Shown here piece by piece: positions 1 through 64,000 of a stretch of 64,000 bases of DNA. A program made the translations under genes and the position numbers. The notes beneath the pieces were generated by a model. The model saw nothing but the letters and a program-made list of their open reading frames with translations, made no database searches and had not been told where the DNA came from. The stretch is taken from assembly GCA_000934665.2 (NCBI GenBank), contig KZ538187.1, positions 1-64,000 on the forward strand. Reading direction: 5' to 3'. How positions within the stretch are numbered: the first letter of the stretch is position 1; every line of letters begins with the position of its first letter. The DNA is from Catajapyx aquilonaris. Taxonomy: Eukaryota.

Positions 1-1595
1 GTGCCCGTCACAGCGAGAGGAAGAGGAGTCAAACTGGCGGGACGGACCTCGACCTGCTCCCAACTCGCTGGGAGGGGAAGGGTAGAGCGCGCTCTTAACA
101 GAGGTTGTCATCAGCACTGCGCCAAATGAATAATGCAGAGGCGGTAATGCACAGTAGTGTATACGAATTTGTAATTGTGCAGCCTACAATATATGCCATG
201 CAAAAAATTGAATTCTTGACTAAATAAACCATCAAAGTACTTGTTCATTCACTATTTAACAATGACATTGGCGGTTTATTCGAGAATCATGTCTGGGTTA
301 CAGGGCTACACCTTTGTTGCATTATTGTGACCTCATTTGAATGTAGGAGCTTCTCATAAAACATCTGTGACCAATCAGATATTGCATAATTCATTCAATA
401 AAGCATTCGCATAAAATCATAAAAGCAGTCTTGAAAAAATTAGTTTTCTTAGTAAAATGTCCAATTTCTGAGAAGAAAAAATATTGATAGAAACTGTATT
501 TGCAGACCTCCACCACGGATATTCTTTGGCATTTCAATAACGTTTTAATAAGCTTATATCACAAAACAGCGCGAGCGGCTCGTAACAAGCAAACTGATCT
601 TTCTCAATTATGAGCCATTATTCGGATGTTGTACAGTACTATTGACGTGAGTACACACTTTTATTCATGGCATCATCTCACCCTGTCCATTCCTGTCCTT
701 CCCGTAATGATCCCCAGTTGGTTGCCAGGCAACAGAAAATGCTGCTTCAGTACACAGATCCGATATGTCTTGTCCATATATAGATCCTTCTTAGTGACCC
801 GCCCCCATAATGCAGCAATCGGCCTTCAGCAAGCAAAAATGACTATTTATTTATGTTCACTCTTGCAGATGTCTCTCCTATATAGGCGTCATTTTTTTCT
901 CCAAGTAAACCTATGCGTTGTACGCATCCATCCGGGAGTCCTGCCCTCGCCCTTTGACACGTGCGCTGCTTCCCACGCTCGCCACCTAACCAGCACAAAT
1001 CCGGATGCAGACAAAACACATTAACTGTCGGTATAAGCGCTCCTTGTTGGAAACAATCATCATCAGTATAATATTTTTGCAATAGTTTCAGTCTAATGCG
1101 CTTGGAAATTTGACTTACCTGAGGTCACTCTATGACAACCTTTGTTTAGATATCATGTAATCTTTTGCAAACGTACCAATTTGTCTTCAATAATTTGCTC
1201 AACCCATAGTCCCAACTATTATAATGAGATCTTTCATTAGAGGTAAGGGATATATCCTACGCCTCAGTTCCCTAATTTGAAAATCGACTTATTGATGCTG
1301 ATTCATAGCCTGTTACATAAAAATCAACGAACAAAAATTATTCAACTTTTCTTGCTCTCCGTTGTACTTACTTTATTTCGGTGATGGAAGGACAGCAGTC
1401 TCCAACCTCAAAAGTCCTGAGAAGCGGACGAAAGACTTAGGAAGCCATGGGAATTGTGAAGTAAATGTTGGTTGCCAGGAGACCCCATCTCCAGGTAGTC
1501 ATCAGTAAAGTTGCGTCCTGCACTTTTTGCGCACTTTGATGGAAACGTAACATCTCGTGTGTCTCAACCTGATTCGTTACTCGCCCAGTCCCCCT

Positions 1596-1605
<10 letters not shown>

Positions 1606-1661
<56 letters not shown>
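1606..1661. repeat. (TC)n microsatellite
   Basis: Uninterrupted run of ct/tc dinucleotides. Confidence 0.95.
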
Positions 1662-1663
<2 letters not shown>

Positions 1664-2441
1664 TTTTTGATGACACGTAATGAATCCCGTGGCTTCGTTA
1701 ATTCCGTAACTAAATTGACATCTGATGCCAAGCAAAATAAATTTTCCTTCGTAATATTGGGGAAACTTATCGGTTCAATCGTAAAGTTACACGGGCTTAT
1801 ATCGATTAAAGGGGAAATGAGGTTGTTCCACTTCCTTCAGACGGATTATGCAAATTAACTTCTTGCAAGTTTTTTTAAATTTAAATCCTATACTAAGCAT
1901 TCCTTTGCAAAGTTGGTCAATAATTGCATTTAAGAGGCTAGGTTGCACTGTATAAGAATCTTGGTATGCAAATAAATAGCAATTAGCCTACTAAAGAATA
2001 GATTTAACAGGAATATGAAGATCATTAAGGAAAGAAAAATACTATAATTATTATGTGAAGTTGTTGATAAATGATAATGAAACCAAGGGATTAGGCCTAT
2101 TTATCCTCGTGATTTGTATTTACTCTGGTGTTTTACTGCAACACACAGAAAGTTAAGGTTTTATGCATTGGTTTTATGTTATACAGTACATTACTATTCA
2201 GATTCACGCATTACAGTTTATTAAACATGGGGTGTGGATTCAGGCTGGATAATGCACGAAATTTACATTCCATCTTCTTGACAGTTAGCAGGAAGCAATC
2301 TTCAGTGAAATATCTTAAATCGCACGCATACACAACACAACCAGGTTTACCACAATTACATTAAAATCAAATGTCTTGTGCAGCAATGCAGTAGTCTTTA
2401 AAACGTACATAAACATACGTAACCCAAAAACGCTTGCAGCT

Positions 2442-2553
2442 CGGTAATTCTCTGGGATACTCTATACGAGTATCCCAGAGAATTACCGTTTATATGTAGG
2501 ACGCAAGAGAAAATTCTATATATAGAATTTTCTCTTGCGTCCTACATATAAAC
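2442..2553. repeat. Two adjoining perfect inverted repeats (21-bp stem with 5-nt loop; 66-bp loopless palindrome)
   Basis: cggtaattctctgggatactc-tatac-gagtatcccagagaattaccg (2442-2488). gtttatatgtaggacgcaagagaaaattctata|tatagaattttctcttgcgtcctacatataaac (2488-2553). Confidence 0.95.
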
Positions 2554-2560
2554 CTCTTAA

Positions 2561-4410
2561 AGGTCTGAACTCATAACGACTTGAAACTACGACTTGTGCG
2601 TCAAAGTCCGACTTGTGCGTGTGCGTTTCCATGGCCTTGTTTGCTTGGGAAATAGGGCTGTTTCCATATCGACTTGTGCGTCAAAGTCGTACTTGTGCGT
2701 CAAAGTCGAACTTATGCGTGTTCGAATCCATCCCGCCGCGCCGGCTGCGCATGCGCGTGCAGTTCCATCCCCGAGGGCGCATGCGCAGTATGTCGTGCAG
2801 TACGATAATCGAAAAGTGCCAACAATCGAATGTCAACAATTATTATATTGACCACGTTCCAGTTTCGTACCTTTAGCGGCGCAATCAGGCATCATGTCAA
2901 AATGTCTTGCGAAATGCGATCATGCGCGGGAGTCTTGTATTACCTGCCCCGTTATTGTGGATGGGCTCTGCCTGTCCGCATCTGGTGGTCTGGGCGTCTG
3001 GCCCCGGGGCAGATCATCCTGTTGTTGTTTTTTTAATGTGAGGAGGGACCTGCCTTCCCTTTCCGTGTGTCTGAAGTCAATCGGCCTCATGGCAGCCTGC
3101 CCCTTGAGTGAATTTTGAGTCGATTGCGACATGCTCTCTATTACCCGCCCATTGTGAATGGGCTCTTCTCTAGCACGTGTGGTGGTCTGGTTGTGTGGAG
3201 GTCTGGATACGGGGCAGACCAGCCCGATATTTTTTGAGGAGTGATGAAGACAAGGGACTACTATTAATTGGCTATTGGGTTTTCATTGGATTATTTTTTG
3301 AAATGTTTAATGAAACTTTCTTTGGTAATGACACTACATCTATATGTAACACTCTTCTTGTCCATGAAATTTCATCGCTATTACCATGTTCCTTAGGTCA
3401 CTCGTAAATCACAATAATGAGCATTATTCCGTTTGTCTGAACTTAATTTTTGACCTCGGGGCAGTCAAAAAACCATTATTTCTCAAAATAGTTGGGCCAT
3501 TCTGAATCAAGAGAGCGCAAGAATGTTCCTCGACCATCTCGGATTTCGCAGGAAACAAATCACGGCAGTACAGAACTATGACATAACGCTGCATATCAAG
3601 TTTCAGTCATATTGCGAAAGACTACCGTGGTGGCGTGGTCAGGCGTCAGGGGGCGCGCCCGAGATTTTGGAAGGAGGTGAAAATGAGGCCTTTTTAGGGG
3701 AATTTTTATTCGTTGGTGGAAGTGGTCAAAGAAAGGAAGAAAGGAAGACGAGAAAAACGCAACTTTGTAATAGGCCTACTGTTGGATTTTCCGTGAAAGA
3801 TGATCAGCAGCCTCTTGGGTCAGGCCCCATCCACAATGGGCAGGCAATACGAGACTCCAGTGGATGATAGCATTTCTGTTCTCTTTGACGGCCCGCCAGA
3901 TTTCGCCTCTATACAGGCGGGAAACTTGAAATTGGTCAATTGGCAGGGGTGCCATAAGAAGGGGGCAGTGGGCGTGGCGTGCAGGGGAGACCCACGTGAC
4001 CACAGACGAGGACTGTGATTGGTTACCGGTCGTGCTTGATGCATGTGCTTGCGCGTAGGATCTACCTTGAACAGATCGAAAACGCATGCACAAGGGGCCA
4101 ACAGATGCGCGCGCTGAATGTCAACAAGAGCCCACAACGCGTAGCAACGGTGTTGCCTCGAATTGTTGCATATCGATCGACCTGGGGCAGGCCTGGAGCC
4201 CAAACGCATCAGGGTGCCAACAGTTGCGCGCGGTGAATGGCAACCACGGACAACCACGGTCAACCAATATCAACAAGAGGCCTCAACGCATGCAGAAACG
4301 GCGTTCCAACGCACGCAAAAGTACGAATTTCACGCACAAGTCGGACTTTGACGCACAAGTCGGACTTTGACTCACAAGTCGTAGTTTCAAGTCGTTATGA
4401 GTTCAGGCCT
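2561..4410. mobile_element. Non-autonomous TIR DNA transposon with TTAA target duplication (Kolobok-like)
   Basis: ttaa|aggtctgaactcataacgacttgaaactacgacttgtg ... cacaagtcgtagtttcaagtcgttatgagttcaggcct|ttaa. Subterminal repeats of cgacttgtgcgtcaaagtc occur at both ends. Purine-purine termini. No transposase ORF. Confidence 0.8.
2929..3858. mobile_element. Nested element bounded by ~40-bp inverted repeats
   Basis: ggagtcttgtattacctgcccc..attgtggatgggctctg (2929-2970) pairs with caggccccatccacaatgggcaggcaatacgagactcc (3821-3858). The left end is partly duplicated near 3139-3220. Confidence 0.55.
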
Positions 4411-4444
4411 TTAATCTCTTTCCTAGCAAAGCCAATCAATCTAC

Positions 4445-4620
4445 TAAAGTCAGGATAAAGGTACGTGGATTGCATTGTTGGTTGCCAGTTGTGCCAACTT
4501 CAACTGCCAACTGTGCCAACTCATCCTTTACTGACTGTCAACAATCTGTTAATTCGCACAACTGGAAACCAACAATTCAATCCAATGCCCTACGTGTATC
4601 CTGACTTTAGAGTCACCCTG
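4445..4620. mobile_element. MITE (Tc1/mariner-like, CAGGGTG terminus), left end degraded
   Basis: Palindromic structure ending tatcctgactttagagtcaccctg|ta. Clearly similar to the copy at 38619-38807. Confidence 0.7.
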
Positions 4621-5111
4621 TACATCGATTTTTATATCATGTTTTCTTGAGTTTTTCAACCATGTTGGAAACTCTTATAGCTATGTGTTACAACAAAATC
4701 CGTTATCAGTCATCCATTAATGCAACATCTAAACATGCACATCAGTACAACGATGCTCACTTGCGAGTATTGTGGATGGGATAACGTAAGCCCACGAAAT
4801 AGAATGCATCACAAGATGCAAATGACGTAGGCCAATTAAATGGAATAGAAACTCCAAAATAATGTGCATAAAATGTTACTTTGGGGACAAGGGTTTGCCC
4901 TGAAATTACGTCCGGTATAAGAATGACTCTGTGTGCAGCAGCCAACTTTACAATGCATTGTGAGAAATCAAACCTGAATTGTTTTCGCAGCACATAAATA
5001 GCGTCGTGCGATGCATATACAATGTGCAGTAAAATGTGAAGAACATCTCTGACAATATAATTACTAACATCGAATTAAAAGACGCTTCCATAGTCCCCAT
5101 CCTAATACTTG

Positions 5112-8100
5112 TTAATACGGCATCCCATCATCCAAGTCTCTCAGATAAGTCGGATGGTTGTTTTCCATAAACCCTGGAGTCTCCAACTCAACAGCTCTTC
5201 CGACACCTCCTTCCTTTCCAGTCAGCCAGTACGTGTCCATCATGCCTTTGCCCTGAAACAGAAATATTTCTGTGAGCTATTCATATATTTCCAGATTCTG
5301 TAACATAAATTAACACTGAATCACACAAATCCGAAATAGTCACAAAATAATAATTCGTCTTTGAACATTGTAAGTAGCCTACAATCCAAATCAGAGAATG
5401 CATTTCCGCCTTGGTGTATGCGCATAAAACAGGATCACAATCTGCTGTAATTAACAACCGAGAGGGTGACAACGGGCATGTGGGAAGCCAGCATGTTACG
5501 CATTTTTCACTGCTCCGTTTTTAATAGTCCGAGCTTAATCTAATAATTTTGCGCTGTCCCTTTGTCCCATAACTCTGCGTACACACTAGTACGGAGTAAC
5601 TAATCGCCATAAGCCTGGAAAGCGGCATTAATTTAAGAGGCCATCCTGCTCCCTTGTTAATTATGCCAGTATATGTACAGCACAAACCTTGACTTCAATC
5701 ATGCCACGATGTTCCGTCTTAAAGGATCCAACCTTGTCCAAAGCCACCTTCATTTCTAAGCTGATGTGAATCTTCAAAGCTGGAAATAATGGGGAAAAAA
5801 TATTGGACACTTGGATCAGATTTTATAGTGTCCGAATCTTACGTTCCCCGGTTGTCTCCATGCGTGATGCCGTGTTGACCGTGTCTCCGAAGAGGCAGTA
5901 CCGTGGCATTTTGGTGCCAACAATGCCTGCGACCACAGGTCCGGTGTGGATGCCGATTCGTATCTGGAGACGCTCTCGAGGACGGTGAGGGATCTTGAAG
6001 ATGACCGATCCGGAGAGGAGGTCAAGGGCCATTGTGGCTACTTCGTTCACGTGCTGAGATCCTAACGGGAAGGTCAAAGGTCAGGGCAGGGTTGCTGACT
6101 CACAACCGAACGTACCGTTCTTGACTGGTAGGCCCGAAGCGACCATATATGAGTCGCCGATTGTCTCCACTTTGTACACGTCGTATCGCTCGATCCGGGC
6201 GTCAAACATCTTGTAAATTGAATTGAGAAAGGTCACCACCTGTGGGAGACATGTCATTATAATGAAGATCTGCCAGATTGACGTACTCTTCGCAGAGAGG
6301 TCATGCACCTTACCTCCAGGGGAGTGCTTTCAGCAGCAATTTCTGTGAATCCCACAATGTCGCTGAAGTAAACTGTCACTCCTTCGTACAACTCAGCAGA
6401 CACCTGTGGCATATCAGTTACAAGTAAACGTGTGCAGTTTCAAACTGAACATGCTATTCAAAAATTTAAATAATGCTTTCTGATGCCGTCTGTATGGAAC
6501 AGCACATAACTCGCACTAGCAAAGCTCATATTATAGTCTAACTTAGGGAGTATGTGGACATTATGAATAATTTGGCAAGATATCCGCAGAATAATTGTGC
6601 GTCAAATTCATGGAAGTGCCTTGGTCTCAGTATTTTTGCAAATTACAAAGCATATTTCAAAATGCATTAGTCCGAATGCATTACTGTTTTCATCCTCTAC
6701 AATCTACATGTTGCGTAGTTTTAACGTACCGGTAGGCCTACAGCAATTTTAAATATTAATCAACTGGAGTGACCACAGGGCAGTTCAAAATGCATCTCAT
6801 GGAGTTTGTTATTCAACACCTGTGAGTATAGAACAACTATACATTTGAAGTCAACAGTAAAACAAATTTGCCGTTGTGGTTAGTACGCTAATGAAAAAAC
6901 AGATGGCCACAAGTAACGTCAAATCCAATAATTTGTTGCAGTAACTCGACCTGTTTCGCAAAGTTTATTATAAATGAGTTCTACATATTTATTGTATTTT
7001 TACATCTCACATTAAAATCATATAATGTATATATTTTTTGGCCAACCTTCAGACCTGACCACTTTCGTTATTGACAACAGTAACTTCTGGAGCAATAGTA
7101 TATATCTTCCGCATAAACTAAGCTATACGCCAACTAATCCTATCCAGCAATTGAGTCCGCCCTTCCAGACAACAGGAAGTCTATTGGTAAGTGGAAGAAA
7201 CGCACCGTGGAGTGAACCCTATATATGAACCCAGCAATGTGTTCCGGCTTTCGTCTCCCCCCCCCCCCCNACACATTTGGTGGTGTGCCCTGGTCGTAAA
7301 GGACATTCGCCCAGCTGCAGAACCCCCCATTTGATAGCAACGTAGTTTACTCCCCCATGTTTGCAGAGCATTCCACGCAACCCCCCCTAAGCATTTTTTT
7401 TTTTCTTTTTCTTAATTACCACATAGAGTTACCTGTTTCTTTTGCTTGAGCTGCTGCGCCACGCTGGGGGGCAGCATTTGGAACAGGAGACGGTCGCTCT
7501 TGCGTTTTTCACGCTTCAGCTCCTGGGCCTTGATTATCAGGTTGCCTGCAAACATCTGCATGAGGCAACAGTCAGGAATTAGTCAAAGGATGCCGCTCAG
7601 ACGCTGTCAGCATTTTCCTTTCGAAAATCGATGGAATATAAAAAAATATCGAATTGCATCAAAAATCGAACAGCTAATATCTCAATGTGTACCTGAATCG
7701 TTGCGGTTGCGTTTCTGACCAGGGCTATAATGATCGGAGATATCACCAGAACTATCACCAACACTGCGATACCAACAGCCTGCTGAGTGTCTGCTTCTTC
7801 CAGCCGCAATTCCACCACATCTCTGCAATTATTAAGCAATAATTAATTCAATTTTATTAATAAACAACGATGTAGATTACCTGATGCGATATCTCAATTT
7901 GAACTGCATTTTTCTGAGTTCGTCCACGTATGAGGCCATGGCATCGAAGTATCCGATGGCATCCTCCACACTTGGAAGCTGCTGTTTGTTGGCCAAGATT
8001 TGCTCCCGTGTGGTCTTGATGGCTCCGTAGTCCTCCAGGTCCTCCTTCAGGATATCGTAGTCTGTCTTCAGGCTGGCCACAAAGTCCATGGAGCTGTTCA

Positions 8101-9764
8101 GATAGTCCACACCCAACGCGTCGTGTCGGATATAACGGATGTGGTTCTTTGGTCCGAGCTTGCCTCGTCCGAAGTAATTTATCCCATACACGACCGATAT
8201 CCCAATGTTTTCGATGCTTCGAAGCAGGTTCTTATACGCAATCAGGTACCTGAAAGACAAAAAATGTGCAAATTTCGATGTGGCATGTGGCATGTGACAT
8301 GTGACATGTGACACAAGTGAATTTTAAAATATCTAAAAATACTTTACCTCCATACATTTGGACTGTTTGTCTCCTTGATTTCGTTAGTTAAGTGTTCCAA
8401 CATAACGTCGTTCAAGTAGTTGTACCACTTCATAACCTCTTCGATGCTGCTGTCCTCCGAGCTGATCTTTTCCCTGCAATTATTCGACCTCATTTTAATT
8501 CCCCGTTTAACTCCTCCTTGACGGCAAATCCCAAACCGAAAATCCTCCAGTCTGATTTGAAATCTGAGTTTGGACTCGAAAATCCTCCTCCCTTCCACTC
8601 TGATCTGAGGCCAGTAGGTTATGTTGTCTAAAGCCTCATCCGTGTGAGAAAATCTCTGGGTCAGGTTGGATCTAGAAAAATGGAAGTGTAACTATGATGA
8701 AAAAAAGTTTTTTTTCCCTCTCTCACAGTCTGTTGATGTTCTCACTGAGTACTAACTTCAACTCAGAAAGTTTCCTCCATAACTTACCGCAAAGTGCTGC
8801 CGTTAGTAAACATGTAGAAGGCCACTTCTGATCTCTCGAGTTGAAGTTGAGTCACAAACTTTGCCAGATCAGTCGCTATTGTCACCTGTTGATATAACCC
8901 ATATTTTGTAATAACCTTATTAGTTATAAAGGGTATGGGGAGGAAATAATTAGCCAAAGTGGCTCGAAATTAATCTCAAAAAATGTGTACTAGCCTGCCT
9001 GTCAATATCCGCAACTTCGCTTTGGTACTGCAGGATATAATGCATGGTGACAGCATTTTGGGCAATCAGAGCCGTGATGGGAATAAACGGAAGTATGACC
9101 ATTTGGAAAAGTTGCATCCGTCGTCCGGATCGGGATGCAGGGTTCACTCTGCAGCATCCCACCTATGTGCACATAGTTTTTTTTAAAAAATCGCTTAAAA
9201 TGTATGGATAGTTACTAAACCAGCCCTTAGACACGACAACCACACGATGTATTACATACCGTCAAACGGGGTGAGATTGTGCCAGATGGGGTGAGATTGT
9301 GCCAGCACATTTTTTGAACAGTGCGCCCTACTGGCAGCAAGCGAATTTAGGCAGGTTTTACACCACATTGAGGTTGAAAATGACGAGTAAAATTCGCGTT
9401 AGGGCGCACTGTTATCCCCACAAAAAATACGCTGGCACAATCTCACCCCGTTTGATGGTATTATTTGGCTCAAAGCAATGTGCGTTCAATTATACGGAAT
9501 AAATCACCGATTGTCGCACAAAACCATTCAATTAAGCACCCCACCAGCTAAAACCGGATCGATTTTCATTCCTGCGAACTTGGGTTGTAAATTGGGTTTT
9601 TATTTTTATTTTCTTACCTTGAGGCCCACATAAGAGGTATCCTCCGATCCGATGGAGCATCTGCTGTTCATGGAGATGCAATCCTCCATGTCGTCTCCTC
9701 CTGTCTTGGACGTGCTTTGAATCGGGCACGCCACTTTCTTACGGAAACTAGCATCTCCTGGCAT
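5112..9764 (-). CDS. NIT-domain-containing transmembrane guanylate cyclase (NIT-GC)
   Basis: Exons approx 9764-9618, 9162-8995, 8885-8788, 8671-8537, 8473-8348, 8249-7881, 7822-7693, 7555-7433, 6403-6314, 6239-6116, 6061-5843, 5779-5688, 5252-5112. Cyclase motifs [24 protein letters not shown] (GTP-specifying E), [37 protein letters not shown]. Two hydrophobic helices flank a helical region containing LQLER. No kinase-homology domain. Confidence 0.9.
9259..9458. mobile_element. 200-bp MITE with TA target duplication (Tc1/mariner-pogo type), in a NIT-GC intron
   Basis: ta|ccgtcaaacggggtgagattgtgccag ... ctggcacaatctcaccccgtttgatgg|ta. Confidence 0.85.
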
Positions 9765-10257
9765 TTGGGATCAGACACGTGCAGCTTCAGAGTGGACCAC
9801 CTAAAAAAAACACACACAATTTTTTTTACAAAACCAGTTTTCCAATAATTTCGTTCTAAATATTATCTTTGAACAACTTACTGTTGTCTGCTAGCACAGC
9901 CCTTTTTGTGTGATGTCTTCCTCCTTGTGTTTCTCCCTTAGGATTGCTACCTTTCCGAGGGTGAGTCAACAGGTGAGTCGTCGGTTGCCTGGGAGACCAA
10001 TGTGCGGCGCCGATTTGAGAGATTCATTGCCGCTTGCTTTGCTGGTCTAGGGTGTTTCAAAGAGTGGCCCACCGATTTTAATGGGGTTTGCTCGGAAAGC
10101 CTGCTTTGTTTACACGTGCATCCATTCCAACTCGATTTCCTTCCAAGGAGCAAAGTCTAAAGTTCAAGGAGGGGGGTTTAATAATTTGGTCATTATGGTC
10201 TCGATTAGAGGGAGGGAAATGGCGGTTTGGAGTACATATGGTGATGAATAGTATACA

Positions 10258-10355
10258 CAGGGTGACCCAACACACTTGGGTTATTAATTGTATTGTATTG
10301 TTGGCAACTAACAATACAATTACTTATAATGTGTCCGAAATTTTGGGGCACCCTG
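10258..10355. mobile_element. Short degenerate CAGGGTG-ended MITE
   Basis: cagggtgacccaa ... ttggggcaccctg|ta. Confidence 0.45.
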
Positions 10356-10679
10356 TAGTTTAGATTTGGTGAAATGTTGCAACAAACATTGTTATTGAAT
10401 TTTACAGCATTTTAAAATTATCGCAGCTGTTATTGGCTCAAACTCGTTGAAATCGGCTTCGATGTGTACTGAATTGTTATTCTACAATTAATCACTTCTG
10501 ATGTACATCTCTGACAGTTATAATTAATTACTGTCCAGACTACAACGAGGGGGCACGATTTTATATTTTTAAAAAAACCTTTGACAATGGTTTTATTGAC
10601 GTGATACTACTCTAAATAATAATTAAGTTGACATGTGTACAGAATCCCACACACACGTAATTTAAATCCAACCGCCCCA

Positions 10680-11070
10680 TTTATCTATTTCATATTTCGC
10701 AATTAAAATTTTCACAAATTTAAATTGTATTTAATTTGTCATATCTTTACTTTTAATTTGCCACATGTTTAATTTTTAATTTTTCGTATTTTTTAATTTT
10801 TAATTTTTAATTTTTAAAATTGTAAATGTTTCATATTTTTAATTTTAGATTTTTCACATGTAAAAATATATTTAAATATGTCATGTCATATTTTTAATTA
10901 ATTCAAATATTTCATATTTTAATTTGATTTAAATTTTCCATATTTCATATCTTTCATTTATTTAAATTTAATATACTGTAAATTTATTTAAATGTTATAT
11001 AGGCCTACTGTAAATTTATTGAAATGTTATAGGCCTATAGGCCTACTGTAAATTTTTATATATATTAGCT
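10680..11070. repeat. AT-rich low-complexity tract with short repeats
   Basis: Repeated tttttaa/catattttta units and repeated taggcctactgtaaattt. Confidence 0.75.
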
Positions 11071-11350
11071 TATGTTCAAAAGAGCATTTTAGTGTAAGAA
11101 GTGCATCGTTGAACATGATCCATACCTAACACCCATTGATTATGATTATGTCTCAGATTATGTGTCTGTACAGTCTGGATATGTTGGATTCAAGATGTCC
11201 GCCCCCAGTGTGCAAATTTGTGCGAATCGACCAAACCCACACCAAACCACAAGGTCAAGAAGTGAGAATCGCCTCCCGCAATAAGCACGTGTCCTTCTGT
11301 CGTCCTTGCAAAGTACTCAGGTGTTAATTAGTAATTAGCAAATTGTTCAA

Positions 11351-13436
11351 ATGGCCCCGGGGTTCCTGTCCGTGGTGACGGTTGAGCCGGTCCTCTTCCT
11401 GTACATGCTGTCGTCCTTCTGGCAGTTCGCACTGTACCAGGACCTGGTGTACCAGAAGGTGTGTTCGTCTCGGTACGATGCAATAACGGTGTGCGCAGAC
11501 CTGCACAATGCGAGCAACGCAGAGGCGCTGAGCTGGGTCCAGGGGCAGACCTCGTACTGGTTCCTGGTCTGCAACGTGGCCCTGGTGCTGCCCTCCGTAC
11601 TCTGCGTGCTGTACCTGGGGGCATGGGGCGACAGGCACGGAGGGAGGAAGGCCACGCTGTACTGCGCACCGCTTGGTGGCCTGCTCAGCACAGCCGTGTA
11701 CATATGGATGGATCTGGACACAGGGGCGCACGTAGGGTGGGTCGTGCTGGCCAACTTTGCATCCGGAGCCTGTGGCGGGTTCGTCGCATCCATCATGACC
11801 TGCATGAGCTACGTAGCCGGGATCAGCGAGGAATCACAGAGGACTGTCAGGGTAAATATAATATGCTAAGCAAACTGTCCAACCCTAAAAATAAATCTAA
11901 CCGCAGATGACAAACCAAATCCGGTACTAACCTGCTTGAAATGTGGAGAAAGCTAATCTTAGCTCCGTCAATATTAGGGCTGGTCCAGATGATCTCCACT
12001 TACAAGTGTGAGGCTGATGTGTTTGTCCGAGGCAAATATTTGTCTTCATAACTGATAGCCCAAAATATCTTCTGTTCACTTACGGGATTTTGGCTGGGTG
12101 TAAATAGGAACAGTATTGTAAATGACAATGCTTTGAACAGTTTCGACCTTTTCGTACACTTGCAGGTCTCACGCCTTCAAGCAATGACGTTCACTGGTGG
12201 AATGTTGGGTTCATTTATAAGTGGCGCTCTCAAGCAACAGATTGGTAGCACCTGGTCATTTGCCATCCTAGCCGCTGACCATATCGTCAACATTGCATAC
12301 ATAACATGGGTTGTGCCGCAAGTGAATCCCTTGTCTGGCAGCAGAGAAGAGGACGAAGCTGAAGGCAGGAGGGCTTCATGCTGTGTCCGGTACTTCAGGT
12401 TAGGCCACCTGAAGGACGGAGTGCGGACTGTGATAAAGGCCAGGGGACAGGGGCAGCGTGTCTCAATCATTATGATGCTGCTCTGTCTCATTATTGTCTT
12501 GACAACCATTTCAGGTCAGTAAGGTTGGATTGAAATGTGTAACTGAACCCATCATATAAATATGGCATTTTCTTCATTCAGGTGAATCGGACATGACATT
12601 CTTGTTCATCAAGGATAAGCCACTTGCAGGAAGCTACGAAACATATTCATACTACATTGGATTCAAAAACGGGATGGGTGCTCTCATGCTTCTGGTGGGG
12701 ATGCCGCTTCTCAACAGATTTGCATTACACGATACCACCGTCTGCTGCATCGGGCTTGCGTCTCGGATTGCTGCTCTGGTCCTGCTCGGTCTCAGCACAA
12801 ACACCATCATGCTCTTTTTTGGTAAATGCGTGAGTTTTAAAAACTGTCATCAGCGAGACTAACCCTATGCCTTTTTTTACGTTTCAGTGCCAGTTCTGTC
12901 AATCTTTTCGGAAGTCAGTGTTCCATCCATCAGGTCCAATTTGTCCAAATTAGTATTACCCACAGAGCAAGCCAAAATATTTTCATTTGTGGCTGTGATT
13001 GAGGCCTTCAGTACTATCCTCGCATCAGCCATTTACAACAGTGCCTACCCAGCAACTCGCAGCTTTTTCAATGGTTGTATGTTTGAAGTTGCTGCGGGAG
13101 TTCTCCTACTTCCACTAGTCATTGTCAGGTGAGTGACTTTAACCTTAATTCTAATTGCATGCCGTCATGACCTGACACGACTTTTTTGCATGAAACTTTC
13201 AGGTGGGTAAATGTCAAATATCGAAAGGTAGTCCATTTTATGAACTTTGTGCTACCTGCTGGAATATGTTGTCTGCTTGTTGCATGGGAGTTTTATTTTT
13301 TTGTAATGGTTGAACAATGAAGTAATTACCTGCATTCATTTGCAGTTGGTTGTATCGGATCAGGGGCAACCCATATGAATCTCTGGAAATTGACACTGAA
13401 GAGACGTCAAGCAGTAGCGATAGTCAAGGTCATTAG
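11351..13436 (+). CDS. MFS transporter, SLC46 (proton-coupled folate transporter-like) family
   Basis: Exons 11351-11851, 12166-12514, 12582-12821, 12888-13128, 13346-13436. N-terminal VTVEPVLFLY, MFS motif A LGAWGDRHGGRK, SIRSNLSKLV..EQAKIF, multiple TM helices. Confidence 0.88.
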
Positions 13437-13869
13437 ACGCAGTGGAAGGAGAGTAATGATATTACAGCCAACAGAAATGTTCTTTGTAACATTCCACAGT
13501 TTTTAATGATGATTATTTTTATAATGAAATAAATCATTAATATCTACCATCGTCCACATCAATTTTTAGAGGGTGGTATGAAATCACAGGTTCATAATTA
13601 TCTGAACTAAACCAACATGTTGCTGCAGTGATTGGTGAGTGTTTTATAATTAGGTCAAAGTGGTCAGTGCTGCATTGTCACATTGTCAATTAAGCGCTTG
13701 CAGAATTTCCCTTATACTTGTACTAGTTCTATATGTAAATTTTATCGTCAATTATGTATAAAAGCTAAATTGTGCTTTTGAATGGCCATGTTTTGCTCCC
13801 CACATGTCACTGTGGTATCAGATGAGTAAATAAGCAAACACTAGTAACACTTGGATGTCTCACAGGTGC

Positions 13870-14600
13870 GAGTTGGACCAAGACCTGTTGGACAAACAGA
13901 ATGAAATGCTGAAGCCAAGGAAGAGAAGAAGCACTTGAGTCACAGGCTGGCACCTGCAGTCTTCTGATGGTAGTGAAGATCCATGTCAACTTTTCTGCTC
14001 TGTACAAGAACTGAGCAAGACACTGGCAAATGGATGGAGAAAGCATACTTGTCAATTCATGACGAATCGGCCTGGGAAGGTAACTGTACATTTTCCTATT
14101 TCTTTTTCAAACTTTGATTCAGCCTTCTGCAGGGAAGATTTCACAATGCTCTCTCCTAAACCAGTGTTGATTAAATTCTGTGACTCAAGGATGTATGTGA
14201 GTGGAGCACTGACTATCAGCTCCATGAGGCACCTCAGAATAATTTTTGCTTTTTTTCTCTATGAAGTTGATAACAAATTTTTCGAACTAATCTTTTCGAC
14301 TAATCTTGATTGTTAGAACAACCACCAATATGACATATTTTACATGTAACAAGGAGTTTCAGGTCCATACAGGGTAGAAGATTCAGGGGAGACAGCTGCA
14401 TGTCAGTCACCTTCCAGCCTATGACAGCAGTCCTTCGTTGGTGGGCTTTACAGAAAAAATGCTGCTGGATGTAATGAGGACAGGAATGGGTGCCGTTCCA
14501 CACACCCATGTGCTTACTCATTTTTGCTGCCATTTTGGATGCAAGAAGCTTGCCAGTTGTTTCATGGAGAATGTGTTATGTATGAGGGCCAGTTAGAAAA
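13870..14600 (-). pseudogene. Possible heavily degraded hAT-type transposase remnant
   Basis: Frameshifted fragments resembling the DGA.xM.GKHxGV motif (AAKMSKHMGV) and the downstream HPFLxSLH segment. Many stops. Confidence 0.3.
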
Positions 14601-15826
14601 TAAGTTTTGGTATGCTACAGTTTCAATGCCATGTGATGGACAGGGTATAGAAGCGAATCAGCAGGTACGTCGAACCATTCGGTACATGGCATTTTCAAGG
14701 TGTGCAATTCGCACACCTTGAAAATGTAAACAGTGGGGCTCTGTGTTTGTGTAAGTAAAATAGGGACCTACTGGCACATCTCACAGACTTCTTTTAGACT
14801 TTTTCTCTTAAAAAAAAAAGTCTTATAAAATGGCTATGTACTGGCTGTCTGTGGACAGGTATCAGGGTCCAAACCGCAAGAGATAGCGATGAACAGTTTT
14901 TGGATTCTGATTAATCGGGCCCTAAATAGGATTCATGGTCAACTTCCGGTGACTGGCCACTTCTGGTTTTCCAGGTTCACTCGACCGGCCAAGGTCAAGT
15001 CGCCAGGCGGGTATCCTTGGCTGCCTTGGACACGGAAAATAAGACTGACAACCAATGACGACATTCCATGTTGTTGTTGTCCTATATGAATTTCTGTGAC
15101 AGAGAAAAAGTCTACTCGAATCATGCTTGCATGATTTTCCAGTCGTGTTTGAGTGAGGACCTATAACTTGATTCCATTGATGACATGCATGTGAATTTAT
15201 TCTGCCATTACCGGAGATGATGTCTCAAAATGGTTGGCAATACATATGCCGGTACGTGTTTAAAGCTATTTATTTATTTTAAGCAAAATTTCAAACATTG
15301 CTAATATCCTAGTCTAATATTCAGTCTGCAAGGTATTTTTTTAAAGAAATTCATTCCAATAACTATGGTATAACTTCATTATTTGCCTTAAACGGCCAAC
15401 TTGCCAACCATGTAACCAAAATGTATTATAGGTGTGATGTCAATGCCAAATGTCAATAGTTTTGGTTACATGTTTTTATGTTGGTTTTATGGGTTGGGCC
15501 TCTATTAAACATGCCTCCTGCCCTGGACCTCAGACAAGCTCTGCATGGCCCTGCCCACCCACCCGCTTATAGTATTGCTGTCGTTCATGAACTTTTAGCA
15601 TTGTTTTGGCTATTTCCCTGCCTCTCCTTCTCTTTCTCCTCCTTTTCTCTTTCACTTTCCCCTTTCACACCCACCCCTTTGGTTGGCGCCACTGAGTTGG
15701 CTCGTCTTCACCCTGTATGTCCCATGGCATTGAAACTGCAGCAATGCGACTTATTTTCCGACCTACCAGTATTAATAATATGAATAAAAAATTCTAGTGC
15801 ATCCATAATTTCTGGGGGAAATTTTC

Positions 15827-16516
15827 GTGTGACCTTGGAATCCATTTTTCGACCTTGAACATCATTTTCTGACCTTTGATATTATCTTTTTTTTCAATTT
15901 TAGTTATTTCTGGAAAATAAATTTTGTGTGACCTTGGAATCCATTTTTCGACCTTGAAAATTACTTTTTAGTTTTCAATTTTCGTTATTTCTGGAAAATA
16001 CATTTTGTGTGACCTTGGAATCCATTTTTCGACCTTGAAAATTACTTTTTTAGTTTTCAATTTTCGTTATTTCTGGAAAATACATTTTGTGTGACCTTGG
16101 AATCCATTTTTCGACCTTGAAAATCACTTTTTTAGTTTTTAATTTTCGTTATTTCTGGAAAATAAATTTCTTGCTGTGACCTTGGAATCCATTTTTCGAC
16201 CTTGAAAATCACTTTTTTTAATTTTCAATTTTTGTTATTTCTGGAAAATAAATTTTGTGTGACCTTGGAATCCATTTTTCGACCTTGAACATCACTTTTT
16301 TAGTTTTCAATTTTCGTTATTTCTGGAAAATAAATTTTGTGTGACCTTGGAATCCATTTTTCGACCTTGAAAATCACTTTTTTAGTTTTCAATTTTCGTT
16401 ATTTCTGGAAAATAAATTTTGTGTGACCTTGGAATCCATTTTTCGACCTTGAAAATCACTTTTTTAGTTTTCAATTTTCGTTATTTCTAGAAAATAAATT
16501 TTGTGTGACCTTGGAA
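15827..16516. repeat. Minisatellite, ~82-bp unit, ~8 copies plus a partial copy
   Basis: Unit gtgtgaccttggaatccatttttcgaccttgaaaatcacttttttagttttcaattttcgttatttctggaaaataaatttt recurs near 15827, 15926, 16007, 16089, 16176, 16258, 16340, 16422, 16503. Confidence 0.95.
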
Positions 16517-16875
16517 TTCATCATCCCTAACTGGAGACCACTCTGGATGCCATAGGTTGGCTGAAAATCTCTCATATGTTTCCCATGGGAATGGAAGAAT
16601 TAACATATTGAATCAATGGTAGAAGAGTTGCGATGGTCACCTTCGCAATGCTGATCATTGCTGTTTTGTCCACTTAGTCGATGCTCCTGTACAAAGTTAT
16701 TGATTACTGGTACTGATAATTATTAAATGCATGTTTTAAAACAATGAGGTTCAATAAAGTTATTAAGATTCAAGAGTCAGGCAACATAGTCAGTGTCTTT
16801 GTCAGTTTATTCCAGTATTCTACATGATCCAGTAAGTGCAGTGCGATTCCCCATTTATCCTCCATTCATGCATGA

Positions 16876-19865
16876 CTACTGACTGTCATCAGCTTTTGAT
16901 GGAGGTATGCTCAGCATCATGCTCTTCCACGACAAGCGAAACTGTTTTAGTGTCATCAAGTCCTGAAGCTGAGCCTGGAAAAGAAAAGGGGGTCTCAGTT
17001 ACACACACAATTTCACATAAACATTTCCATATGCATACTTACTAGGGGAGTCTTCCTGTCATAGCTCACTGCCCTTCTTTTGTATATCGATGGACATGAG
17101 AAGTCAATGCTTCTCTTCATTGCTTCCACCCTAGGGCTCTTCAGCTCACTACCAAGAGCAACTAGGCCATTTAGCAAGGCTCGGCTTGATTCCGGGCTCA
17201 GGTCAGGAGGTGGCTCGCCATCACATAAGGTTGCCAAGCAGCGGTAGATGGCACGATAGTCCACACCACCTGACTCCTCTACAGATGGGATTTTTCCAAA
17301 CGTGGCATAAGCACGCAGGGTGTCTGACAGTACACCTGCTTCATCCACGTAAGAACACTCTTCTGCATGAAACAGTGCCGCAAGCCATTGATCTATCACA
17401 GGCTTCGTCTTGAACTGTGAAGCAAGCAATTATTACAATTAAAATATAGTTCAACTATAAAAAATGTCATCCTTTCATTCAAACAAATTGCCCAATTGCT
17501 AGATCAGCAGTTCCCAAACTGTGTTCTGCGGAACCCCAGGATGCCGCACCACAGCAAAAATGTCATTCAAGTAGCAAACAAGGAATACATCACGATCACG
17601 TCATTTGGTTCCTAGGACCTAGAACTCAGCACGAAGGTAGCACAGCAGCATATCTCCAAATAACATTGTCCGACCGTATTCATATGATCTCAGACTACAT
17701 TAAAGAGGAATTAATTCAGAGGCTGAAAGTTTGAGAAGGGTTTTCAATGCAACTGGACGAGAGTACTGACTTACGATATTTCTTGTTTTATGAGGCCTTT
17801 GTAGACCAATGCAATCAGGGAAGAAATTTTAAAAATCATCAATTGTTACATGCATAAACTGTGTCTTGATTCATGAACATTTGCAGCAATAGAGCTGTAG
17901 TGATGGTATAGGGAAATTGAAAGGGTTGGTATCAAGAGTTTCAAAATGTAGCGCCAAGTTGTACAGTACCAGCAGCCATTGCATCTTGCACTGGCATGCC
18001 CTGGTGGCAAAGAACATTACAGGTGACTTAAGGGCACCGGATACCTCTGCGATTTCTCAGAATTGTGGGCCAAGTTTGGCCGAGTCACTGTGCAGCGTTT
18101 TCTTTGCACAGCTGATGCAGGGATCTCGCTGGAGGTACGGAACTGAAATTTTCACAGTATGGCAAGGAAGGCCAATTGAGCCCCTGATGGAGTTTCGAAC
18201 CATTTGAATAATAATTGCGTGATCTACGAGGGAAGGAGTTTTTGAAAAAAGGCTCATGACATCGTGGCTCCGGATTCGAATTTGGGAAATATCTAGAAGG
18301 TGAGTGATGGCAAATGAATAATTCCTCTCTTACTCCTCCAAAGCGCAATTAATTGGGGCTATTGGTGTTTGCTCAGCTATTAAAAGCGTTTCACCACCTC
18401 ACCTCATAAAATCGGCAGAGAACTTTCAAATGTAGAACAGTTGGTTCTTGTCTAGGTTGCCAGGTTCAGGCTAAATCATTTAAAAAGCACATGGGCAACA
18501 GGAAACCAACTGTTCTATTTTCAGAAGTACTCCCTCCAATTTTACCCGGTGCGATGGTCAACGGTTTTAATTTCTGTGTGCAAGGAAATTTCTGGCCAGG
18601 CATCTTGAGACATGCTCTGGTTTTTTTCCTAGGGAGGACTTTTCCACTCCTAGCAAACATGCCTAATTTTTACACAACCTTAAATGGCTAATTGGATGTG
18701 CTTACCTCGCCGACATATTTAGGAAACTTGATGAGGGGTTCCCTGACCAGAAAGGTTTGGGGGTCACTCACCTGTTGTAGACTTCTTGCCTGATGTTTCT
18801 GATAATTCTTCTCAACAAAAATGGAAACGGCTGCCTCAGTCTTGTTTCCCATAAAGTTGGCAAGTTCTCGATGTTTGTGCATCCCATACTTCTTCAAGCC
18901 TTCCACCAATTTCAGCTTATCCTCATTGGTCCAAGTGTAAGTAACCTCCGCCCTCCTCCTGCTCCACTTCAGTGCTCGCTTCGAGTTCATACCTGCAAAG
19001 AGTTGCAATCTTTAATCCAAATCTTGGACGTCTTGCGCAATTGAAAAACTCATGCACTGAGAGAGGAATGTCAATGTTGGTTCAGGCAGAGGATCAGGCC
19101 TCCACCTCCATGGGTTGCTCCAAGCCCCTTTGAGTCTCGGTGCAACAAGTTGCCAAGAACATCAATTTTATTTAAATAATGCTTTGGCTACAGGGCCTCA
19201 AAAAATGTGACAGTTTTTAGCTCTAGGCATGAAACACTCAAAATGTGGCTCACCTTGGTTATAGTAGACTGATTTCCACTGTCCTTTGAAGTCTGTTATA
19301 CCCAGAGTCTAAAGTGCTAGCAATGCTTCTCTAATGGCCACACATTTTGCTACTCTCAAGGTTGTTGTCACAACTGAATCGCGGAAATCAATGAGTGATA
19401 TTGGTATTCATGGAAAGATTTGGCTTAACTGTTGACATGTGTTACTTGAATGATGAATGAACTGCAGGCACAAACTGCTCTATGTCTGAGGTGCCACTCA
19501 CTGATCAAGTAGCGAGTGTCGACCCACCCAGTTTCGCCACCACTATTCGTCCCACTAAAAAAATCTTGTTCAACCCAGCAAAATCCCTGGTCAAATCTTT
19601 ATCCCTATTTTCAAGCACCTTTGTTTCATTTTGTTACCAACTTGACATAATCCTCCCAAAACTACCATGCAAGAGTGTCAGCTTGAGCCCAGCCTCTTAT
19701 TCTGACCCCCCGTACCTGACCGATCCACACATTTGGTCCGTTACACTTTCTGCAGGAGTCTGCTGCACCTCCTCCTCAATTTAGCGATGCGACGACCAGA
19801 TATTTACCCGAGTACAAGGCAGAGCGGCTTCCTCCTCGACGATTCTCCGACACCGGAGGCGCCAT
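16876..19865 (-). CDS. SNAPC2/SNAP45-like protein with N-terminal SANT/Myb-like repeat (~249 aa)
   Basis: Exons 19865-19808, 18992-18772, 17414-17043, 16974-16876 join in frame (750 nt). Contains MAPP..RR..LYSG, WTNEDKLKLVEGLKKYG (SANT), PVIDQW and VDYRAIYRCLATLCDGEPPPDLSPESSRALL, which resemble vertebrate SNAPC2 segments as I recall them. Confidence 0.65.
17505..18300 (+). mobile_element. Degraded hAT (Buster/Charlie-like) transposon remnant in an intron of the SNAPC2-like gene
   Basis: Terminus cagcagttcccaaactgtg. Transposase fragments FSMQLDESTD and HCILHWHALVAK with stops and frameshifts. Right boundary approximate. Confidence 0.7.
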
Positions 19866-19938
19866 GTTGGTCCTTTGTCCTTTGTCGCTATTTCCAACCG
19901 TGGACGCCAGGGGCTGAACAACTCAACAGGTGCCGGTC

Positions 19939-20160
19939 TACGCATGCGTTTGAATTGCTATCCACGCCCTGATTGGCTGATTCTTACACACCTTGCATGT
20001 GCAAACAGTACAATCAGGGTGACATGTATTTCCTGAAGTGTACAGTGCACCTTGATGCTGTTGGCCGACTTGTCATAGCCAATCAAATGGCCGGAATTGA
20101 ATAGAGCTCAAAGATGGCGGACCTAAGACCTAGCTTCTGAATGGCTGTACGCATGCGTGT
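19939..20160. promoter_or_regulatory. Housekeeping-type promoter of the SNAPC2-like gene
   Basis: Two acgcatgcgt (NRF1/EWG-like) palindromes, CCAAT boxes (gattggc, gccaatc) and YY1-like aagatggcgg. Confidence 0.55.
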
Positions 20161-20363
20161 ACTGGAAGGCGGTAATTTCATATCTGGAATTAATTTTGAC
20201 CACATTTTGAGGATTTGACCACATAATGAGGATGGTTGCAGGTTCAGATCGACTCATCCGGATTTATAACTTATTTTAATATCACTAATACTGACACAGC
20301 ACACATGTAAAAGTAGCCGAGTGTTATAAAACAACACAAACAATGTCCGCTGCCCCTATCTAT

Positions 20364-23300
20364 CTACTTCTGCTGGTCACAAAACCTGAAGCCTTTTCCC
20401 ATGCAGGCTGCGTAGCCAATGGCATGCGGGATGTAGTTCTCCTCAACGACTCCACTGAACAGGTGGGACTGCGGGCCGGTTGCGAAGATGGCGACGTCGT
20501 CTCCACCGTGGGTTTCTGACCTCAAGGGTGAAGTTGCAGGAAACCTGTACTCCTTGTCGTCTGTCAAGTACAGCAAAAGTCAGGCACAGTAACTGGAACC
20601 ATCACAATTTTAATTTAATCACAAACGGTCATACCCATCTGATCTTCTCCGATGTCATGGCGCTCCCCATCAGACGAGGGCCTTTTGTAACCTGGCCCAT
20701 TCGCATAGGATAAGGTTGAATACGGAAGGTCGTCCATATTTGAATATCCTGCCATTCCTAGGATGTCATGTCCTCTGTCTGGGTAGCCACCTATGGTCAT
20801 AGTGTGTGCATGGTCGGCCGTCACAAGAATCAGTGTGTCCGCTGCATTAGTAAGCTCCATGGCCACTTTCACAGCTTCTTCAAACTGCAGAGTCTCCTCC
20901 AGGGCTTTGCGAGGCTTGGACTCGTGGTGTGCATGGTCAATCCTACCACCTGGTTCGATAAATCACAAACAATCTGCTCATGAAAATGTCTACAAACCCA
21001 GAATAATTCACTCCTCCTGAAATGTTAAAAAGTGAAGAAAAAAAAGGAACTGGCAATGAACATTGTTATGAAATTATTCACATTTTTCTCTTTTCCACAT
21101 TTCAACTGAGCACATTTTCAAGGTGAGCAAATTACTAGCTGGGTTCAAACAAGTAAATTCACTGACCTCTTGAAAATGCTTAACTTTGGTCAAACTCACC
21201 TTCAACAAAAAGGAAAAATCCCCTGGGCTGCTTCCTGAGCACCTCAATTGCCATCCTGGTCATTTCTGCCAAAGTTGGCTTTGTTTGTGGATCAGCGTCC
21301 AAGAAATACTCCATATTGGTCCAGTCAAAAAGTCCTAGGAGATAGTCCGTCCTCAAGGGATCCACTCTAAGCAGGTTGTCCCTGTCCCAAACATAAGCGT
21401 GTGTTGCGTTTCTCTTGCGTTTGTCCTCCTGCCAAGCGGATATGAGGTTCTTCCCATCCCTTCTCCTTCCATATGCCCTGTACTCAACGTCCAGCTCAGT
21501 GTTAGGCATCAGCTCTCGTCTGCCCCCTCCCAGGATGACTCTTATGTTGGCTCCAGGCTCTTTTTCTACAAGCTGCTCAGCTATATCGTGGCAGAAGTCA
21601 GGGTCTTGACGGTCATTGCGGATGGCACCGTCGTTTTCCCAGCTGCGACGGGCAACGTGAGCATAGCAGCCTGCAGGACTGGCATGGGTCACACGAGTCG
21701 TTGTCACCACACCTGTCCACTTTCCAGCATCCTGCAATTGTTCAAGCGTGAACTATAAATTTCACAGGCCTGTCAATAACCTTCATCAGTTGAATTCAAT
21801 TTGCCAAAAAAATTTCATAGCATTGTATGTTGAAATTGTGCCGGTTTCACTTATTTGAGAGGCATTTTAAACTGTCAGCAGGAATTATTCATTAGTGCCA
21901 GAAATTTTACAACTATTAAATGTATCAAACATCACTTCCTCTGGTAAGACATTAATTTAGGCCTACATGTGTCATAATAAAAACAAAAGGGGAATTAAAA
22001 ATAAGCTTCCTTTAACAACTGACTCTACTTGTAGAGAAAGTGAATCACCATGGAAAGTGGTAATTAATAAAAATAAATGAGCAACTGGGAAGCACTACCT
22101 GTCAACCGGACTTCACTTTCATTTCACATATGACAAGTGATAAAGCGATTTTTTTAAGCATGCAGCCTACCAGTTGAACGGCTTGCTCTAAAAGGTTGTA
22201 AAACATATAATCAACCTACCTGTGCAGACTTGAGAATTGAGTCCACATGATTGTCAGGGTCCATCATGCCCTCACAGTCTCCGACGGTGACTTTGGGTGA
22301 CACACCAATAGTCCCCATGTTGGCTTTAACACCTCCCAAATAAGCCGTGGCTGTGCAGGCTGAATCTGCTACCTGGCTGTCTACGCAATAGGTCTGTAAC
22401 AACAATACAAGTGAGGTGATGACATAACTCATTATATTCAAATCCCACCTTTGACAGTGCCACATGCGGAAACTTCTCAAACTCCAGTTCCACTTCCTCT
22501 CCATTCCTCAGCCCTGACTTCTGACCCTTGTAAATCCTGGCAGCGGTCAGTGTCGGTATGGACATCCCATCACCCATGAAGAAGATGACATTTCTGGCCG
22601 GCCTGTTGGTAATGTCCCTATGCCGCAACCTCTTGACCAACTGCTGCTGTCCCACATCATTCCAATAAGATGCAGCTGTAGGAAGTGCACAACCAAAACA
22701 AGCCAGATTTCACTCTCTTCCAAGCAACAAACGAGACTGGTCTGACCCAGAAATGCAAAACACACACATATACATTACAAAAAAAAGAGGAAAAAAACCA
22801 TCTTCGTGCATTACCTTCCTCCAGCCCTTGCCTCACAGTACCCCGTAGGTCCTTCCCTATATCCGGATGGACGAACGAATCTCCTTGGAAAAAAAGTTTT
22901 TGCTTTCACTCATGTTGCTTTCCCAGGAATGTTTGGGGAATTAAAAGTGGGCCAATGATGGGAGGATGGATGACCCATAGTCGAAGACGACAGTTATAAG
23001 CAGAAGGAGAGGAGTCAGTTGACATACTCTACATTTGTGCCTATACTTTTCTTTTTTACCTTCTTCCTCAATAGAGAGAGAGAGAAAGCTACCGGTCAGC
23101 TAAAAGAAAGTGTATTGCAGTCTGTATAATCGTCGAAGTAATTCTTGACCGGTAGAAACAAAAGTCGGAAGTCTACGTCTAAAAGGTGCAAAAACTCTGA
23201 CGTAAAAATCATTCGCATCATAATTTCACGCTGGAAATAATGTCAAAAATTATTCAGCTTCGTAACTTATTAGTTTCTAATAATATTAAGGCAAATCAAA

Positions 23301-23814
23301 TCAACAGCACTTGCTGTCTGTCACACACCGCCCACAAAAATTTATGGCTCTCACTCTCACTGCAAATTATAATAATCGCCTCCATATTTGCCAATATGTA
23401 GCGAAATAACGTGTGTCTTATTACATTACAAAATATTCTTTAAACAAAATTATTCTTTAGAGTTCCAAGTTGTTGATTGCTAATTAATGGAATGATGAGA
23501 TGTCATTATCAACTTTTCCTAGTGTAATTAGCAAAATACACGAATGCAAATAATTTCAACGTCACTGTTCCCGGAAGATGAAGTATGGCGCCTCTAATAC
23601 GAGAACACACCGGAAGTACCACCGATTGGTCACATGTGCCGCTTCCGGTGCCATCTCGATTCAGATGCTCCACAGAAGAGGAAAAGAGGGGAAAAGGGAA
23701 AGAAGAATATTGTATATAGTTACCTCTTCCGGACACCACGTCCCTGAGAGGCGGAAGGGCGGCTGCGGAGAGAAGGAGAGCCCAACACCAGAAGAGCATG
23801 CTGGACACGACCAT
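20364..23814 (-). CDS. Alkaline phosphatase (secretory pathway)
   Basis: Exons 23814-23724 (signal peptide), 22883-22815, 22675-22449, 22393-22220, 21731-21200, 20949-20635, 20560-20364. Motifs NVIFFMGDGM, DSACTATAYLGGVK (catalytic Ser), THASPAG, FVEGGRIDHAHH, VTADHAH, ETHGGDDV. Confidence 0.95.
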
Positions 23815-25633
23815 TCTAAGCAACCGGCTCCGATACTCTCCTTTTCTTGTCTTCCTTCCAGCTGCGATGGGAAAGGAGGAACAAGGTCACGGCAATCTTC
23901 CTCATTGCCCAGACCAGCATCTTTACCACACCAACCTGATTTCCGCTTTTTTTCCTCTCTTTTTGTGCTTATTTTTCTACCTTAGTACTCAGCAACAATA
24001 TTTGGTCGTCTATGAGGAGATACCGGAAACGAGATGAGGTTTTATTAGCAACCTGAGACCACATGTGTGCCCAATCAGCATTCGAGGCAAAAACCACCTG
24101 TCCGGACCGGTGATGAGTCAATTAAAAGAGCGGGTTTCAATTGTTCGGAAGATGCAGATGTCAAGTGTCACTTTCTCTGAAGTCGAGTTTCATACGTGTC
24201 GATTATTCGCGATACATTGCAGCGAATTCGGACAATGACTGCGGAAATATTGTCGGTTCCAATCATATTTTTTGTGGCAGTAACATATTGAATTATTACA
24301 ATAACTGCCAGGACCTTTAATGCTGCAGGTGTAGATTGTTTTATGACAATAATGATTAGTGTGACATGTGCAAATATATGAATGCGATAAGACGGGTGCA
24401 TAAGATTCTGATGACAAGAGATTCAAAATATTATCCGATGTGTCGCATTGCGTAATCATTGTTATCGCAATGCACATAATTATGTATACGCTGTATGTCA
24501 CCTCATCAGTCAGCACATACATTATCTTCACATACATTTTAGATTTCATTGTAAATGCAGAATGGCCATGAACTTCTTATTGTGCAATGAAGTCGGCAAT
24601 GAATATTGCGAATCAATAGCTGCTCCAGTGTGTAAATTTCTTAAATGACGCCATAAAATAATGCATATCGTGAAAGACAAGTATAAAGTTTCATTTCTAG
24701 TGTATGTAGTGCTGGATCGAGGCTTGCTTTTGTTGCCTTGTTCACCCTTGTTGCTACTATATAGAGGTGCCTGCGAAATTCATCGCTGTAACTTATTTAT
24801 TAGCAAGACACGCAGATTGTAAATGTCAAAATTTGAGCAGAGCCTGACAAATTGCAGGTATGTATAACTTGCAGTAACTATGAGTAAGAATTTGGAATTG
24901 TAAAAATAATAAGTTTTTTTTAAATACTAGAGATATTAAAATGTTTGTTTTGGCTTTAATAATTCTCGTTGTCTTCCCATTCCTTCCAGTTCCATTAATT
25001 TTGATTAATTTCCATTCCATTCAATGCAATTCACCATTAACGTCAGAGCCATTCATTAGACTCGTCATTTCATTAATTTTATTGCTCATTTTCTTGTGTA
25101 AATTCGCTTTCTTCAATTTAATTTGAAATCATTTTCTTCCTTCCACCGCTAATGACCCCTAACTAGTGTGTGAAATTATTGTCGTTGTTATTCGAGGGGT
25201 GGATAAGTTAAAAAGTTTGCCTCCCAGTCCTTGGAGAATGTGACGTCAGAGAGAGGATAGTAAGGTTACATAGGTTATAAAGTATGTAGGATTGTAGGTC
25301 CATAGTAAGAAACAATGGCAGTTGCAAACTTGCAATGGACAGTATAGTTATCATCACTCATGATTAGTTACATTATATGAGGAAAAGCCTTTCTTTGGGT
25401 GACAGTTCCATTACGGTTTTGGGTTACTGGCGGTGACGTATTTAGGTTTTTCCCCCATCTAGGCCTTATCTGTCTCCCCCCCCCCCCCCTCGCCCCACTC
25501 CTGGTTGATTTTTAGGTCCGAGATTGAAATTACGAAATTTGTGTATTTCAAGGCCAAAAATCTGGAAAATTGTTATTTCAAATAATTTGAAATTTTGGTT
25601 ATGGATACACAGTCTACTATTTACAACAGAACT

Positions 25634-26153
25634 AACTCTTCTGACCCTCCTAAATTTTGAAATTTTTTGGATTTTCTAATTCTGCTTGACCTATAGTGTT
25701 GTGCAAACCTCACCTCTGCTGCCAATTTTCACGTTAGCAGGGTCAAAATACAAGCCAAAGACCGAAATTTCGAAGCCACAACACCTGCATCCGGTCGCGG
25801 GTGGCCGGTCGCCGGTCCCGGCTGGCCGGTCGCGGGTCGTCGCGACTGATATCAGGGATATGCAAATTATTGCTTAAACTTGATTCGTAAATTACTACAC
25901 AAAATCTATTCCGAAGCGTGTGACGTCACATTCTCTTGCTCGCGCCACCCTAGACCTAGAGCACGCTACAGTCCCGGGGACCTGCGACCCGCGACCGGCT
26001 GCTACGTGTTGTGGCTTCGGAATATCGCATTTTGCGCTTTAGCTTGTATTTTGACGTGAAAATTAGCAGCCGAGGTGATGTTTGCACAACATTATAGGCC
26101 AAGCAGAATTAGAAAATCAAAATTTTTTCAAAATTTAGGAAGGTAAGAAGGTT
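25634..26153. mobile_element. Foldback/MITE with ~170-bp imperfect inverted arms
   Basis: Left arm cttctgaccctcctaaattttg..ttctaattctgcttgacctata..gtcaaaatacaagc..ccggtcgcggg is mirrored by cccgcgaccgg..gcttgtattttgac..tataggccaagcagaattagaa..aatttaggaaggtaagaag. Confidence 0.8.
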
Positions 26154-26967
26154 GTTAGGAAAATCCTGAGAATTTCATGTCTAGACCAGTAAGGGCATCG
26201 GGCGAATCATCTTGGGGCGGCACATGAACGGTGACATAATTATTTTCGCACGCATCAAATTTTCTCCTCGATAGAATTTTCCGCCTCCATGACATTTGCG
26301 TAACACCCCTGGTTACGGGAGGGCATAAAGTGGCAATTACTCTGTACAATGAAAACTATATAGTCACACGTGATGAAGCAAGTTAATCCGGACAATGGAC
26401 ATTTAAGCATTTAAGTATTTTTTATCTGGCAGCAAATATGTACACGTAGATCCGACCCTGCCTATAGATTGGTAAGAATGAGAGCAATCAATACATTCAA
26501 TAGCGCTCAAGCACATTCAAGTTCGCCGTGCTATTGTCTGGATGCACGTGACTGTAAAACAACATTCCCTTACTATATTAAATTACCTCGAGGGGGTAAC
26601 CACTTCCTGGTGTACAGAGTCCCTGTGGAACCTGCCTGGAACCGGCTTATCGGAACCGAGTGGAACCACCTGGTTCCAGGAACACTTTTTCGGGGAGTAT
26701 AGGGCTAGTTACCCCCTTGAATTACCAGTCATATTCACCTTTATTACTCTCAACCGTAGCTATGTAATCAACTTAAAGTACGCCTTAATTATTGCACCTT
26801 GTTCTTATATTAAACTTTTAATACTGTGTATAATGACACAAAATAATTGCAATTATTTTCACGCAGAATTATAATATTTTAAGAGGCTTAGTTTGCCAGG
26901 GTCTAAATCCTCGCCAAATAACAATAGTATTTTTTAAAAATTACTTTGAAAAATACTACCCTGATTC

Positions 26968-27210
26968 GCCACACGGTGGCGGAGTGGTTAGCGCCGCAGC
27001 CTTCCACCTCTAAGGTCCCGAGTTCGATCCCCGGGTCGGCCGGAGGATACTTATGTGGATAGAGTTTCGATGGGTTCTCTCCGAGTTCGAGTGGGTTTTC
27101 TCGGGGTTCTCCTGTTTCCTCCCACAATCAAAACCCATCACAGCGCCTAAGGCAATGATTAAAGTCGGGTATTTAAAAGATGATCAATTACTACTACTAC
27201 TACTACTACC
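26968..27210 (+). mobile_element. tRNA-derived SINE with V-domain core and (TAC)n tail
   Basis: A box tggcggagtgg, B box gagttcgatcc, V-core gtgggttttctcggggttctcctgtttcctcccaca, (tac)n tail, imperfect TSD accctgattc/accccgattc. Confidence 0.85.
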
Positions 27211-27762
27211 ACCACCCCGATTCTGCCTATTTAATTTTAAAATGCATCCCCGCCGTTCGTCCCCTGTACAATGTGACATATTATTGCGCACTTGCGAATA
27301 TTATTCTTGCTCACGAGAATTGGGTCAATTTGTCCAAACGTAACCATCATCATCGGTTCTTCCCCACGAATACAGTACCCCGCTTTAAAAAAAAAAAAAA
27401 AAATCAATGCGGAAACGCCACTTATCTATCTATAGCATGCTTTTTTGGCATTTCCCGACAAGTTATCAGACACTTTCCCTTATCAACTCATTTTAGTTCA
27501 TTTCATATTTGCACATTTCCAAAATTAGATAAGTGTTTCCTCACTCTAACCACCTGCATCTGCGCAGGTTAAGTGCACCGCGTGACAATAGTCAATACGA
27601 GCCAATATTTTGCCAGCAGGCATGACATACGCACATTGATATCCATTCATTCCAAAACATGCCATTAAGATTCCGATTGCATTACCCTCGAGGGTATAAA
27701 ACCCTTTCACGTGAGCGTTACCTCATCTGGCGCGAATATTCGCATTGGGCGTAAGTGTGAGC

Positions 27763-27773
27763 GGGGAATCCCC
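27763..27773. promoter_or_regulatory. NF-kB/Rel binding site upstream of viperin
   Basis: GGGGAATCCCC, 331 bp before the ATG. Confidence 0.6.
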
Positions 27774-28026
27774 TCGCACCGGGTCTGAAATTGGCGGCCG
27801 AGCTCAATGCCAAACAGCATGAGTCAAAAACAATGTCAGTGCACTTATGCCACACCATGCCTATTAATGACATAAAATGTGCCCATAAAATTTTAATCAA
27901 AAATCGACTGAAAAAGTATACGCTTGATCCATACCCCGTATTTTCCTATCATAAACTCCTATCCAACGCCTCACTTGAAACGGTATGTACGTTGTGGCTC
28001 ACTCTGTACTTGGCAAGCCCGCGCAT

Positions 28027-28038
28027 ATATATAAAAGG
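28027..28038 (+). promoter_or_regulatory. TATA box of viperin
   Basis: tatatataaaag about 70 bp before acc-ATG-g (strong Kozak context). Confidence 0.65.
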
Positions 28039-28103
28039 ACGCGGTTTGGTACTACGCCATTGCTCTTTCGGATTTGAACTGTTCTTCAGCAGTGGCAGCG
28101 ACC

Positions 28104-30427
28104 ATGGAGGAAGTGACCTCTAACACAACCTACCAGTGGAACCTGGTTGACTTCATCCCCAGTTTTCTGGTGGGAATACCAATATTAGGACGTTGGTCAG
28201 TCATCACTTTAGCGACAGTGGCCATCATCTTCACCGCGCATTACATAACCAGCAAGTCCAGTTCGGAGGTGGTGGTGTTGAAGGCCCGGAAAAAGGCTGA
28301 CCGGAAGACATCGCGGAAGAAGACCAGCAATGACGGAGAGGAAGAATCTCCAAAGTTGGTACCGATCAGCGTCAACTACCACTTCACTCGCAAGTGCAAT
28401 TACAGCTGCGGGTTTTGCTTTCATACCGCTAAGACATCGTTCAAGTTGCCCATCGAGGACGCCAAGAGAGGTCTAAGAATGCTGTTGGATGCTGGTAAGT
28501 TTGTTTATGGTGTAAGAAGGGTTCAAATGTGGTCGTTAGTTGAACAAATATTCTAAGTTGCTGGACATTGCTCATTGAACATTGTTGCTGCACAGCCTGC
28601 ACTAATTGGTGGGTTCCAACACCTTGTCCCAATGAGCTCATATTTTATGTGATGGTTTGATGATAATTGTCATCCTTAATGTTGCTAGGTATGCAGAAGG
28701 TGAACTTCTCTGGAGGAGAGCCTTTCATTGAAGACCGTGGTGAATACTTGGGGCAATTGGTGCAATTTTGCAAGGAGGAGTTGGCACTGCCCAGTGTGTC
28801 CATCGTCAGTAATGGAAGTCTGATTAGAGAGAACTGGTTTCGCAAATACGGTATGATAAATGTGGTCATCGGCTGAGATGACAACTTCAAGTAAGTACAT
28901 TTTGTGCCTTTCAGGTGATTACTTGGATATTTTGGCAATTTCGTGCGACTCATTCCATGAAGAGACGAACAAAGTTATTGGTCGGGGTCAGGGGAATAAG
29001 AATCACGTGGAGAAACTGATGGTCATCCAGGACTGGTGTGTCAAGTACAAGGTTGCCTTCAAGATCAACACTGTGGTCAACACATACAACAAGGATGAAG
29101 ACATGAATTCTGCGATTCAACTTCTACAGCCAATTAGATGGAAGGTAAGTTATCAAAAAGTGGTGTGTTATGCATAATTATTCTGAACACACACATGCTT
29201 TCAGGTCTTCCAGTGTCTCTTGTTGGAGGGTGAAAATGTTGGACCAGAAGCACTTCGTAATGCAGAATCCTTTTACATAACTGACGAGGAATTCCAGACC
29301 TTTCTGCAAAATCATAGCGAAGTTACCTGCCTGGTCCCTGAGTCCAATGTTAAGGTAACAACAACAAAATCTTATATGGACAATCATGTTCTCTCATTAG
29401 TCTCATATACACAAGCAGTACATAGAATACAGTCACAGTTAACTCACCTAAAATGGGCCGCTGCCTTTTTGATAATGAGCTGTCCCTACTATCCTGCTCA
29501 CTTAATAAGCAAGTGAACTTTGTGTACCTAAGGTGAAGCCCTAGTACAAGAGCAATCACCTTCAGATCTCCACAAATATGCCAAGAATACTTCTCATACT
29601 TACACATGAACCACATCAAATATGAGGGGCCCACGGGGGTGTCCTAATCTCCAATCTTACACCCAAAATAGAGCTCGTATGAGACTTGAATATTAATTCA
29701 CCACCCATGTAACAAAAATTGTCGGATGCTTTATACAACTATGAGGCATTTAATGTTTTGCTCACTAGATCAGGCTTGACACGAAAAGAAATGGTTTTAA
29801 ACAACAAAGAGTATGAAGTACCCAACAGGCTGTTTTCAACATGTATTCAGTTACCAAAAATTTGACCCTAGGACAAACTCTGACCTCACAGATTTTATAA
29901 AAACTGATGTTCCAGTTGCCTTACTCTGCTTATAAGGAAATTTAATCACTATAAGCAAGAGTGCTATAAGTTAGTTAAGAAATTAGCATGGTAGATATAT
30001 AAATGAAACACTCACCCTCTTGTTGCTGGGATACTTTCCACTCGCGTCTGAATCAATGACTCGGTTCGGCTCAAGCATGAAGTAGTCTTGATCAAGTTTC
30101 ATCATTGGGAATTCCAGTGATACCTTTCCCAACCAAAATAATTGACCCCTCTTTCTTCTCACTTGACAGATGCAAAACAGTTACCTCATACTAGATGAGT
30201 ATGTAAGTAAACATATTTTGTGCACAGTAAACAATAAAATTACAACACGTTTATCTTGATAGATGCGATTCCTGGACTGTCGCAACGGGAAGAAAACGCC
30301 ATCAAGATCTCTGCTGGATGTTGGTGTTGAAAATGCACTGAACTACTCGGGGTTTGATGAGGACATGTTTTTTAAGCGTGGTGGAAAATATGTGTGGAGC
30401 AAATCAGACATGAGGTTTGAGTTCTGA
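28104..30427 (+). CDS. RSAD2: Viperin (radical SAM ddhNTP synthase)
   Basis: Exons 28104-28494, 28689-28850, 28915-29144, 29205-29354, 30170-30202, 30263-30427. Motifs [92 protein letters not shown]. Confidence 0.97.
29440..29900 (-). mobile_element. DNA transposase remnant (probably Chapaev3/CMC-type) in viperin intron 4
   Basis: Minus-strand fragment [33 protein letters not shown] resembles the WxICGDLKV..LLG.Q.GYTK..CFLC.WDSR transposase motif. Family assignment is from memory; boundaries approximate. Confidence 0.55.
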
Positions 30428-30655
30428 ATATTGGACAACGTCGGATTTTATTCATTACATGCAGATGTTTCAGTTCATTATATATTGTCATCAGTAAAAA
30501 GTTCCTGTCATTGCACTTTTTAGAGGGGAATAGGAGAAACTCTGAAACAATCCATTTCCAGCTAACAACTTCACATGATCAAATTTAACACAACCGATTA
30601 ATCTCAGTTTCTGACTTAGACTACGACTAGTCTCTCACAAAAAAATTTAACTGAC

Positions 30656-33600
30656 TCACTTGTCCTTCCCCCTTATGTAAGATTCATCAAACATTTCCAA
30701 CTCCTGTATCAGGAAGTTGGCTTTGTTTCGTAGCACTTTAGCAGCTGCCACTGTCTCGTCAAGCATCTTCAATTCCTTCTCAAGATTGCCAATCTCGGAC
30801 TGCATCTCCGTAGTGGCCTCATCAACCAAGTAGGAAAGTCGGGCCATCGTGCTGGAAAGTTCTCTGCAAAGGAAGTGTTCAATTGGTTTACCAGCACGTT
30901 CTTCTGAATTCCTTGTTTAATCCCCTACCAAGTTTTATTCAGCATTATTGCATCCATGTACAGAGTAAAGTGTGAAATGGAATATCTTTGGCTACTACTG
31001 CAGCATAATGACCATGGCGTAGCTTATACCCGGTTTTGCCTGCCTGCATTGAAGACACCAAGAAAAGTCTTTCGTCTCTCAAATATTTTCATGAGATGTT
31101 GAGACACAAAAATTATTATGCTCATAAATGCACTTGCACTGTTCAAATTCAAACCCCAGTGCTTACCCTCAGGTTTGGAATAGTTATTTTGAGAATTATC
31201 TGTACAATTCCAATCTTACGGTACATAGCTCAATATCATGTGTTTCACTGCCTCAAAAAAGTCAATGCCAGGCAAGAGTGGAAGATATGACCATGCAGAT
31301 TTAGTATTCGCTCAATGCGGACATGCAAAATATGGTTCTAGTCACTAAATTGAAAGTAGGCGTTGAAAATGTTGTAGCTAAAGTCATTATGCTGCAGTTG
31401 GTGGTGGAAATTCATGAAGCACTTTTTATGTTCGAAATGTACGTATTTACTGGATGCACTTACTTGTCACATTTAAGTGTTTTGTAAATTGGTACACTGC
31501 ACCATATCACCTTGCATTGCAAATTACTGTAAGTTTCTGTGTCAGAATGTCCAGTGCTCCAAGTATGCATGGTCACAAATTTCACCCAGATTTGTGCCCC
31601 TACCAAGATGCCCAATTATTCTCAGACGTGGTTGAACATCGCAGGTGCTACATAATTGGGTACCTAGTTCGGGGCACAAAAAGCTACACAAAAATAACAA
31701 CTTGCAACATTTGCAATAACTACAAGGACCTGAATACTGAAATACACTGATTCACTCGGCATAGAGTTGGTGAATAGACGGTGCAATTTGCAGGACACTG
31801 TTGTAAATTACAAGTGTGACTATGACACATTATCACAGTGTAATTTATTCAGTTATAATGGAGGCATTCCATACTCCAACTGTATTGAAATATATTTCGT
31901 TAGAATATATTTGCATAAAGCCTACATTTATTAACGATTGCCAAGTGTTGCATCACATGAAAAAAGGCAGGTACTTACTGTTGGACTTGATGACTGCAGT
32001 TGGCAGAAGTGAGATCAACAATCATCCTCAGCTTTCGAGTAACGTAGTCAACATACTGTCTCTTGAAGGATCTCTCTTTGGCCTTGTTAGTCCAGGTGAG
32101 CCTCTCGTACAGGTAGAGACAGCCATAGATCATGCCTGTCACAACTATCACTCGCCAACCCACTGTTTTAAACAACTGAAACATTGAAGAGACAAATGTC
32201 AAATTAATGCAATAAAAGACACCCTAAAGGCCGGTATCGACGTGCGAGTTCCTCGTATGCGAGTCCTCTTACGCGAGAAATCTTGTACGTTGAGACGGAC
32301 TCTTTTTTGCCTCTGGGCCCCTCTTGTCCCTCGAAAAGGGGATTAAAGTTGAAAATGTTCAACTTTTCCTCGTTCCTCGTATCCGGGCATGCGCAGTTGG
32401 CTCCTCGTATGCGAGAAACCTCATACGTGGATACCGGTCTTAACAGGAAGGTCACACATGTGATGGCAGCAAAAAAAATATATTGGCATATTACGTGGGA
32501 CATCTTGCAATAAACTTCTGAGGGTTGTTTCTGAGTCTCTGGCAACACCTCTGGAGTTTTATAAAATTCAACTTCAATTATGCTAAAATTAGTAACTTGT
32601 CAAAATAGTCCCACTCCTAATCTCAAAAACCACCGCAATTTTCACGCATCTTCCAAGTGACCAGAAATGAAACTTACAAATCCACCAATGATGAGGCCTC
32701 CCATGGTGCCCTGTGACGTGACAGTCGCAATGGCCACCCTGGTCATCAGGGCCCAGTCGCTCTGACCAGGACCAGTCGAAACTGACAAGCAACTGTCACC
32801 AATAGGTGTCATTGGGGTTGATGGTTCCCCACCACCCATTCCGCTTGATGGGCCAGGCATTCCTGTAGGAGCGGCAGATGAGGTCCCTCCGGTCATAAAG
32901 GCAGCAGCACCACTCCTGACCAGCTTTCCAAATAAGACGTTGATTCCCAGGGAGAAGTGGAAGTCAACATCTTCTTTAAAGTCAGAGCACAGGTTATCGC
33001 AGTTGAGCCTGTAGAGAACCTCAAAAGGCTCACGACGTGGCAGAAGGTTAAGGGACAGCTGCTTCTTGTCAGATGGGAGCAATGACGACATTCGTTCAGC
33101 CATTTCGCGTTGGGAACTTTCGATGTTAGCCGCTAAAGTGGAACTTAGTCGTGCCCTCAGGTTACTCCCGAGGCCACCTTCCACATAACAATGCAACTCT
33201 CGCTTGTATACATTAAGCACCAATGGGTCAGGATGGAATGGCATGCTGAATTCCTCCACTAAAACAGACAGGCGGCGTATTTCTTCACTTAAGGCTTTGG
33301 ATACCTTCTGGTTCACATCTCCTGTCATCTGACAGATTTTCTCCTTCATCTCTCGTGTTAATAGCTCCAGCTGCTTCTCAGTGAAATCCAACTTGTCCAG
33401 AAGCTCTTTGCGTGCCTCATAGCTCTCGCTACGAAGCCTCTGTGTGGTCTCATAGACTCTATCCATAGCTGCCCGTACTTCCTGAGAGATGTGTCTTCCC
33501 CGTTGGGAGTGCTGCTCAAATTTCGTTCGCACTGCTGACTTGGATATACACTCCTCAAACTTTCGTTCAAAGTCTTGGAACTCAAAGTAGCGGTTGGGGA

Positions 33601-36402
33601 ATCCATCTGCGATTGCGCCAGCTGTTGTGGGATGACAAAAGGTTAAAAAGGTCAATTGAGATCATGTCAGATACAATCAACTGTCTTCATAAAACTAGGC
33701 ATTTCTTTGGTCATTACCCAACTGATCACATGATTCAATAATTTCAGCTATTCACTTTGGATTATTCCATTACTACGTACATGAGGCAAATTTACAAAGG
33801 GGTGCAAATAAGATGTGCACTACATGGCAAGAACAATTAACTGCAAGAATTGGGGCCACATATCTTAGACGTGCATCAAATTATGACCGAAAAATTCAGC
33901 TCCAAAACTTATTAATTCATCAATAAATCAGAGTACAGACTGTGGGCAGGCAATCCCTTCTGCTCCTGAAGCCTCCCTTGCAGTGCTTCCTTGGCGGACA
34001 CAAAGAATATCCTCTCTTGTGCTTCTTCCCTTTTACACACTTTCAGCTCCTTGACTAGAAAGTCCATGTCCCTGTCCACATGTTGAGACCGAACCTAGCA
34101 GAATAAAAAGTCAGTATCATTATACAATCCAAGTGATTACAAGTCCCACTTGGGCCTCCTCCCAAGTTTTTCTGCAAAGTATTTCATTGTGCGCATCTAA
34201 AGCAGCTTGAAGAAAAGGGATATCAGCAAGCACTATAATTATTCCCTATTGCCACCAACTCAACATTATGAACAGTAATGTGAAATTTGTACCAGCCTAC
34301 ATATTGGAACCTTTTTGCGAAGTGCCTGGGATCGCAGGCAGAGGTGACTGGGAGGACATGTTCGAGGTGCAAGTCTTAGCTCAGTCATTTTGTGACTTCA
34401 CCTAGGAGGTTAGTCTCAAGGAATCCCACCCAAGACAGAGCCAGAGACGACCCAACTCTGCACGAAATAAAAGAGGGGAATGCCCGGGCTAGGGACTGAA
34501 CCCACTCCTTCAATCCGTGGGAGCATACACATTACCATAGCACCACTCCGCCTCCCAAGAATTATAATGAAAAAACTACTCTCACTATCAAATAAGTAAC
34601 CCAGATGCGGTGGCCTGCACAAGAAGCAACGAACTAGTATACAATTGCAACTCTACTTGCAACTTTCAGACATTAAAAATCCAGAATTACCTGATCCTGT
34701 TCATTTTGCAGCTTGTGACAAGAAATGTGGGGGACATTAAGACAATCGGAGGAAGAACTTACCACCTATGCTAACATGCTAGGTACTATACAAAAAAAAA
34801 AAAAAAACGTCAAGAAGAGCCTATTTAAGAATCAGCTATAAAGAGGGACCTTTTTCATGCAAAACAATTCATCCTTCAATGTTTACATTACACTAGGAGA
34901 AGTACATTGATATAAGATTCAAAAATTTTCACAACATGACTTACCTGATCAAGGTAATCTGGCTCAGTTGCAGATGCATCCCAACGATTATTGAGTATAA
35001 AGATATTTGGTTTCGACAGTCGGGTCGACACTTTGTGAAAGAAGTTCTTCTCCTGAAAATTAAATGTGACGTCCCCAAATTGCATTTTAAAAGTCAAATA
35101 AGTCAGCGGACATGCTGCAGTAATGAAGTGCCACACCAACATAGTGGTTGGTGATAGTCGCTAACTTCCTCATATATTTCATTTACACTCTAAGGTGCTG
35201 TTGAGCTTAAACAGAACAAAGCTCTTGTCCACAAACATCAAGTTCATGCATATTTGAAGCTACAATTCAGTGACATACATAGTAAATTTAATTATTTAAT
35301 TAAACCTTTATACTTACTGTGACCATAAGAGTTGATTCTGCATTTGCAACAAGTACAAACACATCAGCATCGAGGCAATGCTTGTCAATCCATTCATCCA
35401 GATTGGGTGACACATCAATTCCAGGAGAATCCACAAAGACCACATCATCCCTCAGCAAAGGACATTTATTCTTTGGCCAGAAGACACGGACCAGCGAACT
35501 CTCGCACAGCTTCTGATCACAGAGGGCATGTGCCAGTTGGCCCACAGACTGTTGCAGAACAAATAATAATAATAAGAAGTCAACTTCTCTGCACCGCAAA
35601 TGCCACAACAGAATTGCATGACATACCTTGACATTAAGCTTGGCGTCAGATCCTTCTGCAATGAGATAGGCCTCTCCATTTTCTGACCCCTCCACTTGTA
35701 GGAAACAGTTTGTCGTGTGTCCAATACCGCTTGGAAGGATCTTGTCATGGAGCATGGCATTTATTACAGTGCTCTTGCCATTACTTGTCCTGTGAAGCAA
35801 ACATTTGCATAAGTCTATTGCTATTGCATGTTTCTTGGTGAAAATAAAATGCGATATATTTATGGTGAAGTATGCATACACTGGACTATAAACATGCACA
35901 TTGGTCAAGGGACCATGACATTTGTAATCAAATGGCTACATCCAAAAAATTTAGTTACCTTCCAAAAAAAGCAACCTTCATGTGATCCCTGGCCAACACC
36001 TCCCTGATTCCAGCCACCTTCTGCACATACCCATCAACCTCCTTTCCATCTGCTTCACTGATGATCTCTTTGTCCTTAGGAATATCTGCAAGCATAGCCC
36101 ATCGTAAAATCCACTCTTCATTATCTAGCATAAAAACAGCATAATCCCAACTAACTGTGTATAAATCGAATTGCATCCTTAACGTAGTCGTCGATGTCGA
36201 TGTAGATGCTGTTGATCTTCTGCTTTGCCTTCACGAATATCTGGAGCGGGGACGAATTGGAAACGGATGTTGGCGTATCTCTCAAAATAGGCCTCGGTGG
36301 TGGGGGCTGAGAGGGGGCGTCACCTCCACCCAGGGGTCGCCCCTGGGCAGATGAGCCACCCTCCACCAGGGCCGAAATGGAGCGGTTCAAAAGCGCAGCC
36401 AT
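30656..36402 (-). CDS. MFN: Mitofusin (Marf/MFN) mitochondrial fusion GTPase
   Basis: Exons 36402-36156, 36085-35959, 35789-35627, 35548-35318, 35052-34945, 34094-33941, 33621-32678, 32175-31979, 30863-30656. Motifs [57 protein letters not shown]. Confidence 0.97.
32228..32440. mobile_element. PIF/Harbinger (Tourist-like) MITE in a mitofusin intron
   Basis: taa|aggccggtatcgacgt ... acgtggataccggtct|taa. Internal cctcgtatgcgag repeats. Confidence 0.75.
34300..34556 (-). mobile_element. Degenerate tRNA-derived SINE in a mitofusin intron
   Basis: Minus strand shows tggtgctatgg (A-box-like) and gggttcagtccc (B-box-like). 3' boundary uncertain. Confidence 0.5.
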
Positions 36403-37994
36403 ATGTTTTATTCACAAAACTGAAATCGAGGGGAGAATGGAGGAAAAAAAAAACAATAAGCATGCAAACTGAGCAAAAGTGTGTTTTTGTTATATGCAAA
36501 ATAAATCAGTATTGCCAGAAACAAGCAGGTCGTCTTTGCATGGTACTCGCTAAGTATACACTTCCATTCCGAGAGCCATCCACATCAGTGTTTCCCAAAT
36601 ATTTTTATTGCAAGGCTATGTATAAATCTTGTGATAAATATTTCTGACAATCCGCTTTACATCTTTTTAAATCTAAAACGTACTTCATCCCTTGCCACAA
36701 GTTGCAACATTAACACATGGGAACCACTAATCTAAATGTTGGGTTCTCCTATACTGTTTCATCACATTTCCAGATGCTTTTATAGTGGTTAAAGCAACAT
36801 TTTAAGGCATTTGCAATTCAAAGATGTTCTTATGGCAGCATGTGATTACCACAACCAACCACAAGAGCCTTTTAGGAGAAAATTATCAGAAAATATACCT
36901 TTGAAAATAGGGCAGAGATTAGGCAAACTTGATAAACAGAGAATTACTAAGGCGATGGTAAATAATTTCACAAATTAAATACTATTAGCGAATACCAATC
37001 AGTGTATGCGAAGTAAAAAGGTTGAAATGATATGAAGAAGCTGAACTTAGGAAAAGGAGCAGAGTTTACTGCAAATTAAATGTTTCTCCCCTGTTTCACA
37101 ACAATTACTAACAACTTTGGAAAATATAATATGGAAACTAAACAATACAACACCAAATATCTCAAAACAGCTGGAATGGATCCTAGAGACCTGCTGGTTC
37201 CTGGGCATTGCCTGCCGAAGCCGACTCTTTTGTAAACTAGATCGTCGCTTACCACCCAATTCTTTTCCTACGTTGCCAAATTCTGAAACAATGGCACAAA
37301 CTTTACCTTAACATCTGTCAAGCATCAAGGCAGTAACAACAACAGTGAAAACATAAATTCAACAACTGAAATAATTTTCACCATCTGAGTCTCAAAGAAA
37401 TGTCACCGTAGAATTTTATTATCAGCACCGAGAAGTGTGACATAGCGCACATGCAGTAATGAGTATGGCCTTCAGACTAATTGATGCAAAATCATGCACT
37501 TTGTAGGGCAAGGGTGGCATAACATGAGGCTTACACTCGACACAGAACTGCAGAAATAAGTGTCTCGCCCTGTAATTTGCCATCCTGCAATACCGCCAGA
37601 GTATGTCACAATCCTCCAGCTGGACTTACTGGTGAACCCCCCTACCCTCCGAACGGACCCACCCGAGTACTCACCCTTTTTTTGTAAATATAATAATTTG
37701 CAATCCGGTCGATTTCTCAGCATGCAACAGAAACGGTTGCGGCGTATCTAGGCCTAGCCTGGAACGACGGGTGGAGCGCACCCGGATTGTCCTTGCGACG
37801 GAGGCCCTGTCCGGATGGGGCCTGCCAATCCGGGTCTGTAGGAGGCGAGGACCAACCCTGCCGAAAGGGGAGCCCGGTCCTCAAAAAAGGGGCAAATTTA
37901 GGCGGATTTTGCGTGCTAAAAATTGCGAACGACCCGCGGCCATCTTTGCGCTCCACAAAACCGATAATTATGACGAAAGGAAAATGAGAGCGTC

Positions 37995-38022
37995 TGATTG
38001 GTCAGAGCTCCAATATGGCGGA
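37995..38022. promoter_or_regulatory. CCAAT plus YY1-like motif near the probable mitofusin start site
   Basis: ctgattgg followed by agagctccaatatggcgga. Lies next to the GC-rich block 37740-37950 and a minus-strand donor (gtgagt) near 37672. Confidence 0.5.
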
Positions 38023-38618
38023 TTGCAAGGTTGGCTTCAGTCTGCCCCTGACATCTACCGGGATTATTAGTCACTGATGGTGGTGGAGACACTTTGCGGC
38101 AGTCATAAACACCACTTTCATATACTGTACTGTACTGTACTGTATATTAAAATATTTAAAATTGAAGTAAATTTTATATACGCAGAGCAGTTTTATCCGT
38201 GAGGTTCCTAGGAAATTGCTCAATTAATACGAAAATGTAGTGATAGATATTATGTAACCTTCACCTGTTGAGATATTTGAGACTGTCGTAGTCTGTAAAC
38301 TGATATCTGCTGGAGATAATTTTCACAACCGATGATATAATTCTCAGACAGATCAATTTCAGCATTACGTGGCATGATATGATGCTGCACAATATTACCT
38401 GTGCGACAGGTCAGTTCATTGAGTACGTCAAGTGGAGTTTGAGTGAGATGAGATGCAATTGTCAATGACATTCATTCAAGTTGTGCAGGAGGGAAATGAT
38501 TGTCCAATTAATGAATTTGATTAAAAGAAAAAGAATTTGATTTAAAGAAAGGGGCAATCCATTAATTTTAGCAACGCATTAATTTCATGGCAAGACATAT
38601 TTTCTTACTACAGCTATA

Positions 38619-38807
38619 CAGGGTGACTCTAAAGTCTGGATACACTTGTAACTGGATTGTATTGTTGGTTGCCAGTTGTGCCAACTCCAAGTGGCAACTG
38701 TGTCAACTCAACCTTCACTGGTGTCAACAATCTGCGAGTTGGCACAACTGTCAACCAACTATGGAATCCAATTATTACAAATGTATCCATACTTCAGAGT
38801 CACCCTG
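38619..38807. mobile_element. MITE, same family as 4445-4620
   Basis: ta|cagggtgactctaaagtctggatacacttg ... aatgtatccatacttcagagtcaccctg. Confidence 0.8.
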
Positions 38808-39859
38808 AAATGTGAAATGGCCAGCTTATTAGTTCTTGTAAGTCGATTTTAAAAAAAAAATTCGTAACACGAGTGCGTTTTACCCTTTGACGTTTAGAGG
38901 ATGAGTGTCCCTAACGTACGTCACTTCCAAAAAGTCGTTGACACCCATCAACTTCCCAATAATATTTGCCGTCATTCTATACATAGGTCGGGCCGTCTCA
39001 CCAAAACAAAAATTATCACGCACCAAACATTGCGAAACTTGCCATTTTAATTATCACCCGACCTTACCCAACTCCTTCCAACATGCATCCATATCTCTCC
39101 CCTTTTCCTGCTAATCTATAAAAAGCCTTCATGGAGCAAAGTTCAGGTTCAAACAACCCGGCACCCCGGTCTATTCATAAACCGCTAAGTTCAACCCCAT
39201 CCCGCCAGATGGAGCCTTACACCCTCCCCCCCGCATTATATACAGCGCCCCACTTCTTCATATTCACCCCTTGGTCGGTAAGCAGAGGGAGAGGAAGGAC
39301 ACAAAAAAGGAGAAGAGACAGGACGTCAACCCACTTTCGCTTCATTGCGCCTTTCAAACCGAAAAAAAAAAACTAATAATAGCAGCTGTGATGACCGCAT
39401 CAGGATAGCAGGTAAAAACTGTATTCGCATTTGCTGAAAAATATACGGTAGAAATTTCTTTCAAAAAAAATGTGGCCCAGGTGGCCCTTTAATGAGTCAT
39501 TTAAACACCACATGAAGGAATGTGGCTGAAGGACACTTGCAATTAGTACAGGGAGGCCCATTGCTCAAGTTCAAACGGTTGTCTGCTCCGGCAACCAGGT
39601 TTTAAATGGCAACAATTTTGTAAAATGCAATGCGTAAACAAGCAAAAAAAAGAAGTGGGATAATAGCCCAGACTGTGATTGATAAGGTTATATCAGAGGC
39701 AGACCAGCAAAAAGTGTGTGGCCTTTGCTTATGTCCGCTTCAAAGTACATTGCTGCAATGTGATAAAAATTGTGGGCTTGCCATTTTTCACGTAGATTTT
39801 GAAGAGGGTGGAAGGTATATTGCGGGGTAATAATTTTTGGTGGTGTTTAGCAGGGAAGG

Positions 39860-42800
39860 ATGGTTCTGGAAATGGACGGCGGGACTGTGGGTGACAATGG
39901 GACAACTGCGGTTCGGACGGCTCCCAGGAGAAAGTCGTCTTCTGCGCTGATGTGTTTCAACGAGTACCAGACGCTTCTGGAGAAGATTGAAACACGGGTT
40001 GAATCCGGGGACAAGTTCTTCTCCCTGGAGTTCTTCCCACCCAGGATACGAGGAGGTGCTGCAAATTTACTCCAAGTGTAAGAAATCCCACCCACTTCAA
40101 TTAATATATATGACCTTCGATAATAGCATGCTGTTTTCACATGTCGCCTTATCAACCACCAGCATTTCCTGTTCAAAAATAATTACTCATGTTATTAAAG
40201 GATGTGAAGATGTGCGCAAAAATCATAACTGGTTTTTCATATCAACAGATTTACTTTTCATTTATCCAGTTCTATGCTATCAGAAAGTAGTGCAAATTAA
40301 TCCTACATTTGGTGATAACTAATCTTCATGTCATAATATGCTGCATTGTTTCAATGCCTTACTGCCACATTCCTGACCAAGTTGCTGCACTAAAACTTGC
40401 ATCATTTTCTATCATAACTCTATTGTTCGCAAGGAATTTGAAATATCACTTGAAGCATCATACACTTCCTTGCATACCATGTGGCACATAAACATTGTTC
40501 ATAATATATTGTCCAAACAGTTTTGACGATGTGCGTATGGGAGGCCCCCTCTTCTGTGATATCACCTGGCATCCGGGCAATAACCCTGCCTCAGAATCCG
40601 AGACATCCTCCATGACCATTGCTAGTGCAGCACTCAACTACTGTGGACTAGAGACTATGCTTCATCTCACATGCTGTCAGGCTACGAAGGTTCAGATTAC
40701 TGGTTATCTGAAGAGGGCCAAGGAACTGGGCATAAAGAACATTTTGGCACTCAGAGGAGGTTAGGATGTTACTCAGGTTATTGCCCGCTTGTGACTCATA
40801 CTGATAACAATTGTGCAGATGTTGCTGTGGAAGGCGAGGAGTGGATTTCGTCCCCTGATGGATTCATGTACGCAACTGAGCTTGTGAGTCATATACGCAA
40901 GGAATTTGGGAACTACTTTGTCATCGGGGTTGCTGGATATCCAACAGGTCATCCGGAAGCTGACTCCTATGAGGATGACTTGAAGCACCTAAAGGAAAAG
41001 GTAACCGCAAGGGCATTAATTCCTAACCGAAAATTATCTGTGCCACTTTCCCTCAATCTTCAAGGTTTCCTATGGTGCAACATTTTACTTTCTAGGTGGA
41101 TGCAGGTGCTGATTTCATCATAACGCAGCTGTTCTTCAAGGCAGAGACATTCATTAGATTTGTACAGGATTGCCGAGCCATTGGTATTAAGTGCCCAATC
41201 CTTCCTGGAATTATGCCGCTACAGAGTTATGACTCCCTTCGCCACATCGTGAAACTGTCCCGCCTGGAAGTTCCACCGGAGATACTGTCCGTGGTGACTC
41301 CACTAAGAGACAATGATGAGGCCATACGTAATTATGGGATCCGACATGCTGTGGATCTCATTCGAGAGCTCTTTGATGTGCATCCAGAGACGCCTGGAGT
41401 CCACTTGTACACCTTGAATCGGCAGGTAGCGTCAGTAGCCATATTACGCCAGCTTGGATTGTGGCAGCCAGATCCACATCGCCCATTTCCATGGCGGCTG
41501 TCTGCTAACAACCGTCGTCAATCGGAAGATGTGCGCCCAATATTCTGGAGTGCAAGACCCCGTGCATACGTTTATAGAACTCGCCACTGGTGTGAGTTCC
41601 CTAATGGTCGCTGGGGTCGATCTGAATGTCCTGCTTTTGGTGACCTTAAAGACTATTACTTGTTCTACCTGAAGAGTCGCAGCCCCAAAGTTGAGCTGCT
41701 CAACATGTGGGGCCATGAAATCCCAGATGAAACTGATGTGTGGGGTGTTTTCACACGTTACATAACAGGCGAAGCGAATGACCTGGGAGTGAAGGTATGA
41801 GAGTCTTGTGTACTATAGGGAAGCTAGTACGCATTCATTTAATTACTCATTGATGTCCATCTGATATGTATTACTGAACATGGTAGATTTGTAACATTGC
41901 AATACTTAAACAATGGCAGGATTATTAAAGTACCGTAATGCAATAAATATTTGAGTAAGCTCTCTGAATAGTCATGCCAATCAAATTCCATTATATTCCA
42001 ATTTTTTAAAGGTTGGATGATGTCACCATTGCTATTACGAAATGATTACAAAGGTGATGTTCATCCAAATTTGTGCGAAAATCATGCATGTTGTAAATTC
42101 CCAGCACCAATTTATTAATAATTAAATGTCACTTACGTGGTGGAATCAACTCCTTCATGCAGGTGACCAAGATAGCTTGGAATGAAGATGAGTTGAGTCC
42201 CGAGACAGTGGTCCTGAGGGATCAGCTTGCAGATGTGAACCGGCGAGGTGTACTGACGATCAACTCTCAGCCGAACGTCAATGGGGAAGAGAGCACTCAT
42301 CCTGTGTTTGGATGGGGGCAGCCAGGAGGTTATGTCTATCAGAGAGCATACCTTGAATTCTTCACATGTGCCAAGAATGCCAGAGCACTCAAAAAGGTGC
42401 TACCTTCCTTTCCATCCATCACGTATCATCTCATCAACAGCACTGTAAGTTTTTAATTGGGTCATGTTTCAACTTTTATACTCTACTAATTCATTTCCTG
42501 CTTGTCACGTAGGGTTCAAAGAGCCACACCAATGCCCACAAGCATCGTCCTGTGGCAGTCACTTGGGGTGTGTTCCCAGGCCACGAGGTCGTGCAGCCCA
42601 CAGTGGTGGATCCTGTTAGCTTCCGAGCCTGGAAGGACGAAGCCTTTGGGCTGTGGACCCACTCCTGGGGCAGACTTTATCCAGATGGATCACGTTCCAA
42701 GCAAGTTCTCCAGGAGATAGCCCAGTCCTACTTTTTGGTCAACCTTGTGGACAATGATTATCCCAAGGAGAGCTGTCTCTGGAATGTGTTGGAAGCCATG

Positions 42801-42893
42801 TTCCAAATCAGGGATGACATTGGAGATGAGGAGAGTGATGAGGAATTTGAGCGGGAGAGGAGTGTCAGCACTGACAGTGTTCATTCCAAATGA
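39860..42893 (+). CDS. MTHFR: Methylenetetrahydrofolate reductase with C-terminal regulatory domain
   Basis: Exons 39860-40077, 40521-40759, 40819-41000, 41096-41794, 42163-42444, 42513-42893. Motifs [80 protein letters not shown]. Confidence 0.97.
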
Positions 42894-43977
42894 AATAGTA
42901 TTACAAACCAGTATTTTTCCATCAATGAGACGTCCATTACTAACTTAGACAAGGGTGTTTGTAAAATAAAATATAAGCACGACTCTCTTCTGAATCGAAG
43001 TGCGTGGACCAGCCACTGCAAACCAAAATCGCTCTTTGGAACTCCTTTTGCCAAAACTTTGAAGCCAAAGCCTTAATTTTCAAGATAAAATGCCAGAGGA
43101 CATTTCCATTTAAAATGGTGTCCTATACCAGTGGTATCACATTTTTCAAACATTTCCAAGCACTCCTACATTGTCCAAATGTGCCATGTGATATGCAATA
43201 TGTCTGAATGTTACTATTGCAACAGGAATTCTTGGCATTTAAAATGTAATTTATATTTTTTAGCATTTGCATGGAAATTACAAACGAGGACCAATGCCCA
43301 TTTTTCAACAGTAAATTTTCCCATGGTATGAAACATGGGAACGTGAATGATTAGTCACATTCGTGGCAATGAAATGATTGCAGTTAAATTACTGCAGTAC
43401 TAAAATTCAATTGCCAAGTCTTGTGTTTGCCAATAATATATTCCGCAGATGCAGGGCTGCCATGTGGTATTTAAACTAGATAAATTACGTGTGAGTGTGC
43501 ATAACTGTAGGTTGCCAGAATGTCGGATCTTGCATGTGCATAACGACTTCAAGGTAGCAACAAAAATGTGTGTGGAAAACTACCACGGCAACCATGTAGG
43601 CAGCCTCTAGGCGTCACAACCGTCCTTGACATACAATGCTAACCTGCAGTGCCAATAAATAAACATTATTCAAATACAGCAACCACACAGCAGCGTATCA
43701 CATGAGCGACAGTCAGATTCAGACTGAGCACCAACCTACAAAAGTGACACCGGTGAATTTGGTTGTAGCTTGACTGATGGAAAACCCTCCCAATAAAGGG
43801 TTGCAAGAGTTTGATCAACTGTTCTTTTAATGGTAAAACTTTAGCTGTACACTTTTAGAATCAAAATAGCACGTGCAAAATAAATTGAGTAACCTGCGCA
43901 TCAGCCTTGGTATTCTTATCCCCTTACACCTGTGAGAAGAGGGGACGTAGTATATGGGGGGACTACTTAACAAATGT

Positions 43978-45754
43978 TCAAAAGAGCCAACTTTTCCCAT
44001 GTAGCTGCTGGAACTTGGCCATGTTGATGCCAATGCTTGCTGCTATCTGATCTGCTGTCGTGTCCTTCCCGTAATAATCCACAAACTCGCCCTCGGGATT
44101 CACGAGGTACATGATGATGGTGTGGTCAACCTGCCCCAATTTGATGCTATTAGACATTGGCAACATTCACTTTCTACTAATTATCATATCACAACTGTGC
44201 CATAAGCAATAGCCCTAATTGTCCTCATGCTACCACCTTCTAAGAATATCATAAAAGTTATCTAGAAAATACTGATATTTAATGCCTTCCAGACAATGTA
44301 GGAAAACCACCTAGGTTTTCTTAGCCAACCATGTGCAGAATTTTGCTCCCGGGAATTGAGATATTGGCCAAGCAGCCATCAATTTTCCATTCCATACATG
44401 AATCGAGGTGGATCCCATAATTCAGTCCTACCCTGCGTCAATCCAGGATTAGACAACCCCACAACTGAAGTTACCATTAAGCGTACAAGCTTAAATAATT
44501 GCAAAAGACCAACTTACAATGTAATCGTTATCCTGGTCTCTTGGCCCGCTACTGTGGTACACCCTGTAGGCTTGGCAAGCTTGCTGGATTTTTTCTTTGG
44601 AACCAGTCAATCCGACAAGCTTGGGTGAAAATTCCTTCACATATTTCCCCACTGCCTGAACAGAGTCTCTCTCAGGGTCCACAGTGATAAAGAGTGGCTG
44701 TACGTTTGGTATTTTGTCAATGTTTTCTGCGTGAAAAAGGTTTGAGAGTAGGGTCATCTTGCCTCATAAAAGGCAAAAAGCGGCTTACCAACGATATCAA
44801 CAGCTTGGGCCATCTTCTCTAGTTCATCTGGGCAGATGTCCGGACAGTGAGTGAACCCAAAGTAGATGAGGAGCCATTGGCCAAGGAAGTCATCACTCTT
44901 GCACGGCTTCCCATTGTGATCAACGAGGTCAAATTTGCCTCCAATAGACGCCTTGCCTAGCATCCGCTTGCGCTCTTTTGCTAGAGCTGGAGCATTTGAA
45001 AGAAACATTTTGGGATCATGATCTATTGCATGTAATATCTCTACCTTCAAATGGAGGTTATTTATAAGCTGATCTGCAGATACTCAATTCTGAATGAAAC
45101 AATTACAATATTCTGCTTGGGACTAGCCAGCTATCCAAATTACCCTGGTACTTTCCATTTCAAATAATTATATTGGCAAAAATATTAAAAATCCTACTAT
45201 AGGTACTGCTACAGGAGAATGCCAATAAATTATACAGTATTCCTCCCTTGATATCTGGCAGATAATTTCAGATCTGTAGGTTACACTAATACACTAGCTC
45301 AGCAGGTGATCATCTGGCAAGTGACAGCTGTACTTAGGATTGGGGAAAAAACCAGCACACTGCACACAAAATTATTACAATTACACACCCAACTCTTTCT
45401 TGTCTCGTAAGTAGTACATGTAGAGGAGCAGTCCTGATCCAATGGCCGACGTTATTAAGAAGTTCCTCCACGACATAGGCCCCTTTTTACCACTTTGATC
45501 CTTCTTGGGAAGTGGCCCAGCCTGATCCGCCACCATCCTCGCCTCCAGCCTATGAAGCGCGCTGTTCAGTGTCTGCACCTGAAAGCACAAAACTATGTAA
45601 AATCTGCATATTTAAGGCCGAAAAATCCAAAACCCACCTGTGCCTGCAGTGGCTGCCGCCTTAAAGGTAGATTCATGGATTTATTTCCTTGGCTGAAGTT
45701 CCTTGTGATTCCAACCCATGCTCGGGGCATGAGCCTCAAAACTGCTGAATTCAT
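43978..45754 (-). CDS. SCO1: SCO1/SCO2 cytochrome c oxidase copper chaperone
   Basis: Exons 45754-45638, 45578-45389, 44986-44789, 44726-44518, 44130-43978. Motifs [30 protein letters not shown]. Probable 5'UTR exon ~46230-46105. Confidence 0.95.
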
Positions 45755-46519
45755 CTAAGTAATACAACAAGCAGATTTGATCAGAACTTACTTCTGTAAC
45801 AAATTCATCTGTTATGTTCAAGACAAGCATATTAGATCATTTGTGTTAATCAGAAGATTGTGTGGTAATTTTTCAGCAATTCGCATGACTAATTAATCCC
45901 GAAAGTGCCAAGGTCATCGGATAAAAAGGATCCGGAATGCGACACAACTAAAAATACACCATGCCGTGACTTTAGACATTAACGCGCCATGGGCGCCTGT
46001 CACGAGTAGGCCCAAACGAACCCTTTTTCTACCCCCCAAGACAACTCCCACAATGTGTACACTGTTACCAGTAGGTACCAGTACTGTCTCTGCTGCATAC
46101 TTACCGTGATTATGACGATGCGACTAGATCAAACGCAGCCTCCTTCGAACCAAAATCTTTTCCGAAGAAAAAAGTGACAAATGGCGAGGAAGGCATGCAA
46201 GTGAGTTGCCAGACGCATAGCATGCACCGAGCTTTAACAATTGAATTTAATAATTTTTGTACTTGTAAAATATGGACTATTAACTAAAACCCGTCATAAC
46301 AGTCATAACAGACTATGGTTAAGTGAAATCAGGAGTTAGTTGCAAGGTGGCCAGATTAATTTGGAATTCTCGCGCGCTTCCATTTCTTTTTTTCTTTTTC
46401 TTTTTTTTTCCTTTTTGTTCCAATGGGGGTGCATTGACCTGCTGAGATCGAAGCGATTTTGGGCGAGAAATATCGGTGGATTCGACGTGATTTTTGCGGG
46501 GTCCCAATCGGAAGAAGAG

Positions 46520-48334
46520 ATGTCGTCGAGCGGCCCAAGCACCCCAGGCTCACTAGAGATGGACAACACACCGCTGCACTGGACCCAGACGGTGTCACGT
46601 ACGTGTACAGCAGCATACATATTGCATTGGCGCATTACATGTCATTTACATGGTACTGAGGAATACTTGTCCAATACTTGTCCGTATTACTAGAAATAAC
46701 TACTAGAACTATGACTGGTCCACACTATTCAGTTGCTACATAATTAATGTATTGGCACTGCATGGTTGGGCAACAGAATTATTACATTGACCATTATTGG
46801 CATGCAATTAGAACAAAAAAGGTTGGCAAAAACTGTACATGGCAACTACAATGGGCCAGAACAAAATCATGATAGGTCAATGACCTTGCACACGTTAGCA
46901 GTGCGTACTCTCTCATTGCAACACTTAAATTGCAGGGGATATGTTGGAGGATTGGATAACGGATCTGCGTCGTCGTAACCGGGTGGAGGTCCAGAATGCG
47001 CTGAACCAAATGAGAGGATCGACTTTTGAATGCGGGACGGCCAAGTTTATATTTGTCACGTCCAAACGACTGGGGATGAGCCCGGCCATATGCTACTTGA
47101 GCTTAGAGCTGTTTAATCGCTTTGCGGAGAGGCACGAGCAGAACCTCAACACGTACCTGGTTGATATGCTTCACAAGGAGAGGAGGAGGCGAGGCAGCTT
47201 GAACTACCAGCGCAGAAAGCAGCAAGAGTGGGGCAAGATAGTGAAGCGAGCCAAGGAGCAGGTGACCCTCCGGGTGCTCAGCTGTATGCAGCTTGCCTCC
47301 AAAGTTGTGGAGCACTATCAGGAGCTCAGCCCTCAAATGGTCAAGCGGTACCTGAAGGATGTGCTGAAAAAAGGGTACAGCCTGAAGAGCATTCTCACTT
47401 CAGAAATGCGGGTGCTCAGCACACTGTCCTTTCAGGTACTTGTTGCAGTTGCAACATTAAATAACATACCTGTAGGGTAGTCCAGAAAGTAGCACAATCT
47501 TGCTAAAGCGGCACAGTTATTGCTTTTTTGTTACAGCTAGCTTGGGTACAACTGGGTAGCTGGGTAGTAACTTACAATAATAATAATAATAATATATTGA
47601 TTGCATGCTATGACAAAAACTTGCAACTTGACATAGAAATTCATTCCTCTGTGTTGAACAAACTAAATGACTGGCATTATTAAATTTTAAGATGTTGGTG
47701 CCCACCCCGTTGGATTACGTGGAGTCTCTCCTGGCAGTACAAAACGAAAGGGTGAAGACCCGCATCTTCTACCAGGCCTGTGTAAGACTCATTGATATAT
47801 CCTACTTGGAACATAGGAAACTTTATGACGGACTCTTTGCCTCCGTCACTGGAAGGATGATGACCACTGAAGAGGACAAGTGAGTAAATAATATCTATAG
47901 CTGCTAGAAGCGCTGCGTTCCACTACATGCAGCGGTTTCCAATATATGCAAAAGAAATAGTCAAAATGTGAAGAGTTCACGTACATAAAATGGCACGTGT
48001 TGATAGCAATTAAAGCAACAATATTAATTAGAAACCCACTTGCTTGTGAAACCAGTGTCATGTCCAAGTAGCATGGGTATTTCAAATTAATTGCTATGAG
48101 CATCAGCGAATCACTAATTTGTCTCCGGTTTTCAACAGGGCAAAGTTTGCTTGTGTTGAGGCAGACTACCTCTACCTTGGAAGCGCCGTGGTGACTGCAG
48201 CGTCATACTTAGTGTGCCAAGACCAGGCCTCGGAGATACTTCAAAATCTAAACGCCTCCACCGATCTGGTGGTTCATGAAATTGTCACATTGGCAACTCT
48301 CCTTCTGGAGGTTGGCTTAGGAGAGAAGAAATAG
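46520..48334 (+). CDS. CNTD1: Cyclin N-terminal domain-containing protein 1 (COSA-1 orthologue)
   Basis: Exons 46520-46598, 46936-47435, 47692-47879, 48139-48334. Motifs LRVLSCMQLASK, ILTSEMRVLSTLSFQMLVPTPLDYVESLL, KFACVEADYLYLGSAVVTAAS. Confidence 0.85.
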
Positions 48335-48407
48335 GTCAAAGTGACGCTATGCATATCACATTCTTGCCACCTTGTATTATCTGACATGTCAACTGCTGTG
48401 ATATTTG

Positions 48408-48775
48408 TTCACTCTAAGCAAATTGTAAAGTTCTGCAACGACCTAATATGCACATACCTGTATATAGAATGGATTTCTTGTTGGCTGATTTGTTGTGGTG
48501 TTATGTCAGATGCAATGTTTTGTTTGCACTCTATGAAAATTGTAAACTTCAGCCACAACATAATGTGCACATCTCTTCTGTATAGAGCGGATTACTTGTT
48601 GGTTTATTTGTGTTGTGACATGTTTCAGCGTTACATATGCTGACACTAAGCAGTAAGTTGTAAAGTTCTGCCACACACCTGTATATAATGGATTCCTTTT
48701 TGGTTTATTTTTGTGAAATGTCGTTTCATGATATTTTATGTTGATGCTATAAGAAAATTGTGAAGTTCCACTGTA
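48408..48775. repeat. Degenerate ~115-120-bp tandem repeat (~3 copies) downstream of CNTD1
   Basis: Recurrent ttgtaaagttctgc..ctgtatat..ggatt..ttggtttattt. Confidence 0.7.
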
Positions 48776-49169
48776 ATATAAGATGTACAAACAGGTGATG
48801 AAACGTTATGTAAAATTGTATGTACTGGTACATGGAGAAATCTAACATGTTACACATACACTAGTATTTGCACATATGTCAAACGAATTGAGTTTAAAAT
48901 GATATTTATTGAGTGCAGCCAGGTACAGCGTGGAATATGTGATGACACCTGCAGACATAAATGGCTGTGTGCTGGGTTAATGTTGCGCCCATGAAACAAT
49001 CTGTGATTTTTAAGACTGTGTGAATATGTTTGTCAAATTGTTTAAATACAACTATTTAATTGCTCAGTTCTCATTACATTACCTACGGTACCGTCCCACT
49101 CTTTCAGCCATGCCCCGCCACCTAGAGTCTCTCTGCGAAACCAACCAGATTCATCAGAGAGAGGCAAAG

Positions 49170-50222
49170 ATGGCCGACTTGAACAAGGAGCTTCAGGACT
49201 ACCTGTCCCGAAGCGAGAAGGGTCCAGGCGGCTCGGGGCAGGCCGGGGGATCAGCAGGGCAGAGCCAGAGGCTGCTCAGCCTCCCTGCGCTGGCGGCCAT
49301 CACTCCAAAGTCCACCGGGAAGTGGTTCGGGGGGAAGGGAGGCGACAAGGTGTCATCGGCCGAGAACGGGGGTCAGCCGGACAGGAACGGGTGGTTCGGA
49401 GGGTACGGGGCCAAGACCACGCAGCCAGACGACGCGGCCACCTCGTGCTTCCCTGCACTGGTACTACAACTTCACTTAAAGAGTCACACGCTGACAGTCA
49501 AACTTAACTGTGTCTGGCATATGTTACTGCTAACGTGCTAAGCTGCTTTGCAAACAGTTGCTTTCATGTGTCCGCATGTGTCACTACACTAATATTATCA
49601 TAATGATATTTCATGCACAGTAAGGCAGCGTAGTTGTCTAAACGCAAATATTTGTGTTGCGGCTGTTGACATATATTTCATGCTGATGTTGGATGTAGAG
49701 TGTGATAACTTATGGAGGTCAATTTTCAGAGTCACCGGCAGAGGATAGTGGGGTTCGTGGCGTGTATTGGGATGGGGATATTCTGCTTTGGCATGGCTGC
49801 CCTGTACACGCCGATGCTCGTGTTTAAGGCCAGGAAGTTTGCTCTCATGTACACCCTCGGCAGCTTGTTCATCATATTCAGGTAACAATCACTATACATT
49901 ATTTGAAAATTGACATGAAAAATTGCATTAAAACTATGTTAATAATTTCAGCTTTTCCTTCCTGTGGGGCCCGTGGAATCACTTGCGCCACCTTTTTTCT
50001 TCAGAGAGGGCAGCTTTTACGGCCACTTACTTTGGCACCCTCTTTGCCACCCTGTATTGCGCCCTCAGCTTGCAGAGTACGCCTCTCACAGTTTTGTTCG
50101 CAGTTGGACAGGTGATTGCGCTACTATGGTTCCTCTCCAGCTACCTTCCCGGGGGTCAGACGGGGATCAGGTTTTTTGGAAGAGTGTTTTCAAGCTCAGT
50201 ATCCAAAACATTGCCAGTTTGA
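49170..50222 (+). CDS. SFT2D3: Vesicle transport protein SFT2 (SFT2D3/SFT2C-like)
   Basis: Exons 49170-49460, 49730-49881, 49952-50222. Motifs MADLNKELQDYL, KARKFALMYTLGSL, HLFSSER, SYLPGGQTG. Confidence 0.85.
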
Positions 50223-50597
50223 GATTATTCATATTTGTGTGGGACCATTCCTTTTGCATCTATTTATTAATGTATGTCTCATCATTATTCTTTTGTAAAT
50301 GTGTGTCTTCCGGTTTTATGTGTTGTACCTGGAAAAGTCAAACGCCGGGGTTGCTGTTTAATAAACATGCCATGTTTATGTTACATTCATATATTTTTTG
50401 TACAAGTTTCTGAATACAAACCCCTGGTCATCGGCAAACATTCACATTCAAATTAAATCCCCCTTACAAAACATAGTATCATACTGGTCTTTGGAATGTA
50501 AAAAATCTGGAACAATGCATGATCCGGTGGAAATTACTGGACCCTTATTTTTAAAAATGCAGGGTCCATAATATAACTGGTTTCTGGCCATTAAGCC

Positions 50598-53500
50598 TTA
50601 CTTCTTGCGTGGGATAAATATGCCATGTATGGCCACGTTACCAGGCACTGCCATATATGCCCTGGCTATTTCCGTTAAGTCCGAAGCATTTAAGAAGGCT
50701 AGGAAATGCTTCCTTCCTGGCCTTACGTCACCCACAGGGACAATCAGAATTCCGTCATCTTCATCTTTGGAGTCAGGACTGTTCACAAAAATAGGCTCTC
50801 CGACATAGCAAAATTCCTCGTGTTCGCGCCATATCTTCACCTCTCGGTTATCAGTGTTGATTTTTGCCATCTGAAAGAATGAGAATTAATGTTAATGAGT
50901 AATGTGCCCAACAATTTTCAAGGGTTCTTATTTGTTTAAAATGCTACTACCATCTTTGTGACATGTTGTGTTAATGCTATCTGTAGTTAATAGCAATAAC
51001 AATTAACATTCACTTACAGAGCACCTGAAGAATCCTGGGTCGATAGTGCCACACACATAGAAATATCGGTACTTTTTGTACCGAAACTGTTCATTGATGA
51101 CTGGTAGATCGCATCCGGGTGGACACAGATCTGTTGGGGTCAACAAAATTGTGTCCTTCTCTACCTTCTCTGCCCTGGCACCTGTTCCGACTTCCACAAG
51201 AAGATTTTGACCCATGGGCACATTCTGGGGGAAATTACAGAAATTAGGAGTCCGCTTGGTGGCTCAAGGATGAACGCTTACTGTTAGTTTCTCCAAGAGA
51301 GGAATAATGAATCTCTGTGGTCTTGCAGGATCCTTAGGGCTGAACTCATTTCTTCTGACTTTATCCAAGTACATTTTTTCCAGCACCTCAGGACTTTTGT
51401 ATGTGATAATGTCAACTATAAGCTGTAATTTAATCAGGTGTAAATGCACAGTTTACATGTCTCTTTCACACAGAGGCTTACCTCGTTTTCTTCCTCGTAT
51501 GCATTAACATGATGGAAAAAGAAGAATGGTTCATTGGACAAGAACTTTGTCTTGATGACCTCACCGGTTGACTTTTTGATCACATGGAACCTATTCTGGA
51601 GTGGGATAGTTTCATAATATCAGTGCTGCGTCTGCATCTGACCGAAAATATGGTCACCTTTTCAGTTGGCATCCACTCAAAGCAATCCTTGAGGGCCAGC
51701 CCTTTTATATTGGTAGCTCCCAGCTTAAAGACATTGATGGTTAAAGGTTGCTCCACAAATATAATGTAGTTTTCACTCATTCCGAAGCTGTGACAGTAGC
51801 TGAATGACAACGACCAGGCCGACGGGATGGTGGCAAAAATGGATGCTCTCTGTAAAGCATCTTTGGCATCACCATCAGAAGACGAGATCTTGATGATGTG
51901 ATGCTTGATCCCGACATTGGTGCTTGCTGCGTAATTATACATAGTCCCAGTCTTATCTTGCAGTGGGTGTATACTAGTAACTATGACACCCAGTGTCTTG
52001 AAGAGGTTCACCTGAAAGTAGATGTTTGGGGTCAAGGCTGTTTTCATTACATACAAAAAGCCTCATCAAGCATACCTTGTCAAGAGTCTCAAGGTCCTTT
52101 GCATTGACCAGATGCAAATGGCATGTCTCGGTGCCACATACCACAGATTCTCCCAGTGGGTACAATCCAGCATTTCCATTGTCTGTGGCGTTATCAACAC
52201 TTGGTACTACCTGCAATACACCTTTAATTAATCAGTGTCACAATGTAGGCATTAAGATATGCTCTATTATAAGCATGCATGTGTTGCAATTAGGATGCGA
52301 ATGATCTCTTTGAAGTGGCTGGTATCATTTCAATAAGTACGTAGTCATGGAGAAATAGTAAAGAAATTTGATTAATTATTATTCAACCTTCTGTAAGACC
52401 TTCAAAAAATGCTTAAGAAATTAATATCCTATTACGTCTTAGAATGCCCAGTCGTGCATATTTTTTCTTGGCATTAAAATCCCAACTGCAATCAAGCTGC
52501 GCAATGGTTAACAATAGGCTAATCCCCCAATAGAAATTACAGGCAAATAATTCCCATTAGGCTACATATTTAATCCCACAATTATTACAGTACAAGAGAA
52601 AAACTAAAGCAATCATTTATCACAAATCCGATCTCATGTAACAACACACTTTTTGAATTAAAACTGGGAGGTATTAAAAATGGATTTTGAGACATGCTTA
52701 CAGACAGCCATCGCGAAATCATTCCCTTTCCTGGGTCTGCATACGCTTTTGTGCCAAACTCTGTCACAAGCGGTCTGTTATGCTTCATCGCTTGCTTATA
52801 TGCCGAGGACTGAAGGAACTTCTGTCTCATGTTCACCTAAAAAAATAATGTCATTAAAATCGCCATTAATATTAAATTTCAATTGGAATTAGAAAAGGCC
52901 ACACATTTATAAATGTAAATTATTTATTGCGACCTCCAAACCACTTCAGTCACCTTTCCATCTCTGATCTCGAAGGCCGTGAGAGCCGCATATCCATCAA
53001 ACCAATGGTTCAATGAGAAATCGTCCAAGTCGTACTTCCCGGGACCAGATCGTAACAATATCCCATCCAACCATGTTGGTATCTGACCTAGAAAAAGAAG
53101 AAGAAAAAAAAAGCGCCATGGGCCAAGGAAGACACGATTTGAATAATAAAACAAATCTGACAATTCCTCTCAGGTGTGTCTGCACATTATACGTTACTCC
53201 GAAGTGTGAAGTCAGGAACTGGAAAAACCTGGCCCCCCCTTTTTTTACGGTTCCTGTTAGCCTTATGCTAAAATGGATTGCCAAATTGCTGACATACGTT
53301 AAAAAGTGTCCAGGACCGTTGTGCGATTATCTGCCAATTCTTGATTAATTATTCGGGCCAAAGAGTACCGTAGAGGCATGCAACACCCGGATTTAAAAAA
53401 AAAAAAAATCTACATTCGTCAACAGCACGACCGGGTTTTTCCGTACATGAATTATGCATATATTCAAACAGGAACCGTAGGTTAAAAATAGAAGCCTAGA

Positions 53501-54317
53501 GGCCTTACTGTGTGCATGTGATGTAATTTTTACCGTTAGGTGTTCTGATGAATAGTAAGGAAAAATTGCGCTTGGTTTGTTTACAGACGAGGTCATCCAG
53601 ACTTGTCCTCAGAACCTTGACTGTTTTCATGGTGTTAAGTTCAAGGTTAAAAATATCATTGAAAGAATTCCGCTATTGCATGTTGGTTAGGGAAATGTCC
53701 GAATAATATAAAAAAACTTGCTAAATTGCAATTGCGATATATTTGCGCAACGACTAATTACACTGCATTATTTCAAAGACACGCGCGGTATTTCAGAGAG
53801 AGAGAGAAAAACTATGGCATGTTGTTGTACCTCGCGTGTATCTGCAAAAATATTGAGAAACTAAATACAATGGTGGATGGGCGGTTCTCTATTTTTTACT
53901 CTCGCAATTCATGATATTGTTGGCAGCTTTCAGGGAAATAACTTTCGCCCTAGACTTGAATACAGAGTTTTGGGGAAACTCTCAACAGCTGATTTCCATC
54001 ACAATATATGCCATTGCAGCTTATCAGCTCTTTCAAGCTCTGATTCTTGCACGCCCGCCCATTCATTACGCACTTTTTAAAAAATACTTTCATTACGGGG
54101 TCTTTTTTACAAAGCACGCATATCTTCATTTCCTCATTGGAACGACGCTACAGTTACATAACTGGTGACAGTACTGGGCAATTTAATATTCATTTTGACA
54201 CCAATGCGCACTTGTCACTATTATGTGATTAATAGGCTACATACCTTCAATTTTGGCTTCAATGGGTTCAATGTACTCTTCAGCATTCCTGAAGATTTCG
54301 TTCAAGTGAAGGTCCAT
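50598..54317 (-). CDS. Carotenoid cleavage oxygenase (BCO/RPE65/NinaB family)
   Basis: Exons 54317-54245, 53087-52954, 52836-52702, 52210-52076, 52011-51658, 51595-51482, 51422-51282, 51224-51018, 50870-50598. Motifs GQIPTWLDG.LLRSGPG, HWFDG, TEFGT. All four Fe-binding His are present (IHP, CHSFG, FHHVNAYE, IHGIF). Confidence 0.93.
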
Positions 54318-57300
54318 GTCTGGTGCTGCTGCAGTGCCCATGTCAACATCCAGAGGCAGAAAACAACACTCTTGTGTTCGCCCCTAACCGCGTGTGAGGA
54401 AAGGACTGCTGACTGCCAGGTACACACAACAAGCAGCCTTGCAAGTCTTGGCTCCCGTCCCGTTATATTCTACTGGTGATGTCACGCGACCTCACGTCTC
54501 TTTTACCCCCAGCCCCTTTTACCAGAAGGGCTGCTTTGCCCTCTGTTGGCCACTCCACGAATCCAAAAACCTCCACATGTATAAACCACATTCTTCTCTC
54601 CAAGCTTATCGTGGTGGCCTGGGGAAAAATGTCACACTTCGTCCCATTGCAAGATAGGCTGGATTTTGTTCAGTTCCAAGGCAACCCAGATATGCATAGG
54701 ACACTGAGTCATTCGATTGTGGTAAAACACAATCCGGCGTAAAACGCATGTGAGAACTCGGTTTTACACGCACTACTGCACAATTTCAAGGCAAATTACT
54801 ACGACACAAATATTTGCATATGATGTAACTGGGGAGCAAAATCTATACGTAATCTGAACCCTGGAGGCGAAGAAAGCTAATTTGCAGCGTTATGCAACAT
54901 TTCCACTCCAGTAATGCGCTAAATTCCAGTAATTTCCTTCGTCCTGTGAGAATTTTTATTATTGACGTCAATGATGAAAGTGGTGATGTGCAAAGCTGGC
55001 TTAAGCTTTACAGTCTCTAATTTTTCATATGCAAGTTTTTGGCGCTTGTGGCATCATTTCCTCGCCTAGGCGTCGATACCATCCGTCTTTCAAAATGTCA
55101 CACCTAACTACAGTCTTTCCGCTGACAACCCCAAGAGCCCGAGGAATTAATTATGCAGGGGGGTGGAGTCGAGAAATTTCATTAATGTGCCGAGAAAGCC
55201 CCCAGAAAAGCACAGGAAGCTACTTAAAACCAGACTATCTTAATTCCCAGTCCACATGTAAGTAAAACACATACGCTAATTGACTTAAAATTTTGCATTT
55301 TTTTTTTACCAAGCGAGAATATATTATGAGATAAAAGGAGACAATGTAACAGTAGACATGAACGTGAAACATGAATAAAAGTATGATTATAGCAAAATAT
55401 TTTTGTCGTTTGGCCTCATATTAGGCCTTTACATTTACATTAATAATAAATTGTGATATTAATAAATTTTCACTCATGATGATACATTTTTTTAACTCGC
55501 CGAACTTTGAGGTGTATGCATACAAATCGTAACTCGATTTTTAATTTTTCTTTGCTAAGACGCACGCTCACATACACTTACTGTATATGAATATAAGGAA
55601 TATGAAGGTCCGCAATATATCATAACTTGTTGTAAAAGCACTATCAGCTTCAGAAGCTACGACGCACTGTAAGTTTATATTTATACGGTCTATCTCAAGG
55701 ACCTAAACTTCTAGTTAGTGTGTACCAAGGAACAACTCTAAGCAAAACCGGCCGTATCTCCCTGAAACTTGTGCATTAGAAGTCAAGTCCTGATGAACGA
55801 TATCAGACCTCGCCGTCTAAGTTAATGAGGTTCGGACGCAATCATGTCGTGAAAATCGGTTTATATATGTTGCGCGAAATCCAGCACAAGCTCTTAGATT
55901 AGGCCCTCAAAGGCCCCGTTGTGTTGCTTCTAGACTAGTCTTATCTATCCGGTGGGATGAAGCCCGGTTTAATTTCGTCTCCGTCAATACCCCCCTTTTT
56001 TTATTGGTCCTTCCTGTCAATCTGCATCAGACAGAAACTTCGATACTAACTAACGAAAAGCCTGACCTTTAACCAGGTACTTATTTTTTATTGCAAAAAT
56101 GACGACGTTCTTTGAAGTTTCGGTAGGGATGCTGGCTGGACCAGAATCCCTCACAAGAGCGAACAGGATTTAAGATGCGGGTACTGGTTAAGTGGATTCT
56201 AAGCTTCAATTGAGATGTCGAGTTCACTCTTGTTACGCCACAATATGACTCGTGCTGTGCTAATCGTCATGTGCTCCTGAGCTGACCACAGCAGCTGAAT
56301 CATTCGCCGGTTATAGACGGTGTTCAGAAAAATGTTGTTGACAATTTTTCTTTAAGAAATATTTTGCCCAACAAACATTGACTTTAGTTCGTACTTTAAA
56401 CCGGATAAGTACTTGTACGCCCCAGTTATTTTCGTTTTGATAAAAACTGGAATTTGTTCACTTCCCACGCACCACACAACCGCTGAACATTAGCTGTCAT
56501 GCTATTAATACTTCCCTAATTTTTTCCCCCTGATATTAACAACTCCTTCTGCATGCAAGTCTGACTACGACATGTCCAATAGTTGCCTAAACTCCGGATG
56601 AAAAATCTGCAGTCTGGTTTGGAATAGTTTAACCCTCCAACTAAAACATGTGGGTCTCGCAATTGCGAGAAAAGCTGTTGCATTTCCCGCCCCTATCGTG
56701 TCGGCTCCTCTTGTGGTTGGTTTCGCAGATTAATCAAACCCGGTTCTAGGGCTGGTAGTGAGCAAACCCGAGCCCAGAACGTGATCGAAATCCCTCGTGG
56801 TGCACATCCGATCCCCCAAGTTCAAGGCCAGCAAGATCCGGAGGATTAAAAAACCATCGATTTCTCCTCAGAGGATTGGATAAATTGGGTAATATTAAAC
56901 CTGGCATCTCGCATTATTATCAGACATTTTTTTTTTTGAGGAATATCCGGTCAAGTTGGCTTCTTTTGAACTCGCAACAAGAAAGATAGATAGAGGTCGT
57001 TATCTGATGCGACAAAAGGGCTCTTGTGTCCTTTAGGAGTGTCTATTGAAAAAGGAGATGGGATGACACGTGGAGCGTTTTATCCTAACGTGACGGTTTT
57101 TCAAAAAAATGTGCAAAGGTCTAAAGGAGTGGCTGTAAAGCTTTTGATATTTGAAGGCCCTTTTTTCATGTGATACTCTGCTGCACTATGGTGTTGGGTA
57201 GTTCGAAGATATTCAATTTACATGTTTGAATTATGCAGCGACTGACCGAAAATGTACTATAAAAATGTCACCATTGATTTAAAAATTTATAATATGAAAG

Positions 57301-60300
57301 TATTTTTAAGGGTATTTTCCGCCTGTTTTACGTGCTCAACCTGCTGCTAAGAGTCTAAAGTTAGGTCATTAGTCTATGACTCAAATATCTGTGCAGGAAC
57401 GACACATATGCTAAAATGAAAGCTTTTGTCGGATTTAATATCAGGTTGAGTGCGGGTTCAATTCGCAGAGTCCAGTGTCAATATGAATATCTATGCGATG
57501 GCACGTGGAGGATGACTCCTAAGCTTCACTGCACGGTGTCATTAAATTCGCCATCTCCAGGACATTAAATTTGGTGATGTACCAGGCACGACAAATAAAT
57601 CCCATTACTTTCCTTGGGAAAATATAAGATTTTCGTTAAAAGTGAACTTAAAACGTGGGCTTCAAGATGCGTGACGCTGCAGGGTTCAGTTTCTAACAAG
57701 TTCATTTTATTCAAATTTTTTGGGGGGAGAGGGCATTGACACCGCTAGAAGCAGAAAAGCAAACCAATAAAATAAGAGATTTATTACCTGACAGAAATAG
57801 GAGCTTACTCGTTATCTGCTCAATCAATCATTTGATGTCAGCAATAATATGTATGTGCATTGCATAAAGGTAGCATCGCCTGTAACAGGTTCTTGGCGTC
57901 GAGGGAACCCTAAAAACCCCTAGTTCTGGTCATTTGCAGCCAGAATCTGATCTGGAGGGCAGATAATGACCCCCACAAGGAGCCAAACGCCAGTCTTTCA
58001 AGCATAACGCTGAAGGAAGTTCGTTAGTTGCAATGTGGTGTGAGGTTACGAACGACATACTTTCTTCAATATGATTATTATTGATCTCTTGAGGTTTGGG
58101 AGGAAGTGCTAGAGCTAGAAACTATATGCACGATAGACTGCACTCGATTTTGAGCTCATTTCGTAATGTAATTTTTTCCTCGCACACAGGATCATCCAAC
58201 AAGGAAGAAAAAACCGGAATAAACAGTAGTTCTGCTCATTTAGTTGTTTACAATAAGCACAAATGTGCACGTGGCTAATTGAATATGAAATTACTGTAGC
58301 TTTGCAATGGCCTCGTGACAGGTTTGTCATATGATGGAAATTTGTTTCGGTAATTATTAATGCTCGTGTGTTGCTGGAAAAATTCTTAGTAGTATAGTGT
58401 CATTCTGTGGCTGATAACGAAAGAAATGGAGACAATGTGCTTTTGAAATTTTCAGCTTGGTCCAAAGGGCCAAGTCCAGATTTCCAAGTCCCACGTGGAT
58501 ATTTGGATGACCCACTCGATCTGAACGACTTTGGACTTTTGCTTGTCAACAATGCTGTGTTTACAGGCTGTGAATATCTGAAAGCAACACCAATTTGCAT
58601 ACATGCTATAAGGTGCATGACTATGCCAAGAGAATCAGTTTTTTGCTGACTTTTACCAATCACGAAATGGGGTTGAGTCATCGTCACTAAAGGATTACAC
58701 AGCAGAAAGGTTCTTTGAGAATTATCCTAGTGTAGTAGTAAAATATTAATTTTCATGTTAGGACTTGACTAAAGGAATTATGTAATAATGTAGAAAGTTC
58801 AATACTGGCAGTGACGCAGGAAATAGGAATATGCAGGAGAAAATTATTCAATGTAATTTTACAATTACGAGATCGATAATCACATTTACCGGTACTTGTT
58901 TTTAAAAACTAGGACAAGTACTTATTCAATAATGCAGGCTTTATCTGTAGTTGTTATGCATAACATGTACACTTTCCAATTTCACAGTAATTTTGAAGAA
59001 TAAAAAAATACGCCCATTGCAAATATTAGCCTCGTACGTAACATAGCTCTCAGTACATCTAATTCCACTCCGCTTGCTTTCCCTGTAGAAGCTTCATTTA
59101 CCGGAGATATGGCAAATTATACAAATTAATAAAGTGGTAATCTCACTTACACAGAATATCGGCTCAAACTGAGGCGGGGAAAGGGAGAAGTTGGAAACCG
59201 CGGAAGGCTATATTATTCGTGAGCGTAATGATAATTGGCCAGGTCATTACGCAGTAACTTGCTTTACATCAGTAGAAATTTCCCTTTCGTTTCTACCGAC
59301 CTTGACAGTTAGATTGCATGCCATATAATGCTTAAACCTCTTATAATGGTTGAAATGCACAGTAAGTTACAGTGCCGTAGAGGTGTAGACAAACAATCTT
59401 CACAATTAGTGACGGAGGAGTGACTTCAAATTGTGGTGGAAAAGCACGTTTTCCTGATCAGATACTGTGCTGGAGTGGAGAAGACTTGGGTGAGAGAGAA
59501 ACCTAGATCCAGAGAGGACAGAGTCGATTTCAAGTCGACCTTTGGAATGGAATGTTCATCTTCCCCACTTGTGTGACAAATCCCCACTTAAAAGATTTCT
59601 GACTCTGAGGAAGGGAATTCCAATTACAGATTCACATTACATCTACTCCCATCGGGAATGCCTACAGGAATTTTATGGAGAGCTCTATTCATTAATTGGC
59701 TTAAGATTGATCTTCGGTGTCGGAATTGATAGCATGCTCTTGTAAGATCTTTAACATTTAAAACTTATCCTATAGAGGCCAAACTTTCCATTGCATTTAT
59801 TTATATTGAATATAAATTAAAGTTCCAGCGGCCATTTATAAACCTCATGTTACACGGTGTAAAAATTATCCGAATTATAGAGTCACAATGTCGAATGTGT
59901 CTACAACTTATGCATTGCACAAACTGACATCGATTACAGTTTGAACCGAATTTGCATGAAAATATTTTAAAATTCATATACTGCCGAAAGAGTGCGAGGT
60001 GTAAGTGACTTGGAGATTGTTTGCCACAATAAGTAAATCCGGAATATGTGTCACCTGAATTTTTGGCTTAAGGCGCGATCGTGAAAGGACCCACCGAAAG
60101 AAGTGCTTCCTCTTGTTTCAGCTAACAGTGATAAATTTTCGCCACCAATAATTCTTCTTCCTTACCTAGAAGCCTATACGTGTTCATGACCAAACCTAAA
60201 CCTCCGCAGCATATATTATAAGCTTAATCCCAATTTGCTCATCATCTGCGTAGGTGTATTTTTCGAAATCATACTGTTGTAATATGGCATGATTAATCAT

Positions 60301-63300
60301 TGCCGACACGACAATACCGCGATAGGTGATAACTATAATGTTTACGCTTATATTTTTCAGCACACCTACACAGAACCTCTCTAGTGGAAATTCAGCCAGC
60401 GATGAATATGACGATCCATTGCGCTTTTTGGTTAAGGGGGAAAACTCATATATTGCAGTAGCTATAGGCTGGGTTCGCGGTATAGCGTGGGCCGTCACAA
60501 ATTGCAAAGACTCATGACTCATATCCCCGTGATTCCTCCACTCTTGACATGAAAATCATCAGCAAAATTTTGCAATCTCTCTCGCAGTCTCAGTCCGCGT
60601 ACATTTTGCGTGAAAATTACCTGAATTTCTGAGTTACACATTTGTAATGTAGTGCACTTTAAAGCCTCAAAATAATTTATAATAATATTATAAATTATTA
60701 ATGGCACTTGATTTTAAAAAAATGTTATTAGCTGTTTCATTTCCCCTGGGCGATCCTTTGGTGTGGATGCAGTATCGTTAGGATATCATACTCGGTTGAT
60801 AGCTTCATCGGTAAAATAATAGACTAATTCCACAGTTGCATCAAGAGTGAAAGATGCGGAAAAGTCTTGACGAGCTTTAATTCCCAGCGAAGTTTAATCA
60901 ATGGGCTTTCATCAAATTTAGAAGGAGACTGATTCAAAGAAATCAGGAAGCTGGAAAAAAAAGGAATGTCTTTTTTTCCACATTTCGTCGCCTAATGGCG
61001 GCCTTAATCTGCGGCAGAAACCGCAGCTGCGATTACCAAAGGACCTATCTTGGCCTGCCTGCTGCTGCTACTGCAGCCGATGTGGTTATTACAGAGACCT
61101 ATTCTTGCACCTAAATAAATTTTAGGGCGTGAGGACATTATCCAGAGGATCTCATAAAATGAACTTCGAGCTCTTTTTTTCACTCGCAAACTCGTTAGTA
61201 ACTCAAAATTACTTTTTTTCTGCACCAAAGCCTTTTCAAAAGTGGCTCTTTTCTTGTGCAAACACTAGAGCCACGTGATGTATGGATCGAAATAAATCAA
61301 TATTCAAATATAGGAGAGCAGATTGTGATGGGCTCAACGTTCTATAAAAATTGTATACTAACTCGCTATAAATAGGGATGACTTTCCAATTTTATGTAGC
61401 CTACAATGCAACAAAAATGGCCTTTCTCCAAACGTGTGGTATCGCAATAAATCAATATTTGAATGTATGATACCATATGCTGTGGTTCTGAATATTGCTA
61501 TTTAAAACCACTAAACATGCAATTATGTTACAGTATAACATTAATTTACTATTATGTGTAGGCAGCTACTACCCACACTTAACTTCAAGATCACTTAGGC
61601 AAATTGTTGTGTTGCGGTGGCAAATCCTTATTTTCCAGGGCTACAGTTTCAAGGCTTATAATGATGGTTGGAAGGTGAGATTCGGAGGTGTAGTCGCACA
61701 CACTGACTAGACAGGTTTACAGTCTAGCACAATGATTAATTAATCCTGCATCGCAGTATCTAGTTTATCCAACAGTGTCGTCGTTTACTTGAAAAAGTAC
61801 AGGGCAGCAGATGTGGGTTCCCGCACACTGTATAGCTTCCTAGCCTGCCTGCTGGTTCCTATCCGAAGCTGTTCGCAAACTCAATTTGCTCTGTTTTGTT
61901 CATGTGTACTCAATGTGACGTACTGGACGGATTTTTCTATGATAGTGACTTTTGTAACAAAATTGGCTAAGTTATTATCGCTTTTGTACAATATTTCTCA
62001 GCCACATGCACAATACAGTTGAGTCGAATGAATGTGTGCAATATATCAAATAAAATTTTGAACAAACGTGTCCTGCCGGTATACGAGTAATAAACACTCG
62101 AGCAAGGTGAACTTAGTTACTGTATATTTTAAAAAAACACACATAATGCGAAATATTTGTAGACAATAGCGTACACTCAATACCTACTAAACAATATATT
62201 CGTCATTTTAATATTAACCATTCTTAAGCTAATTATAACACAATTTGGTGTAGCCTTTCCGGATGACGTCAGTTAACTATCTCAGAACCAGTTTAGTGAC
62301 AATGACATTATTGTTAGCGTAATGGCCCTTATCAAACCTGGATTTCCCGAGCAATTGTCCCAGAAGTTGAAACGAAGCGTGATATTCATAATTGAATCGC
62401 AAAACTATTTCATCGCTAAGCCACTTTCATTAAAGCTCGGTGTCTGCGACTGACTAATGGTGTTTTGAGGTCACGAAGGTAATCAAGTCAGCTGCGAACA
62501 ACAGGACGACATTATTGTATCCATATTTACAAAATTGAGTCGCACTGTTACTATTATTACGCAGAAAGTAATTATCTTCAGGGGGGTGTCCTTATTTGCT
62601 CATGAAAGGCCTCGACCTCCCACGCTGACTTACTACTTAACACATTTCCTTTCACTTAACCCTTGGCATATTGCCTATGAATAGCGGAATATGGAATCAA
62701 TAATTCAGCATAATGCGCACTTATGTTTTACGGAATTATGCTTGTCTTAATGCCTGAATAGCTCAGGAAAATTGAGTTATCTAGAGGAAAAAAGAGAATA
62801 TTTGTCTGCATCGATTACAGGGTTGTGTGGAAGTGAAGCGAGGATTTATCTTCCTGAGAAAATATTGGTTTGAAGAAAGGGCGGCCAAGAGAGATCAATG
62901 TGGAATGGAATGCCTGCCGCTTTGGCCCCCAACCGTACGTTTCCAAAGAGCTATTATCAAGACTATCTTCAAAGGAACTGTTCCAACGGATGGAGACCTT
63001 AAGCATTACTGCTATTAAGTTCGCCCAAATATATATTGATGGCACAGGAGTAGAGTATTAACTTATTTATTCATTTCAATCGACAATTAATAAGCATTGG
63101 ATGCTAGTTGTAACTTGTTAATAAAACTTCCAATGTCTTAAGAATGCAGACGCAAAATTCGTGCAGGAACTTTATCCTGGAGTTAAGGCCGTCCTCCTTG
63201 CAAATATGTTGCGCTGGTTGCGTAAAGAGAATGTTCAAGGATGGAGCTTGCCGTGGTTCAGTATCGCTTTAGTGGAGCTTACTGCTGGATGCTTCGAAAG

Positions 63301-64000
63301 GGAATGGTAAATGTTCCTACTGATTCTGCAACTGCAGGGTCTTGGTTTGAAAGCTACGATCTTGCTGTAGTTTCAGTCTCACATTGCGACAATTTTCTAA
63401 TACTGTATGATTATTCTCTTTCATTACAGCTCACTAAAATAAAGAGTAATTACGTTCATTCGAAAAATAGAAATAAAAATTATCTTCCATACCGTCCTGA
63501 CTCCTCCTCGGTGTGCAAATATGCCAACCTACTGCAAGCGAAAGAAATTCCGCGTACAGTCTGTGGAGGATGTTACACGTGGCAAGAAATTCCAGTGACT
63601 AATGGTAGACAAAAGCAACACTGTGCATATATTTGACTAAAGTTTCTTTGTTGACCATGGTTGATGAGTAAATCAGACACGTGAACACTTTTAACATCTC
63701 AATTCAACCGAGTCTCGAGCTTACGTAATTCAGGTCAACACTTTTTCCATTACATTATATTAGTTATTTGAATAAGACTTGCAGAACTAAAACCGGCTCT
63801 ATATATGCATGCATGTGAGTTATTTGCTCTGCTGTGTGCATGATTTCCATCTGTGTGTTCTGAGCTGTATGAATTAGTGCTGATGAAGCCGATTTGTTTT
63901 TTTTGACGCCATTAAAAATCGACAGGTTGTTTGACCCATTCATTACGCAGATACTGTACAACCATTCCAAAGTCAACCAGCTGTTATCTGCCACGTGACT

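Follow-up and report, generated by a model that had tools for sequence, protein, structure and literature searches.

A spliced, probably ddhCTP-making viperin gene in a pancrustacean genome

The window, i.e., the whole stretch of 64,000 nucleotides analysed here, carries on its plus strand a viperin (RSAD2) gene whose reading frame of 1131 nt encodes 376 amino acids over six coding exons, with zero internal stops and with GT-AG borders at the introns throughout the coding part (Table 1). A preliminary description of the locus had announced a complete six-exon gene, which we could confirm: the frame is open and the coordinates given for it coincide precisely with the start codon at 28104 and the stop codon TGA at 30425-30427.

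Table 1. Positions of the features of the viperin locus in the window
Feature	Position	Strand	Description	Support
TATA-like box CTATATAG	24757..24764	+	about 25-30 nt ahead of the exon 0 start, distance inferred from the contig start	
Exon 0, non-coding 5'	24785..24857	+	5' end approximate, 24785 inferred	X5 contig, donor CAG/GTATGT
uORF	24823..28123	+	22 codons; ATG 24823, resumes at 28090, stop 28121-28123	computed from the spliced leader
Intron 0	24858..28089	+	3232 nt, GT..AG	
Palindromic kB-like site GGGGAATCCCC	27763..27773	.	about 260 nt ahead of the proximal TATA box	
Strong (proximal) TATA box TATATATAAAAG	28026..28037	+	67 nt upstream of the start codon	
Exon 1	28090..28494	+	coding from ATG 28104, ACCATGG context; aa 1-130 plus 1 nt	X5 contig covers 28087-28320
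N-terminal hydrophobic segment	28143..28256	+	aa 14-51	
CNYSCGFC	28395..28418	+	aa 98-105	
Exon 2	28689..28850	+	162 nt, aa 131-184; includes a binding stretch	3' border joined in X5 contig
Exon 3	28915..29144	+	230 nt	both borders joined in X5 contig
Exon 4	29205..29354	+	150 nt	X5 contig, TIGR04278 match
Exon 5	30170..30202	+	33 nt	both borders joined in X5 contig
Exon 6	30263..30427	+	ends with the stop TGA	X5 contig, TIGR04278 match, mouse alignment
Beta-8 loop C-R-N-G-K-K	30278..30295	+	Cys328, Lys333	
C-terminal tripeptide F-E-F	30416..30424	+	L-[DE]-W in other viperins	
3' UTR	30428..30700 at minimum	+	extends further	X5 contig unbroken across 30263-30700

The exon structure was compared with contigs of X5, a run on the same organism that comes from a different study and sample; the kind of run is unrecorded, and we read it as transcript-derived solely because its contigs lack four of the introns. 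One X5 contig links exons 2-6 at the predicted junctions (28849/28914, 29142/29203, 29352/30168 and 30202/30263, all GT..AG), a second links a 5' exon to approximately 28087-28090, and none of these joints is present in the DNA run X1. Intron 1 (28495-28688) is bridged by no contig, and because X5 has a coverage gap at 28321-28788 its junction was placed from homology and the GT-AG rule alone. The viperin gene is transcribed and spliced in one run without a recorded challenge. At its other end, the 3' UTR reaches into the 3' end of a convergent mitofusin gene, the final coding ORF of which lies at 30659-30916 on the minus strand.

The 5' exon revealed by the second X5 contig is a seventh, non-coding exon, approximately 3.2 kb upstream of the coding exons. 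In this contig 70 letters precede the join to exon 1, 30 of which map uniquely to 24825-24854. The spliced leader contains a uORF that is out of frame with viperin and overlaps the main ATG, and which may be functional. The proximal TATA box TATATATAAAAG marks a possible second promoter, and no X5 contig begins there. No canonical ISRE GAAANNGAAA was found near either putative promoter. An ISRE variant with a one-base spacer occurs at 24688-24697 (window count 3 versus 1.03 expected), a STAT-type TTCTCTGAA has its single occurrence at 24173, and the kB-like pattern was found 8 times in the window against 8.7 expected, so that the kB-like site, at chance level, is a lead only. We regard all three sites as leads and not as evidence.

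The assignment to the viperin family was assessed with protein models. TIGR04278, the eukaryote-type viperin model, was matched colinearly at 22-100, 103-155, 157-232, 233-282 and 294-346 of its 347 positions, and the exon scores (96.7, 98.7, 123.8, 70.1 and 94.2 bits) add up to 483.5 bits, above the cut-off of 450, in a rough sum over separate exon pieces with the 11-aa exon 5 left out of the scan; the prokaryote-inclusive model NF038283 reached only 178 bits summed. Exons 3 and 6 matched mouse viperin in the PDB (E 3e-30, 5vsl, and E 6.6e-21, respectively), and identity to full-length animal viperins, aligned through their final residue, was 60-73%. The fold is settled by the sequence identity to viperins of solved structure. 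Two features that had been noted beforehand were located precisely, namely the CxxxCxxC radical-SAM cluster motif, found as CNYSCGFC inside the TIGR04278 match, and the N-terminal hydrophobic segment, in which the Kyte-Doolittle 19-residue maximum is 1.86 (aa 25-43). This segment is a predicted membrane anchor, and other arthropod viperins have comparable ones. Near-invariant columns, in which 105 other viperins are conserved to 95% or more, number 132, and the model keeps 130 of them, the exceptions being aa 374 and 376; the conserved columns of the active site and of SAM binding are thereby retained.

Residues of the nucleotide pocket are present as well. Cys328 and Lys333 of the beta-8 loop align with mouse Cys314 and Lys319, as judged from 6q2p chain positions 270 and 275 with an inferred chain-to-protein offset of 44. 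According to Shomar et al. (bioRxiv 10.1101/2023.09.13.557418), this Cys/Lys pair defines a CTP-selective pocket and predicts ddhCTP-only output, including in a crustacean viperin, and the viperin described here is probably a ddhCTP-making enzyme. The use of UTP or several NTPs instead of CTP has precedents in the fungal viperins that make ddhUTP and in one promiscuous cnidarian viperin, but both residues of the CTP-selective loop are in place here and the viperins with the same pocket gave ddhCTP only (Shomar et al., bioRxiv 10.1101/2023.09.13.557418), which makes another nucleotide highly improbable.

Both departures from the near-invariant columns fall in the C-terminal tripeptide. A C-terminal W is found in 103 of the 105 other viperins, and terminal F in no animal viperin among 105 full-length proteins; likewise, 150 library representatives include 39 complete-looking tails, in which W is the last residue 33 times and F never. 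The tripeptide [LIM]-[DES]-[WF] targets proteins to the CIA complex, and its terminal F is a consensus residue that works in vivo (2026 preprint). FEF fits this pattern in its last two places, whereas the third-last position holds Phe, a hydrophobic residue outside [LIM]. In a yeast client a W-to-F change weakened binding to the CIA complex 16-fold, and an aliphatic residue (Leu) at -2 compensated (2026 preprint); with Phe instead of an aliphatic residue at this position, cluster loading could be less efficient. The change from L-[DE]-W to F-E-F might therefore have left an impaired or differently matured enzyme, i.e., a weakly active or regulatory viperin, given the cost of the substitution, the Leu required to offset it and the lack of a terminal F in both sets of tails. 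We consider this very unlikely, as terminal F and penultimate Glu both belong to the consensus, Phe at -2 also occurs in the FDW tails of two other viperins, and the remainder of the protein is evidently constrained.

We then turn to the origin of the gene. Of the five introns within its coding region, at least four coincide with vertebrate exon boundaries: the segment absent from one fish protein and from four short isoforms of mammals is precisely aa 131-184 of the model, or exon 2, and a short isoform of python is missing aa 261-310, roughly exon 4. Fish viperin is reported to have six exons and five introns (PMC8438203). A phylogeny had been proposed as a check on the gene, and in our tree, which was built rapidly and is weakly supported at its inner nodes, the model is nested in the animal viperins as sister to a beetle and aphid group (SH-aLRT 92, not starred), separate from the decapod viperins. 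The neighbours in the window are alkaline phosphatase, mitofusin, MTHFR, SCO1, a cyclin, Got1/Sft2, an RPE65-type oxygenase, an MFS transporter and a guanylate cyclase, and the GC content of the viperin locus resembles that of the remainder. Neither Rfam nor tRNA searches gave a hit in the window.

Judged by its flanking genes, the host belongs to Pancrustacea, in line with the arthropod-like character first ascribed to the genome. In the MTHFR tree the host falls outside the copepod clade, and no named relative exceeds 71% (MTHFR exon), 61% (mitofusin exon) or 73% (viperin) identity. The lack of any match above 73% implies that the host's own viperin is missing from the protein collection.

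These observations bear on the idea that bacterial contamination, recent horizontal transfer or a dead retro-copy explains the gene. Nothing was found in favour of such an origin, and, as far as the sequence goes, it is refuted: the gene has six spliceosomal introns, four of them spliced out in X5 contigs, in positions partly common to vertebrates; it scores 483.5 bits with the eukaryote model versus 178 with the prokaryote-inclusive one; animal genes flank it on both sides within one 51-kb DNA contig; and its GC content is unremarkable. We assign it a negligible probability. The earlier view that host genes surround the locus and that it is no prokaryotic contaminant is thereby borne out. The 130 of 132 conserved columns, the Cys/Lys pair and the intron positions together argue for a vertically inherited and probably ddhCTP-making viperin, which appears to possess all that ddhCTP synthesis requires. 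The shared intron positions are also direct evidence that arthropod and vertebrate viperins come from one intron-bearing ancestral gene, which underlines that the absence from Drosophila is a loss.

In vertebrates viperin adjoins CMPK2, and the preliminary description had found no such partner in the window. Our two ORF scans agree with this. The first took in 201 of the 208 window ORFs that are 75 aa or longer (the remaining 7 overlap viperin); the second took in ORFs of 45-74 aa, of which it covered the 118 (out of 450) that lie in five stretches to which no gene had been assigned. Neither gave a thymidylate-kinase/CMPK2 Pfam match; both scans were confined to the window, and exons shorter than 45 aa would escape them. 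No nucleotide kinase was thus found within about three genes that would make a linked viperin-CMPK2 pair, a situation reported for approximately 30% of fungal and metazoan viperins, which have no kinase nearby (Shomar et al., bioRxiv 10.1101/2023.09.13.557418). The missing partner, together with promoters devoid of a canonical ISRE and spliced transcripts in a run without recorded challenge, could be taken to suggest an active ddhCTP synthase that is chiefly constitutive or metabolic, acting for example on nucleotide pools, mitochondrial transcription or lipid metabolism, and not an inducible antiviral protein; metabolic effects have been reported for vertebrate viperin (PMC11982959, PMC8254119). 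However, basal expression is compatible with induction, the CTP pocket is under strong purifying conservation and the product was antiviral in every system tested in the cited work (Shomar et al., bioRxiv 10.1101/2023.09.13.557418). We therefore regard a chiefly constitutive or metabolic role as unlikely.

Altogether, it is highly likely that the locus holds a functional, single-locus viperin (RSAD2) belonging to the host itself, a radical-SAM nucleotide dehydratase vertically inherited from the bilaterian ancestor. The N-terminal hydrophobic segment would anchor the protein in ER or lipid-droplet membranes, on their cytosolic side, and the cytosolic CIA machinery would deliver the [4Fe-4S] cluster via the aromatic C-terminus. 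Viperin would then use SAM to convert CTP to the chain terminator ddhCTP, which may restrain viral RNA polymerases. Not interferon but the immune signalling of arthropods (NF-kB/Relish, IRF or STAT) would raise its expression, and its CTP supply would be independent of a linked CMPK2.

It is tempting to speculate further on the control of this gene, although we find the following scheme rather unlikely. A pancrustacean viperin uncoupled from CMPK2 might be subject to three levels of control undescribed for vertebrate viperin. First, a distal promoter would give a leader in which the 22-codon uORF overlaps the start codon, keeping resting translation low. Second, the proximal TATA promoter with its palindromic kB site, driven by Relish/NF-kB (e.g., downstream of STING or IMD), would yield a uORF-free mRNA on infection. 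Third, the weakened FEF CIA tail would limit Fe-S loading.

To our knowledge, arthropods have no interferon genes, and the host would thus be without a vertebrate-type interferon system. An interferon-independent mode of action, which the preliminary description had proposed as a defence particular to this lineage, is therefore trivially true for any arthropod. Its novelty does not hold either, given that decapod, beetle and aphid viperins are already annotated and a copepod viperin makes ddhCTP; since arthropods were known to have such genes, the find is genuine but unremarkable. It adds one well-supported arthropod viperin with a structure that is transcript-verified, intron 1 excepted. Our search of the open literature brought up the heterologous assay of the copepod enzyme but no in-vivo work on any arthropod viperin, and a locus with two candidate promoters could serve to test the role of viperin in arthropods.

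Compared with vertebrate RSAD2 (mouse 5VSL, 6Q2P), the protein is alike in its TIGR04278 match, CxxxCxxC motif and Cys/Lys CTP pocket, and in the order of N-terminal membrane segment, radical-SAM core and C-terminal extension; both genes have six coding exons, with at least four intron positions in common. It differs in the absence of an adjoining CMPK2, in a further 5' exon, non-coding and bearing a uORF, and in ending with FEF in place of LDW/LEW. Among arthropods, RSAD2-like proteins are annotated at NCBI in the decapods Macrobrachium and Palaemon, the beetles Carabus and Popillia and the aphids Acyrthosiphon, Schizaphis and Melanaphis. These share 60-73% core identity with the model and all have hydrophobic N-termini, but all of them end in W whereas the model ends in FEF. 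EukVip20, the viperin of the crustacean Labidocera madurae, gave ddhCTP alone upon expression in E. coli (Shomar et al., bioRxiv 10.1101/2023.09.13.557418); both are arthropod viperins with the CTP-selective pocket, the host here belonging to another pancrustacean lineage. Further afield, oyster viperin is induced by poly(I:C) or virus, according to a review (PMC12943528). Of the PDB entries, the viperin-like enzyme of Nematostella (7N7H) matches exon 6 best (E 4.1e-22), and together with mollusc and echinoderm viperins it falls in the same animal clade of the tree as the model.

The viperin (RSAD2) gene of Catajapyx aquilonaris was read by eye and by script as six coding exons separated by GT..AG introns, which join into a frame of 1131 nt encoding 376 amino acids and ending in TGA. 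The preliminary description had proposed an intact six-exon viperin at 28104-30427 with a CxxxCxxC motif and an N-terminal hydrophobic segment; both ends fall precisely on the start and stop codons, the motif is present as CNYSCGFC, and the hydrophobic segment spans aa 14-51 (Kyte-Doolittle 19-residue maximum 1.86). Five public sequencing runs match the window, none recorded as RNA: four DNA runs from one sample, from which the window itself may derive, and X5, a run from the same organism in a different sample and study (0.35 of sampled words present). A 3553-letter X5 contig aligns to 28789-28849, 28914-29142, 29203-29352, 30168-30202 and 30263-30700, omitting 64, 60, 815 and 60 bases, each GT..AG, that correspond to viperin introns 2 to 5; DNA run X1 carries the whole stretch in one continuous piece with none of the X5 joints. 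Another X5 contig spans 28087-28320 plus 70 extra letters at its 5' side; the 30 of these available for mapping match uniquely at 24825-24854. Together with the genomic donor (...TTGCAG/GTATGT) and acceptor (...TTCTTCAG/CAGTGG at 28089/28090), this overhang reveals a seventh, non-coding 5' exon (exon 0) and a 3232-nt first intron (intron 0). Because five introns are removed in it, X5 is taken as transcript-derived. X5 has no cover over 28321-28788, so intron 1 rests on its GT-AG ends and the unbroken family-model match. The viperin gene is bona fide and expressed.

Features of the viperin gene and its neighbours, with matches of single exons to TIGR04278
Feature	Position	Strand	Remarks
Viperin exon 0, non-coding	about 24785-24857	+	X5 overhang and donor
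Viperin intron 0		+	3232 nt
Viperin coding exon 1	28104-28494	+	model positions 22-100, 96.7 bits
Viperin coding exon 2	28689-28850	+	162 nt; model positions 103-155, 98.7 bits
Viperin coding exon 3	28915-29144	+	model positions 157-232, 123.8 bits
Viperin coding exon 4	29205-29354	+	aa 262-311; model positions 233-282, 70.1 bits
Viperin coding exon 5	30170-30202	+	11 aa
Viperin coding exon 6	30263-30427	+	model positions 294-346, 94.2 bits
CxxxCxxC motif	aa 98-105		CNYSCGFC
Guanylate cyclase with NIT-domain exon	5826-8323	minus	Pfam
MFS transporter	11339-13129	+	Pfam
Myb/SANT protein	18691-19011	minus	Pfam
Alkaline phosphatase	20618-22709	minus	Pfam
Mitofusin	30659-36230	minus	Pfam
MTHFR	40492-42890	+	Pfam
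SCO1	44494-45083	minus	Pfam
Cyclin	46929-47477	+	Pfam
Got1/Sft2	49932-50219	+	Pfam
RPE65-type oxygenase	50601-53169	minus	Pfam

The ATG at 24823 in exon 0 opens a 22-codon uORF (24823-24857 joined to 28090-28123, plus strand), which is read in a different frame from the main ATG, passes across it and terminates at 28121-28123; this uORF is a possible brake on translation. Within intron 0, a strong TATA box (TATATATAAAAG, 28026-28037) lies 67 nt upstream of the start codon, and no X5 contig starts there. A palindromic kB-like site, GGGGAATCCCC, occurs at 27763-27773, and GGGRNNYYCC is found in the window at chance frequency (8 matches at 3 places versus 8.7 expected). On the minus strand at 24688-24697, about 90 nt upstream of the distal start, lies GAAATGAAAC, which is ISRE-like with a spacer of one base (3 such patterns in the window versus 1.03 expected); the canonical ISRE, GAAANNGAAA, is absent close to either putative promoter. 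We regard these four elements as regulatory leads, not as evidence. Intron 0 also contains ORFs on both strands at 26900-27130, with one of the three kB-like places (27103) inside; these appear to resemble the spurious 'proteins' of a repeat element common among arthropods (…GENP…PGIE.GT…ANHSAT…).

Family scans were run exon by exon. Exons 1, 2, 3, 4 and 6 match TIGR04278 (NCBIfam, 'antiviral radical SAM protein viperin') colinearly, the separate exon scores summing to 483.5 bits against a cut-off of 450, and the 11-position gap in the match equals the 11-aa exon 5. The scores for NF038283, a model including prokaryotic viperins, total 178 bits, and Pfam gave only weak Radical_SAM and Fer4_12 matches on these short pieces. 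Exon 3 matches mouse viperin (5VSL/6Q2P) with E 3e-30, and for exon 6 the matches are the Nematostella enzyme 7N7H (E 4.1e-22) and mouse viperin (6.6e-21). By script, the spliced protein is 60-73% identical to full-length viperins and aligns to their final residue, the best match being a Carabus protein (73% over 295 aa). In an alignment of 105 of the 120 viperins found (15 exon-skipped isoforms, fragments and aberrant ends excluded), it carries the consensus at 130 of the 132 columns conserved at 95% or more; the two departures are L to F at aa 374 and W to F at the terminal aa 376.

These departures give a C-terminal F-E-F. A terminal [LIM]-[DES]-[WF] tripeptide is described as the recognition signal of cytosolic Fe-S clients, viperin among them, with its terminal Trp required for maturation (PMC10245660, in excerpt). 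In a yeast client, W to F weakened binding 16-fold, a loss offset by Leu two positions before the end (2026 preprint 10.64898/2026.04.06.716496, in excerpt). F-E-F fits the signal at two of three places and is atypical among viperins: 103 of the 105 full-length proteins end in W, the sole F-ender being fungal, and of the 39 complete-looking tails in 150 representatives retrieved with exon 6, 33 have a terminal W, none a terminal F, and two end in FDW. A functional consequence of this tail is possible.

As to the product, CTP selectivity of the mouse viperin pocket is assigned to two residues of its beta-8 loop, Cys314 and Lys319, and viperins with this pair, including that of the crustacean Labidocera madurae, gave ddhCTP only (Shomar et al., bioRxiv 10.1101/2023.09.13.557418, in excerpt). 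Cys328 and Lys333 of the Catajapyx protein align by HMMER with 6Q2P chain positions 270 and 275, which we infer to be the mouse pair through a 44-residue numbering offset, the five-residue spacing being in agreement. This match points to ddhCTP as the most likely predicted product.

The preliminary description had called the genome arthropod-like and proposed assigning the host through the flanking genes. Among named proteins, a 234-aa MTHFR exon best matches crustaceans (68-71%; Panulirus, Hyalella, Macrobrachium, krill, Daphnia, Tigriopus); a tree of 44 rows puts it within a pancrustacean group (SH-aLRT 94, unstarred), outside Malacostraca, Copepoda, Branchiopoda, Ostracoda and Collembola. 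A 339-aa mitofusin exon best matches hexapods (56-61%; Ixodes 52%). These flanking genes thus mark the host as a pancrustacean lacking any close annotated relative, and the label arthropod-like is correct. GC content is even throughout the window, which holds a single N (7270) and a long GA/CT repeat (1440-1855) whose ORFs read (RE)n and (SL)n. The Pfam scan covered 201 of the 208 stop-to-stop ORFs of at least 75 aa, the other seven overlapping viperin. In agreement with the earlier statement that the window lacks a CMPK2 partner, no thymidylate-kinase-type match was found among these 201 or among the 118 ORFs of 45-74 aa (out of 450) that lie in five gene-unassigned stretches within about 20 kb of viperin; exons below 45 aa would escape. 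Viperin and mitofusin are convergent (30428-30916), with stop codons 228 nt apart. Since the X5 contig with viperin exons 2-6 extends about 2640 letters past 30700, their 3' ends probably overlap, and such a two-gene contig does not show a single transcript. In the cyclase gene, two guanylate/adenylate cyclase catalytic exons (E 3.9e-25 and 1.2e-12) adjoin a 'nitrate and nitrite sensing' NIT exon (PF08376, E 6.4e-9); because NIT occurs chiefly as a sensor domain of bacteria, an arthropod NIT-cyclase may merit attention. XAF1 belongs to the interferon-stimulated genes of vertebrates; a sub-threshold match to its C-terminal domain at 43669-43854 on the minus strand (PF18608, E 0.0064, 16.4 bits versus a cut-off of 25.8) is probably due to chance.

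Published work dates the origin of viperin to the last eukaryotic common ancestor or earlier (PMC10732462; bioRxiv 10.1101/2023.09.13.557418; both in excerpt). An interferon-independent ddhNTP defence, as proposed for this lineage, is a reasonable putative function. It is not new for arthropods: our protein search returned annotated RSAD2-like proteins from decapods, beetles and aphids. Among the papers listed by searches of the open crustacean, shrimp, insect and invertebrate literature, none reports in-vivo work on an arthropod viperin, a weak absence given that subscription journals lay outside these searches; the available text of two shrimp/crustacean papers mentions viperin for molluscs or mammals only. 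The viperin observation itself is confirmed and extended.

A phylogeny, which had also been proposed, was built as a quick IQ-TREE of 63 rows (the Catajapyx protein, 28 named and 34 unnamed proteins) with a lichen-fungus viperin as outgroup, some 57 mostly vertebrate rows being left out. Every animal sequence falls in one starred group (SH-aLRT 97), with the Catajapyx protein as sister of a beetle and aphid group (SH-aLRT 92, unstarred) and three decapod viperins apart from it with weak support. This poorly resolved tree places the protein inside the animal viperins, and we claim nothing finer. Intron positions are stronger evidence of descent. In four short isoforms of mammals (P0039, P0107, P0095, P0008) and in a fish protein (P0103), the missing part is precisely aa 131-184 of the Catajapyx protein, which is exon 2. 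The gap of a python isoform (P0098), aa 261-310, agrees with exon 4 to within one residue, so that introns 1 to 4 correspond to vertebrate exon borders. Exon 2 also holds a binding stretch (11 protein letters, not shown), and the annotated short forms that skip exactly this exon would, if real, be catalytically dead isoforms. A prokaryotic contaminant, already rejected in the preliminary description, a recent transfer and a retro-copy are all ruled out by these shared positions, and the gene is vertically inherited. Gibel carp viperin genes likewise comprise six exons divided by five introns (PMC8438203, in excerpt).
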